Part shown: positions 1 through 64,000 of the stretch, piece after piece
How positions within the stretch are numbered: the stretch's first letter is position 1
Layout: every line of letters begins with the position of its first letter
NCBI GenBank assembly: GCA_041395165.1
Contig: JAWLBA010000003.1
Location: 9,900-73,899, forward strand
Length of the DNA: 64,000 nucleotides
Direction of reading: 5' to 3'
From: Verrucomicrobiia bacterium
Lineage (GTDB): Bacteria; Verrucomicrobiota; Verrucomicrobiia; JADLBR01; JAIBCM01
The notes under the pieces: model-generated
What the model saw: the letters and a program-made list of their open reading frames with translations, nothing else
The model's database searches: none
Told to the model about the DNA's origin: nothing
Made by a program: the position numbers and the translations under genes

Positions 1-677
1 TTTGAAGCAACCGAAGCAGCAAGAGGAGTTTCGGTTTTTTCAGCTTTTGCTATATCGGGAGGTGCAGTTGCCGAATTCGTCACCAATCGCAATACCACAG
101 TGTTGGTCGTTGGAGTTGTTGCAGGAGGCGTTGAGACAATCGTTTTTTCTGTAGCAACCGAAGCATTCACTAATGGAGCCGACAATTTTTTGCTTTCTGC
201 CACTTGATATCTCAACGTATTCAACTCTTGTTGCAACTTTTCCGTAGACTGTTTCAATAGCAGATTTTCCTTTTGTAATTGAACAAACTGCTCGGTGCTT
301 TCCATCGGCGAATTAGGCTGTGAAGACGCAATGGCCAACTCGGCACGCGCAATCCATTCCTCGATTATTTTAGCGCGTTCCGCATTAGGTTTTAGCTTGA
401 GATATCTTCGAAAATGATAAATTGCAGAAACCGGATCTCCCATTTTATCATTATAAATTAACCCCAACTCCAAATGCGTTTTAGCCATCAACGGATTATC
501 ACGCAATACCTCTTCATACAACGAAATTGCTCCTCGATAATCGCGCAGTTCATACTTTTCTTTAGCTCGCTTAAACGTGCTCGATTCGTAGTCATTATTT
601 TGCGATTCCTTTCTCGCCTCAGGAGAACAACCCACCAGCAAAAACCCCAGTGAAATGAAAATTAACAACCTACGCAT
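1..677 (-). CDS. TPR-containing lipoprotein, partial (3' end off window; likely TPR + coiled coil + low-complexity linker, often LysM in PVC homologs)
   Basis: Not in ORF track. ATG at 677 reads MRRLLIFISLGFLLVGCSPEARK (lipobox LVG-C), then TPR-like helices DYRGAISLYEEVLRDNP..THLELGLIY..AIYHFRRYLKLKPNA; open to position 1. Confidence 0.75.
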   Translation of the reverse strand, partial: MRRLLIFISLGFLLVGCSPEARKESQNNDYESSTFKRAKEKYELRDYRGAISLYEEVLRDNPLMAKTHLELGLIYNDKMGDPVSAIYHFRRYLKLKPNAERAKIIEEWIARAELAIASSQPNSPMESTEQFVQLQKENLLLKQSTEKLQQELNTLRYQVAESKKLSAPLVNASVATEKTIVSTPPATTPTTNTVVLRLVTNSATAPPDIAKAEKTETPLAASVAS

Positions 678-747
678 GAGACCTATTATTAAGCGTTGAC
701 TCGGAAGGAAGCAAGCGGTTAGATAAAAATATACTTCTTTAAAACAA

Positions 748-820
748 GGGGTCATAGCTCAGTTGGTAGAGCGTCTCAATGGCATTGAGAAGGTCTGGGG
801 TTCGAATCCCCATGGCTCCA
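748..820 (+). tRNA. tRNA-Ala(GGC), 3' CCA not encoded
   Basis: Cloverleaf GGGGTCA/TGGCTCC acceptor, GCTC-AGTTGGTA-GAGC D arm, TCTCA-AT GGC AT-TGAGA anticodon arm, TGGGG-TTCGAAT-CCCCA T arm; discriminator A followed by TGC. Confidence 0.96.
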
Positions 821-868
821 TGCTTGAAGAAGCCTTAAAAATTTTCCCAGCAATGCAATGATTGTATT

Positions 869-1627
869 TCAAAACTGAAACCCCCATTTTTGCCAAATCT
901 TTCGTTGTGCTTCGGCCGAAATAAAATTTAAAAATTTTCCGCTTTCCTCAACATGAGAAGAAACGCTTAGCGTCGCACCATAATAAATAACAGGAAAACT
1001 GCGCATCGGATCCAGTTCAAACATATGAAAAGTTTCACGAGGTCGCAGTTGAAATGCGTCACTATTATACAAAACCCCAGCGTCCGCTTTCGCTCGCTTG
1101 ATCCAATCCAAAACTTTTTCCGAAGAATTTTCATAAATAATTTGTCCCGACCAACTTTCCAAAAATCCCTCTGCACCTAACAAATTTTGGGCCACTACCC
1201 CTGACATCGTTGTCTCAGGATTCGCAATCACCATCCGTTTCCACTGCGTTTCCGCCAACTCGGTCCAATCCTGATTTCCTTTTACCGGCCAAGCGGAAAC
1301 CAAAACAACATAAGTCTCTCCCAAACGCGTTTGTGAAACGTCATAAACCTTGCCCAGCTTAGCAAGTACGGCAATCTCGCCTTGGGAAGTAGCAATAAAA
1401 ACGTCGAGAACCTCTTTTCCTTCTGCAATTTTTTCTCGCAAAACACCGCTGGGCGCCAAATTAAGGCGCACTTGAATATTAGAAACGCTACCCGCAAAGG
1501 TCTCAGCTAACTCACTCAAAACTCCTCGCAAACTTACATCCGCTCCCACCTCTAAAAAAGAAGGTTCTGTAGCAAAAACAGACAAATAACTCGCGAAAAA
1601 TAAAATGACAACAACCCGTTTCATCAT
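869..1627 (-). CDS. modA: Molybdate ABC transporter periplasmic binding protein
   Basis: N-terminal signal; ADVSL..., APSGVLREKI, DVFIA, IANPET, DAGVLYNSDA match ModA; ATG at 1627/1624 preferred over ORF-track 1651; next to Moco genes. Confidence 0.8.
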   Translation of the reverse strand: MMKRVVVILFFASYLSVFATEPSFLEVGADVSLRGVLSELAETFAGSVSNIQVRLNLAPSGVLREKIAEGKEVLDVFIATSQGEIAVLAKLGKVYDVSQTRLGETYVVLVSAWPVKGNQDWTELAETQWKRMVIANPETTMSGVVAQNLLGAEGFLESWSGQIIYENSSEKVLDWIKRAKADAGVLYNSDAFQLRPRETFHMFELDPMRSFPVIYYGATLSVSSHVEESGKFLNFISAEAQRKIWQKWGFQF

Positions 1628-1674
1628 TAATAATCCTGATTGCACCAACACTAAAACACGAGCACTATTTTTTT

Positions 1675-2859
1675 ATGCTAACCGTCCAAGAGGCTCAATC
1701 CCAGATTCTGCAATCCCTTATTCCCTTAGCCACCAAAACCATCGCCCTAACCGAAGCCGAAAATCGTGTGCTCGCAGCACCCATTTTTGCTAACGAAGAT
1801 TTTCCACCTTTTGCGCGTTCTGCTGTCGACGGTTACGCCGTAACAGCGGAAGAAGTTCCTGGAACTTTCATAATTTCAGAAATCATTCATGCAGGCCAAT
1901 CTCCCAAACAACCATTAACTCCGGGCACTTGCGCTAGAATTTTTACCGGTGCTCCACTTCCTCAAGGCGCCAACAGCATAGTCATGCAAGAAGAAGTGAA
2001 TGCAGAAGCTAATCAAGTTAAAATTTCTCAAGCTCATCCCCAAATGAATATTCGCCCAAAAGGGGAAGATTATAAAAAAGGTGATTGTTTACTAAAAAAA
2101 GGAACGCCTCTACACGCTGCTCAACTTGCCATCGCGGCTTCTGTTGGCCAAACTCACCTATCCGTTTTTCGTCAACCTCGTATCGCCATCTTAAGCACCG
2201 GTGACGAATTGGTTCCGCCTGATGCCATACCTGCTCCTTACCAAATTCGCGATGCCAACACACTTCTACTAAAAAATTTAATCAAAAAAAGTGGTGGCGA
2301 ATTACTATCGTCACACCTTTTGCCAGATGATTATTCTCAACTACAAACTCACTTGCAACAGGCTCTAACAGCAAAAGCCGATCTTATTCTTTTTTCGGGC
2401 GGTGCTTCTGTTGGCGAAAAAGATTTCACAAAAAAATTACTGCAAGAAAACGGTTTTCACCTGCATTTTGAGCAAATTAATATGCGCCCCGGTAAACCTC
2501 TCATCTTTGCTACGCGCGACAATATCTCGGCTTTTGGCATTCCAGGAAACCCTGTTTCTCTTTTGGTCTGTTTTTATTTATTTATTCAACTTGCCATTCA
2601 AAAAATGCAAGGCATCGAAGCAAAAATCCATTTTTTACATTCGTCTTTAGGAAAAAATTTTGATTATTCGCCCAACCTACGTGAAACCTATTGGCCAGCG
2701 CGATGCGAAACGACCGAACAGGGTGCCGAACTCTTCCCTCTTGCTTGGAAAGGCTCCGGTCATATCGCTAGCTTCGCTTATGCCAATGCTCTTATACGAA
2801 TTCCTTCCGGCACCGGCCCATTTTCCAAAGGTCAACCCCTTTTCTGGCTCCCCTTATAA
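1675..2859 (+). CDS. moeA: Molybdopterin molybdenumtransferase
   Basis: PPFARSAVDGYAV, RIFTGAPLP, LSTGDELV, SGGASVGEKDF, PGKP, GIPGNPVS. Confidence 0.95.
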   Translation: MLTVQEAQSQILQSLIPLATKTIALTEAENRVLAAPIFANEDFPPFARSAVDGYAVTAEEVPGTFIISEIIHAGQSPKQPLTPGTCARIFTGAPLPQGANSIVMQEEVNAEANQVKISQAHPQMNIRPKGEDYKKGDCLLKKGTPLHAAQLAIAASVGQTHLSVFRQPRIAILSTGDELVPPDAIPAPYQIRDANTLLLKNLIKKSGGELLSSHLLPDDYSQLQTHLQQALTAKADLILFSGGASVGEKDFTKKLLQENGFHLHFEQINMRPGKPLIFATRDNISAFGIPGNPVSLLVCFYLFIQLAIQKMQGIEAKIHFLHSSLGKNFDYSPNLRETYWPARCETTEQGAELFPLAWKGSGHIASFAYANALIRIPSGTGPFSKGQPLFWLPL

Positions 2860-2924
2860 CCCACACCATTTGCCACCCTCCTAATCGAGGATTATAATAT
2901 AATAAAAGAGAGCAGGAAAAAATT

Positions 2925-3572
2925 ATGATCCACACGAAAACTCGTTTTGTGAATCGCAACCAAGCAGGTCGAATGCTTGCCTCGCGCTTGTTGAAATATC
3001 AAAACAAAGCCAATACTCTGATTTTAGCGCTTCCACGTGGAGGTGTGCCGGTAGGTTTTCAAATGGCTAACCTTTTGCGCCTTCCTTTAGACATCCTGAT
3101 TGTTCGAAAATTGGGCGTGCCCGGGTTTGAAGAATTAGCCTTTGGCGCCATTGCTTCGGGTGATGTTCTCATGCTTAATCATGAAGTTGTGCAAAGCTTA
3201 AATATTTCTGAAATGACAATTCAACACATTGCCGCAAAAGAACGCCAGGAACTGGAGCGACGCGAAACCATTTATCGCGGCGATAAACCTTTTCCCTCAT
3301 TAATCGATCAAACTATTATTCTTGTCGATGATGGTCTTGCCACAGGCGCCAGCATGCGAGCCGCGATTCGTGCTGTTCGTCAAAAAAAACCGGCAGCCAT
3401 TGTCGTTGCCGTTCCCGTAGGCTCGCTCTCCACTTGCGACGAACTTCAAGAAGAAGCCGATGAAGTGATTTGCGCTTTGACTCCATTACACTTTGAAAGC
3501 GTCGGTGCTTGGTATGAAGATTTTAGCCAAACCACCGATGAAGAAGTTCGAGCACTACTCAAACCATCTTAA
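2925..3572 (+). CDS. Putative phosphoribosyltransferase (COG1926-like)
   Basis: ALPRGGVPVG, VRKLGVPG.EELAFGA, PRPP motif ILVDDGLATGASM, YEDFSQTTDEEV. Confidence 0.88.
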   Translation: MIHTKTRFVNRNQAGRMLASRLLKYQNKANTLILALPRGGVPVGFQMANLLRLPLDILIVRKLGVPGFEELAFGAIASGDVLMLNHEVVQSLNISEMTIQHIAAKERQELERRETIYRGDKPFPSLIDQTIILVDDGLATGASMRAAIRAVRQKKPAAIVVAVPVGSLSTCDELQEEADEVICALTPLHFESVGAWYEDFSQTTDEEVRALLKPS

Positions 3573-3619
3573 AAAATTTCGTTTCCTTATGTTTTTTCTA
3601 ACATAATGATTAACGAACC

Positions 3620-4066
3620 ATGAAAAAACTGTCCCATCTTACCTCCCAAGGAAAACTAAAAATGGTCGACGTGGGATCCAAGCCCATACAAAAACGCATT
3701 GCCACAGCCACCACCGAACTTCAGCTTCGACCTGCAACCATTCGTTTGCTAAAGAAAAAAACATTACCCAAAGGCGACGCCCTAACCTGCGCACAGGTAG
3801 CCGGCATTCAAGCCGCAAAAAAAACCAGCGAACTCATCCCTCTTTGCCATCCACTCGCACTCAACTCAGTTCAAATCGAATTTCGACTACAAAAAGATCG
3901 CATCCAAATTTTCGCTACCGTTTCCTGCCAAGAAAAAACCGGTGCTGAAATGGAAGCTTTAACCGCCGTCGCGATCACTGCTTTAACCCTTTACGATATG
4001 ACCAAAGCAGTTGATCAAACCATGAAGATCACAAATCTTCGCTTGCTAGTAAAAGAAAAATGTTAA
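3620..4066 (+). CDS. moaC: Cyclic pyranopterin monophosphate synthase
   Basis: MVDVG.K, KGDAL..AQVAGIQAAKKTSELIPLCHP, TGAEMEALTA, LYDMTKAVD. Confidence 0.96.
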   Translation: MKKLSHLTSQGKLKMVDVGSKPIQKRIATATTELQLRPATIRLLKKKTLPKGDALTCAQVAGIQAAKKTSELIPLCHPLALNSVQIEFRLQKDRIQIFATVSCQEKTGAEMEALTAVAITALTLYDMTKAVDQTMKITNLRLLVKEKC

Positions 4067-5287
4067 TTAAAGACCCGGCAAAATATTAGATGGTAATTGG
4101 GGCACAGGAGTAGGTTGACCTGCTTTTAAAGCCGATTCCCATGCTGCAGCAGCCTTAGCCCGTTCCGCAGCAGCTTTTACTACCCCCGTTGATTGATTAT
4201 CATTTCCTACAATCGCATCATAAGCCTCCACTGTATAACCATAAGCGCCAACGATAGCCTCTCCTGCCTTAGCATCCGCTTCACGTTTCATGTCCATACA
4301 CCCAGGCACTGTAGCACAAGGCACTTCAAGCAATGTTGATGGATCTCCTAATACCTGATTCATCGCACCACCAAACTCAGCTGGGGCGGGCAACTCTCCT
4401 TGTTGAAGTTTTTCCATAAAATCGCCCGGCCCTGTATTCATAAGCTGTCCAAATGCCACTAAAGCTCCAGTCGATTGAACCGCTAGATTTGCTTGACCTT
4501 CCGCAGCAATACTTACTTTTTCCCAAGCAGCTTTCATGCTAGTACCCGTATCGCGAGCATTCATTACAGCCTCAAATAAATATTGATAATTTTCAGGAAG
4601 CTCATGCAATTTTGTGAGATCGGTGATACTCATTCCTAACTTTGCAACAGCTCTTTCTACCTCATATAATTCTGTCACATATTTTTGCGCTTCTCGAAGC
4701 GCCGCTTGAGCCATAGCATTTGCATCTTTTGCTGCCTTTGAAGCCCCAGGCTGAGCGGCAATTTTCTCCGCTTTTTCCGCAGCTTTTTTGGCCGCATCTA
4801 AAACAATTTTGCTTTGATCATAAGCTTCTGATGTAAATTCGCCTAATCGATGATAGGCTTTCTCCAAGTATTTTAAGGCCTCTATTTTATTAGCACCTTT
4901 TTGAACTTCACCCAATAAACGAGCAAAATCAACCAAAAGAAACTCGTTTGCCTGTCTAATAGCTGTGGTAGCATCCATTATACAAATTGCCCCTCTATCT
5001 GCATGATGCGCAAACCACAAGGCATCCGGCACAGCCTGTTCTGCAGCTACCGCTAATCTTTCCAAATTACCAACTTCAGAAGCCGTCTCTCCAACTTGGG
5101 ATTCAGGAACCAAACTAGCTCGCGTCCATGCGTCTTCAGCCATTTGACGAAGTCGAATAGCTTCGCCAATTTGATTTTTTCCCGCTTCTCTCAATGCTGC
5201 TACCTCTGCTTGAGTTAGCACGACTGAACCTTTACTACCTCTTCCCCTAATACGAGCTAAAATTTGTGCTAATCGACCCTTTGCCAT
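4067..5287 (-). CDS. Hypothetical Ala/Glu/Lys-rich alpha-helical protein
   Basis: 406-aa uninterrupted ORF, helical/coiled-coil composition, no recognisable motif; antisense between moaC and mogA. Confidence 0.7.
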   Translation of the reverse strand: MAKGRLAQILARIRGRGSKGSVVLTQAEVAALREAGKNQIGEAIRLRQMAEDAWTRASLVPESQVGETASEVGNLERLAVAAEQAVPDALWFAHHADRGAICIMDATTAIRQANEFLLVDFARLLGEVQKGANKIEALKYLEKAYHRLGEFTSEAYDQSKIVLDAAKKAAEKAEKIAAQPGASKAAKDANAMAQAALREAQKYVTELYEVERAVAKLGMSITDLTKLHELPENYQYLFEAVMNARDTGTSMKAAWEKVSIAAEGQANLAVQSTGALVAFGQLMNTGPGDFMEKLQQGELPAPAEFGGAMNQVLGDPSTLLEVPCATVPGCMDMKREADAKAGEAIVGAYGYTVEAYDAIVGNDNQSTGVVKAAAERAKAAAAWESALKAGQPTPVPQLPSNILPGL

Positions 5288-5385
5288 GATAAAATTTATT
5301 ACTATTATTTTTAAATTCTAATCAAACAATAAAACGCCATAAAAGTAATTTGTCAAATTTTCAATAGCCAGTATAAAAAATAAAA

Positions 5386-5874
5386 ATGAAAATAGCCCGC
5401 CTTACCCTCAGCGACCGCGCCAGTCAGGGCATTTATCCAGACCAAAGCGGTCCAAAAATAGAACGCGTGATAAGTTTAATTTTTCAAGAATCCATCGAAT
5501 GGCAACATTGTCTTTTGCCCGATGACTTATCGCTCATCGCTGAAAAACTTTCCCACCTTGCTGATAAAGAGAAATGTCATCTCATCCTTACCACTGGCGG
5601 CACAGGTCCTTCCAACCGCGATGTCACTCCCGAAGCAACTCGTCTCGTGTTAGAAAAAGAATTGCCCGGTTTTGGCGAGGCAATGCGCGCTCATTCTTTT
5701 CACAAAGTCAAAACCGCTATTTTATCCCGTGCCACGGCTGGAATTCGCGCTCAAAGTTTGATCATCAACCTGCCTGGCAATCCCAAAGCCATTCAAGAAT
5801 GCCTCGAAATTTTAGGACCAGCTATCGCAGAATGTTTGGATCATATCAGCGGATTTCGCCCAAAATTAGCTTAA
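5386..5874 (+). CDS. mogA: Molybdopterin adenylyltransferase
   Basis: TLSDRAS.G.Y.DQSGP, LTTGGTGPSNRDVTPEAT, LPGFGEAMR, AILSRATAG, NLPGNPKA. Confidence 0.93.
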   Translation: MKIARLTLSDRASQGIYPDQSGPKIERVISLIFQESIEWQHCLLPDDLSLIAEKLSHLADKEKCHLILTTGGTGPSNRDVTPEATRLVLEKELPGFGEAMRAHSFHKVKTAILSRATAGIRAQSLIINLPGNPKAIQECLEILGPAIAECLDHISGFRPKLA

Positions 5875-5876
5875 AT

Positions 5877-6968
5877 TTAAGCCACAATTTTTTTGCCTGA
5901 TTTTTTAGTTTTATCTTTAGCTGTCGGAAGAGTCAAAATATCCGTCATCGGCTTTCGACCCTCCACTTTTTCAATATAACGGAAAAATTCATCAGCCGTT
6001 TCAAAAAGATGACCTTTTTCGATATAACTATCCGCTGTGAAAGGACTGAATCCTTTCGGGAAAATCATATAACGCCGCTTCATATAATCGCGTGCATGCC
6101 CCAACTCATCCATCATACCCGCAGAAAGGGGTGGGCGCTCTGGGTAAGGATGAATCGCAACGACAGAATGCACTTTCCCCACATACCAATGCAAATCACG
6201 ATGCACAGTATAAGCATAGATCGCAGCCTTATCGACTTCCGAATCAAACCCTTCTACCGGAATTTCGACGGTTTGTGGGTCTACTACCGCCGCATATTTT
6301 CTCAGACGTTCAATAACCTTGTTGACCTCCAGGCGCATGTCCGCCGTAGCATAAGTCATGGAATAACTCGCATAAATCACCCAGGGATTAGGATTCGTAA
6401 CCAACTTATACAAACAATCTGGCGGTTCACCCACTGCGATCACATAATGCGGAATATTCATTGCCTTGGCCCAGTCTTCCGAAAGACTGACTTCTTCATG
6501 CATCCACGATAAAATTTCGTAAATGGTATGATTTCTCTCTTTCAACGCACGAAAGAAAGTGTCTTGAACAGGCGGATTTTGCAGCCGCTTTTGAATCATC
6601 CACTCCGCATCAATCAAAGTCACAATGAGATCCGGTTTAATAAAATCGCGAATAATGCGTTGATCCTTAAACTTACGATTGATACGATTCCATTCCACCG
6701 TTGCAGGCAATCGAACAATCACATCTTTCAAATTGTTTTTCTGAATTTCGTAACCAATTTTGCTATATTCACGTTCGCGAGTAAGTTCAAAAACGTAGTC
6801 GGTCGTTTGCAATAAAAGCTCCAAAGGTTTTTTTCCTTCTTTGGTAAAATCTTTTACCGCATCGAAAATACGAATGTTTTTCCCATTTAATTTTCCTAAT
6901 TCTACAACTTTTTCAAGAAGCGGCCACTCTTCCATCCCGCCGATCATACCTGTGACTAAAGCAATCAT
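5877..6968 (-). CDS. Two-domain protein: NMP-kinase-like N-terminus (degenerate P-loop) + nucleoside 2-deoxyribosyltransferase-like C-terminus
   Basis: MIALVTGMIGG, KPDLIVTLID (archaeal adenylate-kinase-like strand order); IYASYSMT, VVDPQ, HRDLHW, SAGMMDELGHA..K, SPF (NDT-like fold); RBS GGAGG upstream. Confidence 0.6.
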   Translation of the reverse strand: MIALVTGMIGGMEEWPLLEKVVELGKLNGKNIRIFDAVKDFTKEGKKPLELLLQTTDYVFELTREREYSKIGYEIQKNNLKDVIVRLPATVEWNRINRKFKDQRIIRDFIKPDLIVTLIDAEWMIQKRLQNPPVQDTFFRALKERNHTIYEILSWMHEEVSLSEDWAKAMNIPHYVIAVGEPPDCLYKLVTNPNPWVIYASYSMTYATADMRLEVNKVIERLRKYAAVVDPQTVEIPVEGFDSEVDKAAIYAYTVHRDLHWYVGKVHSVVAIHPYPERPPLSAGMMDELGHARDYMKRRYMIFPKGFSPFTADSYIEKGHLFETADEFFRYIEKVEGRKPMTDILTLPTAKDKTKKSGKKIVA

Positions 6969-7060
6969 GCCATCCTCCTAGCAAATACCGGGAAAAATCG
7001 CAACACTCCATTTTACGATTGGCAATTATATTAAACCCTGTTATTTCAAGTCTCTGCCAT

Positions 7061-8611
7061 ATGAAAACCTTTGTCCGTGGTGATATCGACGGATTTTTTG
7101 GCCTCTTCATCGATAATTTGGTCCAATTGATGGTGATCACAACGCTTTGTCCCTTGCTTTGCGGATTGCCTGTTGATTTTGTGAGCACACGTATTTTGCC
7201 TGGCGCCGCACTTTCTATTCTTGTAGGCAATCTTTTCTATGGCTGGCAGGCGCGCCGTTTAGCTAGAAAAACTCATCGCAACGATGTTACTGCTCTTCCC
7301 TATGGTATTAACACCCCCACCGTTTTTGCTTACATTTTTCTAATCATGGCGCCGATTTATCGAGCCACTAACGATGCCAACTTAGCTTGGCGTGCGGGTC
7401 TCTTTGCCTGCTTACTGAGCGGCATCATGGAAATTCTTGGCGCGTTTTGTGCCGATTGGTTACGACGTCACACACCACGCGCGGCACTCTTATCCGCCTT
7501 AGCGGGTGTCGCGATTACTTTTATTGCCATGGGTTTTGTCTTTCAAATTTTCGCCTCACCCGCGCTCGCCATTTTTCCGATGCTACTAATTATCGTGAGC
7601 TACTCTTCTAAATTGCCTCTACCTATTCCAGCGGGTTTAACCGCTGTCCTTATCGGAACAGCTATCGCATGGTTACTGCGAGCTTTTCATTTGCCATACT
7701 TTGTTCCTTCTACTGAAACTCACGCGCTTGGCTTTTACGCTCCACATATCACATTTCATGACACTTTTTCTTTAATCAAAAGCCCTATGGCCTGGCAATA
7801 TTTCTCTATCATTTTGCCCATGGGCCTTTTTAACATTATTGGTTCCTTACAAAATTTGGAAAGTGCTGAGGCTGCTGGCGACTCTTACCCCACACGATCT
7901 TCCATGCTTGTAAACGGCCTCGGCTCCTGCGTGGCGGCTTGTTTAGGAAGCCCTTTCCCCACCACTATTTATATTGGTCATCCCGGTTGGAAAGCGATGG
8001 GGGCTCGCAGCGGTTACTCCATTTTAAACGGTGTTGTTATTACGCTCTTCTGCTCGCTCGGCATGATCACGCTTTTACTCAACTGGATTCCTATCGAAGC
8101 AACGTTGGGTATTTTACTTTGGATCGGTATCATCATCACCGCACAAGCGTTTCAAGCTGTCCCTAAATCACACGCTTTAGCCGTGGCATTAGGACTCATC
8201 CCAACCTTCGCCGCATGGGCGCTGCAACTCATTGAAACCACTTTGCAGGCCGCGGGAACCACACTTTACGAAACCATTTCTCAATTTGGCTCAGCGCTAG
8301 CGATTCATGGTGTCATCGCCCTCAATCAAGGCTTCCTTCTTACTAGCACTTTGCTAGCTGCTTTCCTTGTCTTCATTATCGAAAAACAATGGCAAAAAGC
8401 GGCAGTCACCCTTTTCATCGCTTCACTACTTTCCTGGCTAGGCTTGATTCACGCTTACCAACTCACACCCGCTGGCATTCAAAACTCGCTCACCCTCGGT
8501 GCAGCGCCCGAATTTGCCTACACCTATTTGGCAAGCGGTATAGCTATTTTAATTTTAAGCCGTATAGTAAAAATAAGACATGAGTCGCCTCAAAAAAATT
8601 CTTCTCGTTAA
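7061..8611 (+). CDS. NCS2/AzgA-like nucleobase permease
   Basis: GDIDGFFGLFIDNL, TALPYGINTP, QNLESAEAAGD.Y, PFPTTIYIGHPGWK.MGARSGYS; ~13 TM helices; ATG 7061 preferred. Confidence 0.8.
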   Translation: MKTFVRGDIDGFFGLFIDNLVQLMVITTLCPLLCGLPVDFVSTRILPGAALSILVGNLFYGWQARRLARKTHRNDVTALPYGINTPTVFAYIFLIMAPIYRATNDANLAWRAGLFACLLSGIMEILGAFCADWLRRHTPRAALLSALAGVAITFIAMGFVFQIFASPALAIFPMLLIIVSYSSKLPLPIPAGLTAVLIGTAIAWLLRAFHLPYFVPSTETHALGFYAPHITFHDTFSLIKSPMAWQYFSIILPMGLFNIIGSLQNLESAEAAGDSYPTRSSMLVNGLGSCVAACLGSPFPTTIYIGHPGWKAMGARSGYSILNGVVITLFCSLGMITLLLNWIPIEATLGILLWIGIIITAQAFQAVPKSHALAVALGLIPTFAAWALQLIETTLQAAGTTLYETISQFGSALAIHGVIALNQGFLLTSTLLAAFLVFIIEKQWQKAAVTLFIASLLSWLGLIHAYQLTPAGIQNSLTLGAAPEFAYTYLASGIAILILSRIVKIRHESPQKNSSR

Positions 8612-9311
8612 CAACGTGATATGGAATGAGACTTATCCTGCTCAACACCCACTGAAAAATGTGACAGCTTGGTATAAAAAAATGTTAAGCCCATTAAAAA
8701 AATTTCATCTTCATACCCTTTCACCCGAAGACCCAGAACTCGCACGTCATTTCGAATGTGCTGATGCCATTATTCTTACCGGATCACCACGCAACGCTTG
8801 GAATAATGATTACCCCACTCTACGCCTCTTACATTTACTCGAACACTACACAGAAAAAGGAAAAGCTATTCTCGGCATATGCTATGGACACCAACTCTTG
8901 GCTCGAGCTTGTGGCGGTCTCGTTCATTACAATCCACAAGGCTGGGAAATCGGCTTTCTTCCCGTTACTCTCACGCCACAAGGCAAAGCCTCTCCCTTAT
9001 TTCAATCTATGCCCGAAACTTTCCTGGCAATAGAAAGTCACCACGACATTGTTGCTGATCTTCCTCCAGAAGCCGTCTGGTTGGCAAAAAGTGAAAAAAC
9101 GCGACACCAAGCTTTTCAAATTGGCAAAGCCGCTTTTGGGGTGCAATTTCATCCCGAAATGAATCGCACGATTCTCAATTTCATTTGGAAGGCCCGCCTC
9201 GACCACTGGCAAACCAAAATCCCGTTCAACATTCGCGATCGCATAAAAAAAATACCAAAAACTTTACCTCACCCTCAAATGATTTCTAATTTCATCCATC
9301 ATTTCACCTAA
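8580..9311 (+). CDS. Class I glutamine amidotransferase-like protein (candidate gamma-glutamyl-amide hydrolase)
   Basis: IILTGSP, LGICYGHQLLA (nucleophile Cys), GVQFHPE (His-Glu). Confidence 0.88.
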   Translation: MSRLKKILLVNNVIWNETYPAQHPLKNVTAWYKKMLSPLKKFHLHTLSPEDPELARHFECADAIILTGSPRNAWNNDYPTLRLLHLLEHYTEKGKAILGICYGHQLLARACGGLVHYNPQGWEIGFLPVTLTPQGKASPLFQSMPETFLAIESHHDIVADLPPEAVWLAKSEKTRHQAFQIGKAAFGVQFHPEMNRTILNFIWKARLDHWQTKIPFNIRDRIKKIPKTLPHPQMISNFIHHFT

Positions 9312-9326
9312 AACAATTAATTCTTT

Positions 9327-10445
9327 ATGATCTCCACTTTTTCCTTTCCCACTTCCATTCTTTACGGACCAGGTGCTCGCCATGAGCTATCAAAAAAATT
9401 GCAAACTTTCCAATTAAAGCGCCCTCTCATCGTAACCGATCCCGGTCTCTTAAAAACGCCTGCATTTCAACGTTTACGCGACGCGCTATCCGCTAATTTT
9501 CCCACCTTTTCCGAAGTGCATCCTAATCCAATGGAAAATGATGTGGAGCAAGCTTTTCAAGCTTATCAAAATAATCAATGCGATTCAGTCATCGCCTTTG
9601 GCGGAGGCAGCGCACTCGATGTTGGAAAAGTCATTCGACTTCGCATTAAACAACCTCAACAAAAACTTTCGCAATTTAACTACGAAACAGATTACTCTTC
9701 GCTCGCACCCTTTATCGCAATTCCTACAACAGCCGGCACAGGAAGCGAAGTGGGGCGTAGCTCTGTCATTATTCTCGATCAACATAAACGCGTTTTTTTT
9801 CATCCTTCACTTCTTGCCACTCTCGTCATCCTTGATCCTGAATTCACTTTGGAACTCCCGCCCCAACTCACAGCCGCCACGGGTGCCGATGCGCTCACCC
9901 ATTGCATCGAATCTTTTACGTCACCCGTTTTTCATCCACTCTGCGACGCCATCGCTTTGGAAGGCATCCATCTCATCTGCGCTCAAAAAGCGCTTTTACG
10001 CGCTTATCAAAACGGGAACGATTTGGAAGCGCGCGGCCTTATGCAACTGGCTGCCACCATGGGTGCGATCGCTTTTCAAAAAGATCTCGGCGCGACCCAC
10101 TCCCTTGCTCATCCCCTCTCCTCGCTCTGTGGTTTGCATCATGGCACTGCCAACGCACTTTGTTTACCTTGGGTCATGGAATGGAACGCCCAACGCAAAC
10201 CTAGTCTCTACCATCGCGTTGGCATCGCCATGGGCCTCATTGAACCCAACGACGCCAAAACCATTACCACCATTCGCCTGTTGCTCGAGCAACTCAACCT
10301 TTCTGGCAAACTTCGTGATTATCAGGTTAAAAAATCTGATATCGACACGCTCACTCAACATGCTTATGATGACAGTTGTCACCAAACCAATCCCGTCCCT
10401 GTCACCCAAAACGACCTTAAAGAACTTTATCTCCAAGCATTTTGA
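9327..10445 (+). CDS. Iron-containing alcohol dehydrogenase
   Basis: GGGSALDVGK, IPTTAGTGSE, DALTHCIE, HSLAH, HHGTANA. Confidence 0.93.
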   Translation: MISTFSFPTSILYGPGARHELSKKLQTFQLKRPLIVTDPGLLKTPAFQRLRDALSANFPTFSEVHPNPMENDVEQAFQAYQNNQCDSVIAFGGGSALDVGKVIRLRIKQPQQKLSQFNYETDYSSLAPFIAIPTTAGTGSEVGRSSVIILDQHKRVFFHPSLLATLVILDPEFTLELPPQLTAATGADALTHCIESFTSPVFHPLCDAIALEGIHLICAQKALLRAYQNGNDLEARGLMQLAATMGAIAFQKDLGATHSLAHPLSSLCGLHHGTANALCLPWVMEWNAQRKPSLYHRVGIAMGLIEPNDAKTITTIRLLLEQLNLSGKLRDYQVKKSDIDTLTQHAYDDSCHQTNPVPVTQNDLKELYLQAF

Positions 10446-10451
10446 TAAAAA

Positions 10452-11888
10452 ATGAAAAAGTTTATCTCCCAACTTGTCATCAATGGCAAACTTTGCCATG
10501 CGTCAGATCGAAACACGCTCACTCTCATCAACCCTGCTACTGAAAAAAAACTTTGTGAAGTAGCCTCTGCCTCTCTCAAAGATTTGGAAACCAGCGTTAC
10601 AGGCGCTCAAAAAGCTTTTGAAAAAAGCTGGCGCGACATGACACCCGGCAAAAGAACTGAAATTCTTTTTCGCTTCACCCAGCTCATTGTTCAACATCAA
10701 GAAGAACTTGCTCAATTAGAAATGCTGAACATCGGCATGCCCATTTCCAATGCCAGAGACGAGCTTCAATTAACCTTTCGTATTGCTGCCTATTATACCG
10801 ATGCCATTTCAAAATTTTGTGGTCAAACTATTCCCGTAGCTCGTGGCGGATTTGATTTTACTGTTCGCTCACCCCTTGGTGTTGTCGCTGCCATTGTGCC
10901 ATGGAATTTTCCCTTATCGATTGCCGCATGGAAAGTTTTTCCTGCACTTGCTGCAGGCAATTGCGTTGTGCTAAAACCTGCCAGCCTCTCTCCACTCACT
11001 GCTATCAGACTTGGAGTTTTGGCATTGGAAGCCGGTTTGCCAGATGGCGTTTTACAGGTTTTACCAGGAAGCGGTCAGCGACTGGGCAACGCTTTAGTGC
11101 AACATCCTCTCATTCGCAAAATTTCTTTTACTGGTTCTACAGAAATCGGCACTCGCATTATGAAAATGGCCGCCGACGATATGAAACGCGTTTCTTTAGA
11201 GCTTGGTGGCAAATCTCCCAACATCGTTTTTAATGATGCCGACTTAGAAAAAACTGCCGCCCTTTGTTCTATTAGCGTCTTTGACAACACGGGACAGGAT
11301 TGTTGCGCGCGAAGTCGAGTTTTTGTTGAACATAGCATCTTTGAAGAATTTGTTAAATAAATTATCCAAGCTAGCAACAACCTCGTTATCGGTGATCCCA
11401 ACCACCCCAAAACACAAATAGGACCACTTATTTCCAAACAACATCGTGATAGTGTTCAAACCTACTTGGATTCTGTTCCAGTCTATTGCAAAAAAATGGC
11501 TTGTGGCAAAACACCACTCCCTAAAAAAGGTTTTTATATCCGACCCACTGTTATTCTAGGTTGCAACACAAGTGAAAAAGTATGGCGAGAAGAAATTTTT
11601 GGACCCGTCGTTTGCATTCGACCTTTTCGTGACGAAAACAGCATGTTGCGCGAAGTCAACGCATCGCACTACGGGTTAAGCGGTTCGATTTGGACGAATG
11701 ATTTAAAACGCGCCCTACGCGTTGCAAAACGTGTTGAAAGTGGAGTGCTCAGCATCAACTCCGCAAATAGCGTTCATGTTGCCGCACCTTTTGGCGGTTT
11801 CAAACGCAGTGGAATCGGGCGCGATCTGGGGATGACCGCAATGGAAGGTTACACCGAACTAAAAAATATTTATATTACAGAGGATTAA
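10452..11888 (+). CDS. NAD-dependent aldehyde dehydrogenase (PuuC-like), interrupted by one in-frame TAA at 11358-11360
   Basis: IVPWNFP, LKPA, FTGST, LELGGKSP, GQDCCARSR, EEIFGPV, PFGGFKRSGIGR; both ORF-track pieces share one frame (FVK*IIQASNNLVIGDP). Confidence 0.9.
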
Positions 11889-11912
11889 AATTCTCAACTT
11901 GGAGGCTTGTTC

Positions 11913-13259
11913 ATGAATCTAACCGAACTAAAAAATAAAATTGCCAAAAAAGAAATCGATACGATCTTAATCGTTTTTCCAGATGTGTTTGGACGATTAA
12001 TGGGCAAGCGCTTGACGGCTCATTATTTTTTAGATCACGTGGCCCAAAGCGGCACTCACGGTTGTAACTATCTTCTAACACTCAATATGGAAATGGATCC
12101 ACAAGACGGTTTTGATCTGGCCAGTTGGGAAAAAGGATTTGGCGATTTTGAAATGCGCCCCGATCTTTCCACTTTGCGCCTATTACCCTGGCAACCCGGA
12201 ACCGCCTTTGTTTTGTGCGATCTACATCATCATGAAAATGGTTTGGTTGAGGAAGCGCCTCGCACCGTTTTGCGTCGTCAAATCGAAGCCTTGGGAAAAC
12301 GCGGATTCACTAGCAAAATTGCAAGCGAACTAGAGTTTTTTCTTTTCAATCACACCTATCATGAAGCGCTTGAAAAAAAATATTCCCATCTCACGCCCTC
12401 CAGCGATTACCGCATCGATTATCATACCATGCAACCCTTACGGGATGAACCGATTTTGCGTGCGCTGCGCAATCAAATGGAAGAAGCAGGAATTCCAGTC
12501 GAATCTTCCAAAGGCGAATGGGGTTGTGGCCAACATGAACTAAATTTTGTTTATCATGAACCCTTAGAAATTGCTGATCGTCACACTCTTTTTAAACAAG
12601 GCGCCAAGGAAATCGCAGAACAAAATGGAAAATGTCTCACTTTCATGGCAAAAATCGCCACGCAAGAAGCCGGCAGCAGTTGCCATATCCACATCAGTTT
12701 ATGGCAAAAAAATAAAAATCTTTTTTGGGACAACAAAAAACATAGCGGTTCACAATTATTCAAACATTTTCTCGGCGGCTTAATGAAATATTCTCCAGAA
12801 CTTTGCTATTTCTACGCGCCCACCATCAACGCTTACAAACGTTACCAAACCGCTAGTTGGGCGCCTACCAAAATGGCCTGGTCTCTGGACAATCGCACGG
12901 TGGGATTTCGCGTTGTCGGTCATGGTGATGCGTTTCGCATTGAAAATCGCATGCCCGGCGCCGATGCCAATCCTTACCTAGCCTTCGCCGCAATGATGGT
13001 TGCCGGCATGGCAGGCATCGACGAAAAACTCGACTGCGGGGGCGCTTATCAAGGCAACGCTTATCTCGACAAAAAATTAGCCAGCCTACCCAAATCCTTG
13101 GCTGAAGCTGCCGAAAAATTGAATCGCAGCAAACTCGCTCGTCTTGCTCTTGGCGACAGCGTGGTAGACTTTTACGTTCACACTGCTCGCTTGGAAATCC
13201 AAGCTTTCAACGAAGCTGTTACCGATTGGGAATTGAAACGTTATTTCGAAAGAATTTAA
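11913..13259 (+). CDS. Glutamine-synthetase-like gamma-glutamyl-amine ligase (GlnA4-type)
   Basis: DVFGRLMGKR..AHYFLD, GCNYLL, SWEKGFGDF, ELEFFLF, GEWGCGQHELN, GSSCHIHISL, NRTVGFR, ENRMPGADANPYL; RBS GGAGG at 11901. Confidence 0.88.
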   Translation: MNLTELKNKIAKKEIDTILIVFPDVFGRLMGKRLTAHYFLDHVAQSGTHGCNYLLTLNMEMDPQDGFDLASWEKGFGDFEMRPDLSTLRLLPWQPGTAFVLCDLHHHENGLVEEAPRTVLRRQIEALGKRGFTSKIASELEFFLFNHTYHEALEKKYSHLTPSSDYRIDYHTMQPLRDEPILRALRNQMEEAGIPVESSKGEWGCGQHELNFVYHEPLEIADRHTLFKQGAKEIAEQNGKCLTFMAKIATQEAGSSCHIHISLWQKNKNLFWDNKKHSGSQLFKHFLGGLMKYSPELCYFYAPTINAYKRYQTASWAPTKMAWSLDNRTVGFRVVGHGDAFRIENRMPGADANPYLAFAAMMVAGMAGIDEKLDCGGAYQGNAYLDKKLASLPKSLAEAAEKLNRSKLARLALGDSVVDFYVHTARLEIQAFNEAVTDWELKRYFERI

Positions 13260-14791
13260 AGTTTCATTCCCGCTTCACCAACGCGTTGCTCCAATTCTTG
13301 AAGTTTTTCCAAACGCGCTTGTGCTTCTTCTTCAGAAGGCGGTCCTTTGAAACGTTTTTTTACAACGGTAAACCAGGTAACGACCAATAAAACAATAACA
13401 GCTCCAGTAATATTAAGCGCTTTTTCGTTCGGAGGTTGAATACCTAAATAAAACATGAGAAGCACGCCCAACACACAAATGGTGCCAATGATACGATAAG
13501 CCGTCTTGCCAATATCAAACGGACCCATGCGAGTCCATGTGCGACCATAAGCAAAAATGCCTGCCGCGGCGGGCATCACATAAGAAAAATAAAGAAAAAT
13601 AACGCAAGCTGCAGTTAACGTGGCATAAGCCTCAGCATAAGCCGTCGATAAAATTGCCAAGGCGCCCGTAATCCAAATCGCATAAGTCGGCGTGCGATGA
13701 ACAGGCGAAATGTGGCGCAACCCTTTCGACCAGGGCAATCCCCCATCGCGCGCAAAAGCAAAAGTCATGCGCGAACTCGAAGTTAAACAGGCCAAACCGC
13801 AAAGATAATTAGCCAAAGCAATGCCAGCCCAAAGAATCATTTTAAGTGGTTCAGGAACTAAACTGTTCATCAACCAATAAAAAACGTTCCCCCCTTGCTT
13901 CGCTGCTTCATCCATATTAGGAATCGCCAAAACAAAAGAAGCCACCATCACAAAACCAAAAATACCGGAAAGATAAACCGAACGCAAAATTCCTTTAGGC
14001 ACGTTTTTTGCTGCTCCTAACGTCTCCTCTGAAGTATGAGCCGAAGCATCATAACCAGTGATGGTATAAACGGGCAATAACAGCCCTAGTAAAAAAAGCA
14101 TCATAATACTATTATTTTGCGGCCAAACTTCTCCTCCCGCATTGCCACTATAATTCGCAAAAGTAACAAGCCGACTAAAATCCAAATGCGGGGCAAGAAA
14201 CAACAGGCTAAGAGTAAGTACAATAGAAACTGCAAAAATCAGATAGCCGCTAAAATCAGTCAATAAAGTCGTCACACGAATTCCATAATGATTAAATAAA
14301 GCGTGCGAAAAAATAATTAAACTCACACCCATCAACTGATGCTTGGCAGTGAGCATAGCTGGATCCACACCAAAATAAGGAAGCACCGCATTAATAAAAA
14401 TAGTATAAGCTCCCACATCCACCGCAGCCGTTACAAAAATTAATCCACTCAAATTGAGCCACGCCGTCACCCATCCCCATCCTTTTCCGCCCAAAATCGA
14501 ACTCCAATGATAAAGACCACCCGCTGTCGGATAAGCCGAAGCTACTTGGGCCATAGTTAAAGACACTAAAAAGGCAAAAAACACCCCCACTGGCCAACCA
14601 ATTCCTACTCCCGCCCCTCCTGCACCACAAAAACCCAGTTGAAAAGAAGTAATGCCACCCGCCAAAATACAAATAATCGAAAACGAAATGGCAAAATTAG
14701 AAAAAGCACTCATACGCCGCTTGAGCTCTTGTGCGTAGCCCATTCGGTGCAATAATTTTACGTCATCATGAATATCGATTGAATCGCTCAT
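13256..14791 (-). CDS. APC-family amino acid/amine permease
   Basis: LHRMGYAQELKR.MS.FSNFAISFS, YPTAGGLYHW, GYDASAHTSEET, FAFARDGGLP; 12 TM; stop overlaps the GS-like gene stop. Confidence 0.92.
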   Translation of the reverse strand: MSDSIDIHDDVKLLHRMGYAQELKRRMSAFSNFAISFSIICILAGGITSFQLGFCGAGGAGVGIGWPVGVFFAFLVSLTMAQVASAYPTAGGLYHWSSILGGKGWGWVTAWLNLSGLIFVTAAVDVGAYTIFINAVLPYFGVDPAMLTAKHQLMGVSLIIFSHALFNHYGIRVTTLLTDFSGYLIFAVSIVLTLSLLFLAPHLDFSRLVTFANYSGNAGGEVWPQNNSIMMLFLLGLLLPVYTITGYDASAHTSEETLGAAKNVPKGILRSVYLSGIFGFVMVASFVLAIPNMDEAAKQGGNVFYWLMNSLVPEPLKMILWAGIALANYLCGLACLTSSSRMTFAFARDGGLPWSKGLRHISPVHRTPTYAIWITGALAILSTAYAEAYATLTAACVIFLYFSYVMPAAAGIFAYGRTWTRMGPFDIGKTAYRIIGTICVLGVLLMFYLGIQPPNEKALNITGAVIVLLVVTWFTVVKKRFKGPPSEEEAQARLEKLQELEQRVGEAGMKL

Positions 14792-14989
14792 ATTTTTCCT
14801 TTGTTTTTATGTTGAATGAAAACGTCCCCCTGAATAAGGCTACCAAGCTTCCGAAGGATAGCTAAAGTTCCTTGCATGCAACTCAAGCTTAATAAGCAAT
14901 ACTTATCCATAGCAAGCGAAATCTTAAATCTGATCGCTGTAAAAAAAGCTTCCCTTTTACCATAGAATTGTTTTTTTTGGTGGCTGATT

Positions 14990-16963
14990 ATGATTACCTT
15001 AGAACAACTTTCTACCTATATCGCGTCAGGACACCTTTTTGAAACAGCAGCCAAAAACTTTCTCGAAGCCTATCATTTAACCCTTCCCGACTCCTGGCAA
15101 CACGCGGCTTTACAAGAACTATGGGATGAAAAACAATTCACTGAAATCAACGATCGTTTTTATAAAACATTAAGCTTTGGCACCGGCGGCTTACGCGGAC
15201 GCACCATTGGTAAATATGTCACCCGCGCGGAACGCGGCACACCCAATGAGTTGGAACGACCCGAACATGCCTGCCTCGGCTCCAATGCCATGAACGATGC
15301 CAATGTCGAACGTGCTGCACGTGGACTTTGTCGTTATCTTAAGAAAATTTTTCGCAAACATCCCTCTCCCAGCCTCGTCATTGCGCATGACACCCGACAT
15401 TTTTCCCGAGACTTTGCTCAACTCGTCGCACAAGTCGCCACCAACGAAGGCATCAACGCTTGGCTCTTTGCCGAAGACCGTTCCACCCCTCAACTTTCTT
15501 TCACCATTCGCTATCTCAATGCCCAAGCCGGCGTCATGATTACCGCCAGCCACAATCCCCCTTACGACAACGGTTTCAAAGCCTATTTTGATGACGGCGC
15601 ACAACTCGTCGAACCTCACGCCTCGGCAATCATTCACGAAGTCAACCAGATCCAAGCTACTGGAGAACTGGAACCACGCCATGGCGCCACCGTTCAAATG
15701 CTTAATCCAGAAACCGATAAAGCTTACTTGCGAGCTTTGAGAACTTTGGTTCTGGACCCGGAAACTTTAGAGACTCAAGCCTCCAACCTAAAAATCGTTT
15801 ACACCCCCCTCCACGGCACAGGCGCTCATGCCATTGTCCCCATCCTAAAAAAATACAAAATAAAACCACTCCTCGTCAGAAAACAACTCAGCGCTGATGG
15901 CCGTTTTCCCACTGTCGCATCGCCCAATCCAGAAAATAGCGAAGCGCTCACTCTCGCCATAAAAAAAGCCCAAAAAGATAAAGCCGACATCGTGATTGCC
16001 ACCGATCCCGATTGCGATCGCATGGGCGTTGCCATTCGTAATTCACAAGGCGATTACGAACTCATTACCGGAAACCAAATCGGTTCCATTTTGGCTTATT
16101 ATCGAACCACTACTCTTTTCCAACAAGGCATTCTCACCCCACAAAATGCTAACCATGCTTGTCTCATCAAAACCTTTGTCACCACCGAACTGCAAACAGT
16201 TATCGCTAAAAAATTTGGCCTAAAGCTGGTCAATACCCTAACTGGTTTCAAATATATTGGAGAAAAACTGCGCGACTACGAACAACAACTCGTCGAACAA
16301 GGATTCAATGAAAAACATTATCGCTCCTATTCTGAAGAAGAAAAGCGCAACGCCCATTTGAAAAAAGGGTGCTATTTTGTGTTTGGCGGAGAAGAAAGCT
16401 ACGGCTACAGCGGCGGCGATTATGTTCGCGACAAAGATGCCAACGCAGCCGCGCTCATGTTCGTGGAAGCTGCAGCTCATGCGCGCTCACAAAATCAAAC
16501 TCTACTCGAATATCTGGATCAAATTTATTCGGAACTCGGCTTCTTCTATGAAAAACTGGGCCAATTCCTTCTCGAAGGCGCTGAAGGCGCAGTCAAAATT
16601 CAAGGAATTTTAAAATCTTTCGAACAAAATCCGCCTCAAAGCTATCTAGGCTATTCCGTCGTGGAAAAAATGAATTTTGCTAAAGAAAATTTAGTTGATG
16701 TCGATGGCAAACCAATTCCTAAGGAACTTATGCTCCTTTTTAAATTAGATAATGGCTCGCAAATTATCGTGCGTGGATCAGGCACAGAACCGAAAATTAA
16801 ATTTTACCTCTCAGCTCATCAACTTCCGCCTGATAGCAAATCGTTCACCCCAGAAACTCTCCTCCAAGCCAAACAACACGTCCAACAATTCATCATCCAA
16901 CTTTGGGATGCGGTTCAGGAAGATGTACAAAATCGATTACAATCCTTACCCACCAATCCATAA
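14990..16963 (+). CDS. Phosphoglucomutase/phosphomannomutase
   Basis: FGTGGLRG, ITASHNPPYDNGFK, ATDPDCDR, GGEESYG, RGSGTEPKIKFY. Confidence 0.93.
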   Translation: MITLEQLSTYIASGHLFETAAKNFLEAYHLTLPDSWQHAALQELWDEKQFTEINDRFYKTLSFGTGGLRGRTIGKYVTRAERGTPNELERPEHACLGSNAMNDANVERAARGLCRYLKKIFRKHPSPSLVIAHDTRHFSRDFAQLVAQVATNEGINAWLFAEDRSTPQLSFTIRYLNAQAGVMITASHNPPYDNGFKAYFDDGAQLVEPHASAIIHEVNQIQATGELEPRHGATVQMLNPETDKAYLRALRTLVLDPETLETQASNLKIVYTPLHGTGAHAIVPILKKYKIKPLLVRKQLSADGRFPTVASPNPENSEALTLAIKKAQKDKADIVIATDPDCDRMGVAIRNSQGDYELITGNQIGSILAYYRTTTLFQQGILTPQNANHACLIKTFVTTELQTVIAKKFGLKLVNTLTGFKYIGEKLRDYEQQLVEQGFNEKHYRSYSEEEKRNAHLKKGCYFVFGGEESYGYSGGDYVRDKDANAAALMFVEAAAHARSQNQTLLEYLDQIYSELGFFYEKLGQFLLEGAEGAVKIQGILKSFEQNPPQSYLGYSVVEKMNFAKENLVDVDGKPIPKELMLLFKLDNGSQIIVRGSGTEPKIKFYLSAHQLPPDSKSFTPETLLQAKQHVQQFIIQLWDAVQEDVQNRLQSLPTNP

Positions 16964-17005
16964 AATCCCTTTCCTCATTTCGATCACATCGCTATTATTT
17001 TTAGC

Positions 17006-17698
17006 ATGCTAAAAATCCGTGAACTCCCCTCGACTGAAAGACCTCGCGAGCGACTACAGAATCAAGGTCCTTCAGCGTTGCGAGAATCGGAATTACTAGC
17101 GATTCTTTTGCGCACGGGCACTACGGGCATTTCCTCTGTGCAATTGGGTGAAACATTACTCAAAAAATTTCATAGTCTCGATGGTCTAGCGCAAGCTTCT
17201 TTGCAAGATTTGGCGCAAATCAAAGGCGTAGGAATGACTAAAGCCATCCAACTCAAAGCGGCTTTTGAAATGGGCTCTCGCTTACGCCGGCAACTGGTTC
17301 AACAACAAAAAATTGAAACGCCTGAAGCGGTTTACGAGCTTTTGGGTGAGGAATTAAAAACGTTGCAATATGAAAGTGTGCGCGTGATTTTGCTCAATGC
17401 TAAACGTTTGCTCATTAGCATCGAAGAAATTTCACGAGGCTTGCTCGATCAAACTCTTGCTCATCCTCGCGAAGTTTTTTCATCGGCTATCGCACGCCGC
17501 GCTCATGCTATTATCTTGGTCCACAACCATCCCTCCGGCGATCCCTCCCCTTCCACAGCCGATATGCAAATGACCCAAACCTTGCTTGAAGCTTCCAAGA
17601 TCTTAGAAATTGCCTTATTCGATCACGTGATCATTGGAAAAAGAACCTCGGAATTTCCTGAAGGTTGGTTTAGTTTCCGAGCAGCAAACCGTTTATGA
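17006..17698 (+). CDS. radC: RadC/UPF0758 JAB-domain protein
   Basis: RPRERL, ELLAILLRTG, IKGVG.TKA, HPREVF, HNHPSGDPSPS..D. Confidence 0.95.
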   Translation: MLKIRELPSTERPRERLQNQGPSALRESELLAILLRTGTTGISSVQLGETLLKKFHSLDGLAQASLQDLAQIKGVGMTKAIQLKAAFEMGSRLRRQLVQQQKIETPEAVYELLGEELKTLQYESVRVILLNAKRLLISIEEISRGLLDQTLAHPREVFSSAIARRAHAIILVHNHPSGDPSPSTADMQMTQTLLEASKILEIALFDHVIIGKRTSEFPEGWFSFRAANRL

Positions 17699-18492
17699 TT
17701 CATCCCACCGCACACGTTCATCCCAAGGCCAAACTTGCAAGCAACGTTCAAATTGGCCCGGGCGTTATTATCGATGAACACGTTACGATCGGAGAAAATT
17801 GCGAGATTCGTGCTCATGCTGTCATTACAGGTCACACAACAATTGGACATCATAATCAAATTGGTTATGGAGCGATTATTGGCGCTGAACCTCAAGATCA
17901 CGCTTTCGATTTTAAAACGATTAGCTACGTGCGAATGGGCGATCACAACATAATTCGCGAATATACCACTATCCATCGCGGCACCCAACCCGAAACAGCT
18001 ACAGAAATCGGGAATCACTGCTTTTTAATGGGCAGCTCTCATCTGGCTCATAATTGCAAAGTGAAAGATGGCGCCATTCTCGCGAACCACGCTTTATGTG
18101 CTGGTTACGTGGAAATCGGCGAAAAAGCTTTCATTTCTGGCAATACCGTTATCCATCAATTCTGTCGCGTGGGTCGTATGGGCATGCTGCGCGGCGGAGG
18201 ACGCATCAGCAAAGATATTCCTCCTTTCATGATCGGCGATGCGACGAATCGTCTGATGGGTCTCAACAGTGTCGCTCTTAAGCGCGCTCAATTTTCTTTA
18301 GAAACCCGGATGGCGTTAAAACGTCTTTATCATGAGCTGTTTCTTTCCGGTAAAAATCTCAACGAAACTTTGAAACAATTTGATCTCGCATCCGCTTCTT
18401 CAGAGATCAAAGAAATCATTCAATTCATTCAAACCGCAAAAAAAGGCGTTGTGATGCCTGAAGCCAGCTCAAAAGCTGACGATGAAGAATGA
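17695..18492 (+). CDS. lpxA: UDP-N-acetylglucosamine O-acyltransferase
   Basis: IHPTA, hexapeptide repeats, IREYTTIHRGT, SHLAHNC, HQFCRVG, DIPPF. Confidence 0.93.
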   Translation: MIHPTAHVHPKAKLASNVQIGPGVIIDEHVTIGENCEIRAHAVITGHTTIGHHNQIGYGAIIGAEPQDHAFDFKTISYVRMGDHNIIREYTTIHRGTQPETATEIGNHCFLMGSSHLAHNCKVKDGAILANHALCAGYVEIGEKAFISGNTVIHQFCRVGRMGMLRGGGRISKDIPPFMIGDATNRLMGLNSVALKRAQFSLETRMALKRLYHELFLSGKNLNETLKQFDLASASSEIKEIIQFIQTAKKGVVMPEASSKADDEE

Positions 18493-18616
18493 TAATACAA
18501 ACGAGAATCAATAAAATATGCTTGCTCCGCCCGATTGAATGGCAGCTTTGGATTGATTTTCAATGTGATTCCAAACATTCTTTGCAGCCGGGCTACTTAC
18601 TAACTCATTGCCTGCC

Positions 18617-19331
18617 TCATTTACTTCTCATGACTAATGCAAGAAAAATATCCAATCTGCTTTTACCAGGAGCTGGTGCAATTAAACAGCGGCAAGAGCA
18701 CCCAAAGGACCGCTTGCCATCGTTTCGATCTACTCCAAGTGCATCCAAAGATGCCTCTGCTACATCTGCTGCCAACGATTCTTGAGGAGTTAAAGCCGCT
18801 CCCACTGCAAGACCATAACCGGTATATTTTATAATAGTTTCTTTCGCACCATCTACTTTATCATAAATTTGATTAATTTTTTCATTAGCATCGTTGACAC
18901 GTTTTGCAGCCAGTTCCATCGCGAACCGCTATCGCCAACGACTCCTTGGCTTCTTCCAACAGCGGATGTCCGGAGGGTGAATATCCGAATATCTTTCTAC
19001 ACGTTCAACCTGCTTCTCAACCTCTTTAAACCGCTGCCCCACTTCTTCAGAAGCACGTCTAGCTTGCACTTTAAGCGATTCAAGCTGGTCGGGCGCTCCT
19101 CTAATGATTTTTCTGGCATCGTCTAAGGCGTTCTGATCATTAAGGGTAAATATCCTCTGGGTTCTGCTTTAAGAATATCCTTTGAGGAAGACGGTCTTTA
19201 GCTTGAGTTAAAGACTCTCTCACTCCAGCTAAAAAAGTTTTAGCATCTTTTTGGGCCTGCCTCCCCTGTTTCACCGTCGCTTTAAGTGCGTCCTTAAGAG
19301 CTTTCTTCGCGGCTTGACTCAATAGTCCCAT
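18617..19331 (-). CDS. Hypothetical helical protein, apparently broken by several indels; 3' end uncertain
   Basis: ATG 19331 with RBS GGAGG; coding-like segments continue across frames (MGLLSQAAKKALKDALK..; LNDQNALDDARKIIRG..EVEKQVERVE; LEEAKESLAIAV; MELAAKRVNDANEKINQ..). Confidence 0.5.
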
Positions 19332-19372
19332 AATATTTGCCTCCTAGTGATTGGTTACTTTCCTCAAATTCA

Positions 19373-19400
19373 AAAGTATTTACGAAAATGACCTTGTCAA
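19373..19400 (-). promoter_or_regulatory. Putative sigma70 promoter for the 19331 gene
   Basis: TTGACA-N16-TACTTT on minus strand, 40-70 bp upstream of ATG. Confidence 0.4.
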
Positions 19401-19463
19401 ATTAAAATTAACTATTGGTAAGCAAAATTCAAAATTGCTCACTATGCATTCTGATAGTGTCCT

Positions 19464-19487
19464 AGTTTGAAAATTGGCCTTCAAACT
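19464..19487. promoter_or_regulatory. Perfect 8-bp inverted repeat (possible operator) upstream of moeB
   Basis: AGTTTGAA-aattggcc-TTCAAACT in a divergent intergenic region. Confidence 0.35.
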
Positions 19488-19543
19488 GAATAACCCTACA
19501 CATTGCATTCTTCAAAAATCCTGCTAAGTAAATTAGGTTGTTT

Positions 19544-20737
19544 ATGAGTTATTTACCACGTATTGTTCAGAGTTTTGGTCGGACGAATCTTTCCAATGAG
19601 GAAATTAAGCGTTACAGCCGGCATTTGATTATGCCTGAAGTCACGATCAAAGGACAAAAAAAGTTAAAAGCTTCTCGCGTTTTGGCCATTGGCACAGGAG
19701 GTTTGGGTTCGCCCTTACTATCCTACCTTGCTGCGGCTGGCGTGGGAAAATTGGGTATTGTCGATTTTGACACGGTCGATTATTCCAATTTGCAACGCCA
19801 AATTATTCACGGAACATCAAGCATCGGAAAACCCAAAGTGCTTTCCGCTCAGGAAAGAATTCATGAAATTAATCCTTACAGCGAAGTGCAACTTTATGAG
19901 ACCGCTTTGCGCTCAGACAATGCGCTCGACATCATCAAAGACTATGATGTGGTCGTAGATGGCACAGATAATTTTCCAACGCGTTATCTCGTTAATGACG
20001 CCTGCGTTTTACTCGATAAACCGAATGTTTACGGAAGCATTTTTCGGTTCGAGGGTCAGTCCACCATTTTTTGGGCATCAAAAGGGCCTTGTTATCGTTG
20101 TCTTTATCCTGAGCCTCCCCCACCCGGGCTTGTGCCGAGTTGCGCAGAGGGCGGTGTTTTAGGTGTATTACCGGGAATTATTGGCGTTATGCAAGCAATC
20201 GAAACCATTAAAATTATTTTAGGTTTAGGAGATCTCATGATCGGTAAACTTCTGCTCTTCGATGCACTCAAAATGAGATTTAAAGAGTTAAAACTGCGCA
20301 AAAATCCGCACTGCCCCATTTGTGGCGATCATCCTACGATTAAAGAATTAATCGATTACGAGCAGTTCTGCGGCATGCCCGCTGTGGAGGGTCCTGTCAC
20401 GCAGGATGAAGAACCCGTAGTGCCGGAAATTTCCGCTACCGAATTAAAAAATCGTTTCAATCAAAAAGATAAATTTATTTTACTCGATGTTCGAGAACCG
20501 CATGAATTTCAAATTTGTCGCATTCCCAATTCTCGGCTCATTCCTTTGGGCGAATTGCCCGCGCGTATTCACGAACTGGACTCTGCGGATGAGATTGTGA
20601 TTCATTGCAAGAGCGGCATGCGCAGCGCGAAAGCCGTTCAACTTTTGCAACAGGCTGGTTTTAGAAAAGTGTGGAATGTCAAAGGTGGCATCGAAGCTTG
20701 GGCTAATGAAGTGGATCCTAAAACGCCGAAGTATTAA
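19544..20737 (+). CDS. moeB: MoeB/MoeZ sulfur-carrier adenylyltransferase with C-terminal rhodanese
   Basis: RYSRHL, GTGGLGSP, DYSNLQRQ, CYRC..SCAEGGVLG, CPIC, LLDVRE, HCKSGMRS. Confidence 0.94.
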   Translation: MSYLPRIVQSFGRTNLSNEEIKRYSRHLIMPEVTIKGQKKLKASRVLAIGTGGLGSPLLSYLAAAGVGKLGIVDFDTVDYSNLQRQIIHGTSSIGKPKVLSAQERIHEINPYSEVQLYETALRSDNALDIIKDYDVVVDGTDNFPTRYLVNDACVLLDKPNVYGSIFRFEGQSTIFWASKGPCYRCLYPEPPPPGLVPSCAEGGVLGVLPGIIGVMQAIETIKIILGLGDLMIGKLLLFDALKMRFKELKLRKNPHCPICGDHPTIKELIDYEQFCGMPAVEGPVTQDEEPVVPEISATELKNRFNQKDKFILLDVREPHEFQICRIPNSRLIPLGELPARIHELDSADEIVIHCKSGMRSAKAVQLLQQAGFRKVWNVKGGIEAWANEVDPKTPKY

Positions 20738-21511
20738 ATGTTTGCCTATCTAGAAAATAAATTGGGCCGTTTTGCTATCCCGCATCTGATACCTGGCATT
20801 GTTTTTTTGTCCACCATCACTTTTGTTCTGCTTCGTTTTCAACCCGATTTCATTAATTATCTGGTTCTTAATCCTCAACTCATTCTTCAAGGTCAAGTCT
20901 GGCGGTTGTTCACTTACGTTTTCATTCCACCAACAGTTAATCTTTTTTGGATTATTTTTGCGCTCATGTTTTTGTGGATGCTGGGCAATGGCCTGGAACA
21001 GGCCTGGGGCGCATTTCGTGTAAATCTCTATTTCTTTATTGGTCTGTTGAGCACAACACTCATCGCTTTTATTTTTAATTGGGTAGATGCCACGGGAGGG
21101 TTTATTTACAGCACTATTTTTTTTGCTTTTGCTACGCTTTATCCCAATTATCAAATTTTGGTGTTCTTTATTTTACCCATTAAAGTCAAATGGTTGGCTT
21201 ACTTTAGTTTGTTCATTCTTATTGTATATTTTTTCAACACTTCTTTTGCAGGAAAAATATCTCTATTGATTGCGCATCTTAACTATTTTCTCTTTTTTGG
21301 AAAAGATATCGCGCGAATTCTTTTTCAAAGACAATCGGCTCATCTTCGAAAGAAAAAATTTCAATCTCATCAAAGACCCATTGCAGAAGCCTTTCATCAT
21401 TGCATGATTTGCAAAAAAAATGAATTAACCAATCCTCACCTACATTTTCGTATTGCGGCCGACGGTCAAGAATATTGTCTCGAGCACCTTCCTAAGGCGA
21501 TTCCAAAATAG
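20738..21511 (+). CDS. Conserved membrane protein (rhomboid-like fold, no catalytic GxSG seen) with C-terminal Cys/His cluster
   Basis: GQVWRLFTY, ~6 TM, FILPIKVKWLA, HHCMIC..CLEH. Confidence 0.65.
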   Translation: MFAYLENKLGRFAIPHLIPGIVFLSTITFVLLRFQPDFINYLVLNPQLILQGQVWRLFTYVFIPPTVNLFWIIFALMFLWMLGNGLEQAWGAFRVNLYFFIGLLSTTLIAFIFNWVDATGGFIYSTIFFAFATLYPNYQILVFFILPIKVKWLAYFSLFILIVYFFNTSFAGKISLLIAHLNYFLFFGKDIARILFQRQSAHLRKKKFQSHQRPIAEAFHHCMICKKNELTNPHLHFRIAADGQEYCLEHLPKAIPK

Positions 21512-22439
21512 TTCCAATCGGAATCGAAAAACCTCGCACAAAATCTGTCGCTGCCATCCTCTGTTTCCCCTCCAACTGCACTTCACGCAATAAAAGTCCT
21601 CCCTTTTTTGCAGCAACCAAAATGCCGTGTTTATCCACTTTCATGACTTCACCTGGTTTACCGTGACATCGATTGGATAAAATCGTTTTAAAAATTTTTA
21701 AACATTTTCGCTGATTCTCTACTTTCAGCCAAGTATAAGCTCCTGGCCAAGGAATCATCGCGCGAATTTGCCGATCCACGGTCACCTGCTCTTGCTTCCA
21801 ATCAATCCAACCTTCTTCTTTTTTAATTTTTTTAGCATAAGTCGCCTCCTTTTCTTTCTGCTTCGTGCGAGGCGCTTTCCCTTTTCGCAACAAATCTAAT
21901 CCCTCCTTCAAAGTCTTAGGAGCTAACTCTGCCAAACGATCATGCAACATCTCCGCCGTCTCATCGCTTCGAATCGAAAGGCGTTGAGAACACAATATAT
22001 CGCCGGTGTCCAAACCGTCATCCATCCACATGATCGTAATGCCCGAATAACGCTCACCCGCTCGAATAGCAGCTTGAATCGGTGACGCACCTCGATACTT
22101 GGGCAGCAACGACGCGTGAACATTCAAACAACCTAATTTTGGCAAATTCAAAATCGCTTGCGATAAAATCTGTCCGTAAGCAAACACTACAAACACGTCT
22201 GCTTCTAAATAACGTAACTGCGCAATTACGGTTTTTTCATTAATTTTTTGCGGTTGGTAAATACGAATATGCCATTTTAAAGCCGCCTGTTTAATCGGGC
22301 TCGTCTGCAAACGCATCTGTCGACCTGCAGGTCGATCAGGTTGCGTAACAACGGCCACCACTTCATGCTCCTCACTTTTTGCCAAACTATTTAAACAAGG
22401 CACCCCAATTTCACCTGTGCCAATAAACACCACTTTCAT
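21492..22439 (-). CDS. fmt: Methionyl-tRNA formyltransferase
   Basis: VVTQPDRPAGR, AYGQIL, NVHASLLPKYRGASPI, GLDTGD, QLEGK. Confidence 0.97.
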   Translation of the reverse strand: MKVVFIGTGEIGVPCLNSLAKSEEHEVVAVVTQPDRPAGRQMRLQTSPIKQAALKWHIRIYQPQKINEKTVIAQLRYLEADVFVVFAYGQILSQAILNLPKLGCLNVHASLLPKYRGASPIQAAIRAGERYSGITIMWMDDGLDTGDILCSQRLSIRSDETAEMLHDRLAELAPKTLKEGLDLLRKGKAPRTKQKEKEATYAKKIKKEEGWIDWKQEQVTVDRQIRAMIPWPGAYTWLKVENQRKCLKIFKTILSNRCHGKPGEVMKVDKHGILVAAKKGGLLLREVQLEGKQRMAATDFVRGFSIPIGTILESP

Positions 22440-23596
22440 AAAGATACCTGACGAATACGAATCTGTTTTCTTAAAAAAGTGGGAATATCCAAATTTTCAC
22501 CCTGATAAAAAGTTGCATCCGTTTTTTCAAATCGGCCACGATTAGGAGTTTCAAAAGCAAAAGCTTCCTGTTTTAATTCTTGTCCTTTTGCCTTGTCTTG
22601 AGAAACAGGCAAAGGCGCTCGCTCTTCCGACTCTTGCAAGGGCGCTTCGATTGGTGTTTCACTTTTTTGAACTCCTGCCGTCCAAATCACCAATTTTACC
22701 TTACCTTCGTAACTTTCCTCTAAAATGGCATTAAAAATAAAATGCGTATTTTCGTTGCCCACATGCTGCTTCAAAAATTCTGTCGCTTTCTTCACTTCTG
22801 CCAAAGCCAACTTAGGTCCTCCTAAGACTGCTACCAAAACTTCATGTGCCGAAGTCGCTGCATCTCGCAACCAATCATTCGCAATCACTGTCGCAAGCGC
22901 TTCGTCCATAGCATGAGTTCCCTTGCCTTCACCCCATCCAAATCCTCCTTGCAAACTGACACCATGCGATATTTTCGTAATCGCTTTCAATACTTCTTCA
23001 GTCTCCGAAAAAACCAGCCCTTTTTTCGTAATCATTTCCATCAAACCACTCAAACATTGTCTCATCGCTTCAATGACAGCGCTCCATTTTTGATCTGCCC
23101 TTTCGCCCTCTGCCCAACCCTCTTTGGTCAACTGATCTGCTGGAAAAATAAAAACGGCCTCTCCAGTTTTTCTTAATTCCCGCAACATTTGTATAGCCTG
23201 ATTCACACTTCGAACACCTTCCCATTGAAAAGGCGTCGAAACTAAAATAATAGGAAGCGCTCCCTTCTCTTTAACCCAGTTAATAACTGATGTTAATCCG
23301 CCCGCCCCTAATCCTCCTCCTAACGAAACCACCAAAAAAACGATCGCAGATGTTTTAATCTCATTTTTGATTTCTTGCTCATGCAATCGAAATACTTGCG
23401 CACCCACCGATTTATCCCCACGAACTCCCCACCCTCGTAACAAATCCGCACCAATCCATCGCTTCTCTTTTAATGAGCAATTTTTCAAAGCTTGTTCATC
23501 AGCATCCCAACCCATAACTTGCACCGAATCCGTTGCCTTGATCGCATCGATTACCTGAAGCCCTGTGCCGCCTAAACCAAAAATCTGAATCTTCAT
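22436..23596 (-). CDS. ftsZ: FtsZ, highly divergent GTPase domain
   Basis: Directly after ftsA; tubulin/FtsZ layout (IFGLGGTG, GGGLGAG, PFQWEG) and C-terminal ENLDIPTFLRK; ATG 23596 preferred. Confidence 0.85.
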   Translation of the reverse strand: MKIQIFGLGGTGLQVIDAIKATDSVQVMGWDADEQALKNCSLKEKRWIGADLLRGWGVRGDKSVGAQVFRLHEQEIKNEIKTSAIVFLVVSLGGGLGAGGLTSVINWVKEKGALPIILVSTPFQWEGVRSVNQAIQMLRELRKTGEAVFIFPADQLTKEGWAEGERADQKWSAVIEAMRQCLSGLMEMITKKGLVFSETEEVLKAITKISHGVSLQGGFGWGEGKGTHAMDEALATVIANDWLRDAATSAHEVLVAVLGGPKLALAEVKKATEFLKQHVGNENTHFIFNAILEESYEGKVKLVIWTAGVQKSETPIEAPLQESEERAPLPVSQDKAKGQELKQEAFAFETPNRGRFEKTDATFYQGENLDIPTFLRKQIRIRQVSL

Positions 23597-23609
23597 AGCT
23601 TTATTAACT

Positions 23610-24836
23610 TTAAACAATAAATTTCATTTTTTTCAAAGCGCGACTAAATCGCTGCCCTAATGAAGCATCACCTCTCTCTTGCAAAACCCGTTTTTGCCCC
23701 AACAACAAAACTCCCAAAACGGTTGAAAGTTCCGGACGCGCCAACTCGCCCACATTACCATTAAATGCGTGCTCTTTCACCAAAGTAACAGGTAACTGAA
23801 AAATCGTCTCGGCTAAAGTCTGAATTCCTTGAGTTCGCGAACTACCCCCAGTAAGAAAAATCCCTGCTGATAATAAGTCCAAAAAATTGTCTCCCAACTG
23901 TTTTTTAACAATCAACAACGTCTCCTCCCATCGCGCCCTCATGACTTTAATTAAACTTTCCCGATAAATCGATTTCCCAGCAAAACCGCTCATCGGTTTC
24001 AGAGCAATCACTTCATCGCGAACTCGATCTTCTCCGACCACCGCACCTTGCGAGCATTTCAAGTCTTCCGATAATCGCAATGGCAAATTAAACGCGCGAC
24101 TCAAGTCCTGTGTCACATGGTCTCCGCCTACCCCCAAAACACCTAGCGACTCAATCTGTCCATTAATATAAGCCGCATAATGGGTCAACCCTCCGCCCAA
24201 ATCAATTACAAGCGCTCCCAACTTCTTTTGCTCTTCCGTTAACACAGCTTCAGCCGAAGCCATAGGACTCAATGAAAAATCGCACACATCAATTTGCAAC
24301 TCACGCACACGATCCATTACATTGTGCAAGCGACTTGCTACACCGTGTACAATTAAAAATTCACCCTCAACCTGCGTTCCATTCATTCCCACGGGATCAG
24401 AAACGCGCGGCCCCCCATCAATGGAAAAACCTTTCGGCAAAGTCGCCACATGACATCGACCTTCTGGCAAAGACATTTCTTCAGCTAAATCTCGCGCCTC
24501 CTCGATATCTTCTTCCGTCACCACCTTTTTTTCCTGAGAAATCATCGTGGAACCTCGCTGCGCCACACATTCCAAATGAGCACCACTTAAGGCAACAAAA
24601 GCCTCATGAATGACAACATCAGCATTTTCCTCCGCTTTTGCCATTGCTTCGCGCAAAGCGTCTGAAGCCGTCTTGGGGTCAAACACATCACCTTTTCGCA
24701 CTCCAGCAGAACTTGATTCTCCTAAACCCAACACTTTCAATACTCCATCATGCCGGACATGCCCCACCGCCACCACCATCTTACTCGTGCCAGTTTCTAC
24801 TGCCACCAATGTTGTCTCTTTCGAACGAAATAACAT
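23610..24836 (-). CDS. ftsA: Cell division protein FtsA
   Basis: ETGTSK, S.GVRKG, IDLGGGLT, GGDHVTQDL, LTGGSS. Confidence 0.93.
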   Translation of the reverse strand: MLFRSKETTLVAVETGTSKMVVAVGHVRHDGVLKVLGLGESSSAGVRKGDVFDPKTASDALREAMAKAEENADVVIHEAFVALSGAHLECVAQRGSTMISQEKKVVTEEDIEEARDLAEEMSLPEGRCHVATLPKGFSIDGGPRVSDPVGMNGTQVEGEFLIVHGVASRLHNVMDRVRELQIDVCDFSLSPMASAEAVLTEEQKKLGALVIDLGGGLTHYAAYINGQIESLGVLGVGGDHVTQDLSRAFNLPLRLSEDLKCSQGAVVGEDRVRDEVIALKPMSGFAGKSIYRESLIKVMRARWEETLLIVKKQLGDNFLDLLSAGIFLTGGSSRTQGIQTLAETIFQLPVTLVKEHAFNGNVGELARPELSTVLGVLLLGQKRVLQERGDASLGQRFSRALKKMKFIV

Positions 24837-24839
24837 AAT

Positions 24840-25706
24840 CTAAATTTCCATTGGTGCGAATGTCACCGGCACATTACGATTGACCGTGAGATCCGCACTC
24901 AACAATTTACGATGCACTTCACCACAATAATTTAAAATTTTTTCAAATCGTTCCAATTGCGTCTTCAACTGATTCGAAGTAGCCGAAAACCTGACTTTTC
25001 CGCCCTCCTCCAAATTCACCTCCAAAATTCCTTCTTTCGACACATCAATGGAAACCAAATGAAACTGAGCTTGAGCCAATCGTTGCTCCATTAAAGACAG
25101 CAAAAAAAGTGCGCTATAAACCTCACCCGATTCAATCTTTTCGCCAAGCACAATTTTTTCACTATCCACGCCTCGAATTTCCGGCAAATGTCGAAAATCC
25201 TCACCAGGTCGCAAACGCATCACCAACCCTTCTTCATCAATCGTATAATAAGATTCTTCCTGTTCTTCCAACAACGTTTTAATCACAATTCGCGCTAAGG
25301 GTCGTCGTTCCGTCACACGAATCACTAAACGATTTGGCAACTCCCTCAAAACCTCAGCCGTTTGCACCGAAGATTGTGACTCCAAACGCTGTTGAATCGC
25401 TCGCAAATCCAACGCTAAAACATTCGCTTCGGCAGGAATATCTGCCCACCTCAACACTTGATCCCTCTTCAATCGACCTTGCAACTCCACATCCACACGC
25501 GTCAAAGCATAACGCGGATTTTGATACAATAACCCATTCAATGCCCAACGCCCTAAAAAAAATCCCAACACCAACACCAAACCAACTCCACTTAAACCCA
25601 ATACAACATTTCGCAACCGCTTTGCGCCATGATGTCGCCCTCGACTTTTCTGAATGCTCGCACGCAACGAAATCGTTTTTACTCGTCTTACGTCGATTAC
25701 CATCAC
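24840..25706 (-). CDS. ftsQ: Cell division protein FtsQ/DivIB
   Basis: Single TM, POTRA (LALDLRAIQQRLE..V..AEV.R.LPNRL.IRVTERRP); between ddl and ftsA. Confidence 0.88.
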   Translation of the reverse strand: MMVIDVRRVKTISLRASIQKSRGRHHGAKRLRNVVLGLSGVGLVLVLGFFLGRWALNGLLYQNPRYALTRVDVELQGRLKRDQVLRWADIPAEANVLALDLRAIQQRLESQSSVQTAEVLRELPNRLVIRVTERRPLARIVIKTLLEEQEESYYTIDEEGLVMRLRPGEDFRHLPEIRGVDSEKIVLGEKIESGEVYSALFLLSLMEQRLAQAQFHLVSIDVSKEGILEVNLEEGGKVRFSATSNQLKTQLERFEKILNYCGEVHRKLLSADLTVNRNVPVTFAPMEI

Positions 25707-25733
25707 TTAATTTTCTTTTCCCAAATGAACTCT

Positions 25734-26633
25734 TCATAAAATAACATTATTTTTCTTTCTCATTGCTTGCGATAAAAACACAATGCGTTCACACAAATCC
25801 GCAAATCCTATCCCGGCTGCAGCTGCGGCCTTTGGCAACAAACTGGTTTCTGTCATACCAGGAATTGTATTCGCTTCCAAAACCCAGGGTCGCTCTTGCT
25901 CATCCAACAAAACATCCACTCGCGAATAAACCTCACAACCCAAAGCTCGATGTGCACTCAAAGCGGCTTCCTGAACTGCTTCCTTGACTGATTTTGATAA
26001 ATTTGCGGGACAATGATACAACGTTCGACCTGAAGTATATTTATTTTGATAATCATAAAACCCTTCCTGTGGTTCAATATGAACTACTGGCAAAGCTTGA
26101 TCTCCCAAAATGCCAACTGTTAGCTCTTTACCTACAATCATCTGCTCTACGATTACCTCGTCATCATACTGAAAAGCAAGCGTCAAAGCCGAATCCACTT
26201 TTTCTTGTGACATCACTCGAGAAATCCCAACACTGGACCCTTGCCGCGACGGTTTCACCACAAATGGTAAAGCCAATGAAGGATGCTGACCCTTTTTACA
26301 AATTTCAAAAGCAGGCGTAGGCACCTCATGATTCACAAAAATCTCTTTCGAAACCACTTTATCAAAGGCCTTCTCACTGGCCATCTGTCCACAACCCGTG
26401 TAAATTAAATTTTGCTTATCCAAAATAGCTTGCACTTGGCCATCTTCACCAAACGTCCCATGCAACGCGATAAAAACCACATCGCAAACAGGCACCCCAA
26501 ACTCTTCGGAAACCACATCCAATTCGCTGACTTCATGACCTTTTTCACGCAAAGCTTTCGCCACAGCCGCTCCCGAACGCAAAGAAACTTCGCGCTCTGC
26601 CGAAATGCCACCTTTTAAAACCACAATCTTCAT
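25734..26633 (-). CDS. ddl: D-alanine-D-alanine ligase
   Basis: GGISAEREVSLRSG, LHGTFGEDG, GSSVG, EANTIPGMTETSLLP. Confidence 0.97.
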   Translation of the reverse strand: MKIVVLKGGISAEREVSLRSGAAVAKALREKGHEVSELDVVSEEFGVPVCDVVFIALHGTFGEDGQVQAILDKQNLIYTGCGQMASEKAFDKVVSKEIFVNHEVPTPAFEICKKGQHPSLALPFVVKPSRQGSSVGISRVMSQEKVDSALTLAFQYDDEVIVEQMIVGKELTVGILGDQALPVVHIEPQEGFYDYQNKYTSGRTLYHCPANLSKSVKEAVQEAALSAHRALGCEVYSRVDVLLDEQERPWVLEANTIPGMTETSLLPKAAAAAGIGFADLCERIVFLSQAMRKKNNVIL

Positions 26634-28939
26634 TTTGTTATCTTAACACTTTCATTATCTCCTAAAATGATAATTTCCGTTTCCAATTCAACGCCGCGTT
26701 CCGCACGAGCGCGTTGCCGCACCAACTCAATTAATTGCAACACATCCGATGCAGTTGCGGTACCATTGTTTACGATAAAATTGCCGTGCTCTTGACTAAC
26801 CCGTGCTCCCCCAACCGATAAACCTTTTAACCCCAACTCGTCCACCAATTTACCCGCAGGACTCAACGAAGGGTTCTTAAAAATACAACCCGCACTCGAT
26901 GCTGCCGGTTGCGATTCCCAACGTTTTTCACTAAACTTACGCAAACGTTCTTCCACAACTTCTTTTGCTTCTTTTTTACCCTGTAAAACTGCTGATAAAA
27001 CAATTTTATTCTGTAACGTTGGCACACAACGATAATCAGCTTGAATCCCATCTCGTAACAATTCAGTAACTTCACCTTTTTGATTCATGCAACGCACCGA
27101 AACCACTCGTTCAAACATCCACCCTCCCATAGCCCCTGCATTCATAAATAATGCACCACCTAAACTCCCTGGAATTCCTTCCATAAACTCAAAACCACCT
27201 AATCCTTCGCGCTTCGCAGCCGCCACAATCGATTTTAATTTTGCGCCCGCCTGCGCAAAAACTTTATCTTTTACAATTTCAATCTTTGAAAAAAAATCCT
27301 CATGCAAATGCAAACAAACCCCACGAATCCCTCCATCTTTAATTAATAAATTTGATCCCCTTCCAATAAATGTGACAGGCATAGCGTTTTTTTCGCACAA
27401 TTGCAAAACTCTCACTAAAGATTCTTCCCCATCCGGCTCACACCAAAACTCCGCTGGCCCACCCACACGCAAAGTAGTGTGCCGACGCAAAGGCTCATTA
27501 CGAACCACACGTCCTCGGTCTCCAACCACTTTTATTAACTCTCGATAAAATTTCAAATGTTCTACCAAAATCTGCGTCACTTTTCCAATATCACCCGCTC
27601 CCAACACCACAACACAATCGCCTGGCTTCACTTCATGCACCAGTTCTTGTGCCAATGCTAAGCTTTGACCTTGAAAAGAAACTGCCCCATGCCCGGCTAC
27701 CTCAACGGCACGAAACAAATTTTCCCCAGTCACCTCCGGCCAATCCTTTGCTGACTCATCCGCTGGATAAATTCCCGTCAAAAACAAGCGATCTGCCAAA
27801 TCAAAAGCTTTAGCGAAATCCTCCCTTAACGCTTTCGTGCGACTGAACCGATGCGGCTGAAAAACTACCACTAACCGCCTGCCAGTCGCCACCTGCTTTG
27901 CAGCTTCTAGCGTCGCTCGAATTTCAGTGGGATGATGTCCATAATCATCAATTACTAAAAAATGATCACACTCCCATTTAACCTCAAACCTACGACGCGC
28001 TCCTTGAAAAGAAGCAAGTCCTTCCACAATCATTTTTTCACTTAACCCCGCTTCATGCGCCACGGCAATTGCTCCCAACGCGTTTCGAACGTTATGCGAA
28101 CCTGGCAAAGATAAGTGTACTCTCTCCAGCCATAATTTCCCCTTTATCCACACATCAAAACGCGACCCCGATTTATCAAAGACAACATTTTGCCCCTGAA
28201 CATCAACTGAATGACTCAATCCAAAACTAATAACATTTTCAAAATTTTCAAAAACTCGCGTCGCTCCCTCATCATCTCCACAATAAAAAATTTTCCCTTT
28301 CGTTTGTTCTCCCAACTCTCGAAAAACCGATTCAATCGCCTGCAAAGAAGAATAAAAATCCAAATGCTCCTTTTCAATATTTAACACCAAAGAAAAATGA
28401 GGCGCATACTTAGCCAGTGTGCCATCGCTTTCATCTCCTTCAGCAATAAACCAATCCCCCTCACCAATTTTCGCGCTTGCTCCTAACTGCGTCACCACGC
28501 CTCCCACATAGAAAGAACTTTGTGTCTCATGAAACAACCAGGCCAATAAACTTGTCGTCGTCGTTTTTCCGTGCATTCCAGCTACGACAATAGATTTTTT
28601 CTCTACCAACAAAGCCGCCAACAATTCCGCGCGATGAAAAATAGGAATTTTTCTCGTTCGAGCCGATTCCAATTCCACATTACCCTCATCAATTGCCGAT
28701 GAAACCACAACCGCTTGAGCTTGATCCACAAAATTCGACTGATGACCTTGAAAAAAAACCAATCCTTTTTCTTCCAATTGTTGAATAATTCGGCTTTCCA
28801 CCAAATCAGAACCCGAAACCTGATAATCTTTTTCCAATAATAAACGGGCCAATCCCGACATCCCACTCCCTCCTACTCCCACAAAATGCCAAAAACGGTT
28901 GGGCACACGATGATGCAAGCATTGCAGAATTGCACTCAT
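26630..28939 (-). CDS. murC: MurC-MurB fusion (UDP-MurNAc-L-Ala ligase + UDP-GlcNAc-enolpyruvate reductase)
   Basis: GVGGSGMSGLA, HGKTTTT, EGDESDG, DDYGHHPTE; then HTTLRVGGPA, GRGSNLL, GIPGSLGG..MNAGA, SAGCIFKNP, HGNFIVN. Confidence 0.95.
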   Translation of the reverse strand: MSAILQCLHHRVPNRFWHFVGVGGSGMSGLARLLLEKDYQVSGSDLVESRIIQQLEEKGLVFFQGHQSNFVDQAQAVVVSSAIDEGNVELESARTRKIPIFHRAELLAALLVEKKSIVVAGMHGKTTTTSLLAWLFHETQSSFYVGGVVTQLGASAKIGEGDWFIAEGDESDGTLAKYAPHFSLVLNIEKEHLDFYSSLQAIESVFRELGEQTKGKIFYCGDDEGATRVFENFENVISFGLSHSVDVQGQNVVFDKSGSRFDVWIKGKLWLERVHLSLPGSHNVRNALGAIAVAHEAGLSEKMIVEGLASFQGARRRFEVKWECDHFLVIDDYGHHPTEIRATLEAAKQVATGRRLVVVFQPHRFSRTKALREDFAKAFDLADRLFLTGIYPADESAKDWPEVTGENLFRAVEVAGHGAVSFQGQSLALAQELVHEVKPGDCVVVLGAGDIGKVTQILVEHLKFYRELIKVVGDRGRVVRNEPLRRHTTLRVGGPAEFWCEPDGEESLVRVLQLCEKNAMPVTFIGRGSNLLIKDGGIRGVCLHLHEDFFSKIEIVKDKVFAQAGAKLKSIVAAAKREGLGGFEFMEGIPGSLGGALFMNAGAMGGWMFERVVSVRCMNQKGEVTELLRDGIQADYRCVPTLQNKIVLSAVLQGKKEAKEVVEERLRKFSEKRWESQPAASSAGCIFKNPSLSPAGKLVDELGLKGLSVGGARVSQEHGNFIVNNGTATASDVLQLIELVRQRARAERGVELETEIIILGDNESVKITK

Positions 28940-30045
28940 GCTCGTTTCTCCTTGATAGCCCTCATCACCGCATCCGCAACACGTTCGGCACCATCTTCAA
29001 TGGCTACCTTTCGACACGCTTCACGCATCCGCTGCCATTGCTCTTGATCTTCTAATAAAATTTTTATTTTCTGAGCGAGTATTTCGGGTGTGAGAGAATC
29101 CTGTTCCCCCATCCAAGCCGCACCCGCTTTTTCAAAAACTTGCGCATTAAAAAATTGATGATTACCTGCTGCAAAAGGAAAAGGAATCAGCACACTAGGA
29201 ATTTTCCAAGCCGCCAACTCACTTACTGAGGCTGCGCCACTTCGAGAAATGGCAAGGTCCGTAACTCGATAAATTTCAGCCATCTCACCACAAAACTCCA
29301 TCACCTCTGCCTGAAATCCTTCTCGCCGATAATTCAACTCCACTAACTCCTTTTCCCCTTTTCCAGTAAGATGAATAAATTGCCAACGTGACTGTAATCC
29401 CTCCCAACACCGCATGGCTTGAATTACTAATTCATTCAACGCCTTAGCGCCTTGACTTCCTCCCATCACCAAAATCGTTTTCTTTTCGGGAGATAAACCC
29501 ATTTTTTTCAACGTTTCAATTCGATCACCCTTTTGCGGCTTTACTTTTAACGGCGTACCAGTCACACCGGTGTTAACTATCGAAGCCAAATGCGATCGAC
29601 ACGCTTCAAATCCCAATAAAACCTTATCCACCTTTTTTGCTAACCAAGCCGTCACTCTTCCTGGAATCACATTGGACTCATGCGTCAATGTCGGAATTTT
29701 TCTCTCTATCGCATAACGCAAAGGCACAGCCGAGGTAAAACCGCCCATTCCCAATACAGCATCCGGCTTCCAAACTTTGAACCATTTTTCACATTCTCGC
29801 ACTGCTTGAAAATAGCGCCAAAAAAACCCCACCAAAAGAAATGGACGAAACCCAGGCCATCCTACGACCGATAAAACACGAAACTCATAACCTTGATGTT
29901 TACTCAATGCAGAACGATCAATATCTTTATTTGAAACGAGTAGTAGTATTTGATTACCCCGCTCTTGCAACACATCAGCCACTGCCAAACCAGGAAACAA
30001 ATGTCCTCCCGTTCCGCCACACGCAATGGCAACACGATAACTCAT
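28936..30045 (-). CDS. murG: Lipid II N-acetylglucosaminyltransferase
   Basis: GGTGGHLFPGLA, GGFTS, HESN, GGSQGA, RSGA.SVSE, HQFFNA. Confidence 0.97.
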   Translation of the reverse strand: MSYRVAIACGGTGGHLFPGLAVADVLQERGNQILLLVSNKDIDRSALSKHQGYEFRVLSVVGWPGFRPFLLVGFFWRYFQAVRECEKWFKVWKPDAVLGMGGFTSAVPLRYAIERKIPTLTHESNVIPGRVTAWLAKKVDKVLLGFEACRSHLASIVNTGVTGTPLKVKPQKGDRIETLKKMGLSPEKKTILVMGGSQGAKALNELVIQAMRCWEGLQSRWQFIHLTGKGEKELVELNYRREGFQAEVMEFCGEMAEIYRVTDLAISRSGAASVSELAAWKIPSVLIPFPFAAGNHQFFNAQVFEKAGAAWMGEQDSLTPEILAQKIKILLEDQEQWQRMREACRKVAIEDGAERVADAVMRAIKEKRA

Positions 30046-30048
30046 AAA

Positions 30049-31200
30049 TCACGTAAGCCTCTCTCTTTTCTTCCATACCCATCGCGTTTCTTCTTCGCTC
30101 GAAACGTGACGCGCAATACTCACTAACCATCCTGTCATAGCCAAAGCCACCACCAAATTTGATCCACCATATCTAATAAAAGGCAACGCCAACCCTTTAT
30201 TCGGTAACAAACGAGTAACAACTCCCATATTAATAAAAGCTTGCAACCCCACCAATGTCACAATACCTAGCGCCAGTAAAGTTCCCTGCCAATCCGAAGC
30301 GCGCGTTGCAATATAACCACCAATCACTACATACATGACAAAGCCTAACACAATCATTAACGTCGCCCTCAACCCTAACTCTTCACCAATAATTGCAAAG
30401 ATAAAATCGGTATGTGCCTCAGGAAGATAATAAAGTTTTTGGCGACTTTCTCCAATGCCCAAACCCTCTACTCCACCCGAACCCAGTGCAATCAATGACT
30501 GTGTTTGTTGCCAACCCTCACCCTTTTCCACCATTTTATTTTCACGACTGGCGTGCGCCCATAAACGACTTAATCGCTCTTTATCTTTCGATACAATAAA
30601 CCCCACACCTCCGGCCGCTATCACCATCGTTAAAACGAGATATTGCCAACGCACACCTGCCGCAAACCATAAAATCATCAACACTGCGCCCAACAACAAC
30701 GTCGTGCCTACATCTTTTTCAAAAAGAATGAAAAGCAAGACCACACCGCAAACCGCAGCAGGAATACAAAAACCATAAAGAAACGTTTTGACCCGTCGCT
30801 GATTTATATCATACCACCATGAAACAAATAGTAGTAAAGCCAATTTAGCCAATTCACTCGGCTGCAAAGTCAATCCTCCCAAACCCAGCCAACGATTTGC
30901 GCCATTAACTCGCTTCCCAATCCCCGGCACATAACATAAAGCTAAAAGAATCACAACCCCTCCCAACAACCACCAAATATTTTTATTCCAACAACGATAA
31001 TCTCGAAAAGCTGTGACTCCTAAAGCAATCAACCCTAAAATCAACCAAACCGCCTGATTTTTTAAAAATCGAAAACTATCTCCGGCATGGAGCGCTTCCC
31101 TAGAGAAAGCGCTCGCGCTATACAACATCACCAAGCCCAGTCCACAAAAACTGAACAAGATAAAAAATAAAAGCGTGGAACCCTGCCGTTTAAAAAGCAT
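30049..31200 (-). CDS. ftsW: SEDS peptidoglycan polymerase FtsW
   Basis: GANRWL, QPSELAK, SRQKL.YLPEAHTDFIFAIIGEELG, LPNKGLALPF..YGGS. Confidence 0.95.
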   Translation of the reverse strand: MLFKRQGSTLLFFILFSFCGLGLVMLYSASAFSREALHAGDSFRFLKNQAVWLILGLIALGVTAFRDYRCWNKNIWWLLGGVVILLALCYVPGIGKRVNGANRWLGLGGLTLQPSELAKLALLLFVSWWYDINQRRVKTFLYGFCIPAAVCGVVLLFILFEKDVGTTLLLGAVLMILWFAAGVRWQYLVLTMVIAAGGVGFIVSKDKERLSRLWAHASRENKMVEKGEGWQQTQSLIALGSGGVEGLGIGESRQKLYYLPEAHTDFIFAIIGEELGLRATLMIVLGFVMYVVIGGYIATRASDWQGTLLALGIVTLVGLQAFINMGVVTRLLPNKGLALPFIRYGGSNLVVALAMTGWLVSIARHVSSEEETRWVWKKRERLT

Positions 31201-32093
31201 AGATTTTTATTGTCCGGACATCGCAACATGAGAAGCCTCAATTTTTGAGGCGAAGCGGCTTTAGAAACTTCAGTTTCCACTGGAATCTTTAACTGCATAC
31301 CCACACCAATTTTATTAGCATCTTGAATTTGATTAGCTTCTAAAATTAATTGTGGTTTCGTGCCAAATTTTTTAGCAATTCGATAAAGCGTGTCACCCTT
31401 GATCACCGTATAATTCTCCATTCTTTTCGCAGTAGATTTTGTTTCTTCAACAGGTTTAGTCACAGTATTTTTCACACTGGCAACTACAGGCGTGGAATTG
31501 ATAGCAGGAGAAGAAACCGCTGTTGTTGGTTGCGATTGTGGCACCGGCATTACAGGTAAATTTTGCTGAGTCGCAATCATTTTCGAATCGGAAACTTTCA
31601 AAATCTGACCCAAACGAATCTTATCATTCGTCAACTGATTCCATTTCAACAAATTCACCAAAGTAATTTTGTATTGCTTGGCAATTTTACTTAATGTGTC
31701 ACCTTTCGCCACCGTGTGCAAAAGCGGCGCTGAAGCCACCATCTCTTTTTTTACTTCCTGAACAGCAGCCTTAGGCGTCATCACAGGCGGAGGCAAAGTA
31801 GAAGTGACAGCGGGTTTGGCAATATCCTTCTCCTCCGAAGCTACAGTAGGAGTCGTTTGACTGATTTCCTCTGCTATTTTTTGAACTTGCGGTTCGCTGA
31901 CTTCCATTTTTTTTCTGGATCGACTCTTTTGCGGTTTTTCCGAAACTTCGCTCACACTAGTTTCCGCACCACCTCGCCAATATTGAAACGCAAAAGCGCC
32001 ACCGATCACCACAAGATGAACAACTAAGACAATTAAAAAGACATGCGACAAACGAATACCTTCTTTACTTTCTTTTTCCCATTGATTTTCCAT
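31128..32093 (-). CDS. Membrane-anchored LysM-domain protein (2 LysM); true stop probably near 31207
   Basis: N-terminal TM (VFLIVLVVHLVVIGG), HTVAKGDTLSKIAKQY and YTVIKGDTLYRIAKKF; ATG 32093 preferred; overlap into ftsW suggests an indel. Confidence 0.85.
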   Translation of the reverse strand: MENQWEKESKEGIRLSHVFLIVLVVHLVVIGGAFAFQYWRGGAETSVSEVSEKPQKSRSRKKMEVSEPQVQKIAEEISQTTPTVASEEKDIAKPAVTSTLPPPVMTPKAAVQEVKKEMVASAPLLHTVAKGDTLSKIAKQYKITLVNLLKWNQLTNDKIRLGQILKVSDSKMIATQQNLPVMPVPQSQPTTAVSSPAINSTPVVASVKNTVTKPVEETKSTAKRMENYTVIKGDTLYRIAKKFGTKPQLILEANQIQDANKIGVGMQLKIPVETEVSKAASPQKLRLLMLRCPDNKNLCFLNGRVPRFYFLSCSVFVDWAW

Positions 32094-32115
32094 ATTAATT
32101 TCTCCTTTTTTGAAT

Positions 32116-33453
32116 TTAATCGACATTTTCCTGTAAAAGTTTTTGCACCATTGCTTTGAATTGATTGCCACGATCCGCATAATCGCGAAACATGTCAAAA
32201 CTGGAACAACCGGGTGACAACAACACCACATCACCTGCTTGCGCTAAACACACAGCTTGATTAAAAGCCTCTTGAAAATCTGGTGCGAACAAACAATTAG
32301 CCTTCACCCAGACCTGTTTTAATTTCGATGCAGTTTCTCCTATTAACACCACACCTCGAGTTCGTTTCGCTACTAGCTCTGCTACAGAATCAAATTCAAA
32401 TCCCTTATCCTTACCACCCGCAATTAAAACAATGGGATTAGGAAAACTTTCAATCGCTTGTACCATAGCGTCTACATTGGTTGCTTTAGAATCATTAATA
32501 AACGTCACCCCTTTTATTTTTCCAACCCACTCACATCGATGAGGGGCAAGACGAAAATTAATCAACGCCTTCACAATTGCTGACTCTTCGATTCCATAAT
32601 ATTGAGCCACTGCAATCGCCACCATGACATTTTCCGCATTGTGCAATCCCTCCAAAGGCAAGGATTCCATAGCAATAATTTTGCGACCATGATAACAAAT
32701 CACACCCTGTTCCAAAGTATAATCCGCCGCCAATCCTCGCGCAGAAAAAGTAATCGTTTTCGCTTTTAAATCCAACTGACCAAAGGAAGCATTAACAATT
32801 GCCAAATCACCAGCATCTTGATTTTTAAAAATTTTTAACTTTGCAGCAAAATATTCACTCATCGAATCATAGCGATCCATATGATCCGGTGAAATATTCA
32901 ACAACGCAGCAACTTTCGGATGAAAATGAACGGTTTGCTCCAATTGGAAAGAACTTGCTTCCACCACCGTCACATCTCGTTTATCGCTATCATGAATCAC
33001 TTCACTCAAAGCCAAGCCAATATTACCTGCAGCACACGATCTTTTACCACCCGCAGTTAAAATAGCATGAACTAACTCCGTTGTTGTTGTTTTCCCATTC
33101 GTTCCTGTAATCGCAATTAAAGGACATTGACAAAAACGATAAGCCAACTCCAATTCACTCCATATTGGTACTTTGGCTTTCAATAAACTTTGAATCATAG
33201 AGCGCCGAGGATCAATACCGGGGCTCAAAACTCCAAAATCAAAACGCATCTCATCCGCACGAATAAACTTTCCCAACTCAACATGAATTCCTCGCGCCAA
33301 CAAAGAATTAGCACGTTCTCTCAACAACTCATTATCCGATTCGTCTCTCACTGTAACCTCCGCTCCTAATCCATGAAGCAAACGCGCCGCTGCCAAACCA
33401 CTGGCACCCAGCCCGATCACCACAACTTTTTGTCCGCTCCATTTCATAACCAT
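32116..33453 (-). CDS. murD: UDP-MurNAc-L-Ala-D-Glu ligase
   Basis: [41 protein letters not shown]. Confidence 0.97.
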   Translation of the reverse strand: MVMKWSGQKVVVIGLGASGLAAARLLHGLGAEVTVRDESDNELLRERANSLLARGIHVELGKFIRADEMRFDFGVLSPGIDPRRSMIQSLLKAKVPIWSELELAYRFCQCPLIAITGTNGKTTTTELVHAILTAGGKRSCAAGNIGLALSEVIHDSDKRDVTVVEASSFQLEQTVHFHPKVAALLNISPDHMDRYDSMSEYFAAKLKIFKNQDAGDLAIVNASFGQLDLKAKTITFSARGLAADYTLEQGVICYHGRKIIAMESLPLEGLHNAENVMVAIAVAQYYGIEESAIVKALINFRLAPHRCEWVGKIKGVTFINDSKATNVDAMVQAIESFPNPIVLIAGGKDKGFEFDSVAELVAKRTRGVVLIGETASKLKQVWVKANCLFAPDFQEAFNQAVCLAQAGDVVLLSPGCSSFDMFRDYADRGNQFKAMVQKLLQENVD

Positions 33454-33469
33454 TCATGCTTCATCTACC

Positions 33470-34565
33470 TCATCGTAATTTCAAAGTTAACAAAGCCAGC
33501 GACGCAAAAAAAACGCCAAGAATCCAAAATCGAACCACCACCGTTGTCTCACTCCACCCTTTCAATTCGAAATGATGATGAAGTGGCGCCATCGCAAAAA
33601 TCCTTTGACCAGTCAGCTTAAAAGAGGCCACTTGCAAAATCACCGAAAGCGCTTCCATCACAAACACACCACCCACAACCAACAATAAAAATTCTTGATT
33701 AATACAAATCGCAATCGTGCCCAAAGCTCCCCCAATTGCCAAAGAGCCAGTGTCACCCATAAAAACTTTTGCTGGATAACAATTGAACCATAAAAACCCT
33801 AAAGTCGCGCCCACTAGCGCAGCAGCAATCACCGTCAACTCACCTGTTCCAGCCGTATAAGGCATAAATAAATACTCAGCCAATTTCACATTGCCCGACA
33901 CATAGCTAAAAATACCAAACACCAACGCCACAATCACCGTGCATCCCGCAGCCAAACCATCTAGCCCGTCTGTTAAATTTACTGCATTTGAAGAGCCCGT
34001 TAACACCAAAGCAAAAAAGCCAAAGCTCCCCAACCCATCGTTAAAATTGGTTCTTTAAAGAATGGCACTTCCAACTGAGACGCCTGTCGACTCGTTGCTT
34101 CATCACTCAACAAAGTGGCTCCGATCACAACAGCCAACACAATTTGCACTAAAAGTTTTACTCGACCCGAACTCCAGCCGATTTCTTGCGTTTCACTTTC
34201 AACAAATCATCCCAAAATCCCAACCCGCCTAAAATTAGCATCGCAAACAAAGTCAAAAGAACAAATCGATTTAAAATCGGTGCCCACAACACAGTAGCAA
34301 TCACCACCGCTGCTAAAATCATCACGCCCCCCATCGTCGGCGTTCCACTTTTTCCACCATGCAATTCAGCTAAACGATGAACCTCTTCCTTAGCATGAAT
34401 CGGTTGACCCAATTTTAACTCGGTTAACTTACGAATAATCCAGGGTCCAAAAAATAAACAAAACAAAAGACCCGTCGTCGCCGCCCCTAATGCACGAAAA
34501 GAAACGTAACGAAACAAGTTAAACGCACCAAACGTCTCAGAATAACGATGTAACAATTCTAACAT
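33470..34565 (-). CDS. mraY: Phospho-MurNAc-pentapeptide transferase, two apparent -1 deletions (~34170 and ~34030)
   Basis: [47 protein letters not shown]; adding one base at each site restores the frame. Confidence 0.93.
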
Positions 34566-35942
34566 GAGTGATTCCTTTCTGGAACGCTCCCTACCAACGC
34601 TTCTACCACCCGTTCTAACCGTGCTGAGCGCGACGCCTTCACCAAAATCACATCATTTGCACCTTCATTTTCCATAAGGAAATCGATAGCCTCTTCGATT
34701 CCACCAAAAGTTTTAACCTTTATCTTATTAGCAATTCCCTGCGCATAATTTTCCGCTTCACTCCCAATCGCTACCACCAAATCCAAAGGAAGTTGAGCTG
34801 CTTCTCGACCTACATAACAATGCCACTGGCTCGACTCCTCACCCAACTCACCCATACTACCCAACACCGCAATTCGTCGACCTGATAATCCAGCTAAATA
34901 ATGCAAAGCTGCTTTCATGGAACTGGGATTAGCATTATAAGAATCATCAATCACCTTTCCGCCACCTTGCGCAACATATACTTTCATGCGCCCGGAAGGT
35001 AAACTCACCCGCTTCAATCCTCCCGCCATCTCATCTAAAGAAAAATCTAACGATAAACCCGTAGCAATGGCCAAAGCAGCATTCCCCGCCAAATGTCGCC
35101 CCACCAATGGCAGTTCAAAAATTTTCTCATCGCCCTGAAAAATCACACGAAAAGATTGCCCGTTATCATTTTCTTTTAATTCAATTACTCGAACGTCAGC
35201 CGATTCACTAAACCCGGCTGTTAAAACCCTCCCTTTTGCTTTACCACGCAACAATTCCGTCCAAGAATCGTCTGCATTTAAAATGGCAGTCGCTTGAGTT
35301 TTCATTCCCTCAAGCAACGCTCCTTCCTCCTTGGCAACCCCCGCTTCATCTTTAAAAAATTCCAAATGTTCCAAACCAATATTGGTAATAACTCCCACAC
35401 TCGGCTTAACCAATTTCGTTAAAAAAGCAATTTCGCCTGGATGATTCGTGCCTAATTCCACTACCGCTGCTTCATGCTCAGGATTAATTTCCAAAAGCGT
35501 CAATGGCACACCAAGATGATTATTTAAATTACCCAAAGTTTTCGCAGTTTTACAACGTTGACCTAATGCTGCCGCAATTAACTCTTTTGTGCTTGTCTTA
35601 CCGTTACTTCCGGCTACCGCCACAATCGGAATCTTAAGACTATTGCGATAAACAGACGCTAACTGCTGTAATGCCAATACAGTGTCATCAACACAAATTA
35701 ATGGAAACTCTTTCGGCGTTTCTACATCACGCTCCACAACAGCAGTCGCAGCACCCCGTTCAATGGCTTCTCCAATAAAATTATGAGCATCGTAACGCTC
35801 TCCTTCAATGCAAAAAAGCAATCACCTTTTGTCACTCGACGCGAATCTGTGCTCACACCCAAACTTGAGTGGCACTCGAAACATTTCGTCCCGACAACAA
35901 AAATGCATCATCCCAAACTTCTATCAATTCCGAAAGCTTCAT
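34559..35942 (-). CDS. murF: UDP-MurNAc-tripeptide-D-Ala-D-Ala ligase, two apparent -1 deletions in first 130 bp
   Basis: ATG overlaps murE stop (TGATG); GVSTDSR, GSNGKTSTKE, NNHLGVP, DDSYNANPSSM, VKASRS. Confidence 0.92.
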
Positions 35943-37407
35943 CACTCGCATACCTCCTCCAGAATTTTTCGCGCCACTTCCCTATCATGAAAAGGGTAAC
36001 GCACGCCCTCAATTTCTTGATACGTTTCGTGGCCTTTACCCGCAATCAGAACAATATCTTCCGCTTCCGCTTCATTGAGTGCTGCACGAATTGCTTCCTA
36101 CGATCGACCACAACTTCAAAACCGTTGCCCTTTTTTAGCCCAGCCACGATTTCTTCAATAATAGATTCTGGCTTTTCAAATCGTGGATTGTCCGATGTCA
36201 CATAAACTCGATTACTCAACTCCATCGCAACGGCACCCATCAAAGGACGTTTGCTTCGATCACGATTTCCACCACAACCAAACACTGTAATCAAACGACG
36301 ATGTGGCACTTGTGCCAATGTTTCCAACGCTTTCCTTAATGCATCATCTGTATGAGCATAATCCACAAAAACTTTAAGCCCTCGAACATTCGGCACCGCT
36401 TCCAAACGACCTGGCACTGATGGCGCACTTTCTAAAGCTTGTGTTAATTCCTGAAAAGCCCCGCCCAACATCAATCCCGCTCCCATCGCCGCAGCAGCAT
36501 TAGCAACATTAAATTTCCCAAACAAAGGCAACGCTACGGAACAGTGTTGACCTCGATAAACAAATTCAGCCAAACAACCCCTATCATGCCAACCACGTAA
36601 TTCCCATCGTAAATCTCCAACATTTTCACCAAAAATAATTTTCCTGTCAGATTCCAATAAAAAATTTTTCAACAACATTTGACCACGTTCATCGTCTCCA
36701 TTCACCACCATCGCGCCAGGTTTTTGTTGCTGAGCCAAACCAGCAAACAAACGTTGCTTTGCCAAAAAATAAGATTCCATTTCCGAGTGATAATCCAAAT
36801 GATCACGAGTTAAATTAGTAAAAACCGCTACATCAAAATCCACTCCACCCACCCGATATTGATCCAATGCATGAGAAGAAACCTCCATCACGGCCGCACG
36901 ACAATTCTCTTTCACCATCCTTTGCAACAGCGCATACAACTCACACGATTCCGGCGTCGTATGAGTCGCCGGCTCAACGCAATCTCCAATCTCATAACAC
37001 ACCGTTCCAATCAATCCACAACGCAATCCCATCGATTTCAAAAGATGTTTTGTCAAAAAAGCCGTTGTTGTTTTACCATTCGTTCCCGTAATACCAACTA
37101 TTTGCAACTGACGATCTGGAAAATCGAAAAAGCGCTGCGCAATTTTTGCCATAGCCATTCGCGCATTCGCAACTTCAACTCGAGTCACTTCTGTTTCAAA
37201 ATTTTCCTCACCTACAACTGCCACCGCCCCATGACGAACCGCCTCTTGAATAAAATCGCGTCCTTGTTTTTGGCTTCCTGACAAAGCAAAAAAAAGATCC
37301 CCCTTTTTCACGCGACGCGAATCATAAGCCAATCCGTTTACTTGAATTTTTGTTTCACCAAAAAGACGAGCCGATGACACCTCCTGAATTAATTCTTGCA
37401 ACATCAT
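35942..37407 (-). CDS. murE: UDP-MurNAc-dipeptide-mDAP ligase, -1 deletion near 36095
   Basis: [46 protein letters not shown] (mDAP-type); shifted tail [11 protein letters not shown]. Confidence 0.93.
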
Positions 37408-39178
37408 CGGCTCGCCACCTCCCAGAAAGAAGTTTCAGGACTCAGATCCAAGTGTCGTGCAATGCGTGAAGCCATTGCGGAAAAAACGGGTGCTGCTACT
37501 TGACCGCCATAAATTCCACCACTAGAAGGCTCATCAATAATCGTTAACAGAGCAAACTCAGGATCTTGTGCTGGCAAAAACCCAATAAAAGATGCCAAAT
37601 ATCGTTTGTGCGAATATTCTTTCGCTTCATTATCCCATTTGCGCGAAGTCCCAGTTTTTCCCGCTACGGTAAAACCTTCGACTGCAGCTTTACCTGCTGT
37701 GCCTTCTTGTGAAACCACTGACGACAAAGCTTTAATCACCTGCTTCGCAATTTCCGGTCGAATAATCTGTTTCACAACTCGCGGACTGTAACGTGCCACC
37801 ACACTACCCTCTTCATCCAAAACCTCATGAATTAACATAGGTCTCATGAGAACCCCATCATTAGCAATGGCCGACATAGCAGTAATCATTTGCAAAGGTG
37901 TAGCAGCTACTTCATAACCAATCGGAACGCGCGTAATGGAAAGTTTCGACCACTTTGTCAAAGGTCGTAACGTACCAATTTGCTCGCCTGGCATAATCTG
38001 ATTTAAAACCGTTTGCCCAAAACCAAATTCACGAATGTAGCGATAAAGCAACGTCTCACCTAATTTTAAACCCAACTTAGCAAAACCAACATTACTGGAT
38101 TTTTGCAAAACCTGTTCCACCGTCAAAGTCCCATAACTGCTATGATCTCGTAAAGGTACGCCTGCCCAAAACCATAAACCATTTTCACAAAAAATCGGTG
38201 TATCAAGGGTTACCAGTCCCTCATTGAGTGTCGCAGCCGTGGTAACAATCTTAAAAGTCGACCCAGGTTCAAACGTGTCCGTTACACATCGGTTATCTTC
38301 CCAAGTTAAACTCGCTCGCTCGTTAGGATCATAAGTAGGACGATTGGCTAACGCTTTAAATTTCACCTGTTTTTTGGCCTCATCACAATTGCATAAGCGG
38401 CTGCAGGCGGAATAATTAGTCATTGCCTTGTCTAACTCTTTTTCAACAATGTATTGAATTGTTTGATCCAATGTAAGTGAAATAGAGTAACCATTTTTAC
38501 TGGCGCATCTTGCGAACGATAAGCGCGAATCTCGTGCCGACTGGCATCATGCTCTGAAACATACCAACCATCGATTCCTTTTAAATAATGATCCATCGAA
38601 GCTTCAATACCATCCTTGCCATTCCCTTCACTATCAACATAACCCAACACATGACTCGCATTTCGCCCTTCGGGATAACGACGTTGATATTCGTCCACGC
38701 CCAAAATGCCAGGCCATTGGAAGGCCTCGATTTTTTCCCAGGCTGAAAGCTCTACTTTCTTTTTTAAAACAACCAATGAACGAGAATCGTTTAAACGTTT
38801 TAAAATCTCCTCTGAATCCATTTCCAAAAAAGGCGCTAGCGATTGAGCTATTTGCTCTAAGGATATTCTTTTTTTAGGATTTTTTGTTTCCTGATTTTTT
38901 TGAATGATCTGTCGTATTCGAAAAAGATCTGCTTGAATGGTTTTATAAGGAATGCTGGTCGCCAAAAGATTACCATTACGATCCAGAATATCACCACGTC
39001 AGGCGTAAACCATTTTACGAAAAGTATGATTTGCTGCCTGCTCAGGCCTGAAATAATAATCATGCTTCCCTACCTGCACTTCTAACAAACGCAAGGAAAG
39101 AACAGTAAATAAAAAAACTAAACCGCTAATCGCAAGTACTGCGCGCTTTCGCATGTGTTCTGTCCAAGAAAAATTCAT
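37404..39178 (-). CDS. ftsI: Penicillin-binding protein FtsI/PBP3, in three frame pieces
   Basis: N-terminal TM, RGDILDRNG, RRYPEG, FEPGSTFK (SxxK), KSSNVG (SxN), GKTGT (KTG). Confidence 0.9.
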
Positions 39179-39534
39179 CGCGCTTGAGCCACTTTGGCAG
39201 GCGTTCTGGTAAAACAACGACACAACCCACCAAACCATCACACTGGTATTTGTTCTTGTTTTGATTTCAAACAGATTCATAATCCAGTTCTTGAACCCGA
39301 TTTCTTAAATTTTCGGGATTCTTTAAACGCGCGACATAAGCTTCTTGAATTTGATTTTTTCTTTAATTCGCGCAGCATTTTCGCCTGAAACTAAGTTTCC
39401 TCACTTAGATGCCGATGCGTGTTGTGTTGAACAATAAAACCCAAACCCAATAACGTAACAAAAAGAATAACGATACCCAGTTTAATAGCAGTGAAAACTT
39501 GAAAAGCTTGTGCTTCACGCAGTCGATTATTCAT
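39175..39534 (-). CDS. Putative FtsL-like division protein (in-frame TAG and frameshift; end approximate)
   Basis: ATG 39534 overlapping rsmH end with GGAGG RBS; single TM (IKLGIVILFVTLLGLGFIV) then coiled coil; lies between rsmH and ftsI. Confidence 0.55.
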
Positions 39535-40504
39535 AACGGCCTCCTGATTCTTGTTGAAGAGTTAATTTTTCCACCGCTCGCAATTTGGCGCTTCGCCTGA
39601 CGAGGATTATTGGCGAGTCTCTTCAGCACTCGCAACAATCGGCTTTTTGGTGATAAGTTGAAAAAATTTGTTTAGGATTCAGCACATAGCCAAATCCAAC
39701 GGGGTGTTTCTTCAAAAGCGCGACTTTTCTCCTGCATCGTGCGCTTCACAATTTGATCTTCAAGGAATGAAAAGTAATTACAGCCAGCCGTCCTTGCGGT
39801 TTAAAATTTTTTCCACTAACTCCGAGCACCTTTTTTAAGGCGCCCATTTCATCATTAACTGCCATACGAAACTGGCAGAAAAGAACGTGGCTGGATGATG
39901 TGAACGCGAGCCTCCACCGCGATAAACCTCCTCAATCACAGCCACTAAATTTTTTTGTTGTTTTTATGGGACGCGACATGGAACGCGCTTTCACAATCGC
40001 ACGCGCAATGGCTCGAGCTCTCAGTTTCCTCCACCATATTCACGCAACCAAAAAACCATATCCTCCTCCGTTGCCGCTTGTAAAAGTTGAAATAGCGGTT
40101 GCCCTTGTGACGGATCCATGCGCATATCCAAATCCGCATCCGAATCGAAAACTGAAACCTCGCTCCGGAGTATCGAATTGGTGCGAGGAAACGCCCAAAT
40201 CCAGTAACACTCCATCGAAACCATTTTCCGGCAACTCGTCGATCTGAGAAAAATTTCTTTTTTGGGCAGAAAATCGATCGCCAAATCGCATTAACCGCTT
40301 GCTGGCAAATGAAATAGCAACGGGATCGCGATCCCATCCCAACACACGCGCTCCCGCATTTAACAAAACTTCGCTGTGACCCCCACCACCCAATGTGGCA
40401 TCGAGATAACATTTTCCAGGCGCCGGTTGCAATACCTCTACAACCTCGCAGACCAAAACCGGCTCGTGATAAGAAGCCTCTTTCAGTAATTTTTCCCCAT
40501 TCAT
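39527..40504 (-). CDS. rsmH: 16S rRNA m4C1402 methyltransferase, several indels
   Basis: HEPVL, DATLGGGGHS, DRDP, DLGVSSHQFD..RGFSF, LDMRMD, HPATR, RSAKLRAVEK across frames. Confidence 0.92.
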
Positions 40505-40530
40505 TTTTTCCAATTCTTTGTTTTGTCGTC

Positions 40531-40958
40531 TTACAACCCTAAATCTTCCAAGCTCAAACGAGTTTCGCGTTTAATTTTACGACGTTTTTCATCCCAAATT
40601 TCAAAATGATCCAAAGCGCCAGCTAAAATGGCATTTTTCTTCAAGGCCGCATGATGACGTAATCTTTCCGAAATCATCACGCGCCCTTGTGCATCCCACA
40701 CAATTTTCTGTGCAATCATTGCGAGCGCCTCGATTTTTTTTCTGCGTTATCCGCCAACGGTAAATCAATAATTTTTTCCTGCTGTCATTATAACCAAGAA
40801 CTGGATAAACACTTCAAACAACCTTCGTTAGAAGGAAAAACAAACAGTTGCGATTCATACCCCTCATCTCGCCATTCCGATGGAATGGTAATACGCCCCT
40901 TCGCATCAAAGCCGTGCTCGAACGAATCCGCATAACTGGCTTTAAAGGGAGCATTCAT
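40531..40958 (-). CDS. mraZ: Transcriptional regulator MraZ, with frameshift
   Basis: FEHGFDAKGRITIPSEWR and WDAQGRVMIS..LR.HAAL..GALDHFEIWD; first gene of dcw cluster. Confidence 0.9.
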
Positions 40959-40989
40959 AATTTTTAAAGGGAGAATATGGTTTCTTTTT

Positions 40990-41031
40990 CCATATTCAAC
41001 CACTTTACACCATTTCTTGCCACCAACGCAA
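40990..41031 (-). promoter_or_regulatory. MraZ operator (four RTGG boxes, 10-bp period) overlapping putative dcw promoter
   Basis: Minus strand GTGG-caagaa-ATGG-tgtaaa-GTGG-ttgaat-ATGG (plus 41020, 41010, 41000, 40990); TTGCGT-N18-TAAAGT overlaps. Confidence 0.8.
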
Positions 41032-41202
41032 ATAAAAAATTATCTTTTTTTTAAATCTTTTTTGCTCAGCTAGATTAGCCAACCCAACCTAAAAATGACT
41101 TACCAAGATCGCTCAATAACAACCGCTCATCCTTTTTAACTTCGATTATTAATAAATTTTAATCACAAAAATCTCTTTGACGGTTTAAAACTTGCGGGCA
41201 CA

Positions 41203-42249
41203 TTGAATAAAGTCATGAAATGGCACCATTTGCAAGCGACTCACTTTTTTAAAAAAGAAATTCCCCTCATTCGAGGGAGATTCGAGGTTCCTTTTTCAGA
41301 AATTTATCCTCAACTAAAAGAAGTTGATCTTTTTATTCGCAAGCAAGTAGCCGCCTTTGATCCGGCGTTGGTGGGTTATTTGAGTTACGTTTTAGAAACA
41401 CGCGGCAAAAATCTGCGACCCGCCTTAGTTTTGTTGGGAGGCGGCATTTCGGGAAGCATTCACTCAGACCATATCAAATTAGCCTCAGTCGTAGAACTTA
41501 TTCATCTAGCTTCCTTGGTTCACGACGATATTTTGGATCACGCAGAGGTTAGGCGAGGAAAAGTTACGGCTCATACCCGATGGGGCCCAGAAACCGCGGT
41601 TTTATTGGGCGACTGTCTTTTCGCGCACGCTCTCAAATTATGCACCAGTTTCGAAAATCGACGGGTAGCAGAAAGAGTTGCGGAAGCCGCTAGCGATTTG
41701 ATTCAAGGCGAAATTTTGCAAACCCAACGTCAATTTGATCTGACATTTTCCATGGAAGATTATTTTCGAATCATCGGCATGAAAACAGCCGCTTTATTTG
41801 AAGTTTCCACTGAACTCAGTGCGCTTTTGAATCAAGTTAGCGAAGAAAAAAAAGAAGCGTTACGCCGATTAGGCAGGCATTTGGGAGTGGCTTACCAAAT
41901 TTACGATGACTGCCTGGATCTCGTGGGCACCGAAAATCAAACAGGAAAAACATTGGGAACAGACCTTGTTAAGGGCAAATTGACATTACCCGTTCTTTTT
42001 TATCTTCAAACGCTTCAAGGTCGGGAATTAGAAAAAGCGCATGAAATTATTTTAAGTGGCGAATTGGAAAGTTACTATCAACTCATCCAAGCGATTCATA
42101 CCTCAGGACAATTTCGTCGCGCTATTGAAAGTTTTACTAAAGAAATTGATGCCAGTCGTGCTTATCTTTCTGAATGCACGAAAAATGTTTATCGCGATGG
42201 ATTAGAAAAATTCCTCCGAGCATTGAAACAACAACTTGACCCTCTTTAA
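41203..42249 (+). CDS. Long-chain polyprenyl diphosphate synthase (IspB-like)
   Basis: GKNLRP, ELIHLASLVHDDILD...RRG, KTA, YQIYDDCLD, GKLTLP. Confidence 0.92.
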   Translation: MNKVMKWHHLQATHFFKKEIPLIRGRFEVPFSEIYPQLKEVDLFIRKQVAAFDPALVGYLSYVLETRGKNLRPALVLLGGGISGSIHSDHIKLASVVELIHLASLVHDDILDHAEVRRGKVTAHTRWGPETAVLLGDCLFAHALKLCTSFENRRVAERVAEAASDLIQGEILQTQRQFDLTFSMEDYFRIIGMKTAALFEVSTELSALLNQVSEEKKEALRRLGRHLGVAYQIYDDCLDLVGTENQTGKTLGTDLVKGKLTLPVLFYLQTLQGRELEKAHEIILSGELESYYQLIQAIHTSGQFRRAIESFTKEIDASRAYLSECTKNVYRDGLEKFLRALKQQLDPL

Positions 42250-42263
42250 ATGTTGCCCAGATA

Positions 42264-43166
42264 TCAATGCGATTGACTTCGCGGATCGAGCCAATCACGC
42301 AAGCCATCTCCCAAAAAGTTCAAGGCCAACAAAGTTATAGCCATAGCTAAACTAGGCGTAAAAAGCAGCCACCAATAACTTTTAATAGGATTAATAATTT
42401 GCGCTCCGCTGGAAATCATAATTCCCCAACTTGAAAGCGGCGCCTGAACGCCCAAACCTAAAAAGCTAAGAAGCGATTCCTCCAAAATAACCACTGGAAT
42501 GGTTAAGGTTAAATAGACCAATATAATACCCATAAGATTGGGCAAAATATGTCGAAACAAGAGATAAAAATGATTTTGTCCCAAAGCGCGGCTCGCCGTT
42601 ACAAATTGTCGCTCCTTCAAAGTCAACACTTGCCCTCGCACAATGCGCGCCATAGTCAGCCACTCATCAGCGCCCAATCCTACGAATAATAAAACTAGTC
42701 GGGCTTGAGCCGCTAACTCTGGCCATTCCAAACGCGTTAATAAACGGCGCATTTGCCAGTCCAACATACTAATCAAAGTAATAACAAAAATGAGCCGTGG
42801 AATACTATAAAGCACATCTACCAAACGCATCATCACCAAATCAGTTTTACCTCCGATATAACCGGAAATCGCACCATAACTCACGCCAATCAACAAACTT
42901 ACTAGAGCGCCCACAAATCCTACCAACAAAGAAATTCGCGCACCATAAAGCATGCGCGTGAAAACATCGCGTCCCAACAAATCCGTCCCACCCCAATGCT
43001 GCCAACTGGGAGGAGAAAATGCCGCAACGCTACCCGTTTCATAATCGTAAGGAGAAAAACAAGGTCCGATGACAGCTGACAACACCACAATACATAAAAT
43101 GCATAAAGCTATCATGATGCGTCGATGAATTAGAATTTGAGAAAAAAGTTTCATCCGAAATATCAC
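42264..43166 (-). CDS. oppC: Oligopeptide ABC permease
   Basis: GTDLLGRD, ARIVRGQ..ERQFV.ASRALG, LSFLGLG, GDGLRDWLDPR. Confidence 0.92.
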   Translation of the reverse strand: MIFRMKLFSQILIHRRIMIALCILCIVVLSAVIGPCFSPYDYETGSVAAFSPPSWQHWGGTDLLGRDVFTRMLYGARISLLVGFVGALVSLLIGVSYGAISGYIGGKTDLVMMRLVDVLYSIPRLIFVITLISMLDWQMRRLLTRLEWPELAAQARLVLLFVGLGADEWLTMARIVRGQVLTLKERQFVTASRALGQNHFYLLFRHILPNLMGIILVYLTLTIPVVILEESLLSFLGLGVQAPLSSWGIMISSGAQIINPIKSYWWLLFTPSLAMAITLLALNFLGDGLRDWLDPRSQSH

Positions 43167-44080
43167 GCAGATTGAATCCGTTTATCTAACAAGCCATAAA
43201 GCAGATCGACTACCAGATTGAAAGCAATAAGCAACATGCTATAAACCAGTGTAATGCCCCCCACGACAAAAACGTCGCGATTCAAAACGCCGTTCACAAA
43301 AAAAGGGCCAATGCCAGGAATTTTAAAAATTTCTTCCACAACCAAAGAACCGGTTAAAATATTAGCCGCAAGCGGCCCGGAATAAGAAACCACGGGTAGC
43401 GCAGCATTTTTTAAAGCATGAACATAAAGCACGCGCCATTCGGCAAGACCTTTAGCTCGAGCGGTGCGAATATAATCTTGATTCAATGTTTCCAACATAC
43501 TCACCCGCACCATTCGAGCGAGGTAAGCCATGTAAGGAAGGCTCAAAGCTAAAGCAGGTAAAAAAACTTGTTGCACCGTCCCCCAACCGCCTACGGGTAA
43601 CCATCCTAACTTAAAACTAAAAAGAACAATGAGCAACGGCCCGATTACAAAACTTGGTAACGCAATCCCAAGCAAAGCTAGAAACATCAAAATATAATCC
43701 GACGGTCGATTATGTCGATAGGCCGCCCAAATTCCCAAAAAACAACCTCCACCCAACGCCAAAAAAAAAGCAATGCCGCCCAGAAAAGCGGAAATGGGCA
43801 ATGTTTGAGAAATGATTTCGTTCACCGTGCGATTACGATATTTCGTCGATAATCGCAAGTCACCTCGAGCCACATCTTTCAAGTAATAATAAAGCTGAGT
43901 GAGCACGGGACCGTCCAACTGATATTGCGCCATGAGTTGACGTTTGATGCTTTCGGGCATCGCTTTTTCACGATCAAACGGCCCACCAGGAGCTAAACGC
44001 ATCAAAAAAAAAGTCAAACAAACCACTGCAAACAAAGTGGGAATCGCCAATAAAACACGGATAACAAAACGTTGCCCCAT
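43163..44080 (-). CDS. oppB: Oligopeptide ABC permease
   Basis: APGGPF, YIRTARAKGL, HALKNA, EEIFKIPGIG, DLLYGLLD.RI. Confidence 0.93.
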   Translation of the reverse strand: MGQRFVIRVLLAIPTLFAVVCLTFFLMRLAPGGPFDREKAMPESIKRQLMAQYQLDGPVLTQLYYYLKDVARGDLRLSTKYRNRTVNEIISQTLPISAFLGGIAFFLALGGGCFLGIWAAYRHNRPSDYILMFLALLGIALPSFVIGPLLIVLFSFKLGWLPVGGWGTVQQVFLPALALSLPYMAYLARMVRVSMLETLNQDYIRTARAKGLAEWRVLYVHALKNAALPVVSYSGPLAANILTGSLVVEEIFKIPGIGPFFVNGVLNRDVFVVGGITLVYSMLLIAFNLVVDLLYGLLDKRIQSA

Positions 44081-44085
44081 AAAAT

Positions 44086-45681
44086 TTATTTTCGAAACAT
44101 TTCTCGAATAGGATATTCATCAATCAAGTTCAGATGCAAGCCTCCTAATCGATTCGCGTCATATAATTTAATGCCAACAAAATGAAAAATAGGAACAATG
44201 GGCACCTGTTCTTCCACAAGAATGGTTTCAGCTTGATGAAGCAGTTGCGCGCGTTTATCGGGATTATTTTCCTGATTGGCTTGAGTCATCAATTGATCAT
44301 ATTGAGCAAAACTCCATCCCGTGCGATTATTGCCGCGCTCTGTCACAAAACAATCGAGAAAAGTATTGGGATCAGCATAATCCCCTACCCAACTGGAGCG
44401 CGCAATATCATAATCCAATTGACTTAATGAATTGAGATAAACTTTCCATTCCTGATTTCTCAATTCCACTCGAATTCCTAACTCTTTTTTCATCATACTT
44501 TGAAAAGCCAATGCGATATTTTCGTCCTGCTCCGTTTTATTATATAGCAGTGTGATGGCAGGAAAATTTTTCCCATTCGGATAACCAGCCTGAGCTAATA
44601 ATTTTCGACCCAAATCAGGATCGCGGCTCAAACCTTGTGGCGGTTGATATTGCGGCAGCCCTGGAGGTGTGAAAGATCCTGTAACCGGTTCGCCCGCGCG
44701 CGTAATGCGTTCGACAATAAATTTTTTATCAATCGATAATGCAATCGCTTTGCGAACTAAAGGATTATTGAAAGGAGGTCGCGTAACATTGAAACGATAA
44801 AAATAAGTAGCCAAAATCGGAGCAATATGACAATCAGGCCGTTTACGTAGTTCACCCAACAGCAAAGGCGGTATACTGCCTTTATCCAAAACAAGATCGG
44901 CAACACCGGTTTGATAAAAATTAAAAGCTGTCGTTGCCTGATTAATCGGCAACGCTTCTACCGTGTTTAATCGCACTTGATCCACGCGCCAATAATAAGG
45001 ATTTTTTTCCAACCGAATACGATCATTAATCCGCCAATCCGTCAGACGATAAGCTCCATTGGAAACTAATTTTCCTGGTTTAATCCAATCTAAGCCGTAG
45101 CGCCGAAGGGTAGGAAAATGAACCGGATAAGTCGTCACAAACGCGCACAGATCGAGAAAAAAAGGTGTGGGATCGTGCAGCCTCACTTCCAACGTTTGCG
45201 AATCAAGCGCTTTCACCCCCACTCGATTAAAATCTTTCATTTTACCATCGTGATAAGCCTCGGCATTTTCAAGATAATAAAGAATTTCTGCATAATCCGA
45301 AGTTGTTACTGGATTTAACACGCGCTCCCACGATTGCGCAAAATCTTGCGCAGTTACAGAATCACCATTACTCCAACGCGCGTTGTTTCTTAAATAAAAA
45401 CGGTAAGTTAACCCATCAGGAGAAATCTCCCAACGTTCCGCCATGCCAGGCCCAACACGACCATAACCATCGCGTGAAGTTAATCCTTCGAAAAGCGCCA
45501 TCACAATGCGCCCCTCCGGTTGGCCTGTAATGATAGCCGGATCCAAACTTTCCGGCTCAATACCATTAATAAAAACCAAATCTGCTCGAGGCTTGGAAGG
45601 CGAACAGGAAGAAAGGAAAAATCCCAAAAAAATAAAATAAAGAAAAAATCGTAACAACGCGTTACGGCTGATTTGTGGCAT
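44086..45681 (-). CDS. oppA: Oligopeptide ABC substrate-binding lipoprotein
   Basis: Lipobox LSS-C, EPESLDPA, LFEGL, ARWSNGD.VTAQDF, SNGAY.L, WVGDY.DP.TFL. Confidence 0.93.
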   Translation of the reverse strand: MPQISRNALLRFFLYFIFLGFFLSSCSPSKPRADLVFINGIEPESLDPAIITGQPEGRIVMALFEGLTSRDGYGRVGPGMAERWEISPDGLTYRFYLRNNARWSNGDSVTAQDFAQSWERVLNPVTTSDYAEILYYLENAEAYHDGKMKDFNRVGVKALDSQTLEVRLHDPTPFFLDLCAFVTTYPVHFPTLRRYGLDWIKPGKLVSNGAYRLTDWRINDRIRLEKNPYYWRVDQVRLNTVEALPINQATTAFNFYQTGVADLVLDKGSIPPLLLGELRKRPDCHIAPILATYFYRFNVTRPPFNNPLVRKAIALSIDKKFIVERITRAGEPVTGSFTPPGLPQYQPPQGLSRDPDLGRKLLAQAGYPNGKNFPAITLLYNKTEQDENIALAFQSMMKKELGIRVELRNQEWKVYLNSLSQLDYDIARSSWVGDYADPNTFLDCFVTERGNNRTGWSFAQYDQLMTQANQENNPDKRAQLLHQAETILVEEQVPIVPIFHFVGIKLYDANRLGGLHLNLIDEYPIREMFRK

Positions 45682-46048
45682 TGGAAGAAAGATTAGTGGT
45701 CAAATCCATGACGTTAGTTTCCAAAGACAAAATATTGGTAGAAACCGAAGTTGGCTTCGTTGTGCGTTCCGTTAACGCTTTTTGAACTTCATTGGAAGGC
45801 GTGGAGCGGTGTGCGTAAAGCGAGCTTAAGGTTAATATAATGCCAAAAAATAAAACCACGCACCAAACAGTTAAGCGACTCAACACATTAGACGTGTCAG
45901 CGCCAAAAACCGATTCGGTCATGCCGGAACCAAATGCCGCACCCAATCCTTCTTGCTTCGGGCGTTGCATCAAAATCAAAAGCACCATGAAAGCACAAAG
46001 CGGCACCAAAACAATTTGCAATCCTATGATGATAAAATTTGTCCACAT
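45662..46048 (-). CDS. secG: Preprotein translocase subunit SecG
   Basis: ILMQRPKQEGLGAAFGSG, two TMs, follows tpiA. Confidence 0.92.
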   Translation of the reverse strand: MWTNFIIIGLQIVLVPLCAFMVLLILMQRPKQEGLGAAFGSGMTESVFGADTSNVLSRLTVWCVVLFFGIILTLSSLYAHRSTPSNEVQKALTERTTKPTSVSTNILSLETNVMDLTTNLSSNATNQP

Positions 46049-46097
46049 AATATGATTTTTAATGAATCAAAGCCGGCTAAAATGTCATAGTTCTTTC

Positions 46098-46862
46098 TTA
46101 AAGGCAACTGTTTTTCACAATCGCTGAAAAACTGCCTGCTTCCAAACTCGCCCCTCCTACCAAAGCGCCGTCCACATCGGATTGATTTAAAAGCTCTTTA
46201 GCATTTTCCGGCTTCACACTGCCACCATATTGAATGCGAATCTGATCGGCCACTTTAGCGCTAAACTGCTTGGCAATCTGATCCCGAATCCAACTATGCA
46301 CCTCTTGAGCTTGCGCAGGCGTGGCATTCTTCCCTGTGCCAATAGCCCAAACCGGTTCATAAGCAACGATGATGTGCCTCATTGCTTCATCCGAAAGATC
46401 GCAAAACGCTTTTTGAATTTGGTTTCGCACTAAAGTTTCGGCGCCATTGGCTTCACGAACCGCTAATTTTTCTCCCACACAAACAATGGGTTTCAAATTC
46501 GCAGCAAGAGCAGTTTTAATTTTATGATTTACCACTTCATCAGTTTCCAAGAAATATTCGCGCCGTTCACTATGGCCAATGATTACGTAAGAGCATCCCA
46601 CATCTCGCAACATTTCGGCTGAAATTTCACCAGTGTAAGCACCTTGTTTTTCGTAAAAAAGATTTTGTGCCCCTAGCGAAAGATGAGAGTGTTCTTCAAT
46701 CAAATTCCTCACACTCGCTAAACTGGTAAAAGGCGGGCAAATGACTAAATCCGCTCGATCAAAATCGCCGATTTGCTTGAGAAGATTTTGGGTTAAAACC
46801 ACACCTTCAGAAGGCGTTTTGTTCATTTTCCAGTTGGCAGCAATAATTTTTTTACGAAGCAT
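46098..46862 (-). CDS. tpiA: Triosephosphate isomerase
   Basis: AANWKMNK, GAYTGEIS, IGHSERR, AYEPVWAIGTG, YGGSV, LVGGASL. Confidence 0.98.
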   Translation of the reverse strand: MLRKKIIAANWKMNKTPSEGVVLTQNLLKQIGDFDRADLVICPPFTSLASVRNLIEEHSHLSLGAQNLFYEKQGAYTGEISAEMLRDVGCSYVIIGHSERREYFLETDEVVNHKIKTALAANLKPIVCVGEKLAVREANGAETLVRNQIQKAFCDLSDEAMRHIIVAYEPVWAIGTGKNATPAQAQEVHSWIRDQIAKQFSAKVADQIRIQYGGSVKPENAKELLNQSDVDGALVGGASLEAGSFSAIVKNSCL

Positions 46863-46865
46863 AAA

Positions 46866-48095
46866 TTATTTCTCATTTAACGCAGCAACTCCAGGCAAGA
46901 CTTTGCCTTCGAGCAATTCAAGAGACGCACCGCCCCCGGTTGAAATAAAGGTAATTTTATCTTCTATGCCGGCTTGTTTAATAGCTTTAATGGAATCCCC
47001 ACCTCCCACAATGCTTGTGGCTTGATTATTTTTAGCAACCGCCTGAGCAATCGCAAATGTGCCCTGAGCACAAGCTGAAATCTCGAAAACGCCCATCGGA
47101 CCATTCCATAAAATCGTTTTAGCTTTAGCAATTTCCTGTTGATAGCGTTGAATGGTCTTCGGACCAATGTCGACCCCTTGCCACGAATCAGGAATTGCTT
47201 CACCCGGTTGGGTAAAACGGCTTTGACCGATTGTTTTTTGGGGGAAATCGAACTGATCAACAATCAAATTATCCTCAGGCAATAAAAATGAAATTTGTTT
47301 TTGTTTTGCTTTTTCAATAGCAGACAAAGCCACTTCTTTTTTATCCGGTTCGCATAAGGAGTCTCCAATGCTTTTACCTAAAGCGTATTGAAACGTATAA
47401 GCCATTCCTCCACCAATCAAAATGGTGTCGGCCTTTTCAATGAGTCGATCTATTACATTAATTTTATCAGACACTTTCGCGCCGCCTAAAATCACCACAA
47501 ACGGTTTTGCCGGCTCTTCCACTGCCTCGCTAAGAAATTGGAGTTCTTTTTGCATGAGAAAACCACTGACTGCTTTTTTTGAAAAACGGGCAATGGCTTC
47601 GGTGGAAGCATGCGCGCGATGCGCCGAGCCAAAAGCGTCATTAACATAAGTATCACCCAACGCGGCAAGTTTTTTACCAAGTTATAGATCATTTTTTTCT
47701 TCACCCGGATAAAAGCGAATATTTTCGAGAAGAAAAATTTGACCGGGCTTGGCATGAGCAAGAATCGATTGCACCTCTTCATAATCTTGCGGTTTCATTA
47801 AATCATGATGGAGAAACGCCACCGGATGATTAAGAAGTTCATTAAGTCGAACACCAATCGGGCGAAGGCTTTGATGAGCATCTATTTTCCCTTTCGGGCG
47901 CCCCAAATGACTCATTAAAACAATAATAGCGTTTTGTTTAAGCAAATGAATCAACGTAGGTAAAGCAGCTCGAATTCGAGTGTCATCAGTGATCGTGGGA
48001 TGACTTTGTTTATTTTCTAGCGGTACATTGAAGTCGACACGAACCATTACCCGCTGATTTTCGCAAGAAATGTCTTGAAGTGAAAGTTTAGCCAT
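46866..48095 (-). CDS. pgk: Phosphoglycerate kinase, interrupted by one in-frame TAA at 47682-47684
   Basis: RVDFNVP, SHLGRPKG, LLENIRF, EEKNDL*LGKKLAALGD, NDAFGSAHRAH, GGAKVSDK, STGGGASLE; both pieces share one frame. Confidence 0.95.
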
Positions 48096-48144
48096 ATCTC
48101 TCAGTATAGAAAGATATGGCTCGCTGTCGCGCAAAAATAATCAA

Positions 48145-49307
48145 TTATTGTACTTGGGAAGTGAACACATTGGTAAAGAAAACGCTACCAACATTGGTTC
48201 CTTGCAACGCATCAACTTTAACAATTAAGGTTACCGAAGCGGTATCAGCAGCAATGCCTTGTCCGGGTTTATTGGCTTTACCTTTATGTTTAGCAAGCGC
48301 CCTCACACCCTTTTTAGCAAGTTTACCTTTGGTAATGAGCTTAAATCGTCCTGCTGCAACAAGATTAGTCGGAGTATTAGTTATTCCTGTAGCGAAAGCG
48401 GCGTAAGACACTTGAGTTGGTGTCTCACTGTAGCAAGCACATGAGTTTTAAAAGAAAAACCGCTAGTTCCTTTAAAACGAAGTGTTTTATCAAATTTAGG
48501 TTTTTTTAGAGAAAGTTGAATATCAGAGAATGAAACAGGGGCATTATTGGTAGGGTTAGGGTTAACATTGAATCCATTTGTAGAGAAATCAATTGAAAAA
48601 TCGTCAATAGCCAAACCTTGACCATTGTTTAGATTATCAGATTGAGCCCAACGAATCCAAAATTCTCCATTGGCCGGTATAACAATAGGATTAGGGAATA
48701 CCGCACTATTCACAGAAAATAGTTTTCGATTAGGCAAAGCATTGCCATCCAACGCAAGAGTTACACCCGTTCTAGGGCTAACAAAATCAAACAAAGACAA
48801 AGCAGTCCAACCTGTATTATTGGCTAAAAAATCGCTACCACCAATCCGGTAAAAAAATCTTAAAGTCTGTGGCATAGCATTGTTTTGAGTCCACTGTTCA
48901 CCTCTATAAGAAATAGTAATATTACTAACACTAAAAGCGGTAGAATTATGAAAGCGTGCCCCATAAAACCAATCCAAATGTTGAGGACCAAGCATTCCGT
49001 TGACGCCACCCAAAGCTCGATCAAGCGACCCATTGGAGCCATAATTTTTTGGAACCACTAAAGGATTGCTTCCATCATCGGCTACTAAGCCGAAGATATC
49101 TGAAGAACCCATACCATCTGTGGCATAAACATAATACCAACCCGGAAAAGGGGTCATGTTATTCGACCATGGAGAATTGTTTATTCCAAAGACATCAAAG
49201 TTTTGACTATAAGTAAAAGGCACATTGGAAATATCAATTTGCCCTCGTAAAGAAAATTGAAAAACAAAACCTAATAAACCATATAAAGCTAATTTAGAAT
49301 ATTTCAT
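48145..49307 (-). CDS. Secreted hypothetical protein, paralog A (beta-rich N-domain + Lys-rich C-domain), -1 deletion near 48430
   Basis: Signal peptide; YSQNFD, PGWY, DRALG, YRGEQW, GLAIDDF; restoring one A joins ORFs 48381..49307 and 48145..48411, colinear with paralog B. Confidence 0.8.
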
Positions 49308-49359
49308 CGAACCAAGTTAGGATTCGAGATTTTTTTTTCAATGTAAAAATGAAAAAATC

Positions 49360-50508
49360 TTATTTTACTTTTGAACTGAAAACATTCGTAAAGAAAGCGC
49401 TACCCGCATTAGTTCCCTGAATCCCATCTACTTTCACAATAAGCGTTACGGAAGGAGTGCCGGAAACAATACCTTGACCAGGTTTATTAACTTGGCCTTT
49501 ATGCTTGAAAAGAGCCATAACCCCTTTTTTAGCCAACTTCTTCTTAATCTTAGTCTTAAATATACCAGCCTCCAAAAAAGCCAGATTGGTCGGAACATTA
49601 GTAGAAGTAGCAAAAGCAGCATAAGAAGCTTTGGTCACAACACTCGTAGTGGCAAAGATCTGGCCTTTGATGGGAAAACCATTAACACCTTTAAAACGTA
49701 ATGTTTTATTAGCCTTTGGTTTTTTCAGGTTAAGGTTAACATCTAATAACGACAAAACACTATTAATACCGTTATTATTAGTTGGACCCGGATTAATTAT
49801 ATTAGAAATACCACTAAAAGATACTGCCACATCATCAATCGCTAACCCGTGACCAAACTGAACAGGACTAGGGAAAAACCAGCGCAACCAAAACTCTTCA
49901 CCAGGGACAATTGAAATACCGGCTAGTGAATTTGAAATGAAAGTTTGATTGGTCGGATTATTACCATTTAAAATAGCTGAAAAAGAATTGGTTTGTGGAC
50001 TGGTAAAATCAACAGTGGGTTGAGCTGTCCAATCGAGATTATTAGTATCTGCCAAGAAATTCGTTCCTCCTTTTCGAAAAAAGAGTTGCAGTTTTTGAAC
50101 ACCAGCCATTTCTCCCCTTCGCCACTGCTTCCCTACATAACTCAAATTAATTTGCTTAATAATTAAATCGCTAGCATTAGTAAAACGTAACCCCATGAAA
50201 GCGCTTTGACTAGGCGCTGACAGGGCGCCCAAAGAACGATTGGCATCAGCATTGATGCCGAAATTATAAATATTTGGAATACTGATCGATCCGTCATTGA
50301 CTAAAAGAGCATTAATATTATTGGTCTCTTGAATTAAATACCATCCTGGAACAGAAAAATTATTCACCCAAGGCGTATTAGCTGGTGTTAACACAGTAAA
50401 ATTTTCATTGTAAACTTGTACAACATCCGTAATTACGATTTGCGCCTGGCTCAAACGGGAATCAACAAAACCTAATAATAAAATAAAAAACAGAAATTTC
50501 CTTTTCAT
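49360..50508 (-). CDS. Secreted hypothetical protein, paralog B
   Basis: ATG 50508 MKRKFLFFILLLG signal; YNENF, PGWY, NRSLG, YVGKQWR, GLAIDDV; Lys-rich C-domain. Confidence 0.82.
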   Translation of the reverse strand: MKRKFLFFILLLGFVDSRLSQAQIVITDVVQVYNENFTVLTPANTPWVNNFSVPGWYLIQETNNINALLVNDGSISIPNIYNFGINADANRSLGALSAPSQSAFMGLRFTNASDLIIKQINLSYVGKQWRRGEMAGVQKLQLFFRKGGTNFLADTNNLDWTAQPTVDFTSPQTNSFSAILNGNNPTNQTFISNSLAGISIVPGEEFWLRWFFPSPVQFGHGLAIDDVAVSFSGISNIINPGPTNNNGINSVLSLLDVNLNLKKPKANKTLRFKGVNGFPIKGQIFATTSVVTKASYAAFATSTNVPTNLAFLEAGIFKTKIKKKLAKKGVMALFKHKGQVNKPGQGIVSGTPSVTLIVKVDGIQGTNAGSAFFTNVFSSKVK

Positions 50509-50678
50509 TCTCTTTAACCTCCTAATTCGATCACAATAACATTGCTCAGAATAAAAGGCAATAGATAGAGATAAAAAATTTCTCTCTAAATTCCCATTGC
50601 ATTTCATTTTCATTCTTTATATAGCGTTTAGAGATCTCACTGTTAGAAAAACTAATCGTGAGCTATCTATTTTAGCTA

Positions 50679-50761
50679 GCCCGAGTGGTGGAATGGCAGA
50701 CACACAGGACTTAAAATCCTGTGCTCGCAAGGGCGTGCGGGTTCGAGTCCCGCCTCGGGCA
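50679..50761 (+). tRNA. tRNA-Leu(TAA), 3' CCA not encoded
   Basis: GCCCGAG/CTCGGGC acceptor, CAGGA-CT TAA AA-TCCTG anticodon arm, long variable arm, GCGGG-TTCGAGT-CCCGC. Confidence 0.96.
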
Positions 50762-50865
50762 TTTTGCTAGTTAATTTTTAATCAGCCCATGTATTTTAGG
50801 AAATTTGCTTGTCGAAATAGGGATTTTTTTTCATCATCCTTAAAAATTTTGAAAGAATAAAAATT

Positions 50866-51018
50866 ATGTCACAACATCGTAGTTTAAAGAGTCAAGGCGC
50901 TATGGCCGCCAAAAAAAGTGTTCTCAAACGATTTGAGCGGGTTGAATTATTAAAAAAGCGTGGCCAATGGAAATCTGGCGATCGCGTGACAGGTTTACGC
51001 AAGACTAAACCAGAATAA
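50866..51018 (+). CDS. PVC superphylum signature small basic protein (50 aa)
   Basis: Not in ORF track. MSQHRSLKSQGAMAAKKSVLKRFERVELLKKRGQWKSGDRVTGLRKTKPE matches the S.H.SL..R.VL.R.ER..L...G.W....GL.K pattern. Confidence 0.88.
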   Translation: MSQHRSLKSQGAMAAKKSVLKRFERVELLKKRGQWKSGDRVTGLRKTKPE

Positions 51019-51027
51019 ATAAAATTT

Positions 51028-51787
51028 ATGCCGCAAGGAACATATCTGCGGCTCAATCAATTTCTAGCCTCAGCAGGTTTGGGTTCGCGCCGTTCTTGCG
51101 AGCGATTGATTCGCGATGGCTTGGTTTGGGTCAACGGCAAAAAAATCACTTCTTTAGCAACACGAGTTAAGTCCCAGGATCAAGTCACTTGCAACGGAAA
51201 AGAAGTTCACCTTAAGCAAGAAAAAATAGTGATCGCTTTCAATAAGCCGCGTGGATTCGTCTGCTCCAAAAAATCGGAAGGCTCTTTTCGTTCTATTTAC
51301 GATCTATTACCCACAGAATTTCAATCGTTATTTTACGTTGGGCGATTGGACGCTGAGAGTGAAGGGCTGTTGTTGCTAACTGATGATGGTTATTTAGCTC
51401 AGCAATTTTCGCATCCACGCTATCATGTGAGTAAAATTTATCGGGTCACGTTGACAGCTTTTTTGATTTTCAAAAGAGCACTCGTCTGTTGAAAGGGAAG
51501 TTGGGTGGAGGGAAAACGTGCTAAGTTCGATGCGATTCATGCTTTGATCGAAAGACCGTAAAAGTAATTTTAAGCCAGGGGATTAAACGTCAGATTCGCC
51601 AACAATTTTTTCAGTTGGGATACGAAGTAAAAAAATTGGTTCGGACACAAGTCGGGCCAATCTTTTTAGACCATTTACCGGCCGGAAATGGCGAAAATTG
51701 AGTTTAGAAGAGCTAAAAAAATTGAAAAAAATCGTTTATTTAAACATCATAATTTACCTTAAGTTACTCAAAATAAGTAAAATATAA
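51028..51787 (+). CDS. rRNA pseudouridine synthase (RsuA/RluB family), frameshifted, end approximate
   Basis: RLNQFLASAGLGSRR S4 domain, NKPRG, VGRLDAESEGLLLLT, HPRY, GIKRQIR in shifted frame. Confidence 0.88.
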
Positions 51788-51893
51788 ATTTTTAAGGCTT
51801 TGTTTGACAGAACCACCCATTATAGCTGATGATTATAGGATATTAATTCGTCTAAATGAAAAATGAGAATAGAGAGAGTCGAGGTGAACACGA

Positions 51894-52090
51894 GTGAGTG
51901 AAGTTCGTTTAAAAAAGGTGAATCTGTAGAAAAAGCGTTACGCCGATTGAAAAGAAAACTCGATCGCGAAGGAACGCTTCGTGAAGCACGTTTGCGCAAA
52001 AACTATGAGAAACCCAGTGAAAGAAAGCGTCGCAAATTAAAAACGCCGCGCATTAATTATTGGGGAAACTTCTCTTATAATTCAGTGATA
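51894..52090 (+). CDS. rpsU: 30S ribosomal protein S21, -1 deletion in A-run near 51912; end approximate
   Basis: GTG SEVRLK(K)GESVEKALRRLKRKLDREG..R..YEKPSERKR. Confidence 0.9.
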
Positions 52091-52096
52091 AAATTT

Positions 52097-52131
52097 AAAA
52101 ACCCGGTCATTTACTATCGACCGGGTTTTTT
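52097..52131. terminator. Rho-independent terminator after rpsU
   Basis: AAAAACCCGGTC-N10-GACCGGGTTTTTT hairpin with T-tract. Confidence 0.8.
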
Positions 52132-52167
52132 ATTATATAACAATCAATCAAGTTATTGAATTTTAAT

Positions 52168-53074
52168 GTGATCGCTTTTCAACTAGTTGGAATGCTCATC
52201 GACATGACAAAGGCGGCTCCATGCTTCGAGAAATCGAAACCTTGGGATTCCAATGGGCAGAACTTTCGGACACGGCATTCGCGCAGAACTCATGCCAGGC
52301 ATTTTAAAGTATCTCAACAAAAGCGCCTTGCGAATCAGCAGCGTTCATAATTACTGTCCCCTACCGCCTGGCATGCAAAAAGATGCGCCCGATTTTTTAA
52401 CCTACACTCCTACTCCATCAAGCCGATCGCAAACGCGCCGTATAAAAAACTAAGGAAAGCATCGATTTCGCCGAACAAGTTGGAGCCAGTTATGTTATTC
52501 TCCATTTGGGTTCGCTGTTTTCTGGAAAAAGAAGAGCACGCACTCATCCAAGCTTTAGCTCAAGGAAAAAAGTCGCGCTGTAGATTGCAAATTGAAACTG
52601 GTGACGCTTCGGCAAAAGAAAGTGGTTCCCTTATGGGATCGAGTGCATGAATGTCTGAGTTCGATTATTCCTTACGCAAAAAACAAAAAAATAAAATTAG
52701 GCATCGAAAATCGTGCTTATTTTGGAGAACTGCCTTTTGAGGAAGAATTCACAACACTATGGAATCGTTACCCTTCCGACACATTAGTTTATTGGCATGA
52801 TTTTGGCCATGCTCAACTTAAACAAGAAAGAAGCTGGCTCAATCATTGGGAAACCTTTTCTCAACAAAAAAATCATCTTGGCGGCTGCCACATTCATGAT
52901 GCTCGATTTCCATCACAAGATCACCAAGCTTTAGGCAAAGGCAATATAGAGTGGCCACTTTTTTTATCTCAACTTGCCACAACCATCCCGTGGGTTCTAG
53001 AGTTTCATCCTAAAACCTCGGAGGATCATATTCAAAAAAGTTTGAACATATTAAAAAATTTCCAAATACAATGA
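52168..53074 (+). CDS. Sugar phosphate isomerase/epimerase (xylose-isomerase-like TIM barrel), several indels
   Basis: GTG IAF(S)TSWNAHRH, ISSVHNYCPLP, LHLG, LGIENR, YWHDFGHAQ, GCHIHD, WVLEF. Confidence 0.8.
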
Positions 53075-54066
53075 AGCGGGGATTCATGATCGCTTTGAAA
53101 GCCGGGTTCTCCCTCGGATTATTGGCGTTACTACTATATCGTTTCCCCATTTCAGCAGAGCGTTGGCATATCGAATGGAAAAATTTGCAATGGCATTGGT
53201 TTTGGTTATCCCTGTTGGCTGCCACAATATCTATTATTATTGGCATAACGCGCTGGCATTTTCTGCTAAAAACACAAAAAATCTTTTTAGACTTTAAGCA
53301 CACATTAGCCATCGGCTTCATTGGCCTCTTTTTCTCTATCTTTTCTATCGGCATTATTGGAGGCGATGCCGCACGCGTTTTTTACCTTTTTCAAATCGAA
53401 AAAATGAAAAAAACTCCCGCACTCTTTAGCATTTTCTTGGATCGCAGTTTAGGTTTTTTAGGATTATTCGCCCTCGCACTTTGCGCCTTACCCTTAAGCT
53501 GGCACTGGCTATCTCAAGAGCCGGAAACCAAAATTTTTGTTTTGTTTTTAGCGGCCTTTTTAACATTAGGCATTATAGGCTTGGTAAGCTTAGTCTTTTT
53601 CAGAAAAAAAAATTGGGGCCTATTTCACCTTATCAAACGTTGGGATTGGGGAGAAAAACTCCTTCAACAAACGGATCAAATCCTAGAAATTTGTTTCCGA
53701 GAAGGCAAAACCATTCTCACCGTTTGTTTCGGACTATCTCTTGGTGTCCATTTAAGTTTAATTTTTTGCGGCTACTTTTTAGCGCGCGCCTTCTCCTTGC
53801 CCATACCATTTTTACTCACAGCAGGAATGATGCCTCTGGTAAATGCCGTTATTACTTTACCTGTCACCATCTCAGGCCTGGGATTGCGCGAAACAGCTTT
53901 TTTGCTGCTCTTTCGAGGCGCTCATCTTGAGGAAACCAAAGCTTTTATTTTTTCTATAACCTACTGGATATTGGCAGTGATTCTCGCTTTGATCGGCGGT
54001 TTACTTTATATTTTTTATCGTTGTCCAAAACAACCGAGAGAGAATAAAGTACAGTCTCACAAATGA
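53071..54066 (+). CDS. UPF0104 / lysylphosphatidylglycerol-synthase-TM family membrane protein
   Basis: RWHFLL, IGIIGGDAAR, SIFLDRSLG, LPVTISGLGLRE; ~8 TM. Confidence 0.88.
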   Translation: MKRGFMIALKAGFSLGLLALLLYRFPISAERWHIEWKNLQWHWFWLSLLAATISIIIGITRWHFLLKTQKIFLDFKHTLAIGFIGLFFSIFSIGIIGGDAARVFYLFQIEKMKKTPALFSIFLDRSLGFLGLFALALCALPLSWHWLSQEPETKIFVLFLAAFLTLGIIGLVSLVFFRKKNWGLFHLIKRWDWGEKLLQQTDQILEICFREGKTILTVCFGLSLGVHLSLIFCGYFLARAFSLPIPFLLTAGMMPLVNAVITLPVTISGLGLRETAFLLLFRGAHLEETKAFIFSITYWILAVILALIGGLLYIFYRCPKQPRENKVQSHK

Positions 54067-56648
54067 GAGACATTGCCGAAAAAATTCTACGCCTTTTACA
54101 AAGCAAAGGGTTTGAAGCTTACTTTGCCGGTGGCTGCGTGCGCGACCAACTCTTGGGCATTACCCCTACCGATTACGATATTGCTACCAACGCGCGACCC
54201 GAAGAAGTCGAAGCGCTCTTTCCAGGAAAAAGCGATTTAGTCGGAAAAAGTTTTGGTGTCGTAATCGTTAAAGAAAAAGGGTGTCATGTCGAAGTTGCAA
54301 CCTTTCGTAAAGATAATATCTACATCGATGGACGCCGCCCAGAATCGGTCACCTTTTCCAGCGTAGAACAAGATGCCCATCGACGCGATTTTACCGTTAA
54401 CGCTCTTTTTTTTGATCCCGTCACCAATCGCGTTTTAGATTTTGTCGGTGGCCAAAAAGATCTTGAAAATAAAATAATTCGCGCTGTGGGCGATCCCAAA
54501 GAACGTTTCGCGGAAGATAAATTGCGTTTGCTGCGCGCAGTTCGAATTGCAGGCGCTTTAAACTTTCAAATAGAACCCAACACCTGGCAAGCACTGCAAG
54601 CCGAAACCACCACCATTAACCAAGTTAGCCCAGAAAGAATTCGTGAAGAATTTAAAAAATGGGCAACAGGCCCCAATCTGGTGAAGGGATTTGATTTATT
54701 GGATCATAGTGGATTGCTAAAAGTGATCCTGCCGGAGGTCGAAGCATTAAAAGGTGTCGAACAACCTCCTCAATTTCATCCTGAAGGTGACGTTTTTGTG
54801 CATGTCAGACTCATGTTGAGCCACCTACAACAACGCAATGAAGCTTTGGTTTGGGCTGTGTTACTGCACGACATCGGAAAGCCAGCGACTTATGCTGTGG
54901 ATGTCACCGGTCGCATCCGGTTCAATGGCCATGAAAGCGTAAGCGCCACGATGGCAAAAAAGATTTTGGGACGCTTACGATTTTCCAATGCTCAATCAGA
55001 ACGCATTATTGCCATGGTGGCAAATCATATGAGCTTCAAAGATGCACCTCAAATGCGTCTCAGTACATTAAAACGGTTCTTATCTCGAGAAACGTTTCTT
55101 GAAGAGTTAGAACTGCATCGCGTGGACTGTCTTAGTTCACATGGCGATCTAAAAATTTATGGATTTTTAAAACAGCGTTGGGAAAATTTTTCTCAAGAAG
55201 AAATCAAACCCCAAGGCTTTCTTAATGGCAAAGATGTATTAGCACAAAATATCGCGCCGGGACCAGAAGTAGGAAAATTATTACAAAAAGCATATGACTT
55301 ACAATTGGAGGGCAAATTGAAAAATAGAAGTGAAGCGTTAGTCTGGTTAAAACAACAAACGCAAAATCAACGTTTTTCGTTTTTGCTGCGAAGCTGGTAT
55401 ATTTTTGGACTCATTATTTTCTTACTGGTTTTGTTTTTAGATCGCTCTGACTTATGGCAAACTTGGGAAAACAAACAATGGGATAAGCTACAATCGCTCG
55501 GTAGCACTCGCCCCATTTTCTTGACCAATATCGTCGCAGTAGAGATCGATGCCAGCACTCTCAGTACTTATGGCGAAGGTCAATGGCCATTTTCGCGTTT
55601 GCCTTATGCCACTCTCTTACAAACCTTGCGAGGGCGAGGCGTACGAGGTGTAGGTTTCGAAATGATACTTTCCGAACGCGATCCGAGCTATACTGCTTTC
55701 GATAATGCTTTCATCAACCAAATTCAACGCACTCCAGGTGTTGTCTTGGCAGCCAACGCGCTTCAAACACAAGAACCTACGATTGACAACCAACCCGTAG
55801 AAAATTTAAAATCAAAATCACAACAACTCAAGCTCATGCCTTCTTACAATGGAGGTTTTTTCCCATTAGAAACTTTTTCTGCTCAGGCTGCTTTAGGATT
55901 CAATAACTTGCCCATAGAAACTTCCAGTGTCTTAAGAAATGTGCCACTCGCTTTTCGATGGGGCACTAATCTTTATCCTTCTTTTATTTTGCAATGCGTT
56001 TTACAAAATGAAAGATTAACTCCAGCTGATGTGCAATGGAAAAAAAATAAAATTATTATCGAAAGAAGAGGGAAAAAATTATTTAAAATCCCTGTCGACA
56101 ACCAATGTCGCATGTGGATTAAAACCCATCCTACCGATGCACTACGGATCAAAAGAATAGGTTTAGATTCTTTAGTGCTGGCTGCCAGCCTGTCAACAAC
56201 GAATCGGTTTCAACCGTCCCCTTGGAATATGGATCAATTAAAAGAAAAATTCGTTATGGTAGGCCGAAGCGAAACCAATATTTATCAGCCCATCACAACC
56301 GCAGTCGGATTGCTATCACCCGCCGAAGTTCAACTTCTTGCCTGGCATGCGATTTACAATAAAAAAGCAGTCACATTCACTCCGAATTTCTTGATTTGGA
56401 TTTTATGGTTAAGCGTTATTTTTTTCATGCTATGGTTCAGTATACGAAACGCTTGGCCTTGGCCACTCTTTGCCTGGTTCTTTTTTATCATAGACTGGTA
56501 TATTATTAGCGCCTTTTTGGCTTACCTTTTTGAAATCCGATTTCCTGTAACAGGTTGTCTCGTTGCGACAACATTGAGTTTACTTGTCGGCTCAATTTAT
56601 CGGTTCTTACCTCATCGACAACCCAAGACCATATCAATAAAAAGCTAA
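54063..56648 (+). CDS. cca: Class II CCA tRNA nucleotidyltransferase (+HD) fused to TM-CHASE2-3TM
   Basis: GGCVRD..DYDIAT, RRDFTVNA, EDKLRLLRAVR, PERIREE, LLHDIGK; then TM, IVAVEIDA..QWPFSR..GVGFE..D, GFNNLP..RNVPL..YPSF, KFVMVG, three TMs. Confidence 0.85.
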   Translation: MRDIAEKILRLLQSKGFEAYFAGGCVRDQLLGITPTDYDIATNARPEEVEALFPGKSDLVGKSFGVVIVKEKGCHVEVATFRKDNIYIDGRRPESVTFSSVEQDAHRRDFTVNALFFDPVTNRVLDFVGGQKDLENKIIRAVGDPKERFAEDKLRLLRAVRIAGALNFQIEPNTWQALQAETTTINQVSPERIREEFKKWATGPNLVKGFDLLDHSGLLKVILPEVEALKGVEQPPQFHPEGDVFVHVRLMLSHLQQRNEALVWAVLLHDIGKPATYAVDVTGRIRFNGHESVSATMAKKILGRLRFSNAQSERIIAMVANHMSFKDAPQMRLSTLKRFLSRETFLEELELHRVDCLSSHGDLKIYGFLKQRWENFSQEEIKPQGFLNGKDVLAQNIAPGPEVGKLLQKAYDLQLEGKLKNRSEALVWLKQQTQNQRFSFLLRSWYIFGLIIFLLVLFLDRSDLWQTWENKQWDKLQSLGSTRPIFLTNIVAVEIDASTLSTYGEGQWPFSRLPYATLLQTLRGRGVRGVGFEMILSERDPSYTAFDNAFINQIQRTPGVVLAANALQTQEPTIDNQPVENLKSKSQQLKLMPSYNGGFFPLETFSAQAALGFNNLPIETSSVLRNVPLAFRWGTNLYPSFILQCVLQNERLTPADVQWKKNKIIIERRGKKLFKIPVDNQCRMWIKTHPTDALRIKRIGLDSLVLAASLSTTNRFQPSPWNMDQLKEKFVMVGRSETNIYQPITTAVGLLSPAEVQLLAWHAIYNKKAVTFTPNFLIWILWLSVIFFMLWFSIRNAWPWPLFAWFFFIIDWYIISAFLAYLFEIRFPVTGCLVATTLSLLVGSIYRFLPHRQPKTISIKS

Positions 56649-56711
56649 ACACCAAACAATCAAGGCTCAGTCAAGCGAGCCCTCTGCCCCTCTTAACAAA
56701 CAATATTGTTT

Positions 56712-57083
56712 TTAGATGTGTTTGGAATCATGTTCATCTTTTACATGATAACCGGCATCTTGACGTTTGTTATTTACCTCATTTTTCTTGAGGTAAGCTT
56801 GATAAAGATCTTCCGGACTCATATCCAAAACTTGCGCAATAGAAATCAGGAAATGAAAAAGGTCGATCACCTCCACTCGCGCATTTTGCTCATCAAACGT
56901 TTGATATTTCGCCCACCATTTCCATGGAATGCTATCCGTTAATTCGGCAATTTCCTGACCCATCGCGCGACAGTAGTTCAAAACCCATTTCTGTTTTTCT
57001 TCCTTGCTGAGCACGCCGGTTCGAATGCCAAGCCGATGATTGAGGGCTTCTTGCAAATCCCAAATTTTTTCTAATCTATCCAT
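56712..57083 (-). CDS. Dimeric (all-alpha) dUTPase
   Basis: EIAELTDSIPWKWW, EVIDLFHFLIS, YLKKNEVNNKRQD.GY. Confidence 0.88.
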   Translation of the reverse strand: MDRLEKIWDLQEALNHRLGIRTGVLSKEEKQKWVLNYCRAMGQEIAELTDSIPWKWWAKYQTFDEQNARVEVIDLFHFLISIAQVLDMSPEDLYQAYLKKNEVNNKRQDAGYHVKDEHDSKHI

Positions 57084-57140
57084 ACTTTAGTCATAAACAA
57101 AAGACGCTGGATATGCAACTCAGCAACGCTATAGTCTTTC

Positions 57141-58081
57141 GTGATGAGTGCTAACATAAGAAAGGTCACCATTCTAGGAACCGGTTGTGCCGGACTGACC
57201 GCGGCAATTTATACCGCGCGTGCCAACTTAAAACCTTTAGTTTTAACCGGAAAAATGCCGGGTGGATTATTGACCACCACCAGCATCGTAGAAAATTATC
57301 CGGGATTTCCTGAAGGAATTGACGGTTTTCAATTGATGACTCTTATGCAGAAACAAGCCGAACGCTTTGGCGCAGATGTGCAATTTGGTGAAATCGAAAA
57401 AGTCGATTTTTCTCAATACCCTTTTCGTCTCTGGAAAGAAGGCGAAGAAATTTTGTCGCATAGCGTGATCATCGCCACAGGTGCCTCTCACCGTCATCTC
57501 GGTTTGGAAAGCGAAAACTTCTCGATAAAAAAGGGGTGACTTATTGCGCCACTTGCGATGGTGCCCTGCCTATGTTTCGCAACCAACCTTTGGTCGTGGT
57601 AGGAGGTGGAGATTCTGCTTTGGAAGAGGCTTTGTATTTAACCCACTTTGCTTCCAAAGTTTATTTAGTTCATCGTCGCGATGAATTACGTGCTTCCCAA
57701 ATTATGCAGGAACGCGCTTTAGCTCATGAAAAAATTCAGCTAGTTTGGAATTCTATCGTAACTGAAATTTTGGATGTGACACAAGACCGCGTCACGGGTG
57801 TAAAATTACAGAACACCTTAGACAAAAGCATCAGCCAACTGGAGTGCGCCGGCGTCTTTGTTGCTATTGGGTTAATTCCCAACACTTCACTCTTTATTGA
57901 CCAACTTGATATGAGCGCTGAAGGTTATATTAAGTTGAAAATAGGCACCCGCACTTCGATGCCTGGCATCTTTGCTGCGGGTGACGTTGCTGATTCCATT
58001 TATCGCCAGGCTATTACTGCAGCAGGAACAGGTTGTGCTGCAGCAATTGAAACAGAACGCTATCTCTCAGCTCTATTTTAA
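57141..58081 (+). CDS. trxB: Thioredoxin reductase, -1 deletion near 57515
   Basis: GTGCAGLTAAIY, VENYPGF, (K)LLDKKGVTYCATCDG, GGGDSALEEA, FAAGDVAD..RQAITAAG.G. Confidence 0.95.
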
Positions 58082-58113
58082 CGCTTCTGCGTTACTCTCA
58101 ATATTTGAAACCT

Positions 58114-58317
58114 TTAAACTTTTTCCACACGACTAGCTTTAGGACCTTTATCCGAAGCAATGATTTCGTAACGAACGTGATCACCCTCTTCTAGATTTTT
58201 GAAGCCATCTCCATAAATAGCAGAAAAATGCACAAAAACATCTTTACCGCCATTATTAGGAGCAATGAATCCGAAGCCTTTTTTCGTGTCAAACCATTTG
58301 ACAATACCTTCCAACAT
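58114..58317 (-). CDS. Cold-shock protein
   Basis: [24 protein letters not shown]. Confidence 0.95.
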
Positions 58318-58391
58318 GCTTAGTCACCCCCTTCATTGTTTTCCTTTTTTCATTTCTTTATTTTTCCAAAAAATTCTTTTCCCTTTAATTT

Positions 58392-58823
58392 CTATCGATC
58401 TTTAACAGAAATGATCGTTTTACTCATTTTAACTATTTTTTTAAAGTGCGCAACTTCCAACGGCATAACAGATAGACGAGATTGTCGAATTAAATAAATT
58501 TCTTTTAGCTCAGGCTCCTTTTTAATTATGTCGAGAGAGACCGGTTCTGTCAAAGTTTTAATAGGGATAATATCCACACACACCCAATCTCCATCACCTC
58601 GAGCAGTCGGATCAGGGTAAGCCTCTCGGGCCACTTCGGCGATTCCCACCACCTTTTTATCCGTAACACTATGATAAAATAATACATAATCACCACAACG
58701 CATCGAACGCAAAAAATTGCGCGCTTGAAAATTCCTTACCCCTGTCCAAGCCGTCTTTCCATCTCTTAGAAAATCCTGCCAAGAATAACTCTCCGGCTCC
58801 TGTTTTACTAACCAATATTTCAT
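58392..58823 (-). CDS. EVE domain-containing protein
   Basis: YWLVKQEP, WTGVRNFQARNFL, VLFYHS, RQSRLSV. Confidence 0.93.
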   Translation of the reverse strand: MKYWLVKQEPESYSWQDFLRDGKTAWTGVRNFQARNFLRSMRCGDYVLFYHSVTDKKVVGIAEVAREAYPDPTARGDGDWVCVDIIPIKTLTEPVSLDIIKKEPELKEIYLIRQSRLSVMPLEVAHFKKIVKMSKTIISVKDR

Positions 58824-58824
58824 C

Positions 58825-59868
58825 TTAATACTCTTTCCTTTCTTTCATCAAAATATTGGCCAGCTTACGGTGCGGTGCTGGCATGGGCAACTTTTGTAAT
58901 TGAGTCCAAGGAATTTCTTTGGAATCTGGCAAAAGAAACGGTGAAAAATAAGCCCGTAAAGTCACACGATACCGAGTAATGGAATAAACTAATTGATGCC
59001 ACGGTTTACCCGCTGGGATTTGTTGAATCTCAGGAAAACACCACAAGCCTTTCCAATGCTGGGTAGATTCTTGTTTTTTCATCCAGATAACTTCTTTATT
59101 AAAAGAAATCGCAACATTTTCAACTCGTGATGTAAAAAAAGTTTTTTGATTTTTATAAGGCAACTTTTCGGGATTTTTTGCGCGACATAAAAAATGCAAA
59201 GGACACAAACAACAAGCTGGTGTTCCTTTCGTGCATACAATCGCCCCCAACTCCATGAGCGCCTGATTAAAAATTCCAGGCTCTTTCCGTGGCACCAATT
59301 CCTCCACCCATTGCCACAATTTCTCTTGCACGTGACGAACATTCACCGGTTCCTGCAAATCCGTTAACCGCGACAAAACGCGAATCACATTCCCATCCAA
59401 AACCGGTTTTTGAAAAGAAAACGCAATACTTGCAATCGCGCCAGCCGTGTAACGCCCCATACCAGGCAATTGATAAATCGCCTCCCAATCCGCAGGAAGT
59501 TGCTCGCGATATTGTTTCACAACCTGCTTTGCTGCAGCGTGCAAATTTCTGGCGCGTTGATAATAACCCAAACCCTCCCACATTTTTAAAACCTTTTCTT
59601 GAGATGCTCTCGCCAAAGTCTTCCAAGTGGGAAATCGTTTGAGCCAACGATCATAATAAGGAATCACCGTCGCTACCTGAGTCTGCTGCAACATAATCTC
59701 AGAAACCGCAATCGCATAGGGATCCCGCGTGCGCCGCCATGGCAAATCACGTTGATTCGCTTTATACCAAGTTAATATTTTTTTTCTAAATTGAACCATT
59801 TCCCGACTCGACCAGGGCACAGAGAATCCGTTGGATTTCAAACTGTCTTTACGCTTTACTCTTTGCAT
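58825..59868 (-). CDS. mutY: A/G-specific adenine glycosylase
   Basis: RDLPWR, SEIMLQQTQV, GLGYYQRARNL, LPGMGRYTA, DGNVIRV, CT...P.C.LCP...C; real start may be ~59799. Confidence 0.95.
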   Translation of the reverse strand: MQRVKRKDSLKSNGFSVPWSSREMVQFRKKILTWYKANQRDLPWRRTRDPYAIAVSEIMLQQTQVATVIPYYDRWLKRFPTWKTLARASQEKVLKMWEGLGYYQRARNLHAAAKQVVKQYREQLPADWEAIYQLPGMGRYTAGAIASIAFSFQKPVLDGNVIRVLSRLTDLQEPVNVRHVQEKLWQWVEELVPRKEPGIFNQALMELGAIVCTKGTPACCLCPLHFLCRAKNPEKLPYKNQKTFFTSRVENVAISFNKEVIWMKKQESTQHWKGLWCFPEIQQIPAGKPWHQLVYSITRYRVTLRAYFSPFLLPDSKEIPWTQLQKLPMPAPHRKLANILMKERKEY

Positions 59869-60790
59869 GCCGGAACCCCATACCTATACGATTGCATTAA
59901 CTTCGGCGCAAATCGAAAAATTAAAAACGTTGCTTCAACAGCGCGAATTTGAGTTTTCCACCCTTCCCTATGCACACTTCAAAGCTTCGAAAAATAAAAT
60001 TCAAGTTGCGGCTTATCAATCCGGAAAATGCGTAATCCAAGGCAAGGAAGCAAAAGATTTTATCGAGTTCACTTTAGAGCCTGAAATCTTAGGTGAAGCT
60101 AAATTGGGTTACGAAGAGCACCACAATCCTGAACATTTTATTCCTCACATTGGCGTGGATGAAAGCGGCAAAGGCGATTTTTTTGGACCGCTGGTAATAG
60201 CAGGTGTCTACGCAGACACAGCCACCATTAAAACTTTTCAAGAACTTGGCATTCGCGACAGTAAAGCCATCACCTCGGACAAAAAAATCGTTCAACTAGC
60301 TGAGGCAATCAAACAGATTAAATCGGTGCGTTTTCAAATCATTCCTATTTCTCCAGAAAAATATAATGAACTCCAAAAAAAAATGGGCTCTGTGAACGAA
60401 GTTCTCGGCTGGGGTCATGCCAAAGCAATTGAAAACCTTCTAGAAATCATCCCCTGCGAACGCGCAGTTTGCGATCAATTTGCCCGCACAACCTGGACAA
60501 TCAAAAAATATTTGGGCGCTAAAGGTAAAGCTATTCATGTCCACCAACAACATCGCGCTGAAAGCGACCCCGTCGTAGCAGCCGCCTCCATTCTCGCGCG
60601 CGCTTCCTTTGTTCAATGGTTGGAAAGCAAAGGCCGACAACTGCAAACGAACTTACCTTTAGGCGCCTCTAGTCGCGTGAAACAAGTCGCCACTGAACTC
60701 ATCGAAAAATTAGGAGAAGAACCTGTTAAAAAACTAGTCAAAACCCATTTCAAAACCTGGACTGAAATTAATCAAAAAACGCCTTCCTAA
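59867..60790 (+). CDS. rnhC: Ribonuclease HIII
   Basis: TBP-like N-domain (YQSGKCVIQG), IGVDESGKGDFFGPLV, RDSK, AAASILAR. Confidence 0.93.
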   Translation: MPEPHTYTIALTSAQIEKLKTLLQQREFEFSTLPYAHFKASKNKIQVAAYQSGKCVIQGKEAKDFIEFTLEPEILGEAKLGYEEHHNPEHFIPHIGVDESGKGDFFGPLVIAGVYADTATIKTFQELGIRDSKAITSDKKIVQLAEAIKQIKSVRFQIIPISPEKYNELQKKMGSVNEVLGWGHAKAIENLLEIIPCERAVCDQFARTTWTIKKYLGAKGKAIHVHQQHRAESDPVVAAASILARASFVQWLESKGRQLQTNLPLGASSRVKQVATELIEKLGEEPVKKLVKTHFKTWTEINQKTPS

Positions 60791-61911
60791 CGTTTTTCAA
60801 TTGGCACTACTTTCAATCCAAACGGCTTACCAATATAATCACTTAGTGGTCGATAAAGCCGATTGTCTGCGAGTTGCTCCAGGATATGCGCCGTCCACCC
60901 ACTCATACGCGCGATAGCAAATATCGGCGTAAAAAGATCTGTTGGAATCCCCAAACTATAATAAACCGTTGCAGAATAAAAATCGACATTGGCATTAAGA
61001 TTCTTTTCTTGCTTCATGATTTCCGCAATACGTTCCGACATCTTAATCCATTTCGGTTCGCCTAATTTTTTACAAAGTTGCACTGCCATGGCCTTCAAAT
61101 GAGGTGCGCGCGGGTCTAAGGTTTTATACACTCGATGACCAATACCCATGATCTTTTTCCGCTGTGCCAATGCATCAGCCACCCATTGATCTACCGCTTC
61201 CAGCGAACCAATTTCTTGTAACATATGAATCACACCTTCATTGGCTCCTCCATGCAAAGGCCCTTTTAAAGTGCCGATGGCTGAAGTAATCGCTGAATAC
61301 ATATCGCTCAATGTTGAAATGGTAACCCGCGCTGCAAAGGTCGAAGCATTTAACCCATGTTCCGCATGCAAGACATAAGCCATATCCAAAGTTTTTTCGG
61401 CTTCAGCAGAGGGTTCTTCGCCTGTTAATAAATAAAGAAAATGCGCCGCCTCTCCTAAATCATCTCGCACGGGCGGTAAACTCAATCCATTACGGGCACG
61501 ATGAAAATAAGCGGCAACCACACCAATTTGCGCAATTAATTTAATGGCCGTGCGACGATTCGCATCAATTGCATCCTCAGGATGAGGTGAATCGTAACAA
61601 CCCAACATACTCACCGCCGTCCGCATAATATCGATCGGCTGCGCCTTTTTGGGCGCCTTTTTAATAAAATCAATGACACCTTTAGGCAGCTGCCTTGAGC
61701 TTTTCAATTCGCACGAAAGCGTGTCGAGCTCGAGGCGATTGGGCAAACGATCATGCCACAATAAATAAACTACTTCCTCATAAGAAACTTTCCCCGCCAA
61801 TTCATTAATGTCGTAACCACAATAAAGCAAAATACCCTCTTCTCCGCGCACATCGCCAATGCGCGTTTCCGCAGCGACAATTCCTTCCAATCCTCTGGCT
61901 GTTACTGGCAT
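60787..61911 (-). CDS. gltA: Citrate synthase (short type; methylcitrate synthase not excluded)
   Basis: GLEG, HAEHGLNASTF, KGPLHGGANE, MGIGHRVYK, NVDFYS, RMSGW. Confidence 0.9.
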   Translation of the reverse strand: MPVTARGLEGIVAAETRIGDVRGEEGILLYCGYDINELAGKVSYEEVVYLLWHDRLPNRLELDTLSCELKSSRQLPKGVIDFIKKAPKKAQPIDIMRTAVSMLGCYDSPHPEDAIDANRRTAIKLIAQIGVVAAYFHRARNGLSLPPVRDDLGEAAHFLYLLTGEEPSAEAEKTLDMAYVLHAEHGLNASTFAARVTISTLSDMYSAITSAIGTLKGPLHGGANEGVIHMLQEIGSLEAVDQWVADALAQRKKIMGIGHRVYKTLDPRAPHLKAMAVQLCKKLGEPKWIKMSERIAEIMKQEKNLNANVDFYSATVYYSLGIPTDLFTPIFAIARMSGWTAHILEQLADNRLYRPLSDYIGKPFGLKVVPIEKR

Positions 61912-61925
61912 GTTCGACTCCTTTC

Positions 61926-62798
61926 TTACTTTAAAAGTTTCACCAACGTTTCTCCAATCACTGCCGGCGTTGATGCCACGGTAATTCCTGCATCTTGCAA
62001 CGCTTCAATTTTACTCGAAGCCGTCCCCTTTCCTCCAGTAATAATAGCTCCCGCATGCCCCATACGACGCCCCGCAGGAGCAGTTGCTCCAGCAATAAAA
62101 GCTACCACAGGTTTTTTCACTTGCATCTTAATATAAGCTGCGGCTTCTTCCTCGGCAGTTCCACCGATCTCACCAATCATCACAATCGCCTCTGTTCCCG
62201 GATCTTCATTAAAAAGTTTAACCGCTTCGAGATGGCTTGTGCCATTAATGGGATCACCGCCAATACCAATACACGTCGATTGACCATAACCACGCTGCGT
62301 TAACTGCCAAACCGCTTCATACGTTAATGTGCCACTACGCGAAACGACACCAATTTTTCCCGGCTTATGAATGTAGCCGGGCATAATTCCAATTTTGCAA
62401 GCGCCCGGTGTAATAATGCCGGGACAATTCGGACCAATTAACCGACTTTTACTTCCTTGCATGGCTACTTTCACTCGCATCATATCCAAAACCGGAATGC
62501 CTTCCGTAATACAAACAATCAATTCAATACCCGCATCCAACGCCTCCAAAATAGAATCCGCAGCAAATGCCGCAGGCACAAAAATCATCGTGGCATTACA
62601 ACCTGTTTCGCGACGCGCTTCACCAACGGTGTCAAACACAGGAATCGCATCGTCAAATTTTTCTCCACCTCGCCCTGGTGTCACTCCCGCCACCACATTC
62701 GTGCCATAATCTCGACAGCCACGCGCATGGAAAGCGCCCGATTTCCCCGTAATCCCTTGAACTAGCAAGCGAGTATTTTTATCAACTAAAATTGCCAT
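61926..62798 (-). CDS. sucD: Succinyl-CoA synthetase alpha subunit
   Basis: [33 protein letters not shown]; ATG 62798. Confidence 0.97.
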
Positions 62799-62799
62799 C

Positions 62800-63993
62800 T
62801 TACTTTCCTCCTCCTGCCGCTTCCACTGCCTTTTGTGCAGCATCAGCCAAATCATTCGCTGCAATAATGGGTAATTGCGAATCTTTTAAAAGCGCTTTGC
62901 CCTTTTCCACATTCGTGCCCTCCAAACGAACTACAAGTGGCACCGAAAGTTTCACATGTTTCACAGCATTAATAATGCCTTGCGCAATGATGTCACACTG
63001 CATAATGCCACCAAAAATATTAACTAAAATCGATTGCACATTTTTATCCGCAATCAAAATTTTAAACGCTTCGGTAACCTGCTCTTCCGTTGCGCCACCA
63101 CCCACATCTAAAAAGTTTGCCGGCTCACCGCCATAAAATTTAATGATATCCATCGTTGCCATCGCCAAACCCGCGCCATTGACCAAACACGCAATGTTTC
63201 CATCCAATCCAATGTAATTCAAACTGTAGCGCGAAGCCTCAACCTCGCGCGGATCCTCCTCTTCCAAATCGCGATAAGCTGCAATTTCGGGATGGCGATA
63301 AAGCGCATTATCATCAAACCCAAACTTAGCATCTAAAACTTTGACCTCTCCTTTTTTCGTAACAACTAAAGGATTAATCTCTACCAAACTACAATCGCAT
63401 TGAATAAAAAGTTTATAAAGATTAGAAAAAAGTTTCGCCGCTAACTTGCTCTGTTCTGCAGTAAGATTAAGCAATTTGATTAATTTCCTGGTCTGATAGG
63501 CCTGCAAACCCAATAAAGGATGAACTTTTTCTCGGAAAATAAGTTCAGGAGTTTTCGCTGCTACTTTTTCGATATCAACACCACCCTGCTCGCTTGCAAC
63601 AATAACAGGACAGTTTTCTGCGCGATCCAATAAAATTGCAAAATAAAGTTCGCGTTGAATCTCTTCCGCTTCAGCGATTAAAATTTTTCTGACCAGTCGA
63701 CCCTCTGCTCCCGTTTGGTGAGTGACCAATACTTGGCCCAACATTTTTTCCGCCACGTCATAGACTTCATCCGGTGTTTTACAAAGATGCACACCCCCTT
63801 TAAACCCATTTTTAAAAGTGCCTTTACCTCTGCCTCCCGCATGGACCTGTGCCTTAACAACATAGGTTGCTTGGTGATTCAAAGATTGAGCAATTTTCTT
63901 AGCCTCGTCAGGGGTCGCTGCAACAGAACCTTGCGGCGTAGCAACTCCAAATTTAACGAGAAGTTCTTTGGCTTGATACTCATGAATATTCAT
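62800..63993 (-). CDS. sucC: Succinyl-CoA synthetase beta subunit
   Basis: [51 protein letters not shown]. Confidence 0.98.
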
Positions 63994-64000
63994 CGTCGCC

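Follow-up and report, generated by a model that had tools for sequence, protein, structure and literature searches.

What does a protein do that carries an adenylate-kinase-like domain and a deoxynucleotide-cleaving-type domain in one chain? The question is raised by an open reading frame in a 64,000-nucleotide stretch of contig JAWLBA010000003.1 (assembly GCA_041395165.1) from a Verrucomicrobiia bacterium; this whole stretch is referred to here as the window. The ORF (5877..6968, minus strand, as are all parts of the protein located below) runs from an ATG to a TAA and encodes 363 amino acids. Its start codon agrees with the M[RK]VLVTGM N-termini of the homologs. The gene is monocistronic in the window, convergent with mogA (5386..5874, plus strand) and divergent from a gene for a 530-aa membrane protein (7019..8611, plus strand). 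The latter was considered as a nucleobase permease and rejected, as it has no recognisable permease identity. A scan for promoters and terminators gave signal at background level.

A conserved two-domain family

The window protein has no significant match in Pfam, NCBIfam or the PDB sequences, and Pfam returned nothing even at E<=10. A profile built from its own clade likewise retrieved nothing from the PDB, adenylate kinases being no longer detected, and homology to known folds became visible by sequence only with a wide family profile of about 250 distant relatives. A word-index search gave 295 homologs, the best 120 of which are 57-94% identical over the full length, and an exhaustive search gave 252 representative clusters at E<=1e-3, far more than chance would produce. 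Across the Verrucomicrobiota, identity is 57-80%, reaching 80% between orders, with about 110 invariant columns, which places the protein among the most conserved of its carriers. The family has so far been annotated only as "hypothetical protein", its Verrucomicrobiota clade is invisible to Pfam, and our literature searches found no description of a fusion of adenylate-kinase-like and DNPH1-like domains; the family is uncharacterised and unnamed. The family-wide residue counts given below rest on 108 distant representatives.

The full-length AlphaFold model (pLDDT 91, pTM 0.90) consists of two domains followed by a variable, Lys-rich tail (residues 341-363; 5880..5948) that is unconserved and modelled with low confidence. 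An earlier note, made from the sequence, had proposed an NMP-kinase-like domain fused to one resembling nucleoside 2-deoxyribosyltransferases (NDTs). The motifs it quoted are all present in the translation, including a lysine at position 297, and both halves of the proposal are borne out by Foldseek, by Pfam matches among 39 relatives (AAA_17 in 31, PF05014 in six) and by profile comparisons (E=8e-14 and ~0.01, respectively).

The C-terminal domain

The C-terminal domain (residues 193-340; 5949..6392) has the NDT/DNPH1 fold. When it was modelled on its own (pLDDT 88), the top 23 Foldseek matches in the PDB were all NDTs or DNPH1 (E down to 3.5e-6, TM 0.56-0.75), and the full-length model also matches NDT structures. 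The model displays the flavodoxin-like α/β fold of about 150 residues by which the NDT superfamily is recognised, and the fold that the earlier note had expected in this half was thus found by structure search, with TM 0.6-0.75 to NDT and DNPH1. By sequence, Nuc_deoxyrib_tr (PF05014) matches six of the 39 relatives with a best E of 4e-8, and the window protein falls below the Pfam threshold. The family profile reaches DNPH1/Rcl and MilB/BcmB at E 0.008-0.05 and true NDTs at about 0.8. Taken alone, the sequence similarity to DNPH1 would be marginal (E ~0.01); DNPH1/Rcl nevertheless ranks first among the sequence matches to the C-domain profile and has the same fold (TM 0.6-0.7).

The catalytic residues are more telling. 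The predicted nucleophile, E288, lies in the segment S282-A-G-M-M-D-E288 (6105..6125; SAGMMDELGHA, residues 282-292) and is present in 108 of 108 distant representatives, aligned to the nucleophiles of DNPH1 (Glu93) and NDT (Glu98), so that the conservation on which the earlier note had staked its DELG glutamate holds throughout the family. D258, in the HRD motif (residues 256-258; D258 at 6195..6197), is conserved in 105/108 and corresponds in the alignments to Asp72 of NDT and the Asp of QDLEW in DNPH1. Y199, in IYASYSMT (residues 198-205; Y199 at 6372..6374), is found in all 108 and is assigned as the triad Tyr by its position in strand β-1 only. Across the NDT superfamily, the equivalent Tyr positions the Glu and keeps ribo-substrates out (PMC12884076). 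The NDTs of L. leichmannii (1F8X) and Chroococcidiopsis (8PQS) have the fold, the nucleophilic Glu and the Asp in common with the C-domain, and DNPH1 shares the whole Tyr/Asp/Glu triad together with a Ser six residues before the Glu.

This last residue bears on the substrate. S282 aligns to Ser87 of DNPH1 and to Asp92 of NDT. In DNPH1, Ser87 binds the phosphate and Glu93 the ribose (PMC3834327), whereas NDTs, which are stand-alone enzymes acting on nucleosides, bind the 5'-OH through Asp/Asn, and the hydrolases of the NDT superfamily act on (d)NMPs (PMC12884076). Family-wide, the position six residues before the Glu is occupied by Ser (87), Thr (15), Ala (4), Gly (1) or His (1). The occurrence of Ser/Thr and never of the Asp/Asn typical of nucleoside 2'-deoxyribosyltransferases points to 5'-phosphorylated deoxy-substrates and favours a nucleotide over a nucleoside N-glycosidase, as the earlier note had supposed.

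There are also clear differences from DNPH1, a single-domain homodimer of about 150 aa with which identity is only ~16-19%. The present protein adds a 190-aa N-domain derived from an adenylate kinase, has SYSMT in place of the phosphate loop IRGG, and carries a conserved Pro after strand β-2, discussed below. A further loop, S308-P-F-T311 (6036..6047), has its SPF conserved in about 100/108 and aligns near the "KPIN123" region of NDTs, which completes the active site of the neighbouring subunit; the loop may play the same role here. The hhalign comparison with 1F8X covers no more than the domain's C-terminal two-thirds.

Gene neighbourhoods

In 31 of 73 Verrucomicrobiota loci, deoC is the next gene downstream, in the same orientation, and it is nearby in two more; the adjacency is absent in the other 40. 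The linked genes are bona fide deoC (TIGR00126 equivalog, 227-249 bits), the two reading frames overlap in seven loci (-4 or -1 bp), and the linkage recurs in scattered parts of the tree, among them a deep clade at 60% identity. In the host genome of the window, deoC is located on another contig and is of a different subtype, without adjacency to the ORF. For a distant subfamily, 44 loci of 3 kb or more were available, and 38 of these have deoxynucleotide-metabolism neighbours, namely NUDIX (16), tmk (13), dCMP deaminase (10), ndk (10), deoC (4) and thyA (1), and rsmE is also among the family's neighbours. The DPANN and WOR-3 contexts that we inspected were uninformative as to function. In two very distant groups at least, the gene is embedded in neighbourhoods of deoxynucleotide metabolism. 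Human DNPH1 works in a DCTD/DTYMK context (PMC13184875), and its human partners, dCMP deaminase and thymidylate kinase, recur as prokaryotic neighbours of the present family.

Proposed reaction

We consider that the protein has about an even chance of being an N-glycosidase of 2'-deoxynucleoside 5'-monophosphates (dNMPs) that releases 2-deoxyribose 5-phosphate (dR5P). The C-domain would be the catalyst, cleaving the N-glycosidic bond by covalent catalysis through E288 with the help of Y199 and D258, and S282 would make room for the 5'-phosphate. The products would be the free base and dR5P, which is the product of DNPH1 and the substrate of DeoC. In many Verrucomicrobiota, the DeoC encoded by the next gene could then split dR5P into glyceraldehyde-3-phosphate and acetaldehyde, and the two enzymes would form a two-step route by which dNMPs arising from DNA turnover enter central metabolism. 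Support for hydrolysis to base and dR5P is indirect and comes from the deoC linkage: a pairing so tight, and often overlapping, is most readily understood if the enzyme sets dR5P free. Alternatively, the enzyme could dispose of unwanted dNMPs, much as DNPH1 does.

What is known of DNPH1-type dNMP N-glycosidases comes largely from mammals, whose DNPH1 serves as a drug target, along with a small number of phage and antibiotic pathways; to our knowledge, a physiological role for them in bacteria is essentially undescribed. If the proposal is correct, it would introduce a step of deoxynucleotide breakdown or salvage new to bacteria, give methanotrophic and freshwater Verrucomicrobiota a short path by which dNMPs from DNA reach central carbon, and account for the presence of deoC without deoB in these organisms. 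We do not take the missing deoB as an argument for the proposal, since almost none of the sampled Verrucomicrobiota has deoB, whether they carry the gene or not; PF01791 is present in most of them.

Hydrolysis or base exchange

A different outcome of the same chemistry would be transfer. In this alternative, the protein is a deoxyribose-5-phosphate transferase that exchanges bases between dNMPs and free nucleobases to re-balance or salvage dNMP pools, hydrolysis being a side reaction. P231 (6276..6278), the first residue past strand β-2, is conserved in 107/108, and the non-charged 5' pocket provided by the Ser six residues before the Glu is thus joined with a near-invariant Pro. Transferases carry a water-excluding Pro after β-2 (PMC12884076), and P231 occupies that site by topology only; in the profile alignment, DNPH1 has a gap or Thr at this column, so the present family departs here from the DNPH1 type, in which no such Pro is found. 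The closest precedent is DmtZ of PurZ0 phages, a member of the NDT superfamily that combines the same hydrolase-type pocket with a transferase-type Pro and acts both as a dAMP hydrolase and as a deoxyribose-5-phosphate transferase (PMC12884076). Gordonia-phage proteins of DmtZ size are the top viral structural matches, the best being a protein of 145 aa, with a Ghobes protein at rank 26; both are probably of the DmtZ type. DmtZ differs in having Asn for the triad Asp, in serving Z-base DNA synthesis, and in occurring as a single domain or as a Dut-like fusion, not with a kinase-like partner.

The genomic evidence bears on both outcomes. Among the neighbours, tmk, ndk, dCMP deaminase and thyA have anabolic roles, and a closed Niyogibacteria (CPR) genome that carries the gene has neither deoC nor any RNR (PF02867 and PF13597 searched), so that its deoxynucleotides must be salvaged. 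That case is a single genome, however, and we rejected generalising from it because the gene occurs in only one of 401 genomes of that phylum. The Verrucomicrobiota genomes with the close gene-deoC pairing, by contrast, do have RNR. We therefore regard base exchange as the principal activity as unlikely, though still the strongest of the alternatives, and retain dNMP hydrolysis as the preferred reading.

The N-terminal domain

The N-terminal domain (residues 1-192; 6393..6968) has the fold of archaeal-type adenylate kinases (AdkA/AAA_17). Foldseek matched it to 6ln3, 1nks and 7owl with E ~1e-7 and TM 0.68-0.77, the latter being the upper bound among the archaeal AdkA structures 6LN3, 1NKS, 1KI9 and 7OWL, and the family profile aligns to archaeal adenylate kinases along some 140 residues that take in both the P-loop strand and the "PDxI" strand. 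The second of these, KPDLIVTLID (residues 111-120; 6609..6638), aligns to "NPD(L/M)I(I/A)VV" of the archaeal enzymes, and its D113 is near-invariant family-wide.

The kinase signatures are degenerate. The P-loop VTGMIGGMEE (residues 5-14; 6927..6956) contains one inserted residue when compared with the G-I-S-G-x-G-[KR] found in distant members, and its Walker Lys column is Glu or Asp throughout the clade; where a Walker A motif GxPGxG[K/G/S]TT with a Mg-binding Thr would stand, the window protein has GMIGGMEE. LLQTTDY, RLP and KRLQNP stand in for the DRDxxR NMP site, the DTH His and the LID arginines. All four signatures of AdkA (Walker Lys, NMP-site Arg, DTH His and LID Arg) are thus lost, from which the domain of the window protein is probably a pseudokinase without phosphotransfer. 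The earlier note had drawn the same conclusion from the missing Lys; the conclusion remains probable, although the lack of that lysine is insufficient proof by itself, because active methanococcal adenylate kinases have the Lys-less P-loop GVPGVG[GS]TT.

These same observations bear on a second alternative, a bifunctional enzyme in which the P-loop kinase domain phosphorylates a deoxynucleoside, a dNMP or deoxyribose and the C-domain uses the product, or the reverse, or a classical NDT fused to a deoxynucleoside kinase. Lys-less active kinases leave room for it, as does the conservation of the N-domain within the clade, and distant members retain Lys or Arg at the Walker position in 76/108 and the DTH His in 96/108. 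However, of the 104 distant members in which a P-loop segment is detectable, 71 have Lys or Arg and only 11 of these 71 the subsequent Mg-binding Ser/Thr, and the family consensus at the NMP site is "ENILN" instead of DRDxxR. With the acidic Walker position of the window clade, the disappearance there of the NMP-site, DTH and LID motifs, and the lack of the Asp/Asn with which nucleoside transferases bind the 5'-OH, we judge a bifunctional enzyme to be improbable, more so than base exchange.

What a pseudokinase would contribute to a dNMP glycosidase is suggested by its last long helix (residues 149-170; 6459..6524), which carries W155 and E159. These residues are kept in 106/108 and 102/108, respectively, a conservation equal to that of the catalytic residues, and we propose that they contribute to the domain interface or the active site. 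The extreme conservation of the domain within the clade fits an active, as yet unassigned function better than a mere relic. Derived from an archaeal-type adenylate kinase, the domain could support the active site structurally through W155/E159, act as a nucleotide-binding regulatory module, or do both, and it would be a natural instance in which a glycosidase has acquired a pseudokinase. The earlier note had pictured it as a nucleotide sensor that gates the N-glycosidase, a role it may have. The AMP nucleosidase Amn and PpnN provide a conceptual likeness, since each joins a nucleotide N-glycosidase to an extra nucleotide-binding regulatory domain; the likeness implies no homology to the present protein, and they have unrelated catalytic folds (PNP-like and LOG, respectively) and act on ribonucleotides.

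A wider reading can be put forward tentatively. The family may represent an unrecognised class of deoxynucleotide-processing enzymes, with the adenylate-kinase-derived pseudokinase integral, and possibly allosteric, to a DNPH1-like active site; together with DeoC, it may form a Verrucomicrobiota shunt around nucleotidase, nucleoside phosphorylase and phosphopentomutase; and its Walker-A-bearing relatives in the ultra-small genomes of CPR and DPANN may swap dNMP bases, supplying the four DNA precursors by salvage. We hold these three parts to be possible, if doubtful, in combination.

Distribution and origin

Relatives are present in DPANN archaea, CPR, WOR-3 and Lentisphaerota, a patchy phyletic distribution. 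Patchiness, a distant relationship of the NDT fold to TIR and weak TIR structure matches at ranks 24 and 35 are all that would recommend the nucleotide-depletion defence raised in the earlier note, an anti-phage or conflict effector of the TIR/SLOG-like N-glycosidase kind that depletes nucleotides or NAD when triggered through a kinase-like sensor, and we consider it very improbable: there was no relevant PADLOC match for the window protein and four relatives and no PHROG match, the neighbours (rsmE, deoC, tmk, ndk, dCMP deaminase) are housekeeping genes without defence genes among them, the viral structure search found the two-domain architecture in no viral protein, and the phylum-wide identity and invariant columns described above are unlike those of fast-evolving conflict genes.

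The horizontal transfer from archaea that the earlier note had suggested is plausible only for the N-domain, whose fold family is typically archaeal; the relatives outside DPANN archaea belong to CPR, WOR-3 and Lentisphaerota. Among the distant-member clusters, 10 of the 20 examined are metagenomic singletons.

A conserved gene encoding a two-domain protein

The open reading frame at 5877..6968 on the minus strand runs from an ATG to a TAA stop and encodes 363 aa, in which all the strings quoted by the earlier note were found in place: VTGMIGGMEE (residues 5-14), KPDLIVTLID (111-120), IYASYSMT (198-205), HRD (256-258), SAGMMDELGHA (282-292) and K297. Searched alone, the protein had zero Pfam matches even at E<=10 and returned only noise from NCBIfam and from PDB sequences; the gene is nevertheless strongly conserved. 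A word-index search gave 295 homologs, the best 120 of which align at full length with 57-94% identity and, where a source is named, belong to Verrucomicrobiota (Methylacidiphilum, Methylacidimicrobium, Verrucomicrobiales and others), annotated 'hypothetical' throughout. About 110 columns are invariant across 25 diverse members of this clade. An exhaustive HMMER search (E<=1e-3) gave 252 representative clusters, mostly of ~340 aa and with 23-45% identity. Source annotations across the family read 'hypothetical protein', save one 'adenylate kinase', and the searchable literature yielded no description of a fusion between an adenylate kinase (AK)-like domain and a member of the nucleoside 2'-deoxyribosyltransferase (NDT) superfamily.

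This two-domain architecture is backed by several independent lines. In a set of 39 distant members, Pfam recognised AAA_17 in 31 and Nuc_deoxyrib_tr in 6, the latter at E 4e-8 at best. Over its first ~140 positions the family profile matched archaeal-type AKs (E=8e-14 to 1e-6); its C-terminal half scored about E 0.01 with DNPH1/Rcl and with MilB/BcmB, a CMP N-glycosidase, and no better than about 0.8 with true nucleoside transferases. An AlphaFold2 model derived from the family alignment reached confident values (pLDDT 91.4, pTM 0.90), the pTM indicating a predicted inter-domain arrangement that is fixed. With Foldseek, residues 1 to ~190 found the archaeal AKs 6LN3, 1NKS and 7OWL (TM 0.68-0.77), and the remainder found NDT. 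When the C-domain was modelled on its own (pLDDT 88), the top 23 PDB matches were exclusively NDT or DNPH1, the best at E 3.5e-6; the NDT fold that the earlier note had placed in the C-terminal half is present.

Putative catalytic residues of the C-domain

The glutamate proposed as catalytic, E288, is conserved in all 108 distant representatives sampled, as is Y199, while P231 and G284 are each kept in 107 and D258 in 105 of the 108. When the profile is aligned to human DNPH1, 'tvhRDlew...SsGvidElkeA' falls on 'IHEQDLEW...SLGVGYELGRA', and hhalign against the L. leichmannii NDT (a sequence identical to PDB 1F8X) pairs D258 with Asp72, S282 with Asp92 and E288 with Glu98. The superfamily triad consists of Tyr, Asp/Asn and Glu, the Tyr helping to exclude ribo-substrates; among the members characterised so far, hydrolases act on (d)NMPs and transferases on deoxynucleosides, and the 5'-OH is held by Asp/Asn in NDTs, where hydrolases have non-charged residues (PMC12884076). 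In rat DNPH1, Ser87 and Ser117' hold the 5'-phosphate and Glu93 binds the sugar (PMC3834327). At position -6 to the catalytic Glu, the family has Ser (87), Thr (15), Ala (4), Gly (1) or His (1), and Asp or Asn in none of the 108 distant representatives, so that a 2'-deoxy, 5'-phosphorylated substrate would be favoured. Judged by these residues, the C-domain is probably a conserved catalyst, apparently specific for nucleotides.

P231 is at odds with a pure DNPH1-like hydrolase. This near-invariant residue lies directly after strand beta-2 and is the putative equivalent of the water-excluding Pro found there in 'all known transferases' (PMC12884076); DNPH1 lacks a Pro at this position of the profile alignment. 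Phage DmtZ has a similarly mixed signature, and it carries out both dAMP hydrolysis and the transfer of 2-deoxyribose 5-phosphate (dR5P).

Linkage to deoC in Verrucomicrobiota

Among 80 Verrucomicrobiota loci sampled for gene context, 73 were informative; deoC is the next gene downstream on the same strand in 31 of these and lies nearby in 2 more, and at seven loci the two coding sequences share 4 or 1 bp. This deoC neighbour encodes a true deoxyribose-phosphate aldolase, scoring 227-249 bits with the TIGR00126 equivalog model, whose cut-off is 117. A maximum-likelihood tree shows the adjacency in most subclades as well as in the deep clade of ~60% identity; its distribution needs at least 7 changes, and one tight freshwater clade supplies 22 of the 48 non-adjacent rows; the pairing was probably ancestral and then broken repeatedly. 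The sole deoC of the window genome is on another contig and of a different subtype. An argument from a 'missing enzyme' (deoB) was discarded as non-discriminating, because deoB is absent from nearly all sampled Verrucomicrobiota, with the gene or without it.

The best-supported reading, which we consider an even call, is that the window protein is a dNMP N-glycosidase: its C-domain would cleave dNMPs and set dR5P free, which in many Verrucomicrobiota would pass to DeoC, with the AK-derived domain as a non-catalytic partner. Such an enzyme might serve bulk dNMP catabolism or the sanitising of specific aberrant dNMPs.

In the 22-member freshwater clade ('subdivision 6'; loci L024-L050, L063, L065 and L080), the next genes downstream are a ThiF+rhodanese gene (MoeB/MoeZ-type), then DUF192 and a ComM-like Mg-chelatase gene, and in the window the gene adjoins mogA, moaC and moeA (1675-5874). 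These two independent adjacencies to Moco/sulfur-carrier genes may be coincidence. The MAG records behind L008, L009, L031, L049, L051, L039 and L062 have titles naming Blastochloris, Blastochloridaceae, Aliarcobacter or Akkermansia muciniphila, yet the gene is clearly verrucomicrobial, and they are probably mislabelled bins.

Distant relatives and distribution

The context of the distant Walker-A-bearing subfamily is independent of, and concordant with, that in Verrucomicrobiota. A closed Niyogibacteria genome (L085) has the row tmk, thyA, folA, DUF6899, the gene and NUDIX, with dCMP deaminase on the opposite strand. Of 44 metagenomic loci with a length of 3 kb or more, 38 have one or more of the following neighbours, confirmed by Pfam: NUDIX (16), tmk (13), dCMP deaminase (10), ndk (10), deoC (4) and thyA (1). 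Human DNPH1 removes hmdUMP, which is made by DCTD and which DTYMK would phosphorylate further (PMC13184875); the two enzymes flanking DNPH1's substrate in that scheme have dCMP deaminase and thymidylate kinase as their counterparts among the prokaryotic neighbours.

The family has a sparse and scattered distribution. Carriers make up 4 of 150 high-quality Verrucomicrobiota genomes, all from one family, 5 of the 9 genomes in the window's own order, and 1 of 401 in the phylum Niyogibacteria; other named relatives come from WOR-3, Woesearchaeota and Lentisphaerota. An archaeal source, as raised by the earlier note, is plausible for the N-domain alone, with no direction of movement indicated: the N-domain fold family is typical of archaea and relatives occur in DPANN, but they occur equally in CPR and other bacteria. 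The closed Niyogibacteria genome (0.84 Mb) has tmk, thyA, folA and dCMP deaminase, and searches found neither RNR of class I/II (PF02867) or III (PF13597) nor deoC. It is apparently RNR-less and dependent on deoxynucleotide salvage, which suggests a salvage role for the gene in this single case; the Verrucomicrobiota carriers have RNR. Together with P231 and the anabolic neighbour genes, the RNR-less genome would suit a DmtZ-like dR5P transferase engaged in dNMP pool conversion, but the coupling to deoC speaks against this and we regard it as doubtful.

The DUF6899 protein accompanies the gene within a single CPR-like lineage (L085 4242-4952; L096 91-456; L097, L100, L102, L134 and L136), in deoxynucleotide-metabolism clusters; it lies 6-47 bp upstream of the gene in L096 and L097 and directly before it in L085, and may be a functional partner. 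Across L121-L150, a response-regulator receiver gene lies upstream on the opposite strand, a NUDIX gene also flanks, and membrane-anchored thioredoxin-like and DsbB-family genes follow downstream, a pattern seen in 14-16 loci that places a disulfide-formation pair beside a cytoplasmic nucleotide enzyme.

The AK-like N-domain

N-domain replacements were read by chaining the family alignment with profile-to-AK alignments. The Walker Lys of AK corresponds to Glu14 (Asp in most clade members), and the altered loop G[MP][IV][AV]G[LM] also occurs in the clade's nearest outgroups (WOR-3, Woesearchaeota). The Lys-less P-loop reported by the earlier note is real, but as an argument for inactivity it is insufficient alone, since active methanococcal AKs carry GVPGVG[GS]TT; PDB 6PJW, 1KI9, 3H86 and 1KHT have this Lys-less Walker A, yet were deposited as adenylate kinases. 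The Mg-binding Thr-Thr has become Trp-Pro, the NMP-site 'DRDxxR' LLQTTDY, 'DTH' RLP and the LID arginines KRLQNP, and because four AK elements are all lost, phosphotransfer by the window-clade N-domain is unlikely. Distant members appear less degenerate: the Walker column is K/R in 76 of 108 by alignment and, by motif match, in 71 of the 104 with a P-loop segment, although Ser/Thr follows in only 11 of those 71; the AK His is kept in 96 of 108, and the NMP site reads 'ENILN'. A genuinely bifunctional kinase and glycosyl enzyme, possible for these Walker-A-bearing relatives, is unlikely for the window clade and improbable as an account of the family.

The N-domain, apparently AK-derived with its kinase signatures lost in the window clade, is extremely conserved there. 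Family-wide, W155 (106 of 108) and E159 (102 of 108) are conserved on a par with the triad, and we infer that their helix forms part of the active site of the C-domain or of the interface with it; the N-domain would then be structural and/or a ligand-binding regulator. The window protein is predicted to be an NDT-superfamily (d)NMP glycosidase that has recruited a pseudokinase domain. A defence role such as the nucleotide depletion suggested by the earlier note, or one as a NADase effector, is very improbable, given metabolic neighbours, very high conservation, no PADLOC or PHROG matches and a two-domain architecture seen in no viral protein.

Genes around the window gene

The window gene is monocistronic, convergent with mogA and divergent from a 530-aa membrane protein; it lies next to a Moco cluster (modA-like, moeA, PRTase, moaC, mogA) and a puu-like cluster, and no part of this neighbourhood is conserved. 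The polytopic 530-aa protein (7019-8611, plus strand) matched nothing significantly in Pfam or NCBIfam and is not recognisable by them as a nucleobase permease. Between moaC and mogA, a 406-aa Ala/Glu/Lys-rich protein (4067-5287, minus strand), probably coiled-coil, belongs to no Pfam or NCBIfam family. The puu-like cluster holds GATase, Fe-ADH, ALDH, glutamine-synthetase-like and amino-acid permease genes; an aldehyde-dehydrogenase-like gene, ALDH by sequence only, is apparently split into ORFs of 302 and 140 aa (10452-11360 and 11466-11888, plus strand), which may reflect a frameshift, pseudogene or assembly error. At 22000-38000, a sustained GC skew of -0.28 to -0.375, stronger than elsewhere in the window, accompanies a minus-strand gene run.

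Follow-up and report, generated by a model that had tools for sequence, protein, structure and literature searches.

A sole-copy FtsZ with altered nucleotide-pocket motifs and a conserved FtsA-docking tail in a small clade of uncultured Verrucomicrobiae

Bacteria with a cell wall are held to build their septum under the guidance of GTP-driven FtsZ treadmilling. Chlamydiae and Planctomycetes, of the same superphylum as Verrucomicrobiota, have lost FtsZ. The window analysed here (the whole 64,000-nucleotide stretch, from the metagenome-assembled genome, MAG, of a Verrucomicrobiia bacterium) encodes an FtsZ in which many nucleotide-contact and catalytic residues are replaced, and so raises the question of whether such a protein is a genuine and maintained FtsZ and, if it is, how it might work.

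The gene is read from the minus strand, from an ATG at 23596 to a stop at 22436–22438, and encodes 386 aa; no orthologue starts at the in-frame TTG that lies 21 nt upstream of the ATG (23617). The gene closes a dcw cluster that is complete and lies wholly on the minus strand, in the order ftsI, murE, murF, mraY, murD, a LysM protein gene, ftsW, murG, a murC–murB fusion, ddl, ftsQ, ftsA and ftsZ, with fmt next. The preliminary description had placed ftsZ in its normal position after ftsA, as we find; this dcw-distal slot and the synteny with orthologues (below) both mark the gene as ftsZ.

22436..23596, minus strand: ftsZ coding sequence, a divergent FtsZ and the only one of the genome (reading frame, Pfam, AlphaFold2, Foldseek)
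23610..24836, minus strand: ftsA, canonical and highly conserved (TIGR01174, 291.5 bits against a cut-off of 175.9)
24840..38965, minus strand: the other dcw genes, from ftsQ to ftsI as ordered above

The protein is recognized by Pfam PF00091 (Tubulin; 71.2 bits, cut-off 33) and PF12327 (FtsZ_C; 39.1 bits, cut-off 27), and misses the NCBIfam equivalog threshold of TIGR00065 (140.5 bits against a cut-off of 295.2). The closest solved structures are ordinary FtsZs (E ~1e-29). An AlphaFold2 model built on 37 homologues (mean pLDDT 81.6) is confident over residues 1–310, with blocks mostly at 85–95 and a core of about 90, and a Foldseek search of the PDB with this model returned FtsZ structures for all of the best 50 matches, at target-normalised TM-scores reaching 0.87. 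Pfam, AlphaFold2 and Foldseek agree on a Tubulin/FtsZ GTPase-domain fold with an FtsZ C-terminal domain. Fold, synteny and tail all mark the window protein as a true FtsZ, but it fails the sequence-motif tests that define an active GTPase.

Divergence of this kind might reflect assembly errors, or a canonical ftsZ might lie in the unassembled 17% of the genome; the source MAG (1.78 Mb, 42.5% GC) is 83% complete, and 1-nt homopolymer deletions break ftsI, mraY and murF relative to the intact genes of a same-genus genome (G001; 95% complete, 9 contigs), an origin that leads us to reject pseudogenisation of these three genes as biology. The ftsZ gene is colinear with that of G001, whose FtsZ is 86% identical with the same motifs, and the motifs recur in a metagenomic orthologue (67% identical), so the substitutions are not sequencing error; the earlier argument had been that indel-type errors were an unlikely source. 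The source MAG has one PF00091 match and G001 exactly one, neither genome has a Tubulin_2 protein, and the second ftsZ that the preliminary description had suggested looking for was not found in either, FtsZ being their sole tubulin-family gene. As far as draft genomes can show, an artefact or a hidden paralogue is highly improbable, given the same motifs in an independent, more complete congener with a single FtsZ and on two independent metagenomic contigs, and given the orthologous dcw slot that the gene occupies.

Further members in databases are few: P0003 (67% identical), P0004 and P0005 (48–49%) and a fragment, P0006; among 1.8 billion cluster representatives, the bit score falls from 323 to 161 beyond these. 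The gene order murG–murC(B)–ddl–ftsQ–ftsA–ftsZ–fmt is common to G001 and the metagenomic loci L037 and L036, and the contigs of P0003 and P0005 share it with the window as far as rhomboid and moeB, which identifies these proteins as orthologues. Querying genome contigs with the FtsZ protein found no related loci; when the neighbouring MoeB/ThiF protein was the query, the matches were named Verrucomicrobia MAGs in which neither ftsA nor ftsZ lay beside moeB, so no more orthologues came from them. The FtsZ clade is a very small one, of uncultured Verrucomicrobiae.

We aligned the window protein with E. coli FtsZ (NC_000913), 28 Verrucomicrobiae FtsZs from relatives' genomes and five metagenomic orthologues. 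The changes in the window protein, in E. coli numbering, are G21T, N24Q, N43D, A70V, G71R, T108L, T110A, R142S, N165A, F182W, N186I, N207F, D209E and D212E; every motif change quoted in the preliminary description (T1, T2, T3, T4, H7 and T7) is present in the alignment with E. coli and the 28 Verrucomicrobiae. Retained are G19, G20, G22, D45, Q47, G67, G69, G105–G107, G109, G111, F135 and E138, together with R129 (window residue, equivalent to K141), which adjoins the lost R142.

23552..23578, minus strand: T1 loop GLGGTGLQV, residues 7–15 (G21T, N24Q; G19, G20 and G22 retained)
23498..23506, minus strand: T2 DAD, residues 31–33 (N43D; D45 retained, and Q47 just downstream)
23411..23434, minus strand: T3 loop GWGVRGDK, residues 55–62 (A70V, G71R)
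23300..23320, minus strand: T4 tubulin signature GGGLGAG, residues 93–99 (T108L, T110A; does not fit PROSITE PS00227)
23207..23233, minus strand: PFQWEGVRS, residues 122–130 (F135, E138 and R129 retained; S130 in place of the arginine-finger-like R142)
23135..23143, minus strand: T5 PAD, residues 152–154 (N165A)
23072..23128, minus strand: clade-specific conserved stretch LTKEGWAEGERA with a 3-residue insertion, then the start of H7, KWSAVI (F182W, N186I)
22991..23020, minus strand: T7 loop GLVFSETEEV, residues 193–202 (N207F, D209E, D212E; near-invariant in the clade)

The PROSITE pattern [SAG]GGTG[SAT]G is not matched by GGGLGAG; its threonine is Leu in P0001–P0003 and Ile in P0006, and is kept in P0004 and P0005. 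The T7 consensus N-x-D-x-x-D reads F-S-E-T-E-E, the Asn having become Phe and both Asp having become Glu with charge retained; alpha-tubulin has Glu at the second of these two acidic positions. Among contact and arginine-finger residues, R142, N165, F182 and N/D186 are replaced by S, A, W and I, and E138 alone is kept. The window FtsZ retains 16 of 30 nucleotide-contact and catalytic residues (17 in the congener, 14 in the 67% orthologue), and the 28 other Verrucomicrobiae FtsZs retain 20–30 of the same panel. The substitutions that led to these motifs being called degenerate are real; the description is softened by the T7 Asp-to-Glu and F182-to-Trp changes being conservative and by the T1 and T4 glycine backbones being retained.

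Across the syntenic orthologues (67% and 48% identical), the nucleotide pocket has been remodelled stepwise. P0004 and P0005 keep GVGGAG, G71, GGGTGSG and R142, with H7 and T7 already derived and N165 lost; T108, G71, T110 and R142 were then lost in P0001–P0003 and the T3 arginine gained. This arginine (R59, position 71) is fixed in the three closest orthologues, is Gly in deeper ones, and arose on the same branch as the loss of R142. P0001–P0003 differ at 110 (A/A/L), 142 (S/N/C) and 165 (A/A/S), variation that looks like released constraint, and P0003 additionally has G20N and G105S, the latter being the change of the ftsZ84 allele. The main alternative, that the GTPase has been rewired and is still competent, with the T7 Glu-x-x-Glu catalysing, the Trp stacking on the base, R59 or R129 replacing R142, and treadmilling kept, draws on this shared branch, on the clade-wide conservation of the acidic T7 pair and on the retained glycine loops, D45, Q47 and E138. 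We regard it as possible but doubtful: the three closest orthologues are free to differ from one another at positions 142, 165 and 110, which looks like lost constraint rather than a new fixed solution, P0003 has gone further still at G105 and G20, and N208L by itself stops assembly of Staphylococcus aureus FtsZ (SaFtsZ).

Similar, milder changes are dispersed through the phylum. In an FtsZ tree all lineages of the order sit on long branches (clade stem 1.37 + 0.6 substitutions per site), and FtsZ-core identity is flat at 24–29%, whereas FtsA identity tracks taxonomy (44–54% within the family, 30–40% within the class). Of the 185 homologues collected, 40 are without the PROSITE signature, and at least 15 of the 40 have another residue (L, I, M, F, C, A or S) at T108; the verrucomicrobial tail motif is present in nearly all the signature-less FtsZs that were aligned. 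Such substitution of T108 in at least 15 other proteins with these tails suggests lineage tolerance and favours a competent, rewired enzyme. FtsZ motif drift therefore recurs in Verrucomicrobiota, with the window clade as the most extreme case seen.

The C-terminal end of the protein comprises a linker and a tail.

22571..22660, minus strand: disordered linker, residues ~313–342 (hypervariable even between two congeners; pLDDT <50 in the AlphaFold2 model)
22439..22570, minus strand: conserved 44-aa C-terminal tail, which includes LDIPTFLRK (omega 0.020)
22466-22492, minus strand: LDIPTFLRK, residues 369–377, the canonical FtsA-binding peptide

The tail ENLDIPTFLRK is kept, as first described, and with it the D-I-P-x-F-L-R-K FtsA-docking peptide; the tail is 98% identical to that of an orthologue of 67% overall identity and is the most constrained part of the protein, and a longer tail motif is conserved throughout the class Verrucomicrobiae. 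A compensating frameshift was considered as the cause of the hypervariable linker and rejected, the linker being in frame and truly divergent in its DNA.

Between the two congeners dN/dS is 0.23 for ftsZ, compared with 0.023 for ftsA and 0.07–0.10 for fmt, ftsQ, ddl and murCB. When the 67% and 48% orthologues are compared pairwise, dS has reached saturation, so a maximum-likelihood codon model over four lineages was used instead; this gives omega values of 0.125 for the ftsZ N-terminal domain, 0.062 for H7–T7, 0.076 for the C-terminal domain and 0.020 for the 44-aa tail, with 0.028, 0.047, 0.051 and 0.060 for the neighbouring ftsA, fmt, ftsQ and ddl. The per-domain comparison proposed in the preliminary description thus finds every region under purifying selection (0.020–0.125), the GTPase domain evolving fastest, and the gene is therefore maintained rather than decaying. 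The N-terminal domain of FtsZ is normally its most conserved. Here the usual pattern of constraint is inverted: among the folded parts constraint is weakest on the nucleotide-binding domain, and in the whole protein it is strongest on the FtsA-docking tail. N-domain identity divided by C-domain identity gives 0.71–0.89 in the clade versus 0.96–1.51 in ten other Verrucomicrobiae pairs, and clade-invariant positions make up 42–49% of H7–T7 and the C-domain versus 28% of the N-domain. Invariant residues unlike the class consensus (KKGLVFS[DE]..EVLKA, QGGF.W, WLR and GW.EGE[KR]A) point to probable new lineage-specific constraints, notably on the T7–H8 surface of the longitudinal filament contact. 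Purifying selection on the N-domain speaks for a rewired GTPase; that no other folded part is so little constrained speaks against it.

The same data bear on whether FtsZ is a dispensable relic heading for loss, drifting while FtsA, FtsK and MreB carry out division. FtsZ is the most diverged protein of the neighbourhood at every depth (86, 67 and 48% identity versus 98, 91 and 80% for FtsA, the first of each being against G001), MreB, a search for which had also been suggested, is present in the genome, and other members of the PVC superphylum have lost FtsZ (PMC5147048, PMC12283558). A relic is nonetheless improbable, because omega is 0.06–0.13 over four lineages with the frame open in all, conservation is strong in the C-domain and tail, where many residues are invariant in a clade-specific way, and the dcw position is kept across orthologues only 48% identical.

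What the altered pocket would do can be approached through engineered mutants. EcFtsZ T108A lacks GTPase activity, and the rings it forms on membranes are static and do not rotate or treadmill (10.1101/079533). In SaFtsZ, T109, the T3 backbone and G72 hold the gamma-phosphate and catalytic water, R143 is arginine-finger-like, its positive charge being required for hydrolysis, and the roles of the guanine and ribose contact residues have been described (PMC8936486). R143Q is dead (assembly and catalysis abolished), R143K lowers GTPase activity about six-fold and stabilises filaments, and N208L, D210N and D213N abolish assembly, N208L catalysis too (PMC8936486). The equivalents of SaFtsZ T109, G72, R143 and N208 are missing from the window FtsZ, which bears out the claim that residues needed for GTPase activity or assembly in model FtsZs are gone: T108 (10.1101/079533) and S. 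aureus R143, N208, D210 and D213 (PMC8936486).

Loss of T108, the water holder G71, R142, the base contacts N165 and N186, and N207 would be expected to leave guanine nucleotide binding weaker or different and hydrolysis slow or absent. The reading that we prefer, with confidence evenly balanced, is that the clade FtsZ forms filaments tethered by FtsA and serves as a scaffold whose nucleotide turnover is strongly reduced or altered; this carries single-mutant phenotypes of E. coli and S. aureus over to a protein in which many changes occur together and may compensate for one another. Subunits would still polymerise head to tail through the conserved T7–H8 surface, FtsA would bind the invariant tail and so anchor the filament at the membrane, and the resulting slow-turnover or static scaffold would organise FtsQ/W/I-dependent septal wall synthesis, such that division in this bacterium may use a slow or non-hydrolysing Z-ring. 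Several features count against reduced turnover: both T7 acids survive as Glu; the phosphate-binding glycines, D45, Q47 and E138 are retained, and residue 182 is still aromatic; R129 lies beside the lost R142; R59 was gained on the branch of the R142 loss; and the N-domain is still clearly constrained (omega 0.125).

The proposal that this is a GTPase-dead FtsZ kept as an FtsA adaptor needs revision on both counts. Adaptor is too narrow a term, as purifying selection acts on the globular domains as well (omega 0.06–0.13) and the near-invariant T7–H8 surface KKGLVFS[DE]..EVLKA, with its acid-x-x-acid motif retained, indicates a preserved subunit interface; GTPase-dead is borrowed from other species' mutants, whose defects R129 and the new R59 could compensate here. 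It was also held that the reading would fall if close relatives shared the substitutions and the protein hydrolysed GTP and polymerised normally; close relatives do carry them, which concerns the sequence half of that statement. The further idea of an intermediate toward FtsZ-independent division is not supported: a full FtsQ/A/W/I set and MreB are present, and the window lineage is not ancestral to Chlamydiae or Planctomycetes. ZapA, MinC and SepF were detected in none of the 21 class genomes tested, so their absence is not specific to the clade, and we reject them as division partners lost within it.

Going beyond the reduced-turnover scaffold, the clade FtsZ might not hydrolyse GTP at all, and perhaps might not bind guanine nucleotide, forming a constitutive FtsA-tethered filament in which R59 pairs in trans with the T7 glutamates and this pairing would replace the nucleotide-mediated subunit contact. 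We consider this unlikely. If true, the syntenic series from P0005 and P0004 (signature and R142 intact) to P0003, P0001 and P0002 (both lost) would be a natural record of a walled bacterium uncoupling division from FtsZ treadmilling.

Comparison with known systems sets the protein apart. It shares with canonical FtsZs (TIGR00065; B. subtilis 2vam/2vxy, M. tuberculosis 1rlu, E. coli) the two-domain fold, the dcw slot after ftsA, a disordered linker, the C-terminal DIPxFLRK peptide and glycine-rich T1 and T4 loops, but is only ~22–26% identical to those structures, with T108, G71, R142, N165, N186 and N207 replaced, the T7 Asp pair as Glu and the N-terminal domain least conserved. Verrucomicrobium spinosum FtsZ, of the same phylum, is akin to it in its long branch, its dcw cluster with a murC–murB fusion and a conserved or essential C-terminal region past the usual peptide; it is divergent, yet has a GGGTGSG signature (PMC1845146), and is essential by TraDIS, C-terminal extension included (PMC12283558). 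Its motifs are described as canonical, whereas the window FtsZ lacks the signature and several catalytic and base-contact residues. The engineered mutants (EcFtsZ T108A; SaFtsZ R143K/Q, N208L, D210N and D213N) are altered at the same positions, but are single laboratory changes, mostly non-functional in vivo, whereas the window FtsZ combines many co-occurring changes in a natural sole copy. Closest in kind are other Verrucomicrobiota FtsZs (L010, L015, L005, P0012, P0133, P0173, P0086 and others), which have T108 or T7 substituted, carry the verrucomicrobial tail motif, are sole or dcw-resident copies and have partly lost the nucleotide-contact motifs; these keep 18–28 of 31 key residues, whereas the window clade keeps 15–17 and combines the losses of T108, G71, R142, N165 and N207. 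The literature searched gave no description of natural sole-copy FtsZs without T108, R142, N165 or N207.

The positions changed in the window FtsZ are ones at which mutations inactivate FtsZ of model species. A peptidoglycan-containing bacterium whose sole FtsZ is without such residues, yet under selection, would test how far FtsZ function needs GTP turnover, and the graded natural intermediates suit comparative biochemistry. The canonical status of verrucomicrobial FtsZ, drawn from few cultured species, does not extend to the phylum as a whole, and motif loss recurs within Verrucomicrobiota, part of a superphylum in which two other phyla have lost FtsZ entirely.

Loss of the T108 contact or of the T7 aspartates has occurred independently in several other FtsZs that carry the verrucomicrobial tail, encoded at loci L010 (genome G002), L015 (G005) and L005 (G021) and represented among the collected homologues by P0012, P0133, P0173 and P0086. 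Where T108 is lost in these other tail-bearing proteins, the residue is F, L, M, I, C or A, and the T7 aspartates are replaced, for example, by E..E at L015 and D..K at L010; the sole FtsZ of G002 scores only 70.9 bits against PF00091. A family-level relative, G004, encodes a second tubulin-superfamily protein, a 1036-aa ORF (G004:C132:1962-3008) with a strong match to Tubulin_2 (PF13809, 183 bits); a protein of this kind is absent from the genus of the window.

The tail itself, approximately 45 aa long (window 22439-22570 and relatives' loci L004-L031), is kept across the class Verrucomicrobiae with the motif F.FE.P.RGRFEK....T.Y.GE[ND]LD[IV]PT[FY][LI]R[KR], and is more highly conserved than all other parts of these FtsZs. 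The usual FtsZ C-terminal peptide is far shorter. A C-terminal extension of V. spinosum FtsZ has been reported as essential (PMC12283558), and the Verrucomicrobiae tail may be its counterpart.

The dcw cluster shows two features of composition and, in this assembly, three interrupted genes:

26630-28939, minus strand, murC-murB fusion gene (769 aa)
31128-32234, minus strand, LysM-domain protein inserted between murD and ftsW
33470-34565, minus strand, mraY, two ORFs in this assembly
34559-35870, minus strand, murF, N-terminus truncated in this assembly
37404-38965, minus strand, ftsI, two ORFs in this assembly

Comparison with the intact genes of the same-genus genome G001 reveals that the ftsI, mraY and murF interruptions are 1-nt homopolymer deletions (A5 versus A6, T6 versus T7 and so on), most likely assembly consensus errors rather than pseudogenes. 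The murC-murB fusion, a known verrucomicrobial trait (PMC12283558), is common to the window and the lineage of the metagenomic orthologue P0003, which also keeps the LysM-domain protein in the same placement (L037:1560-2366); murB is a separate gene (343 aa) in the lineage of the more distant orthologue P0005 (L036).

Searches of 21 Verrucomicrobiae genomes (G000-G020) detected ZapA (PF05164), MinC (PF03775) and SepF (PF04472) in none. The classical FtsZ modulators seem to be absent class-wide, which may be linked to how fast FtsZ generally evolves in Verrucomicrobiae.
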